DNA of 52,548 bases from a virus (taxonomy: Duplodnaviria > Caudoviricetes). The stretch lies in the IMG/VR virus record IMGVR_UViG_3300025000_000022, positions 1 through 52,548 of that record; one strand, given 5' to 3'. Every line of letters begins with the position of its first letter. Position 1 is the stretch's first letter. The notes under the pieces are model-generated. The model ran no database searches. It was given only the letters and a program-made list of their open reading frames with translations, and was not told where the DNA came from. Positions 1 through 52,548 of the stretch are shown here, one piece after another. Position numbers and translations under genes: made by a program.

Positions 1-149
1 CTAAAGGATAGTCGTTGAACCTTTCTCTAATATATTAGAGACTTGGCTGCGGATTACTCAATCTTTTAATATATTAAAAGCTCTAAGAGCTTCCCCGACA
101 ATTAAAGAAGATTCATATATATGTCACCACATATATGGGCATTTAGTTT
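1..149 (-). ncRNA. Group I intron (5' part, truncated by window edge) inserted after D-Y-D-G in the beta'-like RNAP gene
   Basis: The minus strand begins AAACTAAATGCCCATATATGTGGTGAC right after exon ...GATGGT (ends in U; P1 GGU|A pairs with UGCC). It contains Q-like AATCCGCAGC and R-like TTCAACGACTA, and is nearly identical to the 5' part of the intron at 51306-52079. Confidence 0.88.
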
Positions 150-158
150 ACCATCATA
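150..158 (-). CDS. rpoC: 9-nt micro-exon (TAT GAT GGT = Y-D-G) of the beta'-like RNAP subunit, part of the catalytic DxDGD motif
   Basis: Joined to the upstream exon end GGT GGG GAT it gives LGGD-YDG, matching NADFDGD. Group I introns flank it on both sides. Confidence 0.85.
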
Positions 159-533
159 TATTTTACCTATATTTTCATATAGAATGGACTATCTTATCAC
201 CATACAGATAATAGAAAGTATTATCTGATTAGGGTCCTGTGCTTCCCAACCAGCCCGCAAACTGGTTAGTACCTCTAATCACTTATATTATATAAGTTTT
301 CAATTAGTCTCTATATTCCTATGAATTAAGATTAATTCATAAAAACACGGTATTACCAAGCTAACCATATTTCAGGTCCTTAGGGTCTCTTACGAAGCAT
401 ATTCGTCGGCTGTCAAATACCGCTTATTTCCGCTTCTACCGTTAGCAAGAGTTAAACTCTCACACCGCTTGTTAGGCGTTCACAGGATTTTTTACTATGC
501 CGTTTCCAACATAGGGGGACCATGATTGATCAA
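159..533 (-). ncRNA. Group I intron (IA-like, different family from the other four), no ORF, apparent terminal A
   Basis: P1 GGGGAU/GUCCCC; P2 with GAAA loop; P3 UCCUGUG/CACAGGA; P7 GAGACUA/UAGUCC; P7.1 and P7.2 hairpins; P9 CUAUAU-GAAA-AUAUAG; P10 AUCAUG pairing with exon UAUGAU. Confidence 0.88.
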
Positions 534-1218
534 ATCCCCACCGAGACCTGTTAAATACAGGTTTGACATTGTTACTGTATCAGCAAAGGCAACAGAAACT
601 TTATCTTTAGGCATTTTAATATATATTTTAGGGTAGTGCTCATATACCCTAGAACCAACAAACATAGGTATAGTTTCATGTGTTGATAAAACATGTATTT
701 TATTAGGAAAGGTACCGAAGTAATCTAAAACAGGGTATCTTGTTATATATACATGTTTATCAGAAGTAATTTCAACTGCTGCTTGATATAAAATATCACA
801 CCACGTAGCAGGTCTTTGAACTAAAGGTGATTCTGTTTCAGGAACACCTTTAATAAATTCTCTACCAATAAAGCTTAAATAAATATTTTTATCATATTTA
901 GGATCATCTACCGGTAATTTAATTTTTTCAAATCTATCACCATAACTAGATATAAATCTATTAATTTGTTTCTCAATATATTCATCATTAAAATATAATT
1001 CAGGAGATTTTAATTTAACATAAATAATTTCTTCTGTCTTTAATCTAACGGGATATTTCATATAAAGTCGTTCTAATTCTCTTTGAAAAAATCTTTTTAC
1101 CCATGAAATCATATATGGTGTACATAATGAACAGCATTGTGATAAGGGAATACCACAATTATAAAAATCAACTTTCATTTCTTCTGATTTATTTGCTTTG
1201 AATATTGGTGCTGAAATT
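534..1218 (-). CDS. rpoC: Exon 2 of phage RNA polymerase beta'-like subunit
   Basis: Reads (V)ISAPIF...GIPL...ITRYPVL (compare NRAPTL)...LTGLGGD, and is in frame with exon 1 after removing 1219-1596. Confidence 0.9.
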
Positions 1219-1596
1219 CGTTGTATTCACATAGATCGTTAATCTATGCAGTTCTCTTATGAACTTCCCTAGTTTTCACTAGGATACTAGACTATATCTT
1301 CATCATTTGATGGTTCCCTGTTTCGATTTAAGGGATTCTCACCCACTCACTTAAGCCCTACTCTACTCACTTTATTTACCAATATTTATTTTAATGGTAA
1401 ACAAGTTTTTGATAGTCGTTGAACTTTATTCCTCAATAATATTATAGGAATCTTAGCTGCGGATAACCCAATCTATTACCTTGTTACCATATCTAAGGCA
1501 TTACCCTTCGCCACTAATATATTACTATATTAGTTTGGTAGTAAGAGATTTAAAAGGCTTCCCCGACAATTAAAGAATCACGTGCATTGTAATTTT
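1219..1596 (-). ncRNA. Group I intron (IA-like), no ORF, inside the RSV|ISAP motif of beta'
   Basis: The 5' exon ends AGTGT and pairs with IGS GCAC; P10 AAATT/AATTT; R TTCAACGACTA; S GAAGATATAGTCT; ends ...ACAACG. Splicing restores GTA ATT TCA GCA CCA (V-I-S-A-P). Confidence 0.92.
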
Positions 1597-2315
1597 ACAC
1601 TCCTAACACCAAAATCTATTGATTTACCTAATAATGATTTACGAATCAATCCTTGTTTCTTTTCTATCTTACCTTTAAGTAAATCATAAATTTCAACAAG
1701 AGTTTCTTGAATTTTAGATTTAGTTGTATTTAAAACAAAATCAAAACTATTGCTGTTATTTAACATGGAAGCAAATCTAATTAATTTAGCATATTTATCA
1801 TTAATTTCATGATGAGATACTCTTCCTTCAGATGCAAATTGTAAATTCACATCTCTAAAAAAAGCAGGCATAACAACCCAATATTTAGTAAATAAAACAT
1901 CTTTTCCATATGAATCTAAAACAGAAATTCTTTCATTTCTCATCATACTATTATTTCTTTTAAAATTAAATTTATCCCAATTTTTATATAAGAATTCTAT
2001 TCCACTTTCACCATTTTCATCTTCAATTAATTCTCCATCTTTGATTATAAAATTTACATTACCATAAACAGCAGATTCAAATTTCCTATTCATTCTTTTT
2101 AATGTCTTAAATATAAAAGGATGTAAAAAATGTCCATGTAAATCTATATAAGCATATGTTTCTTTTCTATCTCTAGCAGAAACTCCAAATATATCTGTTG
2201 ACAATAATCCATCAACAGTTGGAATATTCCCTTTTTCAAATAGAATTAAATTAGTTACTTCTCTTAGATTATTCACTTCAATAAATTTTTTAGTATCATA
2301 TAATTCTATTTGCAT
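1597..2315 (-). CDS. rpoC: Exon 1 of phage RNA polymerase beta'-like subunit
   Basis: GLLSTDIFG, YAYIDL..HFLHP and KKQGLIRKSLLGKSIDFGVRSV match conserved RpoC motifs (GLFCxxIFG, GHIEL, [23 protein letters not shown]). Confidence 0.93.
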
Positions 2316-2686
2316 CCATATAACAACTCCTCTCTTAATATATTATTATTTTCTATTGTTATATTGATATTTTTAATACCTTTTATAACATTGAAAATAA
2401 AATAATCTTTGTATTTAAAACTAGATTTACTATTAACTTCATTATTGAATGTATTAAAAAATTTATCTCTTTCTTTTTTTGTTTTAAATGAAATATATAT
2501 ATATAATTTTGTTGACTCTTCTTGACATTTAATATCTAGTATATTCTTTAAGCTAATATTGTCTATAATATAATAAAAATATTTGAATTTCTCATAATGT
2601 CTATTAATAATATTTTCAAATAATGAACAATCAGCCAACTCATTACGAGTAAGCTGATTGAATACATAGATAATGTCATTTAACAT
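2306..2686 (-). CDS. Hypothetical protein overlapping the beta' start
   Basis: 126-aa ORF with AAAGGGG RBS; its stop overlaps the start of the next gene. Confidence 0.7.
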   Translation of the reverse strand: MLNDIIYVFNQLTRNELADCSLFENIINRHYEKFKYFYYIIDNISLKNILDIKCQEESTKLYIYISFKTKKERDKFFNTFNNEVNSKSSFKYKDYFIFNVIKGIKNINITIENNNILREELLYGCK

Positions 2687-2732
2687 AATACCAATAAACC
2701 CCTTTCAAAAGGTTTATATCAACAGGATGGGG

Positions 2733-2942
2733 TTATTTTCTTAAGAGCATTTGTCGAGCTTGTTCTTGTTTCATTTTAGCAGCTTCGACTTCTCTTTCTT
2801 TTTCAATTTCTTCTTTTTCTTTTTTTAACCTTTTAACTCTAGTGTCTCTTAATAAAAGGGCTTCTTTATATGACATACCATATTTAATATAATCAGTATC
2901 AAGTTGCCCTTTAAATAATTCTAACATCTCATCAAGAAACAC
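2733..2942 (-). CDS. Small baseplate/tail assembly chaperone-like ORF, possibly a -1 frameshift extension of the upstream gene
   Basis: GTG start with no obvious RBS; the frame stays open upstream into the 3' end of 2954-4465. Confidence 0.55.
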   Translation of the reverse strand: MFLDEMLELFKGQLDTDYIKYGMSYKEALLLRDTRVKRLKKEKEEIEKEREVEAAKMKQEQARQMLLRK

Positions 2943-2953
2943 ATAGAATTGTT

Positions 2954-4465
2954 CTATTCTATTTTGGTAGTCATCGCCTGTTGATATTTGAGAAAAAGTA
3001 TTTCTTCTAATTCCATATTAACTGTATTGTTATGGTGTTTACAATTAGGACATGTTATATCCATTAAACCAAATTCAAACCCATCCATAAATGAATCAGC
3101 TTGTTTGCTTAATATTAAAATATCCGTATTCCCTAAAGAAAATATAATTTTAGTTATATCTGTAACTGAATCAAATTCAAAGTATTCATCTAATGTACTA
3201 TCATCAGGAATAAAAATCTTATTAACAACTGATGATAAAACAGATGCTTGATTATATTTACTATCTTTATTATCAGATAATTCTTTAATAGATTTATTAA
3301 TATAATCATATACTGATTGAATATACATTTGGGCAATAAATTTACTTTCAGGTAATCTAATAGATTTAATTTGAGAAAAAGCACTATTTTTATGTTTATT
3401 TTTAGCTGTTTCTAAACTAAGGGAAGAATCAACAATAGAAGCCACCTCTAATTTGAGTTTTTCACTCATTTTTTCAGCTCTAATTAAAGATTTAATAGAA
3501 TATCTATGCTCAAAATCTTTATCACATTTTTCACATTTTAGTGGAATAATATCATCATTTGGATATGTTGCACATAAAATACCATAAATAAACATATTAT
3601 AATCTAATGCAGCAGTTTTTATTAGAAAATCCTCATAAGATAATTTACCAATACTTGTTGACTCAACTTTACTATGAATCAATGACCATTTTGTTTGAGC
3701 ATCAACAAGAGCATTTTTAGTATCAGCCATTAAAGACATTAATTCATATGCTGAACAACCCTTCATCATAGCGGTATAACCAGAATTTACTGCTACAATT
3801 GGTGTTGTATGGATATTGACAAATTTCTTAAGTATTGTATCAATTTTACCTTTTTTCTTTTTAGTTTTAAGAATTTGTAAGTCAATAGTTTCAATTTCTT
3901 CGAGTTTAATTTTCTTTACTTTTTCTAATTTTTCTCTTTCTTCCTCAGTAAAGTTAATAATACTACCCATACCTGTTTTATCAATAATGACAACAGCTTC
4001 AGAATAAATTCTATTAAATTCATCTTCCGTCATCCCATCAGATTTTTCTTCTTCATTCTCATCATCAACTGACTCTTGTTTATTTTTAATTTCTTCTTTA
4101 ACTTCATTAATAGTTTCATCATATTCTTTCATATATTCATCTAGATTGTTTAGGGTATCAGGTAATAATCCTGGACTTATTGGTTTATTGGGAACTTCTT
4201 CTCTAATATCACCTTTATCAATTAATAATCCAGGACCAATATATTCATTATTTTCTACTTGAATATTGTTTGATAGATTTATAGAATCAGTTGGTAAAAT
4301 AGGTTCACTATTTTTTTCAGATTCATTAGTTCCTATATTTTTCATCCAATCATTTCCAACAACTTTAGTTAATTCATCTGTAGAGTCTTCTTGTTTTAAA
4401 TTATTTTGATTCTCTTTAACAATTGACTTTAAATCAATACCATCATCAAATTTAATTTCATCCAT
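2954..4465 (-). CDS. Baseplate hub / tail assembly chaperone-like protein (T4 gp26/gp51-type C-terminus, acidic N-terminus)
   Basis: Two CxxC pairs (CEKC, CPNC) with typical spacing; adjacent to a gp25-like gene. Confidence 0.6.
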   Translation of the reverse strand: MDEIKFDDGIDLKSIVKENQNNLKQEDSTDELTKVVGNDWMKNIGTNESEKNSEPILPTDSINLSNNIQVENNEYIGPGLLIDKGDIREEVPNKPISPGLLPDTLNNLDEYMKEYDETINEVKEEIKNKQESVDDENEEEKSDGMTEDEFNRIYSEAVVIIDKTGMGSIINFTEEEREKLEKVKKIKLEEIETIDLQILKTKKKKGKIDTILKKFVNIHTTPIVAVNSGYTAMMKGCSAYELMSLMADTKNALVDAQTKWSLIHSKVESTSIGKLSYEDFLIKTAALDYNMFIYGILCATYPNDDIIPLKCEKCDKDFEHRYSIKSLIRAEKMSEKLKLEVASIVDSSLSLETAKNKHKNSAFSQIKSIRLPESKFIAQMYIQSVYDYINKSIKELSDNKDSKYNQASVLSSVVNKIFIPDDSTLDEYFEFDSVTDITKIIFSLGNTDILILSKQADSFMDGFEFGLMDITCPNCKHHNNTVNMELEEILFLKYQQAMTTKIE

Positions 4466-4483
4466 TTTATTACCTTCCTCCTT

Positions 4484-4903
4484 TTATATATTATTAATAC
4501 CTTCTTCAATATTATAATTAAAGAGTATATCACCAGAGTTATTTTTAGTAAAACCGAGAAGTAATGTAGTATTATCTGTTAATATTGGGATAGAAACCAT
4601 TAAAATACCTTGGCCTTTATAATCAGCAACAAATACTTTTACTTCACCCATATTTAAATAAGGTATTAAAGCTGGACATTGTTTATATATATTTTCTTTA
4701 AGACCATCAACATCAATACCATCTTCAAGATTATATAGATACTGTTTTATATTTATACCTATATGTGGTAAACTTGGTATATTACCAGGTCTCATAAAAA
4801 ATAAATTAATTATAATTTGAGCAATTGATTGATTAATACTAAGAACTCTTTGTCTTTGAAAATTATCTAATCCGAAATCAACTTCCTTTTTAAAATTAGC
4901 CAT
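4484..4903 (-). CDS. gp25-like baseplate wedge / sheath initiator
   Basis: SIAQIIINLFFMRPGNIPSLPHIGINIKQYLY resembles the GPW/gp25 signature (IxNILxTxxGERxxxPxFG). Confidence 0.7.
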   Translation of the reverse strand: MANFKKEVDFGLDNFQRQRVLSINQSIAQIIINLFFMRPGNIPSLPHIGINIKQYLYNLEDGIDVDGLKENIYKQCPALIPYLNMGEVKVFVADYKGQGILMVSIPILTDNTTLLLGFTKNNSGDILFNYNIEEGINNI

Positions 4904-5009
4904 AATATATAAAAACCACCACCTTAAAATAATAAATGAATATTAATGAAATGTATTATAAGTAAATTAATAATATCTATAAAACAATAATTTAAAAAAA
5001 TATAAAGGA

Positions 5010-5411
5010 GTGACTAAAATGAATCAATTAGTAGAAATTTTATCTATATTGTCAGTGTTATCAGTTTTAATATTAGCTATAGTTCTTTTTCATCCAAATA
5101 ATAAAAAACAAAATATTATCAATAATATTCAAGATTTAGATATTTTAATGAATATTATTGATAATACTATAAAAAGAATATTTTTAGAAAAATATAAATT
5201 AGAATATGAATTAAAAGATATGAGGATGATTTATGATTTTAAAAAAGATTTAAATGAATTAGTATATAAAGTTGTAATGTCATTCAATAAACCTTTTATG
5301 AAAAGTCTTCAATATTATTATACTGAAACTTATATAATAAGTTATATAACTAAAACTATTGAAATGATGTTAATGGACTTTATAAAAGAAAAAAAATTAA
5401 AATTCAAGTAG
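5010..5411 (+). CDS. Hypothetical protein with N-terminal transmembrane helix
   Basis: Hydrophobic ILSILSVLSVLILAIVLF; AAGGAG RBS; AACA-N6-TA motif at 4983-4994. Confidence 0.75.
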   Translation: MTKMNQLVEILSILSVLSVLILAIVLFHPNNKKQNIINNIQDLDILMNIIDNTIKRIFLEKYKLEYELKDMRMIYDFKKDLNELVYKVVMSFNKPFMKSLQYYYTETYIISYITKTIEMMLMDFIKEKKLKFK

Positions 5412-5438
5412 ATATAATAATCTACTTGAATTTTTTTT
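5401..5438 (+). terminator. Intrinsic terminator
   Basis: AATTCAAGTAGAT...ATCTACTTGAATT hairpin followed by a T-run. Confidence 0.75.
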
Positions 5439-5494
5439 ATTTATTTATATTTTGTATATATAAGTAACAATTAATTAATAGAGTAATAGAAAGG

Positions 5495-8400
5495 TTGTGT
5501 TTAAAATTGATTAAGTGTATTATATGTAATGACAAATTTAATCATATTGAAGACTTGTATGAACATTTTGAAGATGAACATAATGAAAGTATACCTAAAA
5601 ATTTCACTCCAGCTCAATATATATATTTTTTAAAAACAGGTAAAGATAAAGGTAAATGTATTGTATGTAAAAGACCAACTAAATGGAATGAAGTTACTAA
5701 TAAATATTTAAGATTTTGCCCATTAATGCAATGCAAAGATAAGTATAGAGAATTATTTAAAGAAAGAATGATTGGTAAGTATGGTAAAATACATTTATTA
5801 AATAGTCCTGAACAACAAAAAAAGATGTTAGCTAATAGAAAGATATCAGGTGAATATATTTGGTCTGATGGAACTAAAAAAACATATACTGGTTCATATG
5901 AATTAGATCTATTAAAATTTTTAGATATATTTTTAAGATTTAGTTCAGAAGATGTAATGACACCATCACCTCATGTATATTATTATGAATATGAAGGTGA
6001 AGAAAAATTTTATATACCCGATGCGTTTATACCATCTTTGAATTTAGAAATAGAGGTAAAAACTGGCAAAGATAATGAAAATAATCATCCTAAGATCCAA
6101 GCTGTAGATAAAGTTAAAGAAAGATTAAAAGATAAAGTGTTAATGAGTCAATCAACCTTTAATTATATAAAGCTTACTAATAAGAATTATGACGCTTTAT
6201 TTGAATTTTTGAAACAAGCTAAAGAAAGATTTATTGAATCAAATGGTGAAGATAATAAACCTATATTTGTTTTAATGGAGTCTTATGAAAATATTATTGA
6301 TGTTGATATCATAATGGAGGTTGAATATCACCGTGCATTAAGAATATTAGGTGATACAAAAGATAAAGAAAAATTAGGACCAAGAGAATTTTATAATAAA
6401 GTAGCTTTTAGATATATTTATAAAGTTGGTAATAAAAATGCTGGATTCATTGAAGTAAAAGTTAAAAAAGGTTACGCTTTCTTTAATATATTCATTAAAG
6501 AAGAATTTCGTGGTAAAGGTATATCACACGCTTTAATGAATGAGGGTCTTGAATTTTGTCATCGTTCTAAAAGAGATATAAATACAATGGTTTTAAATAT
6601 AAAAAAAACTAATAATATTTCTATTAAATTGGCTAAAAAATATGGATTTAAAGAACAAAAAAGTGATAAAGTTAATAAAACTCATATTAGGTTTATTAAA
6701 CTTGTTGGAGAATTTGTTAAAGAATCATTTATAAAAGAAAATAAAGATGAAAAAGCTATTGATCTCAGCTATGATATAAGACCAGATTCTGATTATAATT
6801 CTGAACAATTAAAGATTGGTATAGAAATTGAACAGGAACACACTAAAAATTTAGATAAAGCTAGAATGATTGCTAAAGATCATTTAGATGAAATTCCTGA
6901 TTATTATAGCAGATTAGTTAAAATGGAAAAAGAAGCTGAGGGAGAGAAAGATATTATTAGTAAAGAATCATTTTTTAATGCAGATGAATTAAAAAATATT
7001 AAGATTAAAGTACCTATTATAACTTTCCCAAAAAAAGAATGGAGTAGTATAAAGAAAAGACTTAATTCTGGTAAAGTTGTTTATACTATTCGTGTATATG
7101 TTGAAAGACATAAATATGTAGAAAACAATGTTTATCAAACTGAGTGGGGAACCGCTGTACAAGTTATTAGTGTTAATGAAATAAAAAGTATAAATGAATA
7201 TGAATTTAAAGAATATTTAGATGATGAGATGAAAAAGGATATTGGTGGTGCTAGAAAATTAGAAGTTATAGCTTTAAAGAAAATAAATGATTCATACATC
7301 TCTGAAACATATTATAAAGTTAAAGATTCAAAAATATCTGGTAAAGGTATATTTGCAAATAAAAATGTTGATGTTAATACCAAATTATTAGCTATAAAAA
7401 AAGTTGATAATACTGGTAATCCAGATAAAGATTATGAACGAACTAAAGCCGGTCAATTCGTTAATCATTCAAATAATCCTAATTTAGTATTAGTTCAAGC
7501 TATTAGAAATGGGAAGAAAGTTTATTTCTATAAATCTAAAGATAAAATTAAAAAAGGTGAAGAATTAACTATAGATTATAGACAATTTGATTTTGAGGGT
7601 AAAAGAGATTTTGTAAAAGAATCTTCTTTTATTAAAAATATACCCGATGCTATAAATAAGGAAACAAAAATATATTTTGCAATAACTAAAGATGAGATAA
7701 AATTGGATAAATTAGTTTATACTAGTGATAATAAAAATAAAGTCATTAATATGTCTATAAATAATATGATTAAATCTATTATAGAACAAAAACTAGAAAA
7801 TTTATTAACTCATTATGTTGAAATCCCCGTTTCATCAACTTCAGAAATTAAAATAAATACTAATATAATTTCTGATGATAAATTTGATTTTACATCAATA
7901 GATACTCCTTTTACTATAGATCTAAAAAAATATCCTATACGTGAAATTATTTATGATAACTTAACTGAATCATATAATAATAATTTATATCCTGTATTTA
8001 TACTATTAACTTTTACTAATACTAATATGGCTAAAGCTATTAAGTTTGTTACTGGTGAACCGTATAGTCATGTAAGTATTTCTTTTGATAGTAGTATGAA
8101 TGATATGTATAGCTTTGGTAGAAAATTTAAAGATTCTAATATGACTTTTATTAATGAAGATATAAAAGATGGATTATTTAAAGATGTTATTAAAGATACA
8201 ATTTATTCATTATATGTAATATTTGTTACTAAAGAACAAAAAGAATTAATGATAAATAAATTAGAAGAGTTTAAAAAGAAAAAAGACAAATTAAAATTTA
8301 ATTTTATTGGATTATTTAATATATCTATCGGTAAAGAAACTGACAGACAAAATGAATATTTTTGTAGTCAATTTGTAGCTGAGATATTAAAAGCTTCTAA

Positions 8401-9916
8401 TAATGGTATGATTGATAAACATCCTAGTTTATATAAACCATATGATTTTGCTAAACATAAAGAAACTCATTTTGTAACTAAGGGTAAATTAGAAAATTAC
8501 GATAAGGATATAGTAGATCAAAATGTATTAAAAATAACAAATAAATATGAAATTGTAAAAGAAAGTATTGGTAAAGATGAAAAAATAGATTTTATATTAC
8601 CAATTAAAAATCTAAAAGAAGGTGAATTATTAGTTATAAATACCCATATTACCAATATTACTTTTATTGAATCTTTAACTAATATTTTTGAATTATTAAT
8701 GTCAGCAATTCAAAAAAGCTCACCAGCACTAGCAGTTCCACTTTTTTCAATAAGAAATTTATTGACTCAAATGTTTGCTTTAGACTTTATGGGTTTTAAT
8801 ATAAAAACTAAAATGAATTATAAATCTGATAAAAATAATAATGATGATTTTTATATATTTAATGCTGAATTAGTTGCTGTTTCTGATGGAGAAATAATTG
8901 ATTGTTCCGATAAAATGGAAGATAAATTTAGTATAAAAAGATCCGCTGGTAACTATATTATCATTAAACATAATATTTTGTGTTATTCATTGTATGGTCA
9001 TATTAAAAAAGGATCAATTAAAGTTAAAAAAGGTGATAAAGTTAAACAAGGTCAAGTTATTGCTAATGTTGGAAATTCTGGTGCTGGAAGTGAACCACAT
9101 CTACATTATCAACTATGTTATTTAGATCCTAAAGTTATTGATTTGAAACTGTTTTCAATAATGCCAACTCTTAGCAGTAAACCATTAGAAAACTTTAAAA
9201 ATTTTTTACAATACCCTATTAATAAATCGCTTCTTTCAACATCAATGAATAATTTAGTATCCTTATATCAATATACTGCTAATGAATTAAATAAAATTGA
9301 TAAAATTAAATATGAATTAAATAGAGATGGGGAAATACCTCCATTTGGTTTTGTGAGAAATAAGACAATAAATGAAAATACTATTATAAAAGAAGAAAAT
9401 AATGATTATATTATTACCGAATTATATTTAACTGATTTACCTAATTTTAATAATGATGAAGATGTTTATAATTTTATGAGAAATAATATTAAGAATTCTG
9501 ATTTCAATATATTAAAAAATGATGATGAACTTATTGAATCTCAAAATGGTTCATCTCATGAACAAGCAATATTTATTCGTAATTTATTTAATAACAATAA
9601 ATTATATAAAGCTAGTTGTTTATTCTTTATTGAATATAATGAAAAAGAAAACACAGGAGGATTTAATCATACTTTATGTTATTATGTTAAAGATGAAAAG
9701 ATTTATTGGATTGAAACTTCTTGGGGTGAACAACTAGGAATTCATGGCCCTTTTAATTCTTTAATACATCTAAAACAATATATTGAGGATATTCATATTA
9801 AAATGGAATCAAATAATAAATATCCTGTATTAATATGGAATACTTTACCTAATAAAATTGAATATGGTTTAGATTTAAATTCTTATGTGTTGTTTTGTTT
9901 AAATATTAAAAAATAA
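5495..9916 (+). CDS. Large multidomain protein: Zn fingers, PD-(D/E)xK nuclease, GNAT, DUF5661-like, SET, permuted NlpC/P60, M23 peptidase, transglutaminase-like (start probably TTG at 5507)
   Basis: Motifs in order: CxxC..H..H; YIPDAF..LEIEVK; EEFRGKGIS..N..S.KL..KYGF; GIEIEQEH..IAKDHLDEIPDYY; GKGIFA..FVNHSNNPN..GEELTIDY; PYSHVSIS..YFCSQFVA; YGHI..VGNSG..PHLHY; HT.CYY..YWIETSW. Confidence 0.85.
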   Translation: MCLKLIKCIICNDKFNHIEDLYEHFEDEHNESIPKNFTPAQYIYFLKTGKDKGKCIVCKRPTKWNEVTNKYLRFCPLMQCKDKYRELFKERMIGKYGKIHLLNSPEQQKKMLANRKISGEYIWSDGTKKTYTGSYELDLLKFLDIFLRFSSEDVMTPSPHVYYYEYEGEEKFYIPDAFIPSLNLEIEVKTGKDNENNHPKIQAVDKVKERLKDKVLMSQSTFNYIKLTNKNYDALFEFLKQAKERFIESNGEDNKPIFVLMESYENIIDVDIIMEVEYHRALRILGDTKDKEKLGPREFYNKVAFRYIYKVGNKNAGFIEVKVKKGYAFFNIFIKEEFRGKGISHALMNEGLEFCHRSKRDINTMVLNIKKTNNISIKLAKKYGFKEQKSDKVNKTHIRFIKLVGEFVKESFIKENKDEKAIDLSYDIRPDSDYNSEQLKIGIEIEQEHTKNLDKARMIAKDHLDEIPDYYSRLVKMEKEAEGEKDIISKESFFNADELKNIKIKVPIITFPKKEWSSIKKRLNSGKVVYTIRVYVERHKYVENNVYQTEWGTAVQVISVNEIKSINEYEFKEYLDDEMKKDIGGARKLEVIALKKINDSYISETYYKVKDSKISGKGIFANKNVDVNTKLLAIKKVDNTGNPDKDYERTKAGQFVNHSNNPNLVLVQAIRNGKKVYFYKSKDKIKKGEELTIDYRQFDFEGKRDFVKESSFIKNIPDAINKETKIYFAITKDEIKLDKLVYTSDNKNKVINMSINNMIKSIIEQKLENLLTHYVEIPVSSTSEIKINTNIISDDKFDFTSIDTPFTIDLKKYPIREIIYDNLTESYNNNLYPVFILLTFTNTNMAKAIKFVTGEPYSHVSISFDSSMNDMYSFGRKFKDSNMTFINEDIKDGLFKDVIKDTIYSLYVIFVTKEQKELMINKLEEFKKKKDKLKFNFIGLFNISIGKETDRQNEYFCSQFVAEILKASNNGMIDKHPSLYKPYDFAKHKETHFVTKGKLENYDKDIVDQNVLKITNKYEIVKESIGKDEKIDFILPIKNLKEGELLVINTHITNITFIESLTNIFELLMSAIQKSSPALAVPLFSIRNLLTQMFALDFMGFNIKTKMNYKSDKNNNDDFYIFNAELVAVSDGEIIDCSDKMEDKFSIKRSAGNYIIIKHNILCYSLYGHIKKGSIKVKKGDKVKQGQVIANVGNSGAGSEPHLHYQLCYLDPKVIDLKLFSIMPTLSSKPLENFKNFLQYPINKSLLSTSMNNLVSLYQYTANELNKIDKIKYELNRDGEIPPFGFVRNKTINENTIIKEENNDYIITELYLTDLPNFNNDEDVYNFMRNNIKNSDFNILKNDDELIESQNGSSHEQAIFIRNLFNNNKLYKASCLFFIEYNEKENTGGFNHTLCYYVKDEKIYWIETSWGEQLGIHGPFNSLIHLKQYIEDIHIKMESNNKYPVLIWNTLPNKIEYGLDLNSYVLFCLNIKK

Positions 9917-9923
9917 ATATAAA

Positions 9924-9955
9924 TAAAGAATGGATATAATTTATATCCATTCTTT
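9924..9955 (+). terminator. Intrinsic terminator-like hairpin
   Basis: AAAGAATGGATATAA-T-TTATATCCATTCTTT palindrome just after the stop. Confidence 0.65.
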
Positions 9956-9969
9956 AATATTATTATAAA

Positions 9970-9979
9970 TATATATTAT
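9970..9979 (+). promoter_or_regulatory. Putative early promoter motif TATATATTAT (representative copy)
   Basis: The same 10-mer lies upstream of non-virion genes at 11928(+), 13101(-), 13521(-), 16497(+), 18685(+), 29738(-), 48147(+), 49557(+) and 51522(+). It resembles the phiKZ early consensus TATATTAC. Confidence 0.75.
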
Positions 9980-10035
9980 TAACAAATAAATATAAAAATA
10001 GTGTTTTATTATTATTATTAATAGGAGATGTTTTT

Positions 10036-10254
10036 ATGAAATTATTTAAAGCTGAGGTAATGAGTCTTGGTGATTCTTATTTTTATTTAATAGTATCTGA
10101 AAATAAGGAAAATGCTGGAATGAAAGCATTAAATGACCGCCTTATTTACACATCATGTTCAGATATACATTCTAACGAAGAAGTTAATGAGATTGATGGA
10201 TATGCTGTTATAATTGAAAATAAAAAAATAATTTTAAAAGAAAAGGATAGGTGA
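10036..10254 (+). CDS. Hypothetical early protein
   Basis: AGGAG RBS; first ORF after the early motif. Confidence 0.75.
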   Translation: MKLFKAEVMSLGDSYFYLIVSENKENAGMKALNDRLIYTSCSDIHSNEEVNEIDGYAVIIENKKIILKEKDR

Positions 10255-10736
10255 TAGATATGAGTAAAAGATTTGGTAAGTTATTAGATTTAAATGATAA
10301 GTTAAGAAATAAAGAATTAGAAGCTAAGGGTGAAAAAGTAGCAGAATTTTTTACTAATAATGAATTTCTTTTAACAGGGTTTAATATGGTTAATGATATA
10401 AGAGATTTTTCTTTTTATGGATTTCTTCCTGATATTATAGACGAGTGTGAAAAATTTTCAGATAAAGAAAATAAATCTTTATTAGCAGACTCTTTTATTT
10501 ATGCATTAATATATAGGAATCTACTAAGCTCTTTAAAGGTTTTTATTGATATTAATGTTGAGGCTGTTTTAAGAAACTGTGATTTAAATAAAGATAGTAT
10601 AGATGAGTATATAAAAATATTGGAAAGAAATATTAATAAGGAAAAAATTGAAGAAAATAAAATTTTATTAGAACAAGTAAGAAACTTAAAGAATGTTATG
10701 AATATTTATGATACTATGTTAAATAGTATTAGTTAA
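10251..10736 (+). CDS. Hypothetical protein, paralogue of 11111-11551
   Basis: LDLNDKL..IIDECEKF..LIYRNLL aligns with IDLNKKL..IIDEVENF..LIYHNLL. Confidence 0.8.
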   Translation: MIDMSKRFGKLLDLNDKLRNKELEAKGEKVAEFFTNNEFLLTGFNMVNDIRDFSFYGFLPDIIDECEKFSDKENKSLLADSFIYALIYRNLLSSLKVFIDINVEAVLRNCDLNKDSIDEYIKILERNINKEKIEENKILLEQVRNLKNVMNIYDTMLNSIS

Positions 10737-10749
10737 GGAGGTTGAATAA

Positions 10750-10983
10750 ATGTTCGTTGAAACAATATATGCAACAATAAGAAATATAACAAAAAGTATA
10801 AATCCAGGAGAGGGTTATGCTATTGATTTAAACAATGCCCAGGGTGCTTCTTTTGTTGCTTATATTTCAAAAAAAGAAAGATGTAAATATAGTATTGGAG
10901 ATATAGTTGAACTTCATATTCATGAAGAATTGATTGAAGATGATGCCATGTTTTATGAAAAAATAGGTAAAAAGGTTGGATAA
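10750..10983 (+). CDS. Hypothetical small beta-rich protein
   Basis: AAGGAGG RBS; 77 aa. Confidence 0.75.
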   Translation: MFVETIYATIRNITKSINPGEGYAIDLNNAQGASFVAYISKKERCKYSIGDIVELHIHEELIEDDAMFYEKIGKKVG

Positions 10984-11007
10984 ATATTTTACGAAAGGTG
11001 AAAAAAA

Positions 11008-11070
11008 ATGTTAGATACTTCGTTATGGATTTTCTTAATAATTATAATACTTAGTTTATCTATTAACTAA
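11008..11070 (+). CDS. 20-aa hydrophobic peptide
   Basis: GAAAGGTG RBS, then MLDTSLWIFLIIIILSLSIN*. Confidence 0.5.
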   Translation: MLDTSLWIFLIIIILSLSIN

Positions 11071-11110
11071 ATTTATAAAAAACATATTTTTAGAAAGAAG
11101 GTTAATTATT

Positions 11111-11551
11111 ATGAACATTATTGATTTGAATAAGAAACTAAAAGAAAGAAGACTAAAAAGTGAATTTAATAAAGTAAAAACATTTAGTGAGAAACATGGT
11201 GAATTATGTGAAGTTTATACTGATTTTGCAGGTGCAAGAGATAATATATTTTTCTCAATGTTTCATAGTATTATTGATGAGGTTGAAAATTTTAATGAAA
11301 AGGATGAAGAAATTAAAGATGAATTTGCATATAGTTTAATTTATCACAACTTATTAACCGCATTAGATTTATTTATTACAGTTAATACAAACAACTTATT
11401 TTTATTAGAGAATGATTTAAAAATAACTAAAGAAAATATAGACGAATTTATTGATAAGTTCGATAAAGAAAATGTTGGTGAGTTTGTTAATAAGCAACTT
11501 ATGTTATTAAAAGTTGCTTATAACTTATTTGATAAAATGAAACCAGAATAA
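11111..11551 (+). CDS. Hypothetical protein, paralogue of 10251-10736
   Basis: Similarity seen by eye; AGAAGG RBS. Confidence 0.8.
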   Translation: MNIIDLNKKLKERRLKSEFNKVKTFSEKHGELCEVYTDFAGARDNIFFSMFHSIIDEVENFNEKDEEIKDEFAYSLIYHNLLTALDLFITVNTNNLFLLENDLKITKENIDEFIDKFDKENVGEFVNKQLMLLKVAYNLFDKMKPE

Positions 11552-11566
11552 AGGATGATAAAATAA

Positions 11567-11746
11567 ATGAGTATTATAACTAAAGTAACTGTTCTTCTTG
11601 GATTTTTATTACAATTATTTATTTTTATGGGTTTTATAATATATAGTGTTCAAAAAAAAATTAAGAAAGTAAATTTATTAGCTTTGCTTACAATTAGTTT
11701 ATTTATATTATCAGTATATACATTTATTGTATATTTATTTTTATAA
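11567..11746 (+). CDS. 59-aa two-TM membrane protein
   Basis: AAGGA RBS; two hydrophobic stretches separated by QKKIKK. Confidence 0.6.
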   Translation: MSIITKVTVLLGFLLQLFIFMGFIIYSVQKKIKKVNLLALLTISLFILSVYTFIVYLFL

Positions 11747-11764
11747 TTAAAAGGTGGTGAGAAA

Positions 11765-11884
11765 ATGGAAAATAACATATTTTTATTCATAGGGTCATCA
11801 TTAATAATTAGTTTTATTACTTTTTGTATTGGTTATAAATTAGGTATAGATGATAAAAATCGTGCTTGTAAAGAAATAAGATAG
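11765..11884 (+). CDS. 39-aa single-TM peptide
   Basis: AAGGTGG RBS; MENNIFLFIGSSLIISFITFCIGYKLG... Confidence 0.55.
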   Translation: MENNIFLFIGSSLIISFITFCIGYKLGIDDKNRACKEIR

Positions 11885-12008
11885 TATTTTATTATAGATT
11901 AAACATTTCTTTGAAATACATTTTAAGTATATATTATTTAAGTGTATTAAAAATTAATACAGAGAACTAATTAAGTAAATAAAAACTATTAACTGGAGGT
12001 ATAATTAA

Positions 12009-12557
12009 ATGGGAAAACCAACTAAAAGTTTTACAGAGGTATTTGATGAAATTAAAAATGCAAATAAGGTATCTAAAAAAGGAAAACCCATTGTTTCATT
12101 CAGTCGTGGTGACTTTGATAGGCTAACCAAAGCTTTTTTGAATGAAATCAACTATAAAGTGGAAAGTGTTTCAATTAAAGCAAATGAACCTGTAACCAAA
12201 GAGGTATTTCCGGTTCAATTGTTCCGTAATATGATTAAAACAGTTCTGATTGATTTTGGTGTTGATAAACAGGAAGCTCAGCGAGTTGTTGAGTCTTATG
12301 AGTTTAGAAACACTGAAGGTGTGTATGAAGTGTGTTCCGAACTCATCTATAAATACGTTGATGCCGGTAGGAAATTTGATTTTATCCCCAAAGAAGATTT
12401 CAACGGTTCAATTATTTTGAAAGATGTTGCAGAATTTGTTGGTGAATATACCAATATTCAAGATGGTAAAAAAATAAGTATTCGAAAAGAAGCTCATAAG
12501 CTTCTAAAGACAAAAAGTAGATGCCCAAAAGGAAAAAAACATAAAGTTGATGAATAA
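12009..12557 (+). CDS. Phage protein, possibly DNA-binding (HU-like beta-arm at C-terminus)
   Basis: GGAGGT RBS, early motif upstream; YTNIQDGKKISIRKEAHKLLKTK loosely resembles the HU arm RNPQTGxxIxIPAxKxxKFK. Confidence 0.55.
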   Translation: MGKPTKSFTEVFDEIKNANKVSKKGKPIVSFSRGDFDRLTKAFLNEINYKVESVSIKANEPVTKEVFPVQLFRNMIKTVLIDFGVDKQEAQRVVESYEFRNTEGVYEVCSELIYKYVDAGRKFDFIPKEDFNGSIILKDVAEFVGEYTNIQDGKKISIRKEAHKLLKTKSRCPKGKKHKVDE

Positions 12558-12663
12558 AACATGTAAATATAATATAATGATATTAAATATCATTATATTA
12601 TATTTTTTATATTAATATAAAAAAATAGAAATGGGGGTTAACCCCATCCCTACTTTTTATAAG

Positions 12664-13008
12664 TCAATTTATTTTTTTTATTCTTACAAATGAAACCACT
12701 TGAGGTTTCATTAAAGTCTTTAAGAATGTTATGAAAAACAGACCTAGAAAGCCTCCTTTCTTTTTATTGAGACTTTTTTCAATAGCTGGTTCGAGTAACT
12801 GGTTCAAAAAATGTTCACCGCCCTGTTGAATTTGATATGGTCGAAACCGACTTATTAAGAAAGTCAATTCGCTATGACCAATAATAAATATATAGTTGGT
12901 AACGGTTTCTACAATCAAGGGTCGGTATCCTATTCGGTATCTACATCCCAAAGTCCCATCATAACAATTCTCTTTAACTAATTCTGTAAATCCTCGCTGT
13001 GGTTTCAT
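12664..13008 (-). CDS. Hypothetical protein, stand-alone early unit
   Basis: AAGGAGGTGG RBS, own TATATATTAT motif (13101-13110), hairpin terminator near 12625-12657. Confidence 0.7.
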   Translation of the reverse strand: MKPQRGFTELVKENCYDGTLGCRYRIGYRPLIVETVTNYIFIIGHSELTFLISRFRPYQIQQGGEHFLNQLLEPAIEKSLNKKKGGFLGLFFITFLKTLMKPQVVSFVRIKKIN

Positions 13009-13198
13009 TATTTACCACCTCCTTATATACATAATTTTATATGTATCCCGATTATATTATAACCCTGAATCGGTGGGTGTAATTGTTAGATATCTAGATT
13101 ATAATATATACTTAGTAATATTGAATATACTAAAAAAATAAAAGGAACATAAAAAAATAATGAGTTGACAATATTTCACCAACTCATTAATTATTCAT

Positions 13199-13474
13199 CT
13201 ATATATCAAAACATGCTATAATATTACAAGGATTTTTATCAGCAACTTCTGATATATGTACAGTTTTATTTCTACGAAAAAGTTTATTAAAAGAAACAAC
13301 ACCATTATTAAACATAGGATACATATTCCCATTGGAACATAGGATTATAGCAATTATCTTCTTAATACAGGATGCAGAGGAATGATCTAAAACATAGCCA
13401 GCATCCCCTTTAACAGTGTCAGTATATCTTTTAACCTTAGTTGACAACACATTGCTAATTTTAGCATTTTTCAT
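13199..13474 (-). CDS. Hypothetical protein, stand-alone early unit
   Basis: GGGGG RBS before ATG at 13474; early motif at 13521-13530; hairpin AATGAGTTG/CAACTCATT downstream. Confidence 0.7.
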   Translation of the reverse strand: MKNAKISNVLSTKVKRYTDTVKGDAGYVLDHSSASCIKKIIAIILCSNGNMYPMFNNGVVSFNKLFRRNKTVHISEVADKNPCNIIACFDI

Positions 13475-13552
13475 TTTTAAATTACCCCCATTTATTTTAT
13501 TAATATTTATTTTCACTCTAATAATATATATTTGAAATTTTAATTAAATAAA

Positions 13553-13564
13553 AACAATTACTTA
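13553..13564 (+). promoter_or_regulatory. Putative late promoter AACA-N6-TA (representative copy)
   Basis: Perfect copies also at 4983, 5466, 15589, 29778 and 33879 (+) and 24677, 26986, 29375, 35542, 38065 and 48094 (-), each just upstream of a gene start. Matches the phage AR9 non-virion RNAP promoter consensus. Confidence 0.82.
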
Positions 13565-13593
13565 AAGTAACAAATATAAAGGAGTGAAATATA

Positions 13594-15525
13594 ATGGATT
13601 TTAATATATTGTTAGAAACTAAATTAAAAGCTAAGGACCGGAAAAACCTAGATTCGGAAGATTTTGGAATACCTGAAGACAGAAAATTTCCATTAATTGA
13701 TGAGGAACATACACTTCAAGCTATTAGATTTTTTAGATATTGCCCCGCATCTAAAAAATTAATATTAGCTAAAAATATAAATAAGAAAGCTAAAGAATAT
13801 GGTTTAAGAATAAATATTAGTGAGAAAAACCCTTTTTATAAATTAGCCGATAGAAGTATAATAAAAGAATGTGTTAACTGTTCGGTAGATGAATATCAAA
13901 TATATGATATGGATTTATCCAAAGAATTTTTAGATTTTATACCTAAAAATGATTATTTAAAACAAATAATCAAAGAGTTAAATACATTTATACCATCATC
14001 ATTAAGGGATGTTTTCGATTTTGAAAAAAAACTGTATGAAAATTTTTATATCTTATTTATAAATGACATTATAATTAATTCAATAAATAATAATAGATTA
14101 ATTATTATACCAATAGCAGTAATACAAACTTTAAATTCATATATTGAAAAGGTACTATATGAAAGAGGTTTTGAATATATATTATTTATACAGGGAAATG
14201 GTTATAGTCATATTGAATCAATTAAATTACAAAAAAATATGATTGATGACTTTTGTTATATGATTGATGGGGAAAATAGTATTGATGAAAATAAAAAATA
14301 TCTATCATCTTTAAAAGATATGATGAAACAAAATCCAAATAATTTCTTTTTAATCGTAAGACGTATTTATTTTTCATATATTCAAGGATTAAAAATAATA
14401 TGTGAGAGTGATATATATAATGTAAAAAATTCGAATAATAAAATTGAAATTTTAAATACTTTATTTAAGGAGTTTCTTGAAGATAAGGGAATAAAATATT
14501 TATATAGTCCTTTAGTTCATGGTTCTAATAGAGACCAAGAAGATTATGAATATTTTTTAAATTTAAATATGAAAAATACTGAGGAATTTCTAAGAAAAAA
14601 ATCTGTTGAATTAAAAGATTCAATTCGTTATATTACAACTAAATTTAATCTTTCATTAGGAATTAACTTTTTTAGTAATATGAATGAATTTTTTATGCAA
14701 GATATACCGAGAAATGATATTGAAATTCTATCCATAATAGAATTTTTAAAAGGTTCTTTAAATCCAAAATTTATTGAATATTACAATAAAAATTATACAT
14801 TAAAATTAGATAATAAAGATTTATTATTTTTCAATGAGTTAAAAAGTATTTTCTCAGGGGTTTACAATTCAACTGATAGAAACTGTGAATTAATATATTA
14901 TGGTGTAGGAGAAAGACGTTTATATTTATTAGCTAAACATAAGATTGATAGTAATGAACTTATTTTAATAAAACTATATGATGATTCATTAGAAACGAAT
15001 TTAATTCCATTAATATCTGATGATAGTAAAGATTTAGAAACTTTAGATATGAAGATTATTTATCTGAATAAAAAAGGGGGTGAAGAAACATACAATAGTA
15101 AAGTATTAACAGAAGGTATTTCAGTAGATGAAGATGGTATTAAATTCTATTTTAAACCTAGAAAATCGTATATGGATGATTATTCAGAAAATCACAAATT
15201 ATTAGTTGAAAATTTTAAATCTAAAAATTATGAAGCAATGAAACATAATTTAGCTTATTTATTTGCTTTAATAAATTCCATAGAACGGGATGTGATATAT
15301 AAGAAAAAAAATATTGATACTGATAAGTTAAAAGATGCTCAAAAAGCTAGAGCATTTGCAATTAATGATTTTAAGACTTATTTAAAAGAAGTGCAAAAGA
15401 ATGAAAAAGATTTTGATTTTACTAAATATTTTGAAAATGGTGGATATGATACATTTGTATATAATATAGATACAAAGTCTATATTAGGTGTAAAGAAATT
15501 ATTTAAAATAATTATGCTTGGATAG
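13594..15525 (+). CDS. Probable virion (head-associated) protein
   Basis: Late promoter; N-terminal RKNLDSEDFGIPEDRKFPL..EH...AIRFF (DUF6582-like); LLET, IKEC and LTEG putative processing sites. Confidence 0.65.
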   Translation: MDFNILLETKLKAKDRKNLDSEDFGIPEDRKFPLIDEEHTLQAIRFFRYCPASKKLILAKNINKKAKEYGLRINISEKNPFYKLADRSIIKECVNCSVDEYQIYDMDLSKEFLDFIPKNDYLKQIIKELNTFIPSSLRDVFDFEKKLYENFYILFINDIIINSINNNRLIIIPIAVIQTLNSYIEKVLYERGFEYILFIQGNGYSHIESIKLQKNMIDDFCYMIDGENSIDENKKYLSSLKDMMKQNPNNFFLIVRRIYFSYIQGLKIICESDIYNVKNSNNKIEILNTLFKEFLEDKGIKYLYSPLVHGSNRDQEDYEYFLNLNMKNTEEFLRKKSVELKDSIRYITTKFNLSLGINFFSNMNEFFMQDIPRNDIEILSIIEFLKGSLNPKFIEYYNKNYTLKLDNKDLLFFNELKSIFSGVYNSTDRNCELIYYGVGERRLYLLAKHKIDSNELILIKLYDDSLETNLIPLISDDSKDLETLDMKIIYLNKKGGEETYNSKVLTEGISVDEDGIKFYFKPRKSYMDDYSENHKLLVENFKSKNYEAMKHNLAYLFALINSIERDVIYKKKNIDTDKLKDAQKARAFAINDFKTYLKEVQKNEKDFDFTKYFENGGYDTFVYNIDTKSILGVKKLFKIIMLG

Positions 15526-15627
15526 TAAAATATGAGATAACCTTTTAATAAGGTTATCTCAATCTTAATACTTTTTTACCATTCATAAAACATTATTATA
15601 ATCAAATCAAAAGGGAGGTTTATCTAT

Positions 15628-16482
15628 ATGAAATTTTTATTAAAAAATAAAGTATATCTATTAATATTCATTATTTCATTACTAACTTTTTCATTTATCT
15701 TTAATCAACTTATGAATCAAACAATAAAAGAAGTAGATGAAAAAAATAAAAAATTAAATATTAAGGAAATAAAAGAATCTAATAATGTTATTAACGAAAT
15801 CAAGAAACCTATTCAAACAGAATCTAACTATTATATTATTACAAGTAATACATTAAATATAAGGAAATTAAATAATATTAATTCGGAATGTATTGGCTTA
15901 TTATATAAAGATGATATTATTGAAGTAGTTGATAAAAATAATGAATGGTATAAAATTAAAGACAAAGGATTTGTTAATAAGAATTTTATTCGTGTTATTG
16001 ACATAGAAACTGTCAAAAGACAAAAAAATAGTTCTCGTAGTTTATTTATAAGAAGACCTATTAATATAGTTAATTCTGTATCTAATTTACATATAGATGA
16101 TTTAAAAAATCTCTTATCTGAAACAAAATTAGAAGGAATAGAAGATGCTATTATACAAGTTGAAAAACAATATGGAATAAATGCTTTCTTTGTTTTAGCT
16201 GTGGCCAGATTGGAAAGTGGAAATGGTACATCAAAAATTGCAATAAATAAAAATAATTTATTTGGTTTAAATGCTATAGATAGAGATCCCTATAATAAAG
16301 CATTTACTTTTAAAAATAAGTCTGAAAGTGTATATTGTTTTGCTAATACAATTAAACACTACTATATAGATAAAGGTTTAAAAGATATTACTCAAATTAA
16401 TAAAAAATATTCATCTAGTAATAACTGGTCTGTTAATGTAAATAGAATTATGTTACATGATTATCAAAAGATAATAAATTAA
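15628..16482 (+). CDS. Membrane-anchored SH3b plus GH73 glucosaminidase/muramidase
   Basis: N-terminal TM; LNIR..IG.L..D.IEV...WYKI..GFV (SH3b); YGINAFFVLAVARLESGNG..KNNLFGL (GH73). Confidence 0.88.
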   Translation: MKFLLKNKVYLLIFIISLLTFSFIFNQLMNQTIKEVDEKNKKLNIKEIKESNNVINEIKKPIQTESNYYIITSNTLNIRKLNNINSECIGLLYKDDIIEVVDKNNEWYKIKDKGFVNKNFIRVIDIETVKRQKNSSRSLFIRRPINIVNSVSNLHIDDLKNLLSETKLEGIEDAIIQVEKQYGINAFFVLAVARLESGNGTSKIAINKNNLFGLNAIDRDPYNKAFTFKNKSESVYCFANTIKHYYIDKGLKDITQINKKYSSSNNWSVNVNRIMLHDYQKIIN

Positions 16483-16576
16483 GTTAATATTTTAATTATA
16501 TATTATTAAAGTATCTAAATAGATTTTTATATCTAATTAAACAAAAAAATAAATAAATTTAGGAGGTAGAGATTAC

Positions 16577-17158
16577 ATGAGTAATGAAAATCAAAAAAGG
16601 TTTGGATTGTTGGATAGGTCAGTAGAAGTTGAGCCAATTGGAGTAATTTATAATGTCATGTCAGAGGATATTGAAACATTTTTATTTAACTATTTTAAGG
16701 ATGTAAGAAAAATTGATGGTGTTGCAGCAATAAGAATTTCTGTAGTTCGTGATGGTACATCTAGACCTGAGGTAAAGGTTTATGCTATGTTCCATATGAA
16801 TTCAGTTGATGTTGTGTCTAATTTACAAAATGTACCTGAACCTTTAAGAAGAAAAATGGATTCAGGTAATTATCGGGTAAGTGATAAATTAAAAAATGCC
16901 TTGTATGCTGTTGCTAAAGAGTTTAAAATTGGTACACATACAGGAGAAAGAATTGTTTATTCTGAATGTAATATTTTCAAAATATTAGGTTTAATGTTTG
17001 CAGTAGATAATAGAGCACATTCAATTAGTATTCCTGAAGTGGTAAAATTAAAGAAAAATAAATCCATCCTTACCGTTATTAAAACCAATAAGTTTTTCAG
17101 TAAGGATGACGATGGTACTGACAAATATTCCAGTATCGTTAATAACCTTGACAATTAA
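16577..17158 (+). CDS. Hypothetical early protein
   Basis: AGGAGGT RBS; early motif at 16497; terminator hairpin 17163-17200. Confidence 0.8.
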   Translation: MSNENQKRFGLLDRSVEVEPIGVIYNVMSEDIETFLFNYFKDVRKIDGVAAIRISVVRDGTSRPEVKVYAMFHMNSVDVVSNLQNVPEPLRRKMDSGNYRVSDKLKNALYAVAKEFKIGTHTGERIVYSECNIFKILGLMFAVDNRAHSISIPEVVKLKKNKSILTVIKTNKFFSKDDDGTDKYSSIVNNLDN

Positions 17159-17234
17159 TCATATTGGAATACACTTTTAGGTGTATTCCAATATTTTATT
17201 TTTTTATAAATAATAAAAAGGTGGTATAAATAAA

Positions 17235-17594
17235 ATGGCTAAAGGTAAGAAAGAAAAAAAATCAAATGAGGATTTTACATTTAAAATAGAAGAAGTTTTA
17301 GGTGTTATTAAAGAAAGTAGTAAACATGATTGGTGTAAAGCTATTGCTAAAATATCATGGGGTGACAATCCCACAACATTAGATATTCGTAGTATTAATA
17401 TGGGGAATAATAGTATTGGTAAAGGTATAAGTTTATCAGATGATGAAGCAAATAATTTAATTGATATTTTATTAAACTGTGATTATGGTTCAATTGAAAC
17501 TTTAGAAAAAGTTATTAATAAAAAAAGAAAAAGATTTACTGTATCAGATAATTTGAAATTTAAAGGTGGTTTAACAATTAATATAAAGGTGTGA
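17235..17594 (+). CDS. PC4/YdbC-family ssDNA-binding protein
   Basis: FKIEEVLGVI..W.K....ISW....LDIR....GKGISLS.DE is the YdbC pattern. Confidence 0.8.
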   Translation: MAKGKKEKKSNEDFTFKIEEVLGVIKESSKHDWCKAIAKISWGDNPTTLDIRSINMGNNSIGKGISLSDDEANNLIDILLNCDYGSIETLEKVINKKRKRFTVSDNLKFKGGLTINIKV

Positions 17595-17601
17595 ATTAAT
17601 T

Positions 17602-18678
17602 ATGGAAATAATATTTAATTTATTCAAAATTAGGTTTAAGTTACTAGATGAATTACTTACTAAACATTGTAAAGAGATAACACCAGATTCTACAATAAAT
17701 TTATTTATAAATTTTGAACCAGTATTAAAAAAATTAGTAACCGCTAATATTGAGGATTATTTAAAAGTTAAAAAAGATGAACGTTCAATTGAATTAATGA
17801 GTAATATTTTAAATTTAGCATCACATTATAGGTCATTCTTTTCAAAGAATAAATTATATTCTAAAATATATATTTATTTGTCATATCCAATAGTAAAAAA
17901 TATATATAAAAATAGAATGATGAATGAAAATTATAGAAAGTGTTATGAAGATAAGTATGGTAATAATCCTAAAACTTTTACCTTATTTCAAACTTTATCT
18001 ACAATAATTCCTTTATTATCAGTAATAACTGAGTATATAGAAGGAGTTTATTTTATTAAAAGTAATAGTATTGAAAATTCATTAATACCTTATATAATAG
18101 CAGAAAAATATAAAGATAACTCAGTGAACTTAATTCTATCTAATGACAAATATGATTATCAATATGCTAGTAATAGTTTTTATATAATGAATCCAAAAAA
18201 ACAAGATAGTTATATTATAGGTAAAGACAATCTTATTGAAACAATAAAATATGAAGATAAAATAGTAAATAATATAAATATAGATCCAAATTTATATTCA
18301 TTTATTAAATCTATATTAGGTGATAAATATCGTAACATAGAAAAAATTAAAAACTTAGGATTATCTACCATTATAAAAACTTTAGATAAAGCTATTAAAC
18401 AAAAAATTATTAATAATAACACTGTTAGTATTAATATTCTTTCCAATATCATTAAAGAAGAATTTAGAAACCATTTATTAAATAATTATTATACAACTAA
18501 TTTAGATATACAGTTTAAATCTTTAACAATAAAAGATATGTATAGTATAACTGAACAAATTATTGATAAGTTTGATAATTTATCTTTAAAAAATTTAAAT
18601 GATAAATATTTTACTCAGTATCCAATTCAACTCTTAGAATTAACAAGTGGTATTAATTTATCTAAATTAAAAAGATAA
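17602..18678 (+). CDS. 5'-3' exonuclease / T4 RNase H (FEN)-like protein, possibly degenerate
   Basis: YRKCY, LILSNDKYDYQ and H3TH-like SILGDKYRNIEKIKNLG; the usual EADD motif reads ENSL. Confidence 0.6.
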   Translation: MEIIFNLFKIRFKLLDELLTKHCKEITPDSTINLFINFEPVLKKLVTANIEDYLKVKKDERSIELMSNILNLASHYRSFFSKNKLYSKIYIYLSYPIVKNIYKNRMMNENYRKCYEDKYGNNPKTFTLFQTLSTIIPLLSVITEYIEGVYFIKSNSIENSLIPYIIAEKYKDNSVNLILSNDKYDYQYASNSFYIMNPKKQDSYIIGKDNLIETIKYEDKIVNNINIDPNLYSFIKSILGDKYRNIEKIKNLGLSTIIKTLDKAIKQKIINNNTVSINILSNIIKEEFRNHLLNNYYTTNLDIQFKSLTIKDMYSITEQIIDKFDNLSLKNLNDKYFTQYPIQLLELTSGINLSKLKR

Positions 18679-18745
18679 TTTATTTATATATTATTAAAGT
18701 AGAAAAGATTATATTAAATTTATAATAAGAAGGGGTTGGAAAAGA

Positions 18746-19549
18746 GTGGGGGTTAATAAACTAGAGATAATTAGAATTTATAAAGAAGTTCTAGTAGGTA
18801 AAAAAAGAAAACAATTTCCAAAAAATTTTTGGCAAAATGATTTTGAAGAAAATAGAATTATTGGTGATATATTATTAAAGTTTCTATTTGAAGAAATTCT
18901 GGGTTGGTCTAAAGATGATATATGTGAAAAATTAAATAAAAATATATTTTTTGAATATAAACTTAATCAAGTTTATAAAATTATACATGAGAAATCAGTA
19001 TTTAATACAATTAATTCTGTTTATCCTGATAAATTCAAACCTTGGGATATATCTTGTGTTAAATCAGTGCCAATGAATTATTGGGGTAATGAAGAGAATG
19101 TAATTAACGCTATTAAGTGGTTGATTGAAAATAAATTAAAATGGACTGATGATGAAGTCATCAAGAATTTATCTTCGTCTGTATTTGACGATAATAAATT
19201 GTCAGGACTTTTGGATTTATTTAATGGTTCACCTTTTAAAGCTATAGATAAAGCTTATCCTAATAAATTTAAAATGTGGCAATTAAAATCAATTTGTAGA
19301 AATTATTGGGATGACGATAATAATATAAAGGATGCTATTTTATGGTTAATTGATAAGAAACTTGGAAGAAGTAATTCTAAACTAATTTTTATTTCAATGA
19401 ATGATTTTGTTAATAATGATTTATCATCTTTATTTAGATATAAGTTTAGATGTAGTAGTAAACTTTTATTAGAAAAACTTAAAGTATTAATCCCTGAAAA
19501 AACATTTATGTTTAAAAGGAATTTTAAATCTAGATATAATGTATCTTAA
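18746..19549 (+). CDS. DUF4046-like repeat protein
   Basis: YKEVL.GK..QFPKNFW and repeated YPxKFKxW...NYW...AIxWLI units. Confidence 0.65.
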   Translation: MGVNKLEIIRIYKEVLVGKKRKQFPKNFWQNDFEENRIIGDILLKFLFEEILGWSKDDICEKLNKNIFFEYKLNQVYKIIHEKSVFNTINSVYPDKFKPWDISCVKSVPMNYWGNEENVINAIKWLIENKLKWTDDEVIKNLSSSVFDDNKLSGLLDLFNGSPFKAIDKAYPNKFKMWQLKSICRNYWDDDNNIKDAILWLIDKKLGRSNSKLIFISMNDFVNNDLSSLFRYKFRCSSKLLLEKLKVLIPEKTFMFKRNFKSRYNVS

Positions 19550-19585
19550 TTTTTAATAATAAATAAATTAGGGGGATGCTAAACT

Positions 19586-19903
19586 ATGAAACAGTTAAGG
19601 GTCATTTCAGTTACTAATGTAACAGGTAAGTGTCCATCATCTGATAATCATAGTGATGTTGATTATGAAATTGAGTTTGTTGATTTACATGGAGAACACG
19701 TTACTATTTTATTACCAAAAAGATATTTTGAACCTCTTATGATTGATGGTATTATCATTGTAAAGGGTGATATGATGTATGAAAATGAATTGTATAGTTG
19801 TGAATTTGATGGTGTGATGGGTAGTGCATTCTGTTATTCCTTACAATGTGGTGAAAAGAATTTTAATTTATATTATAGTGAGAAGTTTGAAGAACTACAT
19901 TAA
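19586..19903 (+). CDS. Hypothetical protein
   Basis: AGGGGGA RBS; hairpin terminator 19913-19947 downstream. Confidence 0.75.
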   Translation: MKQLRVISVTNVTGKCPSSDNHSDVDYEIEFVDLHGEHVTILLPKRYFEPLMIDGIIIVKGDMMYENELYSCEFDGVMGSAFCYSLQCGEKNFNLYYSEKFEELH

Positions 19904-19991
19904 GAATATAGTAAATCAGAGATAACATTATCTCTGATTTATTTTTTATTTTCTTTTAAACTTTATTATAATAAATAAAAAGAGGTGATAA

Positions 19992-20519
19992 GTGATTATA
20001 GAATTTTTTAATTTTGATGTTAAACATGTTGACTTAGATTATATTATTGAAACGATTAATAATATAAATTCCGATTTAGTATTTGGTAAAGAAATAGATG
20101 CTCGTATTTGTTTAATAAATATAAAACACAAAAAAGTGTTTCATAATCATTTATGTTATGGTGAAACAAATTATACTCTTGTGGATCATGTTAATGGTTT
20201 TTGTACACCAAAACATGAGGAAATAATATTATTTATAAATGAAAATTTTGATACAAAAATTATTTTATGGGCATTATTTCATGAGTTGTCCCATCTTGCT
20301 ATTGATAATAGTAAAATACTTCATATGTATTTTTATTTTCTTCAAAATAAATTTATTAAAGAAAAATATAATATGACTTTCACGGAATATTATAACCATG
20401 TAGAATTTCATACAACTAAATATATACATGAAGAAAATCCTGAAGAAATATTTGCTAATAATGTTGCAGATATGATAATGGAAGAATATCTTGACTATAA
20501 AATGGATTGGGTGAAATAA
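19992..20519 (+). CDS. HExxH zinc metallopeptidase-like protein, paralogue 1
   Basis: LFHELSH and downstream HEENPEEIFAN. Confidence 0.72.
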   Translation: MIIEFFNFDVKHVDLDYIIETINNINSDLVFGKEIDARICLINIKHKKVFHNHLCYGETNYTLVDHVNGFCTPKHEEIILFINENFDTKIILWALFHELSHLAIDNSKILHMYFYFLQNKFIKEKYNMTFTEYYNHVEFHTTKYIHEENPEEIFANNVADMIMEEYLDYKMDWVK

Positions 20520-20523
20520 TAGT

Positions 20524-21084
20524 ATGATAAATTTTATGGATTTTAATGTTAAAGGTATTGATTTAAACCATATTAAAGAAGAGTTTAATAGGATTAATTC
20601 AGCTGAATTTTGGGGTATTGAGATAAATGTTAGTATTTATATCATTAATTCAAAGTATAAAAGATTTATTTATGAACGAGATATATTTTATAAAAATACT
20701 GAATATCCTGGTGATAATTCGTTTAGAGCTTTTTATCAACCAGTTACTAATGAAATATTTATATTTGTTGATAAATATGAAAATACCACTAGTTTAATAT
20801 GGTTAATAATACATGAATTAACACATCATGCCATTATAAATAATAAAATACTTTATCAATTTGCTATTTTTAAACTAGAGGAATGTCTTAAAGAAAAGTT
20901 TAATTTAACTCTTGAAGAATATTATAACAATAGTAAATTAAACACTCTTGATGATGTTCATGAAGAAAACCCTGAAAAAAAAATATGCAATGATGTGGCA
21001 AATACGTTGATGAAAGAATGTTATGATCTTAAATGGTGGAGACATCGTATTGAAAATAATAAAACTAGACATACTTTCTCATAA
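20524..21084 (+). CDS. HExxH zinc metallopeptidase-like protein, paralogue 2
   Basis: IIHELTH and HEENPEKKICN; aligns along its length with the previous ORF. Confidence 0.72.
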   Translation: MINFMDFNVKGIDLNHIKEEFNRINSAEFWGIEINVSIYIINSKYKRFIYERDIFYKNTEYPGDNSFRAFYQPVTNEIFIFVDKYENTTSLIWLIIHELTHHAIINNKILYQFAIFKLEECLKEKFNLTLEEYYNNSKLNTLDDVHEENPEKKICNDVANTLMKECYDLKWWRHRIENNKTRHTFS

Positions 21085-21126
21085 TAAACTAAGAGAGAAA
21101 TTAATTTCTCTCTTAGTTTATTTTTT
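21085..21126 (+). terminator. Intrinsic terminator
   Basis: TAAACTAAGAGAGAAAT-TA-ATTTCTCTCTTAGTTTA followed by a T-run. Confidence 0.8.
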
Positions 21127-21174
21127 CTTTTTAATACAAATTAATAAAGAAATTTTTTATAAGGAGGTTTTTTT

Positions 21175-22422
21175 TTGGCTATTAATATTCCTAATAATAT
21201 GAGAACATACAAATATACAGTTGATTCAATGGATATTTTATTTCCAGAGGAAGCTGAACCAACCAAAATAAGTCCTAATTTTATTACAGGTATTTTTTTA
21301 GAACATGATTTTGATAATGATTATTTTCCAGTATTTAAATTATCAGTTGCTATAGAACCAAAAATATATTTTAAAATTTTATCTAATAAATTAAAAATAA
21401 GATTTAGACTTAGAATGCAAAAATTTGCTTATGATGGAAATAAAGAATTTCAATTTAAAAAAGATATGGTTAATACAATTTTTTGTGTATATATAGATGA
21501 AAATACACCTTATTTTGATGAAAAAACTTATATTGAAAGTAAGAAGGTTGAAAGAACTGGACTAACTCCTAGAGATTTATCAAATGTTTATTCATTTTAT
21601 TTATTTAAAGAAAGTGATTTAGATAATTCTAAAAAAATAATAAATAATGTTATAACCAATAGTAATTTAACTGATACTATAACATATTTATTATCAACAT
21701 GTGGAATGAAAAATGTGTTAATGACACCATTGGATAATAAAAATGTTTATAAAGAAATATTGTTACCACCTTTAACCTTATTAAATAATTTACTTTATTT
21801 AAATGAGCAATATGGATTTTATAACAAAGGTGCTTTAATATTTTTTGATTTATTAATGATGTATATTATAGATTGTAATTCAAAATGTACTGCATTTGTA
21901 AAAGAAGAATATGTGCGAACCATATTTAATATTAAAGAATCAAATGACCCTAATAGTTTTACAACTGGTAGTTTTGTAATGGAAAAAGAGAAAGAAAATC
22001 ATGTAAATGTATTGTCTAATAATGTGAATATATATAGTGGTTCTGTTGTGGCAGATCAATTAATGGGTAATAATTTTATTATAATAGATCCGAAACAAGG
22101 TTCTGTTCAAAATATTAAACCAGAAACTGTTCAAAGAGGAGTCGGAACATACCAAGTATTAGTTAACAATTATGCAAATGAATATAGTAATAATGATGCA
22201 AAAACTAGAAAAATTGAAAACAATACAATTATAAATTTAAGTATATCAGATTTTAATATAGATGCAATAACACCAAATAAAGAATTTGTTTTTATATTTG
22301 ATAATACTAAAATTAACTCTTCATATAGTGGGTCATATAGATTAACTAAACGTATATTACAATTTAAATCAGAGGGTTCTGAATTTATTATGAGTGGTTT
22401 ATGTGAGTTTAAAAAGATATAA
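21175..22422 (+). CDS. Probable virion structural (tail/baseplate hub) protein
   Basis: TTG start with AAGGAGG RBS; late-like TACA-N6-TA motif; beta-rich; virion gene context. Confidence 0.55.
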   Translation: MAINIPNNMRTYKYTVDSMDILFPEEAEPTKISPNFITGIFLEHDFDNDYFPVFKLSVAIEPKIYFKILSNKLKIRFRLRMQKFAYDGNKEFQFKKDMVNTIFCVYIDENTPYFDEKTYIESKKVERTGLTPRDLSNVYSFYLFKESDLDNSKKIINNVITNSNLTDTITYLLSTCGMKNVLMTPLDNKNVYKEILLPPLTLLNNLLYLNEQYGFYNKGALIFFDLLMMYIIDCNSKCTAFVKEEYVRTIFNIKESNDPNSFTTGSFVMEKEKENHVNVLSNNVNIYSGSVVADQLMGNNFIIIDPKQGSVQNIKPETVQRGVGTYQVLVNNYANEYSNNDAKTRKIENNTIINLSISDFNIDAITPNKEFVFIFDNTKINSSYSGSYRLTKRILQFKSEGSEFIMSGLCEFKKI

Positions 22423-22453
22423 AGGTAGAGTTATTTCTCTACCTTTATATCTT
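22414..22453. terminator. Bidirectional terminator between convergent genes
   Basis: AAGATATAAAGGTAGAG / CTCTACCTTTATATCTT inverted repeat. Confidence 0.8.
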
Positions 22454-23543
22454 ATTTTTTTTCATCAGGATTATTATTAGTATCTTTTCCACCTTCAGCA
22501 ACAATACTTTTTAAAGCATTCAAATAAGCTCTGAACCTTTCTTCTAAAACTGTCATTGCAGAAGTTATAGACAGTTGAATAATTTGAACTATATTTTTAT
22601 ACATATTAAGTTGTGTGCTATTTAAATTAGAATATTTTTTATTTTCTTCTTGTGCATTAACATCTTCTTTATTATCTTTATTGACAACTGAAACTTCTGT
22701 TGGTTTAGTTGAAGCATCTCCAGGTTTTTTTTCATCTTTCTTTTTATTATCGTTCTGACTATCATCTGCTTCAAATACAACTTCAAAATTACTACAATGA
22801 ACTAAATCTGTATTACAGTATAATGTATTTTCAATTAAACAAAAGTCGGCAGACTCTTTTAACACCTTTTCAACTCGATTTAAAGATTGTTCTGCTTTAC
22901 TAATCCAAGCTTGCACTACAGGTAATATATCTTTACCATAGTTATAACAATAGTTTTTAAACTCTACAGCTTTAGATTTTAATTCAGCCCCTTCTAGTTC
23001 TTCTACTTTAATGGGACCTTTAGGATTATTGACTCTGAATTTATTTTTAAAACCTAAGGTTAAATCATTATCTTCATTTAAGTAATTTCTAAATAAATTA
23101 CTTTTCATATCTTCTATATCTTTAAATTTTTCTAAGTTTTTAGGATTATTTAATTCATTATTAGCTATTTCCTGAATTCTATTAACTACATTTTTAATTC
23201 TGTCAACACTCATTAACCAAAATGGCAACATACTTATTTTTAACTTATCATAATTAATTTTATCTAATTTATTAAAATTATCATCCATCCATTTTTTATT
23301 TGAATCAAAAAGTGTTTTAGTTTTTTCTGAAAACATTCCAAAGATACGTTTAAAGAAAGCCTTAATACTTTCCCATATCCCTTGATTTTTATTTGTGTTA
23401 TCATCAGCCTCTAATAGAATAAAATTATTATTTATAGAGTCATTAATAAACTTAGACTCTTCTTCCATTCGTTCCAATATTGTAGAAAAGAATTCTTTAT
23501 TAATTTCTAAATGAAAAATACTTGTCTCTAAACAATAATCCAT
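22452..23543 (-). CDS. Internal head protein-like paralogue 4
   Basis: LLEA site followed by amphipathic IWESIKAFFKRIFGMF; same layout as its three neighbours. Confidence 0.65.
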   Translation of the reverse strand: MDYCLETSIFHLEINKEFFSTILERMEEESKFINDSINNNFILLEADDNTNKNQGIWESIKAFFKRIFGMFSEKTKTLFDSNKKWMDDNFNKLDKINYDKLKISMLPFWLMSVDRIKNVVNRIQEIANNELNNPKNLEKFKDIEDMKSNLFRNYLNEDNDLTLGFKNKFRVNNPKGPIKVEELEGAELKSKAVEFKNYCYNYGKDILPVVQAWISKAEQSLNRVEKVLKESADFCLIENTLYCNTDLVHCSNFEVVFEADDSQNDNKKKDEKKPGDASTKPTEVSVVNKDNKEDVNAQEENKKYSNLNSTQLNMYKNIVQIIQLSITSAMTVLEERFRAYLNALKSIVAEGGKDTNNNPDEKK

Positions 23544-23566
23544 AATTGTTCACCCCCATAATAGTT

Positions 23567-24646
23567 TTAGTCATTATTAGTTGATTTATTAGAACCTTTA
23601 AAAGCACATTTTTTAATAATATCTCTGTAAAAAGATAGACACTCTTTTAATGCATTAACTTTTTCTATAGAAGCCATTGTACACATACTACCAACTTCTT
23701 TAGATTGAATAAATTTAAAACTAAAAAATGTGTTAAATAAATTTATTTTGCTTTCACTATAACTTTTTTCAACATTATCACCAACTTGAGCTTTATTACC
23801 ATTTCTATTTAATAATTTTGCACCAATAGTTTTATCTTTACCTTTATAATAAATTGAAGCACTTTTTTCAAAGAAAGATTTAATTTTTTCAATAACTGTA
23901 ATTATATTATCTCTTTCTTTAATAGAATCACTATATTGTTTTTTTAAAAATGGATAATCGGCTATAACTGTTGTTAAAAAAGATTTATTTACATCAATAT
24001 CAATTTTTTCATCATTATTATCTCTAAATATTTTTTTAACATCTTTAAGATATTCATCCGAATCAACTTCACCGGATATACCAATAATATTAGCTCTAAT
24101 TTTATTTAAATTAGAAGTAGCCATAAATTTTTCTCTTTCTTCTATAATTTTATCTTTTGTCATATTATCAATATCATTGAGTTCACTGTTATATGAGTTA
24201 ATAATGTTATCAATAATATCTAAATTAGGTATATTTGATTTAAAGGTATATTTAAAGCCCTTAATAGTAAATTTAGGATCTAATCCTCTTAAATGTTCTT
24301 TATACTTATCTAAAAATTTTTCAAAATCACCAAGATAGGCATAAATAATCATAAAGATTCTTTTCATAAATTCTTTAAATTTATCTAAAAGATTTTTAAA
24401 GAATGAAATAACTGAATGAATAAAATCACTAAAACTTTCTTGTAATATTTCCATATTATTATCCTTAATAGCAATATGGGTTGATTGTAAATGCTCTTTA
24501 TTAATATTAAAACTACTTTCTTCTAATGATAAAAAATATTCTAAGCAGTATAGACTTGTATCGAAATCTATGTTATCAGTTGTTAACAAATTTGTTGATG
24601 AAATATTAATTGAATTATTTTTATTAAAAATATTTTTTAAATTCAT
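23567..24646 (-). CDS. Internal head protein-like paralogue 3
   Basis: LQES followed by FIHSVISFFKNLLDKFKEF; late promoter at 24677-24688. Confidence 0.65.
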   Translation of the reverse strand: MNLKNIFNKNNSINISSTNLLTTDNIDFDTSLYCLEYFLSLEESSFNINKEHLQSTHIAIKDNNMEILQESFSDFIHSVISFFKNLLDKFKEFMKRIFMIIYAYLGDFEKFLDKYKEHLRGLDPKFTIKGFKYTFKSNIPNLDIIDNIINSYNSELNDIDNMTKDKIIEEREKFMATSNLNKIRANIIGISGEVDSDEYLKDVKKIFRDNNDEKIDIDVNKSFLTTVIADYPFLKKQYSDSIKERDNIITVIEKIKSFFEKSASIYYKGKDKTIGAKLLNRNGNKAQVGDNVEKSYSESKINLFNTFFSFKFIQSKEVGSMCTMASIEKVNALKECLSFYRDIIKKCAFKGSNKSTNND

Positions 24647-24745
24647 AGGTAAATTTCATCTCCTTTTTATTTTTCTTATTTATTTGTTTTTAAAGAAAAT
24701 ATAAAATACATTAGATGGATATCCATCTAATGTATTTATAATAAA

Positions 24746-25828
24746 TTAAACTAAACGCATAGCCGCTTCAAAGATATTTGTAGTTTCATCATCTTCATTG
24801 GTATTGTATTCAAGGTTTTCCTTAACTGGTTTAAATCTCAGGAAACCTTTTAAAGTAGATTCAAAATCACTGGCGGCTTCTTTTAAATATTCAACATGCA
24901 TTTTAATCAATGCTGAGCGAATAGATAAACAGAATCTTAACATCTCAACACTGTGAGAAATATATGGTGATACTTTGGAAAATTCTTCATCTTTATATTT
25001 ATTACCAGCTGCCTCAATAGCTTTAATAACCTTACTAAATTTTGAATCAACTTCTTTTTGTTCTCTTTCCATACCAGTTAGACTTTTTTCACTTTCTTTA
25101 ATGAATTTAATCATATCTTCTTTACTGTTATTATTGAAGTCCTCAAATTCATCTCTTTCTTTTGAACCATCTCTGTATTGCTCATATAGTTCTTCTTGTA
25201 ATTCAGAGATAGAATCAACATTCAAATTTTTAAATACAGCTTCTTTATCTTCATTTGTATCATATTCTTCTTTCATACTATCTTTTTTAGAATCCATTGC
25301 ATCTTTATGCTTAGAAGAAGTTTTTAGATCAGCAGATGTTAGTCCATTTTCATATTCATTTTCAACTCTACTAATTTCTGTTATTACCTTAGTACCAAAA
25401 GCGGCACCTTTACTTGCAGTATATTTAAAAGATTTGTACTTATACCCTTTAGCATTTTTTTTACGTAAATCACTCTCAAACTTGGTAATAAAAGTTTTTC
25501 CGGAAGAAAAAAACATAACTAAATGTTTTTTCATTTTTTCAAACCAGGCTTTAATTCCTTCCCACATTCTTACAAACATATCTTTTATTCTGGTAAAGAA
25601 TCCTTTACCAAATGCTTCAAGAAGAACGACCGGATCAGCTGATTCGAATAATACAGCTTGTTCCATCATTACATCAGAAATATACATGCTGGCACGAATT
25701 TTGTAAGAATCTTTAGCAGATTCAGTTACAATTTGTTCAAGTGCCTCTGTAGTCGGTTGAATGTGGTCATATTTTGAAATGTCAAAATCGTTATCTACAG
25801 AACTTCTCTTTTTTCCAAAAATAGACAT
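24746..25828 (-). CDS. Internal head protein-like paralogue 2
   Basis: VTES/LFES/LLEA sites then FFTRIKDMFVRMWEGIKAWF; shares SGKxFxxKxExxLR with paralogue 1. Confidence 0.68.
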   Translation of the reverse strand: MSIFGKKRSSVDNDFDISKYDHIQPTTEALEQIVTESAKDSYKIRASMYISDVMMEQAVLFESADPVVLLEAFGKGFFTRIKDMFVRMWEGIKAWFEKMKKHLVMFFSSGKTFITKFESDLRKKNAKGYKYKSFKYTASKGAAFGTKVITEISRVENEYENGLTSADLKTSSKHKDAMDSKKDSMKEEYDTNEDKEAVFKNLNVDSISELQEELYEQYRDGSKERDEFEDFNNNSKEDMIKFIKESEKSLTGMEREQKEVDSKFSKVIKAIEAAGNKYKDEEFSKVSPYISHSVEMLRFCLSIRSALIKMHVEYLKEAASDFESTLKGFLRFKPVKENLEYNTNEDDETTNIFEAAMRLV

Positions 25829-25887
25829 TTTATTATATCCCCCTTTGAATTTTTTAATCCAAATATATTTTAATTATTCATTAAATT

Positions 25888-26949
25888 TTATTTCGTTTCT
25901 TCTTTATATCTAAATGCACTTACACAAACTTGCTTATAAACAGATTCCCGTTCTGTTATAGCCTGTTTCCATGCACTGAAGTATTCAAGAGCAATGGTTT
26001 TAGCTTCACTGAACAAAGATGAATATTTTTGCATAATAGATATTTGTATGGAAGCAAGTTTCCTTTTATCTTCCGAAGAGTTTTTATCATCAACTGATTT
26101 ACCAAATTCTTTTTCATAGCCGGTGACTTCTTTTAAAACAGCCGTAAATGATTTTTCAGCAGATTTTTCAGAATCAGTCGCCATTTTAGAATATTTGTCA
26201 CTTTTTAAAGAAGTAATGATGTCGCCGATATTAACGGATTTTTCATCAATATCATCACTGTCTTTAGCACCACTTCTGAAATGTGAAAATAAATCTTTTT
26301 TAAAGTCATCACTATCCTTAGAACCACCACCAACAAAAGTCCCACGAACTTTATTGATAATTTCTTCTTTATTTTCTTCCATGTCATCAAGACATTTTTT
26401 AGCATCAGTTTCAGAAGAAAAATTCTTCAAGGCTCCGGTTTGGTCAACAATGTCCATTGCTACTTCGATACCGTTGGATACATGATTGTTACTATCCAGT
26501 TCGGTATAAGTGAACATTTTATGTTTATAGCCGGATAAATTAAGCCTTCTGAGTTCTTTTTCATATTTGGTTGCAAAGTCTTTACCGCTTTTGAACATTC
26601 CGTCAAAGAAACGAATAACAGAAGCAAAAAATTGTTTTAGTTTACCCCACATTTTACTGAAGAAAGCCTTAATTCTTTCCCAAACATTACTCATGGCACC
26701 TTCAGTTACAGTTTGAAAATCTTTCATGCGTGCCTCAATTTTAAAATCATCCGCACCGGATTCACGTAAAGATTTAACATCACTTTCCATATTGAGTTCT
26801 TCAATATCCATCGTATGAATAGACTCAATAATAGCCAGTTGATCTTCATAACCTTCTTGAATTGCGGTTAAATCACCATTAACCAAACAATTGTATCCAT
26901 TATATGAAGGTACAGCGGTTCCTTTTCCGGTTCTATTAAAAATAGCCAT
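25888..26949 (-). CDS. Internal head protein-like paralogue 1
   Basis: LRES/VTEG then VWERIKAFFSKMWGKLKQFF; late promoter at 26986-26997. Confidence 0.68.
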   Translation of the reverse strand: MAIFNRTGKGTAVPSYNGYNCLVNGDLTAIQEGYEDQLAIIESIHTMDIEELNMESDVKSLRESGADDFKIEARMKDFQTVTEGAMSNVWERIKAFFSKMWGKLKQFFASVIRFFDGMFKSGKDFATKYEKELRRLNLSGYKHKMFTYTELDSNNHVSNGIEVAMDIVDQTGALKNFSSETDAKKCLDDMEENKEEIINKVRGTFVGGGSKDSDDFKKDLFSHFRSGAKDSDDIDEKSVNIGDIITSLKSDKYSKMATDSEKSAEKSFTAVLKEVTGYEKEFGKSVDDKNSSEDKRKLASIQISIMQKYSSLFSEAKTIALEYFSAWKQAITERESVYKQVCVSAFRYKEETK

Positions 26950-27026
26950 AATCTTATTTTACCACCTTTCAGTATTAGGATTTTTTATAAATATGTTTAT
27001 ATTGTCAATTTAATAATGTTATTTTT

Positions 27027-28019
27027 TTATAGTAACTTAAACCCATTTCCATCTATAGATGCAGATTGAGTTTTAACATTACCAAGAGTCCATTCTTTAT
27101 TTTCAATATTCATATCTTTATAACTATGATTTGATGTTGTCGTATCATTAACACGAATTTTATCAGATAATGATTGTAAATTTCTAATAATGATTTGCTG
27201 TCTTTCTAGTATTTGTTTTTTATCTTTAGGTTGTAAAGAGGCATTCATACTAACATTATTTTTATTAATTTCTAAAAATAAAGCTTGAGTTTTTAAATAA
27301 TCTGAAATTTTTAATCTCGAATAATAAAAATAGAAAATCAATTCTCTCATCAAAGGAACTAAAATTAAAACTCCTCCGATAATTAAACTACCAATTAACA
27401 TAGTCTCAGTTCCAATGAATCCTTCTTTACCATTATCAATAACTGATTTCATAACTTTAATAAATTCACCACTTCGAACACATGAATTAAATTTTTCAAG
27501 ATTCTTAATACAAATCTGTCCAGATAATTGAGGAGATTTAATTAAAGTAAATTCAATTCTATCTGGTCTTTTTATAAAATCAACATAAGATGAAATTATT
27601 GCACTTAAACCCTCTATACATGCACAAACAAGAATATTATATTGTAGAATAATAAATTCTTTTTCTAATTTAAATCCTTTTTCAAAACCTTCTTTAAAAT
27701 TAATAATATTACTTATAGCTTTTTCTAAAATATCTAATTCTATAATCTTAGTATTAGTTTTATTACTCAGTTGATATAATAGATCTATAGAATCTAACAT
27801 TGATTTAATACCTGAAAATTTACTTAAATCTCCTTTACTATCAGGGATAGTGTCAAAATCAACATGACTTTTTTCTATAGCTGATTTGTATAAATTGGCA
27901 ATCATCGTATTATTAACAACACTTAAGTCTGATTCTTTAAGAGAATAAATCTCATTTTTTTGTTTAAAAGTATTTGCATTTTCAATTAGTATTTTTGAAA
28001 CTTCATTCATTCTAAACAT
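27027..28019 (-). CDS. Probable virion protein with one hydrophobic segment
   Basis: AAGGAGG RBS; LIGSLIIGGVLILVPLM; lies in a late operon. Confidence 0.65.
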   Translation of the reverse strand: MFRMNEVSKILIENANTFKQKNEIYSLKESDLSVVNNTMIANLYKSAIEKSHVDFDTIPDSKGDLSKFSGIKSMLDSIDLLYQLSNKTNTKIIELDILEKAISNIINFKEGFEKGFKLEKEFIILQYNILVCACIEGLSAIISSYVDFIKRPDRIEFTLIKSPQLSGQICIKNLEKFNSCVRSGEFIKVMKSVIDNGKEGFIGTETMLIGSLIIGGVLILVPLMRELIFYFYYSRLKISDYLKTQALFLEINKNNVSMNASLQPKDKKQILERQQIIIRNLQSLSDKIRVNDTTTSNHSYKDMNIENKEWTLGNVKTQSASIDGNGFKLL

Positions 28020-28048
28020 AAATACAACCTCCTTTATACATAAAGAAT

Positions 28049-29344
28049 TTAGACTCTATTTATTAATTTAAGCATTTCTTTAAATTTCTTTTCATCTGAA
28101 CCACTTTCTCTTTCTAAACCAATAAAAGTAGTGGTTTGGTATGAATTTTGCCCATCAAATAAAAAATGAACTAATTGAGAAGAGGTGTCAACAACTACAA
28201 AACCTAATAAAAAATATGTTGACATTATTTTATCAACAAAATTTATATTCATTAAGTCATAACCATATGTTGCTTTAATTAGTTCAACTTCCTGCATGGA
28301 TAAAACTAGTGTTGTATTCGGTAATAATTGATTACCTAGTAACAAAGTATTTTTTACTTTAGATAAAGCTTTTCTTCTTTTTAAAGTAATCCACCATGAA
28401 GAAGAACCACTACCTCTATTTTTAACATCATCTTTAATTTCTTTAACATTTAATATGAAGTCTTTAATAAAATTAATTTCCCCAGAAGTCCACCTAATAA
28501 AATCAAAAAGACCATTATTGTTTCTACAAGCTCCAACAACATTATTGATCATCTCATCTGAACTTACTGGATGAATAACAGCTTTAATACCAATAAGATA
28601 ATCGTGTGTTCCATGATTATCTCCTTTTTTATCAATTAGCTTTAAACGAAGATGTAATATTGTTGGCACTAATTCGTTTGATTTCTTAACATCATTATCA
28701 GTTAATACCTTATTAGGTAAGTTAAAATTATCAGAATCATTTTTTCTTACTTCTAATAAAATATTTTTATTATGAAATGATGATAAATTTTTATTAGTAA
28801 ATTTATATATAGCTTGATTATTAGGAATAAATTTATTATTTAATAAATCCATCTTTAAACTCTCTACAATAACTTTAAGTTGTCCCTTATTAGCTTCAAC
28901 AATCTGTTTAGTTGAACATCCTTCAAAAATACCAGTTAAAACAGCCATAGTGCCATGTTCATCAGACAATACTAAGTAGTTTTCTTTTAGATTATCAATG
29001 TCTACAAAAAAATTAGTAGCATCATTTAAATCAGTTTTACTATCAGAATTTTGATGAAATTTTCTCAAATAGTTTGCTAAATTTTTCTCTGTCTCAATAT
29101 TAAGAACAGGGTTCATAGTCAAAACTATTTGAGTGAAAGAACTGTATTGACGTTCCAATGCTCTTGTAACAGTTTGAAGATTTTCTATATCAAGAGACTT
29201 GGAGACTATAACAGGAAATTGAAGTGTACCTTCTTGAGATTGTTTAGCTATAGATGAATATTTCTTTTTTTTAAGATAGTCATCAACACTACCATGAATA
29301 TCTATATCTCTAAAAGTATCTAATAAATCTTTTAAAACACCCAC
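28049..29344 (-). CDS. Probable virion structural protein
   Basis: 431-aa ORF with GTG start; late promoter at 29375-29386. Confidence 0.65.
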   Translation of the reverse strand: MGVLKDLLDTFRDIDIHGSVDDYLKKKKYSSIAKQSQEGTLQFPVIVSKSLDIENLQTVTRALERQYSSFTQIVLTMNPVLNIETEKNLANYLRKFHQNSDSKTDLNDATNFFVDIDNLKENYLVLSDEHGTMAVLTGIFEGCSTKQIVEANKGQLKVIVESLKMDLLNNKFIPNNQAIYKFTNKNLSSFHNKNILLEVRKNDSDNFNLPNKVLTDNDVKKSNELVPTILHLRLKLIDKKGDNHGTHDYLIGIKAVIHPVSSDEMINNVVGACRNNNGLFDFIRWTSGEINFIKDFILNVKEIKDDVKNRGSGSSSWWITLKRRKALSKVKNTLLLGNQLLPNTTLVLSMQEVELIKATYGYDLMNINFVDKIMSTYFLLGFVVVDTSSQLVHFLFDGQNSYQTTTFIGLERESGSDEKKFKEMLKLINRV

Positions 29345-29425
29345 TGATTTCCACTTCCTCTCATACGTTTATTTTATTTATATGTTTAATAAACAAAAAA
29401 AATAATCATCTGACCAATTTATTTT

Positions 29426-29599
29426 TTATCTAGACATACCTAGATTAAATTTTCGCATAGTAACTTTGTGTTGTTCTTTTTCAGATAATTTATCATATTC
29501 TTTTTCACGTTCTTTTTTATTCTTTCGTATTTCTTCAATATTACTAATATTTTTAATAGCATTAACCCCAGAAACTATAGTAAATAATACCTGTAACAT
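29426..29599 (-). CDS. 57-aa small protein (below ORF-track cutoff)
   Basis: AAGGGAG RBS, MLQVLFTIVSGVNAIKNISN...GMSR*; early motif at 29738-29747. Confidence 0.6.
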   Translation of the reverse strand: MLQVLFTIVSGVNAIKNISNIEEIRKNKKEREKEYDKLSEKEQHKVTMRKFNLGMSR

Positions 29600-29822
29600 A
29601 AAAATAGCACTCTCCCTTAAATTTTTTAATAACTTATATCTATATGTTTTATATAAGTAACATAATTTTGAGGGAGGATACTTTTATATTATCATTATTA
29701 TTATTTTATCAGATGATTATTTTCTATCTCTAAACAAATAATATATAAATAAAAAAACCATTATTTTTTCTATCTTGAACATTTATTTAACAATAATTAA
29801 TAACAAAAGTTGGTGATAAAAA

Positions 29823-31229
29823 ATGAGACAGCAACTTAGAGTAGCTATTACAACCTTAAGTATAAGGTATGGTCCTGGTACATCAAATAGAATAGTTGGT
29901 TCATTAAATAAAAATGATATAGTAATAGTAAATGGTATTATGGATGTAGGTAATCAAACTTGGTATGATTTAGAAGATGGTAGAGGATGGATATGTGGAT
30001 ATAACCCTGGTGGTGGAGGTAATGGAGTATATCTTGAATTAGTTAGAGATTTTGAAGATTTAGGAACTACAGTAAGCCCCGTATCAAATACAACTGTTTC
30101 AATAACACCAAATTATACTACAGTTGGTACTACTTTAAATGAAGGAAATGATACTGATACTAGTACAACTACTTTACAATCACAACTAAATATTAATGGT
30201 ATTGGTACTACAGATGTCGATTTAATAAATAAAATTAATATAGATGAGAATGTTGAATCATATTCTTATTTAACAGATTATTCTTTTATAGATGATAATC
30301 TAAAAAAGATTAAAAATAATTTAAATCTTGTTGGATATAAGGGGAGTAAAGATTTAAATTATTCATTATTTCATAATTTTAATAGATTTAAAATTACTTT
30401 TCCAGATTACCATTTACCTAAAACCTTTGCACATGTATTTTTTACAAGACCAGATCTTAATATAATTGACTATAATGGTAATAAAAATTATTCTTTACAT
30501 TCGCAATTACAAAATGAGGCTGTGTTTTATTATTTATTTAAAAATAACCCAGATTTATTAATATCATTAACATCAAGTTTCTCATCAGAACATGCTTTTC
30601 ATCCTTTTTTATCAAACACAGCACAATCTTTTGAATTATCTGATGAATATATTAGAACTATGGAGCATGGGGAAACTTTTACTGGATATAAAGTTCAATA
30701 CGGTAGAAGTAATATAGAATCAAAAACCGCCGGAACATTATCAATATCATTTACAGACGATATTAACTTGTCTATATATAAAAGTATTAAGGCATGGGTT
30801 GATTATATTTCAAAAGTATATAGAGGTGAATTAGTAACAAAAGATGAATATATTTATAAAAAAATATTAGATTATGCTAGTAGTATTTATTATTTTTTGT
30901 GTGGTCCTGATGGTGAAACACTTTTATTCTGGTCTAAATATTTTGGTATATTTCCAACTAATATACCTGCAAGCACATTGAGTTGGTCTAAAAATAATTT
31001 AGTTAAAATACCTGAATATTCTATTACTTTTGCGTATGCATTTAAAGAAGATTTTAGTCCTTTGTCACTAGCTGAATTTAATATGAACAACAGTGGGGGA
31101 TTTGTTTATAAAAAAACTTATGAACCTGGTTTATTATCTACAGGAAAAACATTTGCTGGTTCTCCTTTTATAGAAACGAATATTAATCAAAATGGGGATT
31201 ATGTATTTAAACTAAGATTTAGGGAGTGA
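29823..31229 (+). CDS. SH3b-containing tail-tube/baseplate initiator-like protein
   Basis: N-terminal LSIRYGPGTS..IVG.L...WY.L..G.GWI (SH3b), Thr-rich linker, then tube-like C-terminus (LSISFTDD..IKAW..GIFPTNI..YSITFAY). Confidence 0.65.
   Translation: MRQQLRVAITTLSIRYGPGTSNRIVGSLNKNDIVIVNGIMDVGNQTWYDLEDGRGWICGYNPGGGGNGVYLELVRDFEDLGTTVSPVSNTTVSITPNYTTVGTTLNEGNDTDTSTTTLQSQLNINGIGTTDVDLINKINIDENVESYSYLTDYSFIDDNLKKIKNNLNLVGYKGSKDLNYSLFHNFNRFKITFPDYHLPKTFAHVFFTRPDLNIIDYNGNKNYSLHSQLQNEAVFYYLFKNNPDLLISLTSSFSSEHAFHPFLSNTAQSFELSDEYIRTMEHGETFTGYKVQYGRSNIESKTAGTLSISFTDDINLSIYKSIKAWVDYISKVYRGELVTKDEYIYKKILDYASSIYYFLCGPDGETLLFWSKYFGIFPTNIPASTLSWSKNNLVKIPEYSITFAYAFKEDFSPLSLAEFNMNNSGGFVYKKTYEPGLLSTGKTFAGSPFIETNINQNGDYVFKLRFRE
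29927..30052 (+). repeat. 126-bp perfect repeat, inverted relative to 37782-37907
   Basis: AGTAAATGGTATT...AGTTAGAGATTT matches the reverse complement of 37782-37907 base for base. Confidence 0.92.
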
Positions 31230-31236
31230 TACTCAT

Positions 31237-33870
31237 ATGATTCAAAATGTTAGAGATTATAGTAGTAGTTATTCAATGAAACAATTTTATCTTGAATTAA
31301 TTAAAAAGTACCTTAATGTTGATGATGTCAATCAACTTAATATAGGATTACTTGGATATAATACTGAAATGATAACTGGAATTGGTGAAGATACCTTCAA
31401 TACTATAACAACTCTTATACCTGAAATATTTCCAAATAAAGCAGTTTTACCTGAATCAATCTATAATTATGCATCTTTATTTCAAATAGATAATATATTT
31501 GCAACACCATCAGAAATGGGTTTAATTTTATTTGTAAATGAAGATGATATTATTAAATTTGGAACGAGAAAAGATACATTTATTGAATTTGTATTAGATT
31601 CAAATATGATTATAGATGTTGAAGGAACTCAATTTATGTTAGATTATGATATTAAAATTAATGTAACTAAACGACTTGGTGAATATATATATATGGCATC
31701 ATATGATCTAAATTTTAACAATACAATTAGTAATGTAGTTAATCCATATATTAAAATAAAAAGAATTAATTATAATGGTATTAAATATTTAGGATTATTA
31801 GTTAAGGTTAGACAAGTAAACAAATTCATTAAAAATGAGCATATAATAACTAATGATAAAATAAATTATCCAATGATTCCAATAGAGTTTAGTGATTATT
31901 TAGCAAACTTTGAAGTATTTTATAAACCCCCTGATTCTAGTGTATATACCCAGTTACAAAAAAAAATAATTAATAGCCCACCTTTAAAAGAACCTTTTTG
32001 TTATTATTCATTTAAATATGAGGGGCAAATTAATATATCATTTACACCATTAGATTATTATTTTCAACCAAAATTTAATTCAGAAATACTGATTTATATT
32101 TATAATACTATTGGAAGTAAAGGTAACTTTCCCTTATATATTGGTAATAATATATTAATAACACCTAAATCTGAAATATATGATTATAATAACAACATAG
32201 TGTTATTTGCTATTGCACAAACTGAAAGTAAATTAGGTGCTGATATACTTCCATTAGATGAATTACAAAAACTTACTGTGGAAAAATTTTCCACTGTAGA
32301 ATCATATACTAATGAAAATGATTTACAAATGTACTTTGATAAATTTAAATATGTTTATGGAGCAGATGTTTTATTTACTAAAAGAAGAAATGACCCATTA
32401 GAAAGATTATTTGGTTCATTTATAATGTGTAAAGAAGAGGGTGGTAATATATATAGTACAAACACTATACATTTAAAATTAAATACAACTGACTTTGATT
32501 TAGAGTATGAACAAAGTGGAAGACTTATATTAAAACCAGGTCATTTATTTAAATACGTTGATGGTAGTATTGATACAGGCGAAATAATTCCAGCATTAAC
32601 AATAAATGATGATTTAACTTCTTTAGAAGAAAGATTTTTATATACTAATCCTTTTTTAATAACATTAACTCGAAGTCCTGCTATAATAGGATTTTTTTTA
32701 AATTCTTTATTAAAAACAATACAATTAGAATATAGTTATGTTAATAGCGACTCTATAGTTCAATTTATATGTAATAATTTAAATATTAGTAGAAATTCTC
32801 TAATAGGAGAAGATAATTATAAATTAACTATTAACATGATTCCAACATTTAACTTAAATTTAAATAATGATGAAAATATAGATATCAATACTTTAATAAC
32901 AAATACTATTAAAGCAATAGGTGTTTTTTTAGATGGTAATGAAACATGTTATATTGATTTTAATTTAACTAATTATGATGAAGAACTAAATTTATTTACA
33001 TTTGAAGCTATATTAACAACAGATGATTATGTAACTTTGGAGGAAAAATTTAGTGTAATTGGTGTAAAAGATATAATAACAAGTGAAGTTGTAACAAAAT
33101 TAATTCCAATGAATAATTCAGATATGAATATTTATGTATTTTATAAATATGATAATGACAATATGGCACATAAATTTGATTATATTACAGATTTACAAGA
33201 ATTTACATTAACTAATATATATTCTACAGGTGATGAAAAAATTGATTTTATAAAACCATTAAGTTTAGTTACAAGTAGAATGAAATATATACAAGTTGAT
33301 GAAAATAATTATTATATGATTTTAAATTTTATTCCATTTATAAAAGCTGAAACTGTTAAAGACAATAATAAATTTATTGATTTTATAAATAAATTATTTT
33401 TACAATATAAAAATATGGAAGAGACTGTTAACTTAATTACTAATAATTATTCGATTGATGTTAAATTTTATAACACATATGGACATTCTAAAAATTTTGT
33501 AGTCGGAGAAGAACAAGAATTATTAGATAGAGTTAATTGTAGTATTTGGTTTAAAGTAAAACCAATAATTGATAATGATGAAGAATCATTAATATTGAAA
33601 TTAAAATTATACATTAAAGATTATATTGAAAGTATAAATATTAGAGGGAATAATTCGTTTTATGTATCTAATTTAATTACAGCAATTAAAAATGATATAA
33701 AGGAAATTAATTATCTCAAATTTGTTAATATTAATAATTATGATTCTTCAGTACAGGTTATAGAAAATAAAGCTGTTGATATAACAACTTTATCTAAAGA
33801 TGAACAAATGAACTTTATTCCGGAATATTTAACTATAAATATTGATGATATCATTATAGAAATAATATAG
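31237..33870 (+). CDS. Baseplate wedge protein (T4 gp6 / baseplate J-like)
   Basis: LLGYNTE..EIFPNKAVLPESIYNYA and T.GSKGN..GAD..DEL..T.ND resemble the gp6/J layout. Confidence 0.65.
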   Translation: MIQNVRDYSSSYSMKQFYLELIKKYLNVDDVNQLNIGLLGYNTEMITGIGEDTFNTITTLIPEIFPNKAVLPESIYNYASLFQIDNIFATPSEMGLILFVNEDDIIKFGTRKDTFIEFVLDSNMIIDVEGTQFMLDYDIKINVTKRLGEYIYMASYDLNFNNTISNVVNPYIKIKRINYNGIKYLGLLVKVRQVNKFIKNEHIITNDKINYPMIPIEFSDYLANFEVFYKPPDSSVYTQLQKKIINSPPLKEPFCYYSFKYEGQINISFTPLDYYFQPKFNSEILIYIYNTIGSKGNFPLYIGNNILITPKSEIYDYNNNIVLFAIAQTESKLGADILPLDELQKLTVEKFSTVESYTNENDLQMYFDKFKYVYGADVLFTKRRNDPLERLFGSFIMCKEEGGNIYSTNTIHLKLNTTDFDLEYEQSGRLILKPGHLFKYVDGSIDTGEIIPALTINDDLTSLEERFLYTNPFLITLTRSPAIIGFFLNSLLKTIQLEYSYVNSDSIVQFICNNLNISRNSLIGEDNYKLTINMIPTFNLNLNNDENIDINTLITNTIKAIGVFLDGNETCYIDFNLTNYDEELNLFTFEAILTTDDYVTLEEKFSVIGVKDIITSEVVTKLIPMNNSDMNIYVFYKYDNDNMAHKFDYITDLQEFTLTNIYSTGDEKIDFIKPLSLVTSRMKYIQVDENNYYMILNFIPFIKAETVKDNNKFIDFINKLFLQYKNMEETVNLITNNYSIDVKFYNTYGHSKNFVVGEEQELLDRVNCSIWFKVKPIIDNDEESLILKLKLYIKDYIESINIRGNNSFYVSNLITAIKNDIKEINYLKFVNINNYDSSVQVIENKAVDITTLSKDEQMNFIPEYLTINIDDIIIEII

Positions 33871-33923
33871 GGACTAAAAACAATATAATAAAATCTTAAC
33901 GTATAATTGAGAGGGGATATATT

Positions 33924-35138
33924 ATGAGTATTTTTAATAAAGCTATAAGAGAAATAGAACCTTTTTCTAATGGTATTAAAGAAATATCAGAAATATCTAA
34001 AAATGCTAGTTGTATAAGTGGTTTTAGTTTTTTGGAAGACCGAATTATTAAAGAGCATTGTGATATTATTGATGAGAGTGTTAGAAGGACTGAGAAAGAA
34101 TATGATAACAGAAAATTATACGAACCTATTATTAAAAAACAGCTTCTTGAATCACAGATTTTAAATAAATTAAATTCACTTAATTGTAGTGGTAGAGATA
34201 TACTTTTTAAAGAAATTCTATTTGAAATATTTGAAAAATCGCTTCATTTAGATGAAGATTTTATTTCTGAAAATTATGAAAATCTTAAATTTGTAACTAA
34301 TAAATATATTGATGATAATGGTGGGTATAAATTACTTGAAAATGCAATTAATAAAACTGGTTCTCCTATATTAAAATCAATTTATTCTTTATGTGAAGCT
34401 ACAGCTAAAAGAACATGTAAAAGAAAGATTAAAGAATGTAATAGTGATGTTGATAGAGAAAATAGTTTAAATATTTTAAACTTTGATTTAGATGATGAGG
34501 AAAAAGAAGATTTTGATCTAGATAAAACTAAATTAGGTATAGATGAATTATCTGATTTGGTTAAATCGAAAGTATTAACAGTTGTACAAGATGAAAAACA
34601 AAGGCAAGAAAAAGAAGAAAGTTTAATTAAAGATATAGAGGATGATATTAGTAATAAAATTAGTAATGATGACAATCAAACTGAAGAAAATGTTAAGGAA
34701 GCTTTAAATAAACTCTTAATTAATAAAAAACCTATTGAAGAAACAACTTTGTTTAATGCGTTATTAAGACATTCTTATAAAGAACTTTTAGAATCAATTG
34801 CTAGTTTAACTCCTGGATTTAATGATAATATTGAGAAAGATAAACAGAGAGTTGATGATTTTAAATTTAAAACTACTAACAGTGATGTTTCTAGTAATGA
34901 TAAAATATATTATTCTACTAATGATGTGTCTAAAGGAGAATACAATCTTAATAAAGAGGTTGAACAAACTGGACCAGATGAAGGTTTTGTAAAAGATGAA
35001 GAATATAGTATTAATATGGATTTAGTTTTAGCTGAAGCTATTACTAAATATACTTTAATGGAATTACTATATACTATTCAACTTGAACAATATTCTCATG
35101 ATACAATTCGTAAAATTTCAGAAAAATTAATTCACTAG
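33924..35138 (+). CDS. Probable virion protein (acidic)
   Basis: Late promoter at 33879-33890; repeated LLES/VKEA/LAEA motifs. Confidence 0.6.
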   Translation: MSIFNKAIREIEPFSNGIKEISEISKNASCISGFSFLEDRIIKEHCDIIDESVRRTEKEYDNRKLYEPIIKKQLLESQILNKLNSLNCSGRDILFKEILFEIFEKSLHLDEDFISENYENLKFVTNKYIDDNGGYKLLENAINKTGSPILKSIYSLCEATAKRTCKRKIKECNSDVDRENSLNILNFDLDDEEKEDFDLDKTKLGIDELSDLVKSKVLTVVQDEKQRQEKEESLIKDIEDDISNKISNDDNQTEENVKEALNKLLINKKPIEETTLFNALLRHSYKELLESIASLTPGFNDNIEKDKQRVDDFKFKTTNSDVSSNDKIYYSTNDVSKGEYNLNKEVEQTGPDEGFVKDEEYSINMDLVLAEAITKYTLMELLYTIQLEQYSHDTIRKISEKLIH

Positions 35139-35175
35139 ATAAAAAAATGTGTAATAGATAGTATTTAACTATCTA

Positions 35176-35511
35176 TTACACATTTCGTTTTATTTTAACT
35201 CTAATATTTTTATTTTCAATTAAAAAATTAAATAAGAGATCAATATTTATATCTATATTTATAAAAGACTTAATAGTATTTCTTATTTCTTGAATAATAT
35301 CATTCGATTTCATATTATTATTCAGTTTTATTACGACACCATATTCAGTTCTTTGAATGTTATTCTGATAATTCTCAGTTAATTTACTAGTTAAATTATT
35401 TAAAATATCATTTGTATTAATATATTTTTTATTCTTTTTTATTTTTTTTAACTCTGTTCTAATGTGTCCCGTTACATTAGAATCATCGACAAATGCCAAT
35501 GAAATATTCAT
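35176..35511 (-). CDS. Hypothetical late protein
   Basis: AAAGGA RBS; late promoter at 35542-35553. Confidence 0.65.
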   Translation of the reverse strand: MNISLAFVDDSNVTGHIRTELKKIKKNKKYINTNDILNNLTSKLTENYQNNIQRTEYGVVIKLNNNMKSNDIIQEIRNTIKSFINIDINIDLLFNFLIENKNIRVKIKRNV

Positions 35512-35583
35512 TTATTTCATCCTTTCTTTTAAATTCATTTCTAATTGGTTGTTTATGATTTAATTACTTTTTATTTAAATTTA

Positions 35584-36240
35584 TTAAATATTATCTTTTT
35601 TTGTTATTTTATTTTCATTATCTGTATATACTTTCCATTTCTCTATTCTCTTCTTATTAAACATACAGTCATATTCATTCATAAATTCTATTCTTATTTC
35701 TATTCTTGGTTTAATTGAATAAAATTTTCTAACCCTCCCATCTATTATAAGACAATCTTCTATTAATAAATGTGTTTGTACCATATCAGAATATGTTTTA
35801 CCAATATTATCCCAATCAGGTTTAGATATAGCATATAATAATTTTAACTCACATAAAATTTTTTCTATCTTTGTCATTTGAGAGGGTGTTGGTAAAAAAA
35901 TATCACAATAAAATCTACAGGGAGTAGTTATTAAATCTTTTAGATCTTCTGATTGATTAATAAAATCTTTAAATAAATTATTATAATTAAAGGCATTTTT
36001 AACATAAAATGCCTTAGTAAAATTTGAGTATCTAGGTCTAGGTGTTGCCTGTGGAATAAAATAGAATACTAAATCTATTTTATTCCATTTAGCATTAATA
36101 ATATTTAATATTTTTTTATTTATATTTTCAATATCACTTATAGTTATTTTTAATTCTTTAATAAGATATGTGAATCTTTCATTAAAATCTTTTGATATTA
36201 AACCATATTTATTAATATATTCTCTTAGTTTTTTTTTCAT
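35584..36240 (-). CDS. rusA: RusA-family Holliday junction resolvase
   Basis: PQATPRPR...KPDWDNIGKTYSD....IED..I......K.YS..PRIEIRI. Confidence 0.85.
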   Translation of the reverse strand: MKKKLREYINKYGLISKDFNERFTYLIKELKITISDIENINKKILNIINAKWNKIDLVFYFIPQATPRPRYSNFTKAFYVKNAFNYNNLFKDFINQSEDLKDLITTPCRFYCDIFLPTPSQMTKIEKILCELKLLYAISKPDWDNIGKTYSDMVQTHLLIEDCLIIDGRVRKFYSIKPRIEIRIEFMNEYDCMFNKKRIEKWKVYTDNENKITKKDNI

Positions 36241-36262
36241 TGCAAACTCCTATTTTAAAAAG

Positions 36263-38014
36263 TTACATACGAATTAAGGGTTGGACTTTCTGTCTAAGGT
36301 TTTGAATAATATCAGCATAAGCTTCTTTTGGTAAGTTAATAACTTTACCAAAAAATACTGAAAACATAGATTCTAATTTAATTAAAAAGTTTGGTTTAGT
36401 TAAATCTATTCCACACATTACTGCTAAAAAATCAATCATTCCTTGATTTTCAAAAAATAGAGTTGGTTTAGTTGTAGGTGTTATCATTAAATTTGAATAT
36501 AAATCTTTTATACCAATAGTAACTTTCATTTCAGATGGTAATCCGTCAACAGTCCAGGCATCACCACTACCACCTTTATCTATTTGAATAGAATCAATAA
36601 TACCCATTTCACAAGAAAACCACCCCTTAGAAAATGCTTTAACTAAAAAGGGGTGAGCAAAACTATTTGCTGATGATTGACGAGGTAATCCTAAAGATAA
36701 TATATGCATTAGAGGTACTAAAATATTTAAATACAAACTTTCTTTATCACCATAAGGTGATACTAAATTAACTGTTACATTATATGATTTATTATAATTG
36801 GAATCTTGCCAAATTTCTGGAAATAAAACATTAGAACCTTTTAAAACTGCTGATGACATTCCTAATAATCTGGTAAAAAAACCTTCACCATTATTAGACA
36901 TTCTTTTTGATATTTCTTCCATACTAGCACCAAAAGACTTAGTTGCTTCATCAACATTTCTTAATGCCGCAGTATTAGTCAAGAAAGACAATTCTTTCAT
37001 TAAACCTTCCCCAGTTTCAAACATTGATTGTAATTTTGAACTCGTTGTACTAGCACCCATGGATTCGCTAAATGAAGTGCTGGGTTCAACATAAAACTGA
37101 ATATAGTTAAAATTACCAAACATTAATTCATATGCATCATCAGATACACTATCTAAGCTAAATACAGATTTAGTGGAACCATCAGTATTTTTAGATATAT
37201 AACCATTTTTATATTTATAATCAGTCCAATCAAAATATTTATATGTAGTATTTGTACCAAAAGCTTTTTTATTTTCAATACCTAAATATATAGCACACAT
37301 TCTACATAATAAATTAACATATCTCATATATTCAGCAAAATCATTAATAAAATCAAAATAACGAATATCATCACTTCCAGTTATATCATTTAATATATTT
37401 CTAGAAGTAGAATCATTTGTTTGCATACTAGTAAAAAAATTATTTAGTGCATCTTTTTGTTCTGTTGAAACATTAGGTAGATAGTTTGGTTTTCCAGGAG
37501 TAAAAAAAACGATTGGTGATTCTGCAACAATATTTTCTAAATACTTTCTACCTAAATCTAAATCATTAATTCTAAAATCAGTTTGTTTAGTAAATTGAAA
37601 TGGGCAACCAAATAATCTAGTTGAAGCTGATATTTTTTTAGAAATAGAGCTTTGTTGATTATATAACATTGATATTATTGTTTGGTCTAAACCCAAACTA
37701 GTTCCAGTTGTATTATTATCAGTTGTTCCAGTTGTTGTTTCAGATGGGGATGGGGAAGGTTGTGTTACAGGTAAATTTTCTAAATCTCTAACTAATTCAA
37801 GATATACTCCATTACCTCCACCACCAGGGTTATATCCACATATCCATCCTCTACCATCTTCTAAATCATACCAAGTTTGATTACCTACATCCATAATACC
37901 ATTTACTGAAACTATTGAACCTGGAGTTAATGAACCGACTATTTTATTTGATGTACCAGGACCATATCGTATATTTAAATTATTCTTAGTAACAACTTTA
38001 ACTTCTTGATGCAT
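36263..38014 (-). CDS. SH3b-containing tail tube/baseplate junction-like protein
   Basis: N-terminal SH3b nearly identical to that of 29823-31229; C-terminus with FPEIW..S..KSY.V...L..P, GIIDSIQI and DGLPSEMKVTI typical of tube-fold baseplate proteins. Confidence 0.65.
   Translation of the reverse strand: MHQEVKVVTKNNLNIRYGPGTSNKIVGSLTPGSIVSVNGIMDVGNQTWYDLEDGRGWICGYNPGGGGNGVYLELVRDLENLPVTQPSPSPSETTTGTTDNNTTGTSLGLDQTIISMLYNQQSSISKKISASTRLFGCPFQFTKQTDFRINDLDLGRKYLENIVAESPIVFFTPGKPNYLPNVSTEQKDALNNFFTSMQTNDSTSRNILNDITGSDDIRYFDFINDFAEYMRYVNLLCRMCAIYLGIENKKAFGTNTTYKYFDWTDYKYKNGYISKNTDGSTKSVFSLDSVSDDAYELMFGNFNYIQFYVEPSTSFSESMGASTTSSKLQSMFETGEGLMKELSFLTNTAALRNVDEATKSFGASMEEISKRMSNNGEGFFTRLLGMSSAVLKGSNVLFPEIWQDSNYNKSYNVTVNLVSPYGDKESLYLNILVPLMHILSLGLPRQSSANSFAHPFLVKAFSKGWFSCEMGIIDSIQIDKGGSGDAWTVDGLPSEMKVTIGIKDLYSNLMITPTTKPTLFFENQGMIDFLAVMCGIDLTKPNFLIKLESMFSVFFGKVINLPKEAYADIIQNLRQKVQPLIRM
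37782..37907 (-). repeat. Second copy of the 126-bp inverted repeat
   Basis: Identical to 29927-30052 on the opposite strand. Confidence 0.92.
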
Positions 38015-38091
38015 TATTGCACCCCCCCCTTATAAAATAAAAAATAATGTAAGATATATTATCTTAACATTATGTTTTTTTGGTTTTATTT

Positions 38092-41000
38092 TTAAAGAGT
38101 TCTACCACCAGCTATCTTTTTAGCTATTTCATACTCTCGTTGTTCTTTACTATTACCATTATTATTACTTTTCTCATTCATAGACTGAAAAAATGGTGTA
38201 ACAAATGTATTTTTAGGTTGCTGAGAATTAACATTGATATTGTTAACTTGATTATTACCTTTTTCTTCATTGTTATTATTATTACTTATATTAACTATTA
38301 AATCTTTGTTAGCTATTTCAGCAATACCTTTTGATGTTGTATTAGTATTTATTGCAATTTCTTTTAATACGGTAATTAATTCATTAAGTGATATATTTGA
38401 ATTCTGTGAATTACTGTTATTAATGTATTCGCCCATTCTATTATTTAAACTTTCAAATATATTACGATTATATCTAATTTTAGTACTCTTATATTTATTT
38501 AAAACAGATGATGTTAAATCTCCTAAACCACCAGAGAATTTATTTGAATTAGATGAGTTATTATTAAATATAATATTACTATCTTCACCAAAACCACCAG
38601 ATGTTTTATTAAAATTAGATTGAATACTGAAATTACCATTACCTCCAACTTCTGGAGTCCAACCAGATAATTTAGAATAAGTATTTTTTATCCTACTAGA
38701 ATATATTCCTTTATTACCCCAATAACTTTTATTTTTAAATTCATCCATAAAATGTTCGAATTCAGATTTCCCACCATTATCTGGATTATATTTCGCTAAA
38801 AAGGTTTTAACTAAATTTGGACCCGTATTAGCAAAATCAGCAAGAAATGCTATTGATCTTGGATCTTTTATTTTATTAGTATCAACCCCATATTTATATA
38901 CTGGGGCTAAATTAGTATCTCTAATATATGATAAAGCCATATCATTTTGAACTTTTTGACTTACACTAATATTATCTCTAAGGAATTTTTTCAATCTTGC
39001 TCTTTGTGATTCACTCCAAGGACTTTGATTACCCCAATTTACTTGATTAGCAAAATAATTAGCTTCACTATTACCAGGTAATTGTTCATACATTCTTTGC
39101 ATTAATGATTTGGCATTGTTACCTCTCCATTGTAATATACCTATAGATGGAGAAATTGTTGCTCCAGTTGACGCATTTCTATCATTATTAGAACTAGTAT
39201 AATCACCTGATGATTCAGAACCAACAGATAATTCTAATGTTTTCTTTAAAATAGATTCTTGTAATGTTTTAGGTATAAAATTAGTTAAACTATTATTAGA
39301 ATCATTAGTTATTGAAACATTAAAATCATTACTTTTACCTTCTTCATCCCATGACACTAACTTATTCGTCCCATTCATTAAATTCTCATTATATAATGTA
39401 AATGCTTCGGTCATTTTTGCAAATAAGTCTAGTGTTGTTAATTTTTTGTTTGTTCCACTATTCAGTTCATTATTGTTATCTGACGAAACTATATTTGGAG
39501 GTAAGGTTCCACCATTATAACTAAAAGCCCAACCTTGTCTAGCTTCTTTAGTTACTTTATCAAAATTGTATAGTTTAGAAAATTTGGGTCCTCTAGGATC
39601 ATTTATTAAAACATTTCCATTTGCATCTCTTCCAACAGCAACAACATAATGTCCACCTGGCGTAAAAGGAGATTCAGTTAATGGGTATTTATCTCTTTTT
39701 CCAGATAAAATTACAGGCATACCATTATTAAGATAATTCATTGTATTAGAAGGATTAATTGTTGAAGTATCTAAACTAAAATCCTTAGCAACTTTATTAA
39801 AGTAACCCCATGTTGTTCCATCATTTGTACTATAACCACCATCTTGTGCTATTTTAGCTAATTGAGGTGGTTCATATCTTTTACCTGTTAATTGACTAAC
39901 AACCATTGCCATAGAAGTTGGTCCACAACCTCTAGCAGACAAAGTTGGATGAATTGAGTGTCCTGAACTTAAATCATATTTTGATTTTCCCCATCTATCA
40001 TCATATTGAGAATAATATGCGAAATTATTAAGTTGATTTGGTTCTTCACCAAACCCACCTTTACTCTCACTACCATTTCCACCTAATAATAAATTTATTT
40101 TATTTGTTGAATATCCCTGTTTAACTAATTGATTTGTTATATATTCATTACTTTTACCTTGTTTGCGTGCTTCTTTAATCTGATTTATAGTGCTACTTTC
40201 AGTCACTTTATTTATTAAAATTTCTACTTTGTTACTAGCAAAATCTGTTACAGATATAGCATTTCCTTTATTATCTTTAAATCCTAATAAACTACCTAGC
40301 CATTTATCAAAATTCTCAAAGGCTTTTGGTAATTTTTCAGTTAATTTTTTCCATTTTTCTGCAACAAAATCCTTTGTACTATTCCAGTATGTTCTAGCAC
40401 CTTCACTAATATCATTCCAACTATCTCTCACACCTTTTAGAATTTCATCATATTTTTTATTAAATTGAGTTGTGAAACTAACATCATCACCATTATCATC
40501 TTTAAAGCCGAATAGTTTTCCTAATGTAGTATTAGTATCTTTCATCCAATTTGATATATCATTTTTAGTTTCACTCCATGATTTTTTTACACCAGTAACA
40601 GCATTATTCCAACCATCTTTAATCGAATCAGTAAATTTAGTAACACCGTCTACAATGTTAACTCTACCAGTTTCTAAAATTCTACCAACTTTTTCTGATT
40701 TTATATAACCAAGTGTTGAACTTTCAACAAATCCACTAATACCAGATAATACTCTTTGTGTGGATGATACTTTACTATCATCAAATAAACCTAAATTAGA
40801 TCTAGTTTTATCAATACTAAAATTATTAGTGAAATCACCAAATGACGATTTATTATATAGTGTCGAAAAATCATTCTTAACTTTTGAAAGTGGATTACTA
40901 ATAAATTTTTGGAAAAAAGTTTTATTTTGTTTATCATTAAATGCATTTAAAGATAAATTGGTATTATTTTCTTTATTGTATTTATCTTTATCCTCTTCAA

Positions 41001-44000
41001 AAACTTTTTCATTCATTTCTAATTTTTTAAGTTCTTCTGAACTTGCTAGTATTGAATAAATTGTTGTAGCTACATATTGTTTTAAACTTGTTCCAGTTTG
41101 CTCATTAAATATTTCTGATAAAATATCAATTACAGGAAAGAACCCAACTAATGATTTGGTTATAGATGATGCTATTCTCATTTTTGTATCTATTGACTCT
41201 TCCCTAACTTTAAATATTCTCGATGCTTCATATGCACCTGTAGCTAAATCCCATGAGATTATCACTGGTGCTGCAAATATTTTTGCTCCAGTTTTTAAAA
41301 AAGCCATTGACAGTTTACCCATATATTTAAACATGGATTTATAATTTAATACTTTTGTGACAGTGTTTATTATTGTACTAGATATTTTTGCTGCTGCTGG
41401 ACCTAATTTATTTTTAACAAATGAATTATTAAAGAATCTCTCAAAAGTATTTTTAATAGCTTGAATAATTTTATTAGAGTCGTTTACTGTAACTTCTTTA
41501 ACTATTTTACCAGTTTCATCTGTTACCTTAAAAGATACATCTATAGCCCCATTTCTAACAACATTAGGTGTAGAAAAAGCATTTTTTAAATTAGATCCAT
41601 ATTTAACAATATTCTTTGTAAAATTAGAATTTTTTATTTTATCTGTAACTCCAGCTAAAGAATTCACTATTTTAGAACCATGTCTTCTAGCGGTAATTAA
41701 ACCACCTTTAACTAAACTTTCTCTATATTGTCCATTTATTATTTTTTTATTAGTTACTCCATTTTCATCAACATCTTGACGACTTTCATCATTTTTTTCA
41801 CCTAAATTTATTATTCCATTACCAATTTCAGGAATAGAAGGAAATTTACCTTTAATCCATTGTATAATATCTTTTAAATAAGGAATTAATAATAATAAAC
41901 CGGCTGTAAGCAATCCTTTTGAACCAAATATTGATAACCAGCTATCATGTTGACTTTTTGTAGTATCAGCAATACGTTGTAATAGTGATGTTTGTTTCAC
42001 TTCATTATTTCTGGTAAAATCTTTTTCATTTCTTAAATTATTTTGAGCTATTAAAAATCCTGCTGTTTTTCTAGAAACATCCTTTTGGTCTTGTTGTAAT
42101 TCAGATTCTTTATTTCTTTCTTTCTGTCTGTTCTCTTCTTCAATATCATTTTGATTATCAAATAAATTAAGAGCACCTAATAAGGAACTACTTATATCAC
42201 TACCCATATTTTTTAAACCTGGTGGTAAACCAGGAACATTAAATGACGAATTCCTTTGCTGTGATTGATTTATATTAAAATAAACTGGTATTGGTCTATC
42301 TGAACCAACTATTTTAACGGGAGTAATAATATTATTAGAAATAGAAGTTCCTTTTATATTATTAGTAAGATTTGATTTATTATCACCTATTTGTCTAACT
42401 ACATCAATTATACCACCTGTTATATACATTTCTGAACGATTTATACCCATTGATCTACCAATTAAATCGGCTGCAAATCTTAATGGTGAAGTAGCTATTT
42501 TAAATAATGATTTAGTAGCAGATGTTAATAATCCCCCAACACTTTTCATTACACCAAAACCAAAGTCCATAATCATTTTAGTTGATGTTAATAGAAAGTC
42601 ACCTACAACTGGAACAATACTCATGAGTCCCTTAGTAAAAGTTGAAATTGTTGAACCAATAGCTTCACCAATCCCATAAGCAACTTGACCTATACCTTTA
42701 CCAATACCTATCATTGATTCAGCAATCATTCCCATTGTACCTGAAAATAATTTAGCAACACCTTTAAGAGTTTCACCAATAGCAGGTGCTATCATTTTTA
42801 CTGATTCAGCAAATATTTTTGTAGTCTGAGCAAATAAATTTAATAATTGACCAGGTAATTTAACTATAGTTAAAAATGTCTCTTTACCTATTGATAATAT
42901 TTCAGAACCTATATTATACATAGTTGAAAATATTTGTTTAGGTACAGTAACTAATATTGTCTTACTAAAATCAAATATTTTTTTACCAACAGAAGTAATT
43001 TTATCAGTTACAAATTGAATAGAGCCCATAACTTTCTCTTTAATAGTGTCTATAGGTTTATATAACATTTTTCTAACTTTACCTAATAATCCAACTCTGT
43101 CTCTATTTGAACTACCACTTAAATCTTCATCTGATATACCTTGTTGTGATTGAATCAACTTTCTTATTTTATACACATTACCACCAACACCATCAAGCTG
43201 ACCATTAACTTCTTTAGCAATGGTTCTAACATCTCCTGCTATTTGAATTATTAATTCATCTTTTGATTTAATTCTACCAATAGATGTTTTTTTAGTTGGT
43301 TGTGTAATTTGACTAATAGTTGGCTGAGATATAGATGAATCTTCTGTTTGTTGTTGATTTATATTTGGTTGATTTGTAGGTGAAGTTGTTGATTTTTTAC
43401 CTCTTCTTCTACTCCCACCTGTTCTTTTGTTTATAACGTCTGTAACATCATCTACAATTGAAGATGTGTCACCTTGTTGAATTGAGCCTGGTAATATAAT
43501 TACACTTTGATCATTTACAGGTTTAGGATTAGGTCTACCTCTTCTTCGACCACCAGTTCTATTATTTATATTATTCGTAGTATCATTAATTGGATTTGAT
43601 GACATTTGTTCATTTCTTCGTTCTTCAGGACTTGAATATTGACCTCTAACAACTTTACCATCAGGGCTAAAATTGTCATAATTATTATTAATACCAGCTC
43701 TTTTTCTATCTCTCCATGCACTCCACATTTTTCTTATTTCTTCTCTTTTAGATCCAAATTCAGCATTAGCGTCATCTTCTCTTTTTTGTCTATCAATTTC
43801 TAACTGTTTAGCATATGGTGCACCCTGACTACTATTTCTAGCATCAGCTCTAGCTTGTCTATTGAAATAAATATCTTTAAATTTCTTTAAACCACCAAAG
43901 AAACCCATTCTTTCTTTACGTTCCCGTCTACCTTTAAAATCTAATAAGTCATTCCAACCTTCTTCTACATAAGCATCTAAACCAGCCTGCATATGTTTTT

Positions 44001-47000
44001 TAGTTAAACCTTTTGATAGACCTTCCATTCCTTTAAATGGTGCAGAAACTATACTACCAACTATTCTGCCAATTCCACCTAATATTTTTGACATAAAACC
44101 TCTTAATGGTTTCATAACTCTATCTTCCATAAATTTACCAAAAGGCACACCTACATGTTTTTCAAATACATCTCCGATAAAAGTTTTAAAACTGGTCCAA
44201 CCTTCTACAAAATTATCTTTTAAACTTCTTATCATTAATTTTATTTCATGTTTAATTGGATCAATTGCATTAAGAAATGGGTTAGCAATACTTCTTGTAA
44301 ACCATTCTTTAACATTTAAATTTATTTCTTGTAATTTAATCTTAAAGGGTTGAAGAACTTCTAAATTAGTCCAATTAATAACTTTACCTAATATACCACC
44401 TTTTCTTAATTGAGTTTCTTCATCAAATTCTCCAAATAATGCTTTTTTCCATTTTTCAGATGATAAAGCTATACCAGCAGCGGCTCCTAATAAAGCTCCA
44501 CCTAAAGGTCCACCAGGTAATAAAGCGGCACCTAATAAACCGAATTTACTTGTAATTAATCCTATACCCGCACCACCTAATATACCTGCACTAACATTAC
44601 CAAACATTTTTTTAGCCTTAGCTTTATCAACTTTACCAAATACTTTTTCAGCTATTCCACCAAGTCTAGTTCCATCTGCTTTTAAATCACCAAACATAAA
44701 TTTCTTAAACTTTTCTGAACTAGCTAACATTGATACTCCAACACCAAATAAAGCACCGCCAATAGGACCACCAGGTAAAAAGAATGAAGGTAAAAAACCA
44801 AAACCTAATATAGATTTAAGAGCTCCTAAAGTAGCACCACCAACAATACCAACTTTGTTCTTCTTAAAGAACTCTTGAGTTTTCTTAGTAACATATCCAC
44901 CAATTCTGGTTCCATTAATATCTTTAGGACCAAATAACCAATCTTTAAATTTATCTGATTGTGATAAGAAACCAACTGTGGTACCTACAATAGCTCCACC
45001 TAATGGACCACCAGGTAAAAATAATGAACCTAATAAACCTAATTTACCACCCATTAATAAACCACTACCAGCTCCAACAATACCAAATGATAATGCTTTG
45101 GGTAATCTTTCTTTAAATTTTTTAAATAAATCCCCAACTATTACATAGTTTTTATTATCTTTACCACCAATTTTACGTGGACCAAAAATAGCATCTGAAA
45201 AGTTTTGAAAACCATCTTTTATACTATTAACAGCAGTTGAAAGTACACCTTTTTCTTGTATATTACCATCTTGATTTCTTCTACCAAATAAATATGATGT
45301 TATAGTATTTTTAAAACCTGAGAACATTGATTTTAATTCACCAAATACACTCTTATTATTACTAGGAAAAGAAACTCCTGATCTATTTATATAAGCTTTA
45401 CCAGTAAAATAATATTTAGCATTATCAAATATATCTAAAAGATGATTAGATGTATCTGAAAACATTCCACCTTTTCTTTTACCAGTAGAATCTTTTAAAC
45501 CAAATAAAAAATCTGTTAATTTACTAAAATTAGATTTAACTCCTTTAAAAAATTCAGAATCTTTTAATTTAGTTATAAAACCATTAGGACCAAATAAAGA
45601 TTCTCTAATTGGAGTAAATATTTTATCTTTAAACCATTCTGTCATTGTTTGAAATTTACTTTGCATTAAAGCCCAGCTTCTATTAAGAAAAGATGAATTA
45701 CCACTTTCATCATCACCAAAAATTATCTTAAACATACTATTATCTATTTTTTTAAATACAGTATTAAGTAATTTTGCAGGAGTGTTAAAAATATCTCTTA
45801 CTTTTTCTCTTAATAAATTATATTTAGTTTGCATATCACCCGATATAAAACTTCCCAACCATCCACTCTGTTGTCTTCTATCTCTTTCAGAATCACTTCT
45901 TCTTTGTTCATCAAATATTCTAATTTGGTCTCTCATTTCTTCAGCAGTTATATCGGAATTTGATAACCTATTTACTATTTTTTTACCTTGTTGTCTATTA
46001 ATTCTTTCTAGCTCGGGTGTAATCTCAATGTCTTGTTGTGGTTTTACTTTGAATTTTCTATCTCTTTCTCTTTCTTGAGTTCTCATTCTTCTTAATTGTC
46101 TATCATGATATTCAAAACTTGGTTGAGAAACTGAACCATCCGGATTAATTAATTGAGTTACAGGAAATACTTTAATACCCCTTAATAAAATCTCTTTAAT
46201 ATCACGAAAATAATCTAAATCAGATTTACCAAATTGATCAGTTCTAGATAAAACACCAAAACCTTTTTTTACTTCAAATTGATTTCTATTATTTTTATTT
46301 CTTTTAATATGGTCATCAAAAGATAATTGATTATTAAGAATAGCCGCATTATATCTTAATGGGTCATTTTCCATATCAGTAAATATTTTTTCTTTATTCT
46401 TTCTAGCATTTAATACATCTGCACCAAACATTTTTTGTATATCACCTTTATTAAGTGATAATACTATTTGTCTAAAAAAATTATTCATTTCTTCACTACC
46501 AAAATCATGAACATTTTTCAATTCATTTATATTAGCTCCACTTTTATCTTTAGTTCTTACAGGATTTACTAATTTATTTAAAGTAGGTAGTTTTAAGAAA
46601 AAACTTTCTAAATCTTTATTAAATTTTTTTCTTTCTTCATCATTTTGAATATTAAAAGCATTAGCTTTATCTTTTATTTCACTCATAACATCTGAAAAAC
46701 TATTTAACACAGTTCTATTAACAGTACTTTGGAAATCTTTTTTCATAGAATCCATAGAATTGAATATACCTTTGTCATAATCAAATCCGACTTCTTCTTT
46801 ACCATTTAATGCAGCTAAAATCTTTCTTAAATATCCTGGTATAACTTCAGTTATAGATTTTCTTGTTTGACCATCAAAAGGAACTGCACCTTTATCATAT
46901 TGAGATAAATCGACAGATGATTTTTGTTTTACGTTTATACCAAAAACTTGACCTAAAAAATTTAATATAGGATTATCAGAACCAACCATTCTATTAGCTT

Positions 47001-48057
47001 TCATCAATAAAGCTGGAAAGAAATTTTCAAAACTTTTATTCATACTAGTTAAAGTTTGTTTTAACATTGATGGAATAAATGCAGATACTATTTTGGTAGA
47101 TAAAAAACTTATAGGTGATGCGGCTAAAAATTTTAATTGATCTTTATCTGATAACATATATTTTAACTGAGATAAAATCATATCTTGATCTACAGCTGCA
47201 CCAAATTGTTTTTTAACTAAATTAGCATAACCGGATAAATTTAATCCACCTTTAGATAAAAAAACTGATTCCATTGGATCAACTTTTTCTTTAACAACTT
47301 TCTCTTCAGATGAACCTTTTTTCATTTGATTATGAATATTATTAAATGCATTTAAACTTTCTTCATAATATTTAAAAGTTGTACTTATATATCTGGTCAT
47401 TGATTCACTTTGAAAATTAACAAGTAGGCTTAAATTATCATTTATTGCACTTAATCCTCTATTTAAATCTTCACCAAGTTTTCTATTTATCATCATATGA
47501 TTAGTAGCTAAAGATATAGATATTTTATCACTAGCTTGAGTTGTATTATATATAGCTTCAGTTTGTCTTTCTACAGCTTTGACCATAGGATTATTTCTAT
47601 TAATATTAGAAGAAACAATTACTCTATTAATAGTAGGTGAACCACTTTCAGATGTTGTTTCAGAAGATACTTTATAATCATCATTTTCAAAATTTAATTC
47701 ATCACCAAATTCAAAATCTATATCATCTTTAAATATTTCATTCTGTCTATCTTTATTATATATTTTACCTGACTTAATATCTTTTAAAGCATTTTTTATT
47801 GCCGTTTGACCTATATTAATATATTCATTCTTAACCATTTGATCTGATAATTTTTTACTTAAAGATTTACTTTGTCTTAAATCATTATAGAAATTTTTAA
47901 ATGTTTCGGTATTACTTTTAATAAAATCTATTGGTGCTGGAATCATTTCTTCAATTAATTCAGTTGTAGTATATCCTAAGGATTTACCAACATTTTTAAA
48001 CCAATTTAAAGCTGTAGGTGATTTAGATTTAATTTTAGTTCTATTTTTTATCTCCAA
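38092..48057 (-). CDS. Giant tape-measure-like virion protein with C39-like peptidase and lysozyme-like C-terminal domains
   Basis: 3321 aa, largely helical; three Gly-rich hydrophobic LPGGP(L/I)GGA repeats; YYSQ.D.RW..GCGPTSMAMV..GHYVV..INDP (C39-like); SESSGDY..SIGILQW (lysozyme-like); late promoter at 48094-48105. Confidence 0.8.
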   Translation of the reverse strand: MEIKNRTKIKSKSPTALNWFKNVGKSLGYTTTELIEEMIPAPIDFIKSNTETFKNFYNDLRQSKSLSKKLSDQMVKNEYINIGQTAIKNALKDIKSGKIYNKDRQNEIFKDDIDFEFGDELNFENDDYKVSSETTSESGSPTINRVIVSSNINRNNPMVKAVERQTEAIYNTTQASDKISISLATNHMMINRKLGEDLNRGLSAINDNLSLLVNFQSESMTRYISTTFKYYEESLNAFNNIHNQMKKGSSEEKVVKEKVDPMESVFLSKGGLNLSGYANLVKKQFGAAVDQDMILSQLKYMLSDKDQLKFLAASPISFLSTKIVSAFIPSMLKQTLTSMNKSFENFFPALLMKANRMVGSDNPILNFLGQVFGINVKQKSSVDLSQYDKGAVPFDGQTRKSITEVIPGYLRKILAALNGKEEVGFDYDKGIFNSMDSMKKDFQSTVNRTVLNSFSDVMSEIKDKANAFNIQNDEERKKFNKDLESFFLKLPTLNKLVNPVRTKDKSGANINELKNVHDFGSEEMNNFFRQIVLSLNKGDIQKMFGADVLNARKNKEKIFTDMENDPLRYNAAILNNQLSFDDHIKRNKNNRNQFEVKKGFGVLSRTDQFGKSDLDYFRDIKEILLRGIKVFPVTQLINPDGSVSQPSFEYHDRQLRRMRTQERERDRKFKVKPQQDIEITPELERINRQQGKKIVNRLSNSDITAEEMRDQIRIFDEQRRSDSERDRRQQSGWLGSFISGDMQTKYNLLREKVRDIFNTPAKLLNTVFKKIDNSMFKIIFGDDESGNSSFLNRSWALMQSKFQTMTEWFKDKIFTPIRESLFGPNGFITKLKDSEFFKGVKSNFSKLTDFLFGLKDSTGKRKGGMFSDTSNHLLDIFDNAKYYFTGKAYINRSGVSFPSNNKSVFGELKSMFSGFKNTITSYLFGRRNQDGNIQEKGVLSTAVNSIKDGFQNFSDAIFGPRKIGGKDNKNYVIVGDLFKKFKERLPKALSFGIVGAGSGLLMGGKLGLLGSLFLPGGPLGGAIVGTTVGFLSQSDKFKDWLFGPKDINGTRIGGYVTKKTQEFFKKNKVGIVGGATLGALKSILGFGFLPSFFLPGGPIGGALFGVGVSMLASSEKFKKFMFGDLKADGTRLGGIAEKVFGKVDKAKAKKMFGNVSAGILGGAGIGLITSKFGLLGAALLPGGPLGGALLGAAAGIALSSEKWKKALFGEFDEETQLRKGGILGKVINWTNLEVLQPFKIKLQEINLNVKEWFTRSIANPFLNAIDPIKHEIKLMIRSLKDNFVEGWTSFKTFIGDVFEKHVGVPFGKFMEDRVMKPLRGFMSKILGGIGRIVGSIVSAPFKGMEGLSKGLTKKHMQAGLDAYVEEGWNDLLDFKGRRERKERMGFFGGLKKFKDIYFNRQARADARNSSQGAPYAKQLEIDRQKREDDANAEFGSKREEIRKMWSAWRDRKRAGINNNYDNFSPDGKVVRGQYSSPEERRNEQMSSNPINDTTNNINNRTGGRRRGRPNPKPVNDQSVIILPGSIQQGDTSSIVDDVTDVINKRTGGSRRRGKKSTTSPTNQPNINQQQTEDSSISQPTISQITQPTKKTSIGRIKSKDELIIQIAGDVRTIAKEVNGQLDGVGGNVYKIRKLIQSQQGISDEDLSGSSNRDRVGLLGKVRKMLYKPIDTIKEKVMGSIQFVTDKITSVGKKIFDFSKTILVTVPKQIFSTMYNIGSEILSIGKETFLTIVKLPGQLLNLFAQTTKIFAESVKMIAPAIGETLKGVAKLFSGTMGMIAESMIGIGKGIGQVAYGIGEAIGSTISTFTKGLMSIVPVVGDFLLTSTKMIMDFGFGVMKSVGGLLTSATKSLFKIATSPLRFAADLIGRSMGINRSEMYITGGIIDVVRQIGDNKSNLTNNIKGTSISNNIITPVKIVGSDRPIPVYFNINQSQQRNSSFNVPGLPPGLKNMGSDISSSLLGALNLFDNQNDIEEENRQKERNKESELQQDQKDVSRKTAGFLIAQNNLRNEKDFTRNNEVKQTSLLQRIADTTKSQHDSWLSIFGSKGLLTAGLLLLIPYLKDIIQWIKGKFPSIPEIGNGIINLGEKNDESRQDVDENGVTNKKIINGQYRESLVKGGLITARRHGSKIVNSLAGVTDKIKNSNFTKNIVKYGSNLKNAFSTPNVVRNGAIDVSFKVTDETGKIVKEVTVNDSNKIIQAIKNTFERFFNNSFVKNKLGPAAAKISSTIINTVTKVLNYKSMFKYMGKLSMAFLKTGAKIFAAPVIISWDLATGAYEASRIFKVREESIDTKMRIASSITKSLVGFFPVIDILSEIFNEQTGTSLKQYVATTIYSILASSEELKKLEMNEKVFEEDKDKYNKENNTNLSLNAFNDKQNKTFFQKFISNPLSKVKNDFSTLYNKSSFGDFTNNFSIDKTRSNLGLFDDSKVSSTQRVLSGISGFVESSTLGYIKSEKVGRILETGRVNIVDGVTKFTDSIKDGWNNAVTGVKKSWSETKNDISNWMKDTNTTLGKLFGFKDDNGDDVSFTTQFNKKYDEILKGVRDSWNDISEGARTYWNSTKDFVAEKWKKLTEKLPKAFENFDKWLGSLLGFKDNKGNAISVTDFASNKVEILINKVTESSTINQIKEARKQGKSNEYITNQLVKQGYSTNKINLLLGGNGSESKGGFGEEPNQLNNFAYYSQYDDRWGKSKYDLSSGHSIHPTLSARGCGPTSMAMVVSQLTGKRYEPPQLAKIAQDGGYSTNDGTTWGYFNKVAKDFSLDTSTINPSNTMNYLNNGMPVILSGKRDKYPLTESPFTPGGHYVVAVGRDANGNVLINDPRGPKFSKLYNFDKVTKEARQGWAFSYNGGTLPPNIVSSDNNNELNSGTNKKLTTLDLFAKMTEAFTLYNENLMNGTNKLVSWDEEGKSNDFNVSITNDSNNSLTNFIPKTLQESILKKTLELSVGSESSGDYTSSNNDRNASTGATISPSIGILQWRGNNAKSLMQRMYEQLPGNSEANYFANQVNWGNQSPWSESQRARLKKFLRDNISVSQKVQNDMALSYIRDTNLAPVYKYGVDTNKIKDPRSIAFLADFANTGPNLVKTFLAKYNPDNGGKSEFEHFMDEFKNKSYWGNKGIYSSRIKNTYSKLSGWTPEVGGNGNFSIQSNFNKTSGGFGEDSNIIFNNNSSNSNKFSGGLGDLTSSVLNKYKSTKIRYNRNIFESLNNRMGEYINNSNSQNSNISLNELITVLKEIAINTNTTSKGIAEIANKDLIVNISNNNNNEEKGNNQVNNINVNSQQPKNTFVTPFFQSMNEKSNNNGNSKEQREYEIAKKIAGGRTL

Positions 48058-48202
48058 TTTAGTTTACAACTCCTTTCGTTAAAATTAATTGTTTAAATTA
48101 ATGTTTTTTCATTAAACAAAGACCATAATATAAAAAATATTATATTTATATATTATTATTTTAATAATCACTGAAATATTAAATGTTGGATAAGGAGAAT
48201 AA

Positions 48203-48634
48203 TTGTTACATATGAAAAATAATAAAAAAATTTTTTGTATAGAAAAAGACAAAAATGTTAATATTAATGAACTTATTAATAAAACTTTACTTCAAATTAT
48301 TTTCACTAATAACCAAAGAAAAATAGTTTTTTATTGTTCCGATGGAACAATATATAGTATGTATCATGAACGTGATTGTTGTGAAATTGTTTATATAGAA
48401 GATATAATCGGTGACACTAAAAATTTAATTAATTCACCAATTTTAATGGCAGAAAAAATAACTAATTCAGGTTATAAAAATAAAAAAGAAACACGTTATA
48501 CATGGACATTTTATAAATTTGCAACTATAAAAGATTATGTAACTATCAGATGGTATGGTTACTCTAACGGTTATTATTCTGAAGAAGTTAGTTTTAAACA
48601 AATAACCAAATTAATTTTAAGGAGTTGTTTTTAA
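48203..48634 (+). CDS. Conserved phage hypothetical protein
   Basis: YHERDCCE.VYIEDI.GD..TWTFYK.AT.K.YVTIRWYG.SNGYYSE is a motif I recognise from a widespread phage family of unknown function. Confidence 0.75.
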   Translation: MLHMKNNKKIFCIEKDKNVNINELINKTLLQIIFTNNQRKIVFYCSDGTIYSMYHERDCCEIVYIEDIIGDTKNLINSPILMAEKITNSGYKNKKETRYTWTFYKFATIKDYVTIRWYGYSNGYYSEEVSFKQITKLILRSCF

Positions 48635-48978
48635 TGAATCAAGATTGTTCTGTAAAAATTAAATTATTAGAATGTGAATTTAATGAAATACAAAATATTT
48701 TATTAAAATTAGATATAAATTTAAAAAATTTAGTTAATACTTCCATAAGAGCAGCCCTTTATGATATAAATAACAAAGGTTATTATATGAGAACTGATAA
48801 ATTTTCAATTGATAAAAGAACTAAACTATACAGTTTAAAGATTAAATTAAATTTATATAAACAATTACAAGAAATTAGTAATAATATTGATTTAAACATT
48901 AGAAGTTTAATTAGAGATATATTGTTAATATATCCTAAGTTAATTTATGAATATAAACAATTTATATTAATAAAATAA
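48625..48978 (+). CDS. Possible tandem ribbon-helix-helix DNA-binding protein
   Basis: Two similar units, VKIKL...NEIQNI....DINLKNLV and YSLKI...YKQLQEI....DLNIRSLIR. Confidence 0.45.
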   Translation: MFLMNQDCSVKIKLLECEFNEIQNILLKLDINLKNLVNTSIRAALYDINNKGYYMRTDKFSIDKRTKLYSLKIKLNLYKQLQEISNNIDLNIRSLIRDILLIYPKLIYEYKQFILIK

Positions 48979-49063
48979 ATATTATTAGTTTGTCTGTTCA
49001 AATAGATAAAGAAAATATACTTATATTATAATCGAAATACATTAAATAAAAGGAGGAATAAAA

Positions 49064-49504
49064 ATGAATAATGTTCTTATTGAAAAAGACTGTAAAATTG
49101 TTGATGTAGTTAAAGATAAAGAAAATGAAGTGGATTGGGAAGATATAAGTATTATGCAAACTTTGTCTGAAGAGTTTATTAAAAAATTTAAAAATAGAGT
49201 AAATTGGAGTAGTATAAGTTATAATCAAACTTTATCTGAAGACTTTATTAGAGAGTTTGAAGATAGAATTAATTGGGGATTTATAAGTTGTAAACAAACT
49301 TTATCTGAAGACTTTATTAGAGAGTTTGAAGATAGATTATGTTGGGAGGATATAAGTTTTTATCAAACTTTGTCTGAAGAGTTCATTAGAGAATTTCAGG
49401 ATAAAGTTGATTGGGATATTATAATTCGTAAACAAATTTTATCTGGAGACTTTATTAGAGAGTTTATAAATTTAAATAGAATAAAGTTAGCTAGGAGATT
49501 ATAA
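49064..49504 (+). CDS. 23-aa tryptophan-repeat protein, paralogue 1 (3' end degenerate)
   Basis: Five QxLSE(D/E)FIxxF....W-type units; another repeat remnant lies after the stop at about 49505-49535. Confidence 0.8.
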   Translation: MNNVLIEKDCKIVDVVKDKENEVDWEDISIMQTLSEEFIKKFKNRVNWSSISYNQTLSEDFIREFEDRINWGFISCKQTLSEDFIREFEDRLCWEDISFYQTLSEEFIREFQDKVDWDIIIRKQILSGDFIREFINLNRIKLARRL

Positions 49505-49606
49505 AGTTTTTATCAAACTTTGTCTGAAGAATTCAAAAGACAAAATTATTTATAAATATATATTATAATTAAGATAATTAATAAAAAATTAAAGGGATGA
49601 ATTAAA

Positions 49607-50299
49607 ATGAGTATTTTTATTGAGAAAAACGGTAAAATTGTTGATGTAATTGAAGGAAAAGAAAATGAAGTTAGTTGGAAAGATATATCTATTGTCCCAT
49701 ACTTATCTGAAGATTTCATTAGAAAATTTCAAGATTTGGTGGATTGGGAAGGGGTAAGTGTTTTTCAATCTTTATCTAAAGATTTTATTAGAGAATTTCA
49801 AGATAAAGTGGATTGGAAAAGGATAGTTCGGATCTTATCTAAAGATTTCATTAGAGAATTTCAAGATAAAGTGGATTGGAGAGAGATATATATTAGTCAA
49901 ATCCTATCCGAAGATTTTATTAGAGAGTTTCAAGATAAAGTGGATTGGTTATGGATAATTAAAGGTCAAAAATTATCTGAAGACTTTATTAAGGAATTTA
50001 AAGATAAGGTTGATTGGAAATTAATAAGTTTTTATCAAAACTTATCCGAAGATTTTATTAGAGAGTTTCAAGATAAAGTAGATTGGAGAATTGTATCTCG
50101 TACACAGACTTTATCTGAAGATTTCATCAGAGAGTTTCAAGATAAGGTTGATTGGAAATTAATAAGTTTTAATCAAATCCTATCCGAAGATTTCATCATA
50201 GAATTTAAAGATAAAGTGGATTGGATAATTATATCTTATAGACAGACTTTATCTGAAGATTTCATTAAGAAATTTAAAGACAAATTAAATATTAAATAA
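49607..50299 (+). CDS. 23-aa tryptophan-repeat protein, paralogue 2
   Basis: Nine LS(E/K)DFIREFQDKVDW-type units with a mostly 69-bp DNA period; own early promoter. Confidence 0.85.
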   Translation: MSIFIEKNGKIVDVIEGKENEVSWKDISIVPYLSEDFIRKFQDLVDWEGVSVFQSLSKDFIREFQDKVDWKRIVRILSKDFIREFQDKVDWREIYISQILSEDFIREFQDKVDWLWIIKGQKLSEDFIKEFKDKVDWKLISFYQNLSEDFIREFQDKVDWRIVSRTQTLSEDFIREFQDKVDWKLISFNQILSEDFIIEFKDKVDWIIISYRQTLSEDFIKKFKDKLNIK

Positions 50300-50310
50300 A
50301 TTTATAAAAA

Positions 50311-50359
50311 TATATATACATGTTGGTACAGAAAAATGTACCAACATGTATATTTTTTT
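50311..50359. terminator. Bidirectional terminator
   Basis: TATACATGTTGGTACA / TGTACCAACATGTATA between convergent genes. Confidence 0.8.
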
Positions 50360-51305
50360 ATTTCTCATCATAAATATTTTTTAACTTTCTTTTTAATTCT
50401 ATTAATACTTTATTACCAAACATTGATAAAATAACAGATGGGGTCATTCTATTCATTACTGCTCCTGGAGCAACTACTGAAGATATTTCTTCATCTGGTC
50501 TAAATAATGAGTATGGTTCATAACCTTCAGGAATAACTTCACCAACAATAGATTTTAATGCAGTAAAGAAACATATTTTATCGCCAACACCAACTGTATC
50601 TTTATATTTAATATAAAATATTATTAAAACTCCTGAATTAACTGTATGACCTTTAACTTTACCATCTTTAGTTTCAATCTTACCAACTGGCTCATTTAAC
50701 ATTATACCGCATTTATAAACAGAGTCAGATTTATCATATTTATTAATAATTTTCTTTTTCTTATTAATTCTGTCATAATAATTAGTAACAATCTTTTTCA
50801 ATGTTGGAGATAGTTCTTCAACATCTACAGTTGAATATACTTTGATATCTTCAATTACACCAGAATATTTAGTTTTAATGGGTGTTTTACCCATTGCTTT
50901 AATTTCTTCTTTTAATTCATTACCAACATTTGAAAGAAATTTATTTAATGAATCATCTTTAAAAGAAACTTCAAATCTAATTAATTCATCACCAACACTA
51001 ACATTTTGACCTATTTCAACTATATAATCAACATTAGCATTTTTACCTAAGACAACAGGTTTTTCCATAACAATTTCTGTTGCCATATCTTCACTTAATT
51101 TCTTACTAACAAATGTAGAATCTTCATATGTTGAATAAGAGGACATACAAGCAATTTTCTGTAATGAACCAATATTGAATCTGTTACCATATAATTTACT
51201 ATTACTAAAAAAATTACTATCATAAGCCAATATATCTTTTTTCTTTATTTTTTGCCCAACTTTTAAATCACATGATAATTTATTTGATAAAAAAAAACCT
51301 CCAGC
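50358..51305 (-). CDS. rpoB: Last exon of phage RNA polymerase beta-like subunit
   Basis: AGGFFLSNK..KVGQ; TYEDS..VS; VGDKICFFTALKSIV (GDK..K catalytic lysines); MNRMTPS (SRMN-like). Confidence 0.88.
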   Translation of the reverse strand, partial: AGGFFLSNKLSCDLKVGQKIKKKDILAYDSNFFSNSKLYGNRFNIGSLQKIACMSSYSTYEDSTFVSKKLSEDMATEIVMEKPVVLGKNANVDYIVEIGQNVSVGDELIRFEVSFKDDSLNKFLSNVGNELKEEIKAMGKTPIKTKYSGVIEDIKVYSTVDVEELSPTLKKIVTNYYDRINKKKKIINKYDKSDSVYKCGIMLNEPVGKIETKDGKVKGHTVNSGVLIIFYIKYKDTVGVGDKICFFTALKSIVGEVIPEGYEPYSLFRPDEEISSVVAPGAVMNRMTPSVILSMFGNKVLIELKRKLKNIYDEK

Positions 51306-52079
51306 CGTTTAAATTCATATTGTTCGTTAAACAATACAGTTCTCTTATGAACTTCCCTAACTTTCATTAGGATACTAGACTATATCTTCATCTCATAGAG
51401 ATGCTTCCTATTTCGATTTAAGGGATTCTCACCCACTCACTTGAGCCCTACTCCTATTGCTTATTTCAAAGCTAAAGGATAGTCGTTGAACCTTTCTCAT
51501 AGTATTTTATTATTTTTCATTTATATATTATTTATGTAATATAAAAAAGAAAGGAATGATATATTTATGCCTATCACTTACAAAGATATTTTAATGAATG
51601 GTATTAAAGAATTAGATACAGAATATAGTTCTAAAGAATCCATAGATATAACTAAAAAGTTCTTTGAACAAAGATTTCATAATGAGTTAAAACAATACAA
51701 CGGGGATACCGAAAAAGCTACAGACGAATTTATCACCCGTAGAAATTTAGAACTTTTTAGATACTATATCGAAGAAACTTTCTTATTATATGATGAATTA
51801 TATAATAAGAAAAATCCTGAAGAAATGAATAAACTATATTCTATTAGAGCTTCTCTTCGTGACATTCATAATTGTCTTTGTCATGTAATGAAAGGTAAAG
51901 AATATTGTTAAAATTAGTTTAAAAGAGTTGTAATTTTTATAGCTCTTTTATTTTTTTTACTATGAGACTTAGCTGCGGATTACTCAATCTTTTTATTATA
52001 TAATAAAAAGCTCTAAGAGCCTCCCCGACAATTAAAGAAGATTCATATATATGTCACCACATATATGGGCATTTAGTTT
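51306..52079 (-). ncRNA. Group I intron (IA-like) carrying an antisense ORF cassette in the P6-region loop
   Basis: 5' exon ends AATGGT; intron ends ...TTTAAACG; splicing gives KVVKNG|AGGFF in frame; Q, R and S elements shared with the paralogous introns. Confidence 0.92.
51567..51911 (+). CDS. Intron-embedded antisense ORF of unknown function (114 aa)
   Basis: Early motif at 51522-51531, AAAGGA RBS, terminator at 51921-51957; no LAGLIDADG, GIY-YIG or HNH motif seen. Confidence 0.8.
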   Translation: MPITYKDILMNGIKELDTEYSSKESIDITKKFFEQRFHNELKQYNGDTEKATDEFITRRNLELFRYYIEETFLLYDELYNKKNPEEMNKLYSIRASLRDIHNCLCHVMKGKEYC

Positions 52080-52311
52080 ACCATTTTTTACTACTTTAGG
52101 ACTAGTATCAATTGCTTTAGTTTCTCCATTTTTATATTTAATAATAACTAAACCAGTTTCATTATTAATCTCAACAACTTCACCATCATCTTTAGCAACA
52201 ACAGAAAAATCATCAGATAAATGATATTGAATAACTTGTTCAACCCCATTAGATAGTAAAACAGGAGATTGTTTTACTACAGGCACGATATGTTTTGATT
52301 GCTTTACACTC
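52080..52311 (-). CDS. rpoB: Internal exon of the RNA polymerase beta-like subunit
   Basis: SVKQSKHIVPVVKQSPVLLSNGVE..VVAKDDGEV corresponds to RpoB NMQRQAVP....PLVGTGME...A...G.V. Confidence 0.85.
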
Positions 52312-52548
52312 CATTTATTTCACATAGGTCGTTAATCTATGCAGTTCTCTTATGAACTTCCCTAACTTTCATTAGGATATAAGACTATATCTTCATCCTT
52401 ATTATTAAATAATAAGGAGTCTCCTATTTCGATTTAAGGGATTTTCACCCACTCACTTGAGCCCTACTCCTGTTGCTTATTTCAAAGCTAAAGGATAGTC
52501 GTTGAACCTTTCTCTAATATATTAGAGACTTGGCTGCGGATTACTCAA
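52312..52548 (-). ncRNA. Group I intron (3' part, truncated by window edge)
   Basis: R TTCAACGACTA, S GAAGATATAGTCT, and a 3' domain nearly identical to that of 1219-1596; ends ...AAATAAATG before the exon (boundary uncertain by 1 nt). Confidence 0.88.

Follow-up and report, generated by a model that had tools for sequence, protein, structure and literature searches.

At the left end of the stretch of viral DNA analysed here (the window, 52,548 nucleotides) the codons of a predicted RNA polymerase active site are interrupted twice in close succession on the minus strand, which raises the question of how an intact polymerase could be made from them. Comparison with related phage sequences makes it very probable that a gene for the N-terminal part of a beta-prime subunit is broken three times by group I introns, two of them unrelated to one another and lying 9 nt apart within the motif G-G-D-Y-D-G-D, and that the message is restored by splicing. 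The relevant features are as follows.

1597..2315, minus strand: exon 1, 239 codons plus 2 nt, an open reading frame ending ...GVRSV, with a blastn match to AR9; the junction reads RSV/ISAP, compared with ...RSVISAP in AR9
1219..1596, minus strand: intron 1, group I, type A family, 378 nt, without an ORF; RF00028 46.8 bits over 1627-1267
534..1218, minus strand: exon 2, translated as ISAP...LTGLGGD; its last codon, GAT at 536-534, is that of the first catalytic Asp
159..533, minus strand: intron 2, a 'type B' group I intron of 375 nt, without an endonuclease gene; last base A159
150..158, minus strand: 9-nt exon, TAT GAT GGT (Tyr-Asp-Gly), bearing the second catalytic Asp codon at 155-153
1..149, minus strand: intron 3, a type A group I intron represented by its 5′ part; RF00028 40.0 bits on 159-1 over the first 150 model positions (1-150), cut at the window's first base
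1..61, no strand assigned: stretch of 61 bases, the same as 52488-52548; conserved type A intron core, P3-P6-P7 in the Rfam alignments
52311..52548, minus strand: 3′ part of another type A group I intron, 5′-truncated, in the beta-subunit gene; Rfam 56.3 bits

The ends of intron 1 (5′ site after T1597, terminal G1219) were placed by reading frame and by alignment with AR9, and its score is slightly below the RF00028 gathering score of 50. The arrangement around intron 2 had been described in an earlier note on this DNA as GGT GGG GAT (542-534), 375 nt (533-159) and TAT GAT GGT (158-150), and both coordinates and length are exact. The minus-strand layout with its Rfam matches exceeds chance, and the third catalytic Asp codon lies beyond the window.

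Identity of the gene and its relation to AR9

The window is read as an internal piece of an AR9-like jumbo phage genome. In a blastn search of phage records the interrupted gene matches the 'virion RNAP subunit, beta-prime N-terminus' of the Bacillus phages AR9 and PBS1. With BLASTP, exon 2 aligns to the beta-prime N protein of the AR9 virion RNAP at 32% identity (E 2e-18), and the comparison of exon 1 with AR9 shows the block GKSIDFGVRSV / GKSVDYATRSV. These matches bear out the earlier proposal that the gene encodes an RNAP beta′ subunit. Pfam finds no polymerase family in exons 1 and 2 at E <= 1, so AR9 and 27 homologous loci are the basis of the assignment. The loci come from IMG/VR contigs of 180–260 kb, and many are copies of one phage from different metagenomes. 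On this similarity we take the gene product to be the N-terminal part of beta-prime in a virion RNA polymerase like that of AR9.

The codon changes in exon 2, counted with exon 1 left out, are 39 synonymous and 12 non-synonymous relative to one close relative (L002), and 38 and 13 relative to another (L021). By these counts, purifying selection has evidently acted on exon 2.

The same gene in AR9/PBS1 (NC_031039, BI022_gp144) is joined from three pieces, and the AR9 record itself has a group I intron of the type A family inside DYDGD (Rfam 86.7 bits; ALGGDYD / intron / GDTVSLRG), in agreement with the earlier statement that introns occur in the RNAP genes of AR9-like phages. This is the one intron in the AR9 motif; it follows DYD, 3 nt upstream of the type A site in the window, and AR9 has no micro-exon. 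Homing endonuclease genes are present in the AR9 introns. The other AR9 intron lies elsewhere and scores as group II (RF02004 80.7 bits, RF00029 55.2 bits).

The catalytic motif in related loci

Several patterns emerge from an alignment of the homologous loci. First, the motif is unbroken in 11 of the 27 (L003-8, L011, L012, L022, L027 and L028), as G-[LI]-[GD]-G-D-[YF]-D-G-D-Q; these are the intron-less homologues with which the earlier note proposed an alignment, and they read GGDYDGDQ or DGDFDGDQ. Secondly, the other 16 are broken inside the GGDYDGD stretch of seven codons. Six positions are used: after GG (L014, L015, L023), after the first Asp by a type B intron (seven loci: L009, L010, L016-L020), after Tyr (L024-L026), after the second Asp (L013, the same position as in AR9), after Gly (L021, and the second intron of L009/L010) and after the third Asp (L002). 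For L014/15, L023 and L024-L026 an 'intron' denotes an interrupted frame, together with a resumed DYDGDQ exon in L014/15 and L023; no downstream exon was found in L024-L026, and L014, L023 and L024 have no Rfam match at E <= 0.001.

Thirdly, the two nearest relatives of the window have one intron each. L021 (94% identical) has a type A intron after the Gly codon (4694-5023) and no other in the motif, after which the gene continues with GAT CAA... for 54 codons to a stop. In L002 (95% identical) the intron follows the third Asp; it is of type B and contains a GIY-YIG ORF. The full double layout is present in a more distant relative, L010 (65% identical), with a 9-nt exon at 5797-5805; the order there is GAT, a 1109-nt type B intron with a GIY-YIG ORF and a terminal G, TAC GAC GGT, a 255-nt type A intron with a terminal G, and GAT CAG GTT. 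The same double layout with a 9-nt exon also occurs in the other polymerase paralogue of L051 (NAD / FDG / DILN). In both L021 and L010 the type A intron ends in G and the next exon opens with GAT; the earlier note was correct to put the last Asp outside the window. Its reading of two back-to-back group I introns around a 9-nt exon is likewise borne out, by the intron-less homologues, the single-intron relatives and a relative with the double layout, although it overlooked both the terminal A of the first intron and the intron repeats at the window ends.

The layout takes to an extreme something that these phages are known to do. It shows how far selfish introns crowd one essential site, since two positions can be filled at once, leaving an exon of three codons. 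Because the three exons carry one Mg-binding Asp each, an active enzyme would need both ribozymes to be accurate.

The type B element as a group I intron

With Rfam the type B element is poorly recognised: RF00028 on 543-166 scores 20.5 bits, weak against the gathering score (E 0.57 for the whole window, 0.0056 for 521 bases). Among seven loci scanned, of which at least five carry a type B member (L002, L010, L016, L029, L043), none of these members reaches E 0.01, and a blastn search of 140-560 against 50,697 phage records gave no match. The family was gathered instead by a conserved 23-nt pattern, giving 25 loci and, with the window, 17 distinct sequences.

An unbiased scan was made of every possible splice-site pair. 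At the motif, three of them rebuild G-G-D-[YF]-D-G, each with its sites 375 nt apart, and the pair chosen in the earlier note has 12/12 pairs with the intron guide. A pair farther upstream (5′ site -94, giving FADYDG, with 9/12 guide pairs) was dismissed as spurious. For L041 and L050 the scan gave no site pair and the sites were placed by short exon motifs, as was that of L036, whose intron lies beyond the motif.

The helices are well supported by comparison. P1 of the window (GGGGAT/GTCCCC) is paired at 6/6 positions with its last U opposite G, and averages 5.3/6 over the 17 members; P10 is 6/6 in the window, with a family average of 4.6/6 compared with 2.8 for shuffled exons. The guide ATCATGGTCCCC thus makes 12/12 pairs with TATGAT and the end of exon 2 taken together, and the guide covaries with the use of TAT (window and L043) or TAC (L039, likewise 12/12) in the exon; that of L030 makes 11/12 pairs at the correct placement. 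P3 is 7/7 in 16 of the 17 members, the window included, and 6/7 in the remaining one, and its nine different triplets match their own partners at 2.94/3 compared with 1.65/3 for cross pairings. In an alignment of 14 3′ domains, 93% of the cells in P7, P9 and the hairpin between P7 and P3′ are paired, compared with 77% in shuffles (0/500 of which reach 93%) and 28–43% with slid partners, and 15 of the 20 pairs show compensatory changes. P8 is seen in the single-sequence fold alone, and the fold z-score of the window's element is -4.36. Because P1, P3, P7, P9 and P10 covary across the relatives, we regard the 375-nt element as a real group I intron despite its poor Rfam score. Hairpins of the P7.1/P7.2 type between P7 and P3′ suggest that it would belong to subgroup IA.

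Type B members are also found after the first Asp of NADFDGD in a second polymerase, and two (L035, L037) follow an Asp codon of another gene, possibly a DNA polymerase gene, as judged only from the exon translation. In the window's intron, the central 116 nt (332-447) are 98.3% identical to those of the L002 intron, which lies elsewhere in the motif, behind the third Asp; the exons on either side are about 92% identical between the two, and the 5′ and 3′ parts of the intron are far more diverged (about 71% identity in the 3′ part). The intron thus looks like a mosaic, as though recombination had swapped the guide and the 3′ domain.

Sharing of the 9-nt exon between two ribozymes

We propose that each intron is a selfish mobile ribozyme aimed at the most conserved DNA of an essential gene, and that the type B intron, which follows the codon of the first Asp, once had a GIY-YIG endonuclease gene that is now gone; the type A intron follows the Gly codon. 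Two independent splicing events would restore the message. In the first, the guide would bring together the end of exon 2, paired in P1, and bases 1-6 of the 9-nt exon, paired in P10; in the second, P1 of the type A ribozyme would be formed with bases 5-9 of that exon. Both introns presumably still splice, in some order, and the missing last exon is predicted to have about 54 codons starting with Asp, as in L021.

Although the type A intron is cut by the window end, its complete orthologues score above the gathering threshold (L021 76.4, L010 69.8 and L051 61 bits). The dual role that the earlier note gave to the 9-nt exon, as P10 partner of one ribozyme and P1 strand of the next, agrees with the pairings: bases 1-6 match the type B guide (6/6), and by eye bases 5-9 (ATGGT) match GCC(C)AT in the type A intron, a pairing that puts U.G at the splice site and needs one C to bulge out. 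In L010, P1 is ACGGT/GCCGT and P10 takes up bases 2-6. In L051 the second intron follows TTCGACGGC, with C as the last base of the 5′ exon, and its guide carries A at the place of the G in L010; by eye, the wobble at that splice site would thus be C.A rather than U.G. When viral contigs were scanned for the 9-nt exon followed by the start of the type A intron, only the record of L021 was found.

From the paired bases, P10 and P1 overlap by two bases in both the window and L010, and nine bases cannot dock two ribozyme cores at once. Both points are in favour of the tight spacing being a device, in which the shared exon forces or times the order of splicing and thereby regulates polymerase production. 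However, the same sites are singly occupied in close relatives (L021; L016-L020), the use of six sites in seven codons over the 27 loci fits independent selfish insertions, and P10 is in general dispensable, and we consider a regulatory device of this kind rather improbable.

A further possibility is that the whole is one composite intron or twintron, from which the 9 bases are removed together with the outer intron. Nested or abutting introns do exist in these phages, as seen from a pair of group I introns 0–2 nt apart in L054. Removal of the 9 bases would, however, delete the Tyr-Asp-Gly that is kept in 11/11 uninterrupted homologues; moreover, the type B guide pairs with these very bases, and the first intron of L010 ends in G directly before the 9-nt exon. 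A composite intron is thus very improbable. If the 9-nt stretch is indeed an exon, as we favour, it is a natural substrate for asking how two ribozymes share a short exon and avoid skipping it.

The terminal A of the type B intron

A 3′-terminal G (omega G) is near-universal in group I introns. The type B intron of the window ends in ...GGTAAAATA, with A at position 159, and no splice-site pair that restores D-[YF]-D-G gives a terminal G in the scan of all site pairs. Candidate 3′ sites at G167, G166, G155 and G152 yield a stop or a frameshift. The base itself is backed by contigs of three samples without differences.

A terminal G is present in 15 of the 17 distinct type B members, the exceptions being the window and the L029 group. 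The latter is an unrelated member represented by five contigs from five metagenomes, in which a terminal A is needed for DFDGD (P10 5/6). In this group (L029, L031, L032, L034, L038) the intron is GC-richer, ends in A and lies in another polymerase gene (QMGAD...DGDTVSVKA); its sole G-terminal alternative adds three residues to the catalytic loop.

The guanosine-binding pair in P7 of the window is still G-C, as in the relatives (alignment columns 56-200), which rules out a nucleoside pocket retuned for A. J8/7 is more unusual, with GATAAGA before TAGTC in the window compared with GAAGATA-like sequences in the other 13 aligned members. A scan of metagenome contigs for the deviant 20-nt J8/7-P7 stretch gave one chance match, in an unrelated 3.3-kb contig, and the adjoining contig was not recovered.

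These features could mean that the type B intron is decaying and has lost exon ligation, which would leave this polymerase gene copy dead or with hardly any expression. The terminal A and the want of any G-terminal alternative, the missing endonuclease gene, the deviant J8/7 and a pocket that has not been retuned for A are all as expected of a decaying intron. Against it, synonymous changes in exon 2 exceed non-synonymous ones by about 3:1 relative to two relatives, P1 plus P10 (12/12) and P3 (7/7) are intact, an identical sequence is present in three samples at a depth of 5–20, the L029 group also needs a terminal A, and the hexacoral mitochondrial intron ND5-717 is described as joining its exons perfectly in vivo without a terminal G (PMC6545197). 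On balance decay seems unlikely. Because exon 2 has been under purifying selection and the terminal A recurs in the L029 group, we lean towards continued splicing, perhaps at lower efficiency, although the intron may have been disabled in the recent past.

Whether the intron completes exon ligation with a 3′-terminal A and a G-C guanosine-binding pair, inside active-site codons and with a 9-nt exon shared with a second ribozyme, is a more specific proposal, in which the strong P10 or the neighbouring intron would compensate; we put its chances at a little below even. If it is true then, together with the L029 group, the terminal A arose at least twice in one phage intron family. The terminal A also makes this intron a natural case in which to probe the strictness of the terminal-G rule.

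Strain variation, assembly and the ends of the window

Independent contigs from the Logan assemblies of three samples of one groundwater study cross the type B intron and the 9-nt exon and enter the type A intron by 25 bases, without differences (X1 record 7, 125-1254; X2 record 9 and X4 record 25, 125-361). All Logan contigs break at the intron repeats, and none reaches the next exon. In runs X2-X4 there are also contigs in which 533 is connected to 447 through unknown letters; 624-1234 is covered in the same samples by variant contigs that differ by 8–10%. The 533-447 joint and the variant contigs are compatible with a co-occurring L002-like strain that would have its intron elsewhere in the same motif.

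A second strain in the same runs, and window ends that both lie in intron repeats, might be taken to mean that the double layout is an assembly chimera of two co-occurring strains with one intron each. However, the spanning contigs were made by an independent assembler from three samples and cross the junction of the two introns without differences, and the two strains would share just 9 bases there. A chimera is therefore scarcely credible.

The first and last 61 bases of the window are identical, an exact overlap that lies in the conserved core of type A introns. A circular join of the two ends does not provide the missing exon: the exon that results runs E-C-K... into a stop codon or falls out of frame, and does not start with Asp. 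The right-end intron half is the sole match above the gathering score in the window, and precedes exons of the beta-subunit gene (Pfam RNA_pol_Rpb2_6, 25.9 bits). In both relatives searched the beta exon shares a strand with the beta-prime gene and is located 49–50 kb 5′ of it, and in the window the distance is 51 kb. Because the join gives the wrong exon and the gene order of the relatives agrees, we interpret the window as a linear fragment between two intron copies. The intron repeats have thus broken the assembly and produced a false 61-nt terminal repeat, which could be misread as that of a circular genome.

Comparison with known systems

Tandem group I introns on either side of a short exon, with exon skipping, are reported for orf142 of Staphylococcus phage Twort and for the Coxiella burnetii 23S rRNA (PMC10136302). 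According to the parts of that source that deal with them, those exons are 23 nt and 34 nt long, whereas here the exon is 9 nt, a catalytic residue lies inside it and the introns are of different types. Mitochondrial mini-exons under about four codons between group I/II introns are said to 'occur regularly' (PMC10352661); these are organellar, and the pertinent part of that source does not describe a polymerase active site, in contrast to the phage RNAP active site of the window. A micro-exon between group I introns in a phage was not found in the literature searched, supplements aside.

Insertion at polymerase active sites has a precedent in gp210 of the jumbo phage PhiPA3, a virion RNAP beta-like gene with a mobile group I intron and homing endonuclease right after the catalytic Asp residues (PMC11620839). 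As described in the relevant part of that source, the PhiPA3 case concerns a beta subunit and a single intron with an HNH enzyme that has a demonstrated role in phage competition, whereas that of the window concerns beta-prime and is known from sequence alone.

For the terminal A, the closest parallel is again hexacoral ND5-717, which like the type B intron has no terminal G; that intron is organellar, giant and vertically inherited, and the one described here is from a phage (PMC6545197).

Introns of the beta-subunit gene and other features

The beta-subunit gene of one relative (G002, L054 731-1499) contains two abutting group I introns, with Rfam scores of 61 and 60.4 bits. The second (1105-1499, 395 nt) begins either 2 nt after or 1 nt before the terminal G of the first, and its guide GTCGC pairs with the last three bases of the first intron plus AT; the beta gene of relative G001 (L055) is without this second intron. 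The intron half at 52311-52548 of the window is the orthologue of the second L054 intron (78.5% identity over 321 aligned columns).

A further type A intron, of 774 nt, is located in the beta gene of the window at 51306-52079 (minus strand), after ...KVVKNG. Within it, in antisense orientation, is an ORF of 114 aa (51567-51911, plus strand) with no Pfam match, and a similar antisense ORF is present in an intron of the same beta gene in L055.

In the AR9 record (L001) the first intervening sequence, 6167-6340 and 7580-7664, scores as group II, and the record's note on the HNH gene that it encloses says 'group I intron'. A paper on group II introns in phages reportedly mentions AR9.

Elsewhere in the window there are very long ORFs at 38092-48057 (minus strand, 3321 aa) and 5495-9916 (plus strand, 1473 aa), and two adjacent ORFs at 49064-50299 (plus strand, 146 and 230 aa) that are made up of a tandemly repeated motif, about 20 residues long (...LSEDFIREFQDKVDW...).

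Follow-up and report, generated by a model that had tools for sequence, protein, structure and literature searches.

Intron 1 of an RNA polymerase gene at the start of a 52,548-nt viral contig (the window, meaning the whole stretch of DNA that was analysed) is a group I intron whose last nucleotide is A, at position 159 on the minus strand, in place of the terminal guanosine (omega-G), which is a near-universal trait of such introns and not part of their structural definition. From the reading frame, the fold and the relatives described below, A159 is probably a real omega-A variant that would still be spliced between A159 and U158, perhaps slowly or with help. Few features of group I introns are as conserved as the terminal G, which has a central place in the single-binding-site model of both splicing steps.

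The window is a single contig and makes up the whole of its record. The gene at its start (minus strand) encodes the beta' subunit of a multisubunit RNA polymerase, in its N-terminal half, and is of the jumbo-phage virion RNAP type. When the translation of exon 2 was searched against phage records with tblastn, 25 jumbo phages were matched, with Bacillus phage BpSp on top at 38% identity, and the best annotated relative of the gene was AR9 g145, 'virion RNAP subunit, beta' N-terminus'. A Pfam search of exons 1 and 2 gave no match. Homology to annotated beta' genes and the spliced reading GGD-YDG identify the gene as a beta' subunit, the third Asp of the motif lying beyond the contig; the sequence-only reading had called the gene essential, and it does encode an RNAP subunit of the essential type. 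IMG/VR yielded 27 related loci, on contigs that reach 264 kb in length; two loci (L001 and L020) were 94-95% protein-identical to exon 2. The start of the window is laid out as follows.

1597..2315, minus strand: exon 1 of the beta' N-terminal RNAP gene, ending ...GKSIDFGVRS-V, identified as an ORF and by tblastn to jumbo-phage beta' genes
1219..1596, minus strand: intron A, group I, of a type unlike intron 1; Rfam RF00028 46.8 bits; last base G1219
534..1218, minus strand: exon 2, ending ...TGLGGD, ...TMSNLYLTGLGGD; gives the first Asp of DxDGD
159..533, minus strand: intron 1, ORF-less group I, 375 nt, with extra hairpins between P7 and P3' (IA-like); last base A159
150..158, minus strand: mini-exon UAUGAUGGU, 9 nt, Tyr-Asp-Gly of DxDGD; same layout in L008 (UACGACGGU), and L190 has UUCGACGGC
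1..149, minus strand: 5' part of intron 2, group I, running off the contig; Rfam RF00028 40 bits at model positions 1-150; full homologous copy in L020

Intron 1 is inserted directly after the first Asp codon of the DxDGD motif, where the 5' exon ends at 534 with GGU GGG GAU, and the rest of the beta' gene beyond intron 2 is off the contig. Read by hand, the intron A junction AGUGU/...ACAACG/AAUUUCAGC restores RSVISAP (slashes between nucleotides mark splice sites here and below).

On the minus strand, positions 166..150 read G U A A A A U A / U A U G A U G G U. The junction of U534 with U158 is the only one that restores GGD-YDG, and the base preceding it is A159; a pair of sites shifted by 1 nt (after U533 and after U158) would give the identical mRNA with U at omega. 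Nearby G167, G166, G155, G152 and G151 were tried by hand as 3' ends and none kept the D-x-D-G-D spacing, G166 leading to a stop and G152 and G151 to a frameshift, a stop or a product without Gly-Asp. Both P10 and P9.0, given below, also point to the site after A159. When the 111-nt tail was shuffled 2000 times, 545 of the shuffles contained a 6-bp P10 match somewhere, and we rejected P10 as independent proof of the splice site because it is too weak in such an AU-rich tail; the assignment of the site is therefore based on the reading frame and homology.

Homologous introns at the same site agree with this assignment. In L015, where a family intron stands alone at the same codon, the intron ends ...AAAAAG/UACGAUGG (...AAAAAG/UACGAUGGAGAU), and L008 has the window's architecture, with a family intron after GGD ending ...ACAUG/, the mini-exon, a second intron and GAUCAGGUU. 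L173, whose guide sequence is identical to the window's, ends ...AAAUG/UAUGAUGG where the window has ...AAAUA/UAUGAUGG, and L152 has the AUU/AAU P9.0 of the window followed by G. Because these four introns end in G directly before the mini-exon or exon, the terminal-G position of homologous introns corresponds to 159 in the window. In the 94% relative L020, intron 1 is missing and GGU is followed at once by intron 2. The sequence-only reading had proposed that the intron ends in A at 159, that reading frame, P10 and P9.0 place the splice site there and that no nearby G restores DxDG; all three statements hold, and the comparison with homologous introns that it suggested gave G at this position in relatives and A in a few. 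That reading had not mentioned that the 3' exon is a 9-nt mini-exon with a truncated second intron behind it.

Intron 1 is most likely a genuine ORF-less group I ribozyme, judging from a predicted fold with the following elements.

515..526, minus strand: internal guide sequence; 520..515 pairs with exon 539..534 (P1) and 526..521 with 158..153 (P10)
321..340, minus strand: short hairpin, in the place of a homing-endonuclease ORF in related introns
305..311, minus strand: 5' strand of P7, G[A]GACUA; G309 is the guanosine-binding G, conserved in six of six aligned members
186..191, minus strand: 3' strand of P7, UAGUCC; C187 pairs with G309
160..185, minus strand: P9.0 and P9 hairpin; P9.0 is AUU 185..183 with AAU 162..160, and P9 is 182..167
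159..159, minus strand: omega position, A on the RNA strand and T on the plus strand

P1 consists of 6 bp with the U534-G520 wobble expected of a group I intron, and P10 likewise of 6 bp (AUCAUG with UAUGAU). In P7 the guanosine-binding pair G309-C187 lies beside a bulged A and is canonical, as the sequence alone had indicated, and the P7 of L001 shows a compensatory change (GAUCAU with AUGAUC). P3 pairs 487..481 with 241..235 (UCCUGUG with CACAGGA) and its covariation extends to all the members that were inspected. With six ORF-less members, RNAalifold gave 44 pairs, 23 with compensatory changes, and the window retains 41 of the 44, the three missing pairs including alignment slips in its longer P8; the core helices P3-P8 of a group I intron are accordingly present with covariation. 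The intron ORF of L001, at the place where the window has its short hairpin, is of the GIY-YIG type (Pfam E 1.2e-11). By its layout, with hairpins between P7 and P3', intron 1 appears IA-like, Rfam having a single group I model. That model, RF00028, whose gathering score is 50, scored intron 1 at 20.5 bits (E 0.032 over 3 kb searched), and omega-G members of the family at 31.7 and 30.9 bits, with three of five undetected. We rejected the low score as a sign of decay since relatives score equally low; because the omega-G relatives score in that range or are missed, the value for intron 1 reflects an insensitive model and not this copy.

We defined the family (jumbo-phage RNAP DxDGD-site introns) by the core block GUGAACGNNUAACNNNCGGUGU, which the window matches, and a search with this block gave 53 IMG/VR loci. 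A scan with GCTAACGGTAGAAG added one extra DxDGD-site copy, L223, which ends in G, its other matches being in other genes. A census of the block loci, the window and L223 gave 42 entries, nine of which (L144, L151, L153, L155, L157, L160, L162, L186 and L193) were left out as being in other genes or too short, so that 33 of the 42, 32 of them unique, were at beta' DxDGD sites. To assign the junctions we used the reading frame and the motif, together with, where possible, a P1 of at least 4 bp and a P10 of at least 3 bp; a brute-force junction search without structural limits was too noisy to be used. Omega-G was found in 24 of the 32 unique copies, or at least 22; of the 24, L147 and L149 need a choice among alternatives, and L167 reaches G only via a mini-exon of 2 nt that separates two introns. 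G is clearly preferred at omega in the family. Five of the 32 had omega-A, namely the window, L148, L143, L177 and L185. Three copies were assigned to neither base: L166 could be read with either G or A, and for L161 and L165, whose regions hold further introns or mini-exons, all solutions ended in U or C.

The four additional omega-A copies are flanked by long open beta'-like exons, in different paralogues and phages, with the exon contexts ...LNAD/FDGDILN, ...MGAD/FDGDTVS, ...MSGD/YDGDTVS and ...LAAD/FDGDQL. L148, identical in a second contig (L183), has a P1 of 5 bp and a P10 of 4 bp and, as checked by hand, no in-frame stop-free G alternative. L143 has a P1 of 5 bp and a P10 of 3 bp, and its in-frame G alternative adds three residues. 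L177 has a P1 of 4 bp and a P10 of 5 bp, and L185 a P10 of 4 bp by hand and a P1 broken by an A-C mismatch. All five omega-A copies keep canonical P7 strands. An association of omega-A with loss of the endonuclease ORF was considered, as A was found in three of seven short and none of 11 long introns among the first 18 junctions, and was dropped since the long L177 and L185 end in A. The pattern TCCNNNNNATATGAAAATAT gave at least 115 matches in viral contigs, almost all by chance in AT-rich DNA, and a search for a sister allele with G, using the omega-flanking pattern with N at the variable base, gave no match in viral contigs and two unrelated chance matches in metagenome contigs.

The site itself is often occupied. 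Eleven of the 27 related loci carry no interruption there, with the reading (G/D)GD(Y/F)DGDQV, and 16 are interrupted within or beside the DxDGD codons at six different positions (after GG, GGD, GGDY, GGDYD, GGDYDG and GGDYDGD). Given these interruptions and the end of AR9 exon 2 in GGDYD, the beta' catalytic motif is an intron hotspot. Tandem introns at the motif were observed with mini-exons of 9 nt (the window, L008 and L190) or 2 nt (L167) between them. We also noted exon look-alikes just upstream of the true 3' exon, GAUGGGGAUCAA in L143 (~7655..7684) and AAUGGUGAUACU in L167 (~7235..7255), which may be relics of a former insertion site moved with the intron. Clustering of mobile introns at active-site codons is textbook knowledge (PMC12908238).

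We suggest the following course of splicing for the window. In the first step, which should be normal, external guanosine bound in the G309-C187 pocket would attack after U534, marked by the U534-G520 wobble, and in the second the 3'-OH of U534 would attack the A159-U158 bond. This bond would be placed by P10 (6 bp) and P9.0 (3 bp) even if the A binds weakly, with A159 sitting poorly in, or bypassing, the unaltered G pocket; as P9.0 and P10 flank the bond and can hold it, a tolerated A-ended variant could ligate at the ancestral position. The mini-exon would then be joined to the next exon upon splicing of intron 2. Compared with its G-ended relatives, the window's intron probably ligates its exons more slowly, or does so with the aid of a protein or RNA-chaperone activity; the sequence-only reading had proposed unusual second-step chemistry or a helper protein. 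Since a few related phage introns carry the same change, A at omega is probably tolerated. A possible benefit of the A would be less 3'-splice-site hydrolysis and less intron circularisation, as has been proposed for the mitochondrial ND5-717 intron, and this could matter beside a 9-nt mini-exon. A broader version, which we put forward tentatively and regard as possible without leaning towards it, is that the family has partly freed its second step from the terminal G, such that A would work with a canonical G-C pocket by virtue of P9.0 and P10 or of a phage or host factor, and may be repeatedly selected against 3'-site hydrolysis and circularisation where tandem introns flank tiny exons.

Several known systems resemble the window in part. 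Engineered adenosine-dependent Tetrahymena ribozymes, reportedly made by Michel (1989) and by Been and Perrotta (1991), use a 3'-end A in exon ligation as the window would, and their G-C pocket pair is said to have had to become A-U; this pocket change is absent in the window and in the other four omega-A copies, which keep G-C. The T4 td, nrdB and sunY and Twort orf142 introns, phage introns of the IA type that end in G, are like that of the window small, in a phage, in an essential enzyme gene and at a catalytic motif, and they too have extra hairpins separating P7 from P3'; the J8/7-P7 consensus of the window's family is AAGAUAUAGUC. AR9 g145 is the same gene, joined from three pieces with two intron-borne homing endonucleases, and its second exon ends in GGDYD within the same motif (L196, 4673). 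Group I introns in AR9-type polymerase genes were thus already known from annotation, but the AR9 insertion points differ from those of the window (after GGD and after GGDYDG), and intron 1 of the window is without an ORF.

A precedent for the terminal base is the mitochondrial ND5-717 intron of sea anemones and mushroom corals, whose last nucleotide is A and not G according to PMC8146996 and PMC6545197, which agree with the expectation of the sequence-only reading that exceptions to omega-G are rare and organellar. In PMC6545197 its exons are ligated precisely in vivo despite the missing terminal G, and in PMC8146996 it is still classed as group I and reduced 3'-site hydrolysis and circularisation is the explanation offered for its A. 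ND5-717 shares with the window an A at the end of an otherwise group I G-binding core. Unlike intron 1, it is organellar, vertically inherited and obligatory, holds genes in P8, undergoes back-splicing in some lineages and has no sequence relationship to the window, whereas the phage case is one allele in a mostly G-ended mobile family. In a partial sample of the literature, including part of the bacterial intron review PMC3984707, no A-ended intron was reported from a phage or bacterium. What appears unusual here is the combination of omega-A with an unchanged G-C pocket, in a phage and recurring.

We consider it rather unlikely, while giving it real weight, that A159 is instead a recent G-to-A mutation crippling ligation in a defective or poorly fit genome, perhaps sustained by co-infecting relatives that supply virion RNA polymerase, in which splicing would come to a halt once the first step is done or turn to cryptic sites. 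When omega-G is changed to A in model introns (Tetrahymena, T4 td), exon ligation is blocked or strongly slowed, and the predominance of omega-G in the family is in line with such a view. The J8/7 of the window is AUAAGA, where the five aligned relatives have AAGAUA or AAGAGA, and its J6/7 is UAUAGAG versus UGUAGAG in the same five; the deviant joining segments could reflect decay rather than adaptation. Related strains co-occur in two of the sequenced samples (X2 and X4), where exon depth is 50-115 versus 20.5 for intron 1, and an in-frame cryptic product, GGD-CKI-YDG, would be available. Against a defect, the A159 allele is present in three samples and is the sole variant seen in one of them (X1), and the four further A-ended copies lie in other phages and paralogues with intact flanking exons, which would be unlikely if the A were lethal. 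Exon 2 is under purifying selection by its pN/pS of 0.08-0.09 versus L001 and L020, equal to the L001-L020 value, and thus shows no relaxed selection, though a recent mutation would show none. We accordingly prefer a tolerated omega-A.

Use of a G-terminated 3' site, or an alteration of the RNA such as A-to-I editing of omega, with a polymerase that tolerates or is rescued from a changed motif, is very unlikely. Two in-frame options exist, both read by hand: U533/...G167/ would insert three residues (Cys-Lys-Ile) between GGD and YDG, and U533/...G155/ would lose the second Asp and give GGDYGD if the next exon opens with GAU, which is the case in L020 and L008. Either option would break the D-x-D-G-D spacing, and this spacing does not vary among the 11 uninterrupted relatives or, more generally, in multisubunit RNA polymerases. 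P10 for these sites has only 0-2 bp, and the P9 hairpin is closed by G167. The data give no hint of RNA editing.

There is scarcely any chance, finally, that the finding is an artefact with G as the true base at 159 or a chimeric join of intron 1 and mini-exon, even though repeated intron copies abound in the region, a 61-nt repeat forms the contig end and the support comes from contigs and not raw reads: three independently built contig sets span at least 125..361 with no differences, the same substitution occurs in unrelated IMG/VR contigs of other family members, and a chimera would need a shared word of ~31 nt whereas the stretch common to strains that have intron 1 and strains that lack it is only 9 nt here, which makes such a join implausible, with no parent to supply the A. 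Four DNA runs of one groundwater study contain the region; no RNA run containing window positions 1..2400 was present among the runs searched. The Logan contigs X1 (125..1254, depth 5.3), X2 (125..361, depth 20.5) and X4 (125..361, depth 6.6) each had 0 differences to the window, and position 159 was absent from the variants listed, at a contig level and in one study in which minor or rare G alleles are invisible. The read support that the sequence-only reading had asked about was therefore obtained in part, as the same base in contigs from three samples, at contig and not raw-read level, which suggests a replicating strain.

Small natural phage ribozymes (327-440 nt) whose main difference is a G or an A at omega, each in an essential gene and with an unchanged G-C pocket, would form a convenient test system, in which one could measure the need of ligation for omega-G when P9.0 and P10 are strong and the protection by A against 3'-site hydrolysis. 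In practice, jumbo-phage polymerase genes will be mis-annotated by gene callers that insist on a terminal G or pass over mini-exons of 2-9 nt. Should the allele be defective, it would instead document the decay of mobile introns inside essential genes.

The opposite end of the window carries a beta-like RNA polymerase gene (50358..52548, minus strand) with two more group I introns.

52311..52548, minus strand: 3' part of the first intron of the beta-like gene, ending in G52311
52080..52310, minus strand: exon of the beta-like gene
51306..52079, minus strand: intron 3, in the beta-like gene, ending in G51306
50358..51305, minus strand: exon of the beta-like gene; Pfam RNA_pol_Rpb2_6, E 4.9e-06

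Introns 2 and 3 have near-identical 5' parts (149..100 and 52079..52030, both minus strand) and both follow the exon pentamer AUGGU, a likeness which suggests that one intron spread to an ectopic site fitting its guide sequence. The continuation of the beta' open reading frame as GKLNAHICGDIYMNLL up to a stop (...YDGKLNAHICGDIYMNLL and the stop) was rejected as protein or exon, the same string opening intron 3 at 52080..52032. The contig ends share 61 identical nt (1..61 and 52488..52548), both inside copies of one intron type. We rejected a circular genome, as the ends would join the 5' half of a beta' intron to the 3' half of an intron in the beta-like gene and relatives have 150-290 kb; the two 61-nt ends come from different genes, and the contig represents only part of a phage genome that is much larger, broken inside repeated intron copies. 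When contig depth was summed over the tails of intron A and intron 2 (1..160 and 1201..1360), it came to 30 to ~700 times that of unique flanks (3612 versus 5.3 in X1, for example), so that the intron types of A and 2 are high-copy across the community. Intron 3 also contains an antisense ORF of 114 aa (51567..51911, plus strand) with no Pfam match, and an ORF of 3321 aa with glycine-rich repeats was found at 38092..48057 (minus strand).
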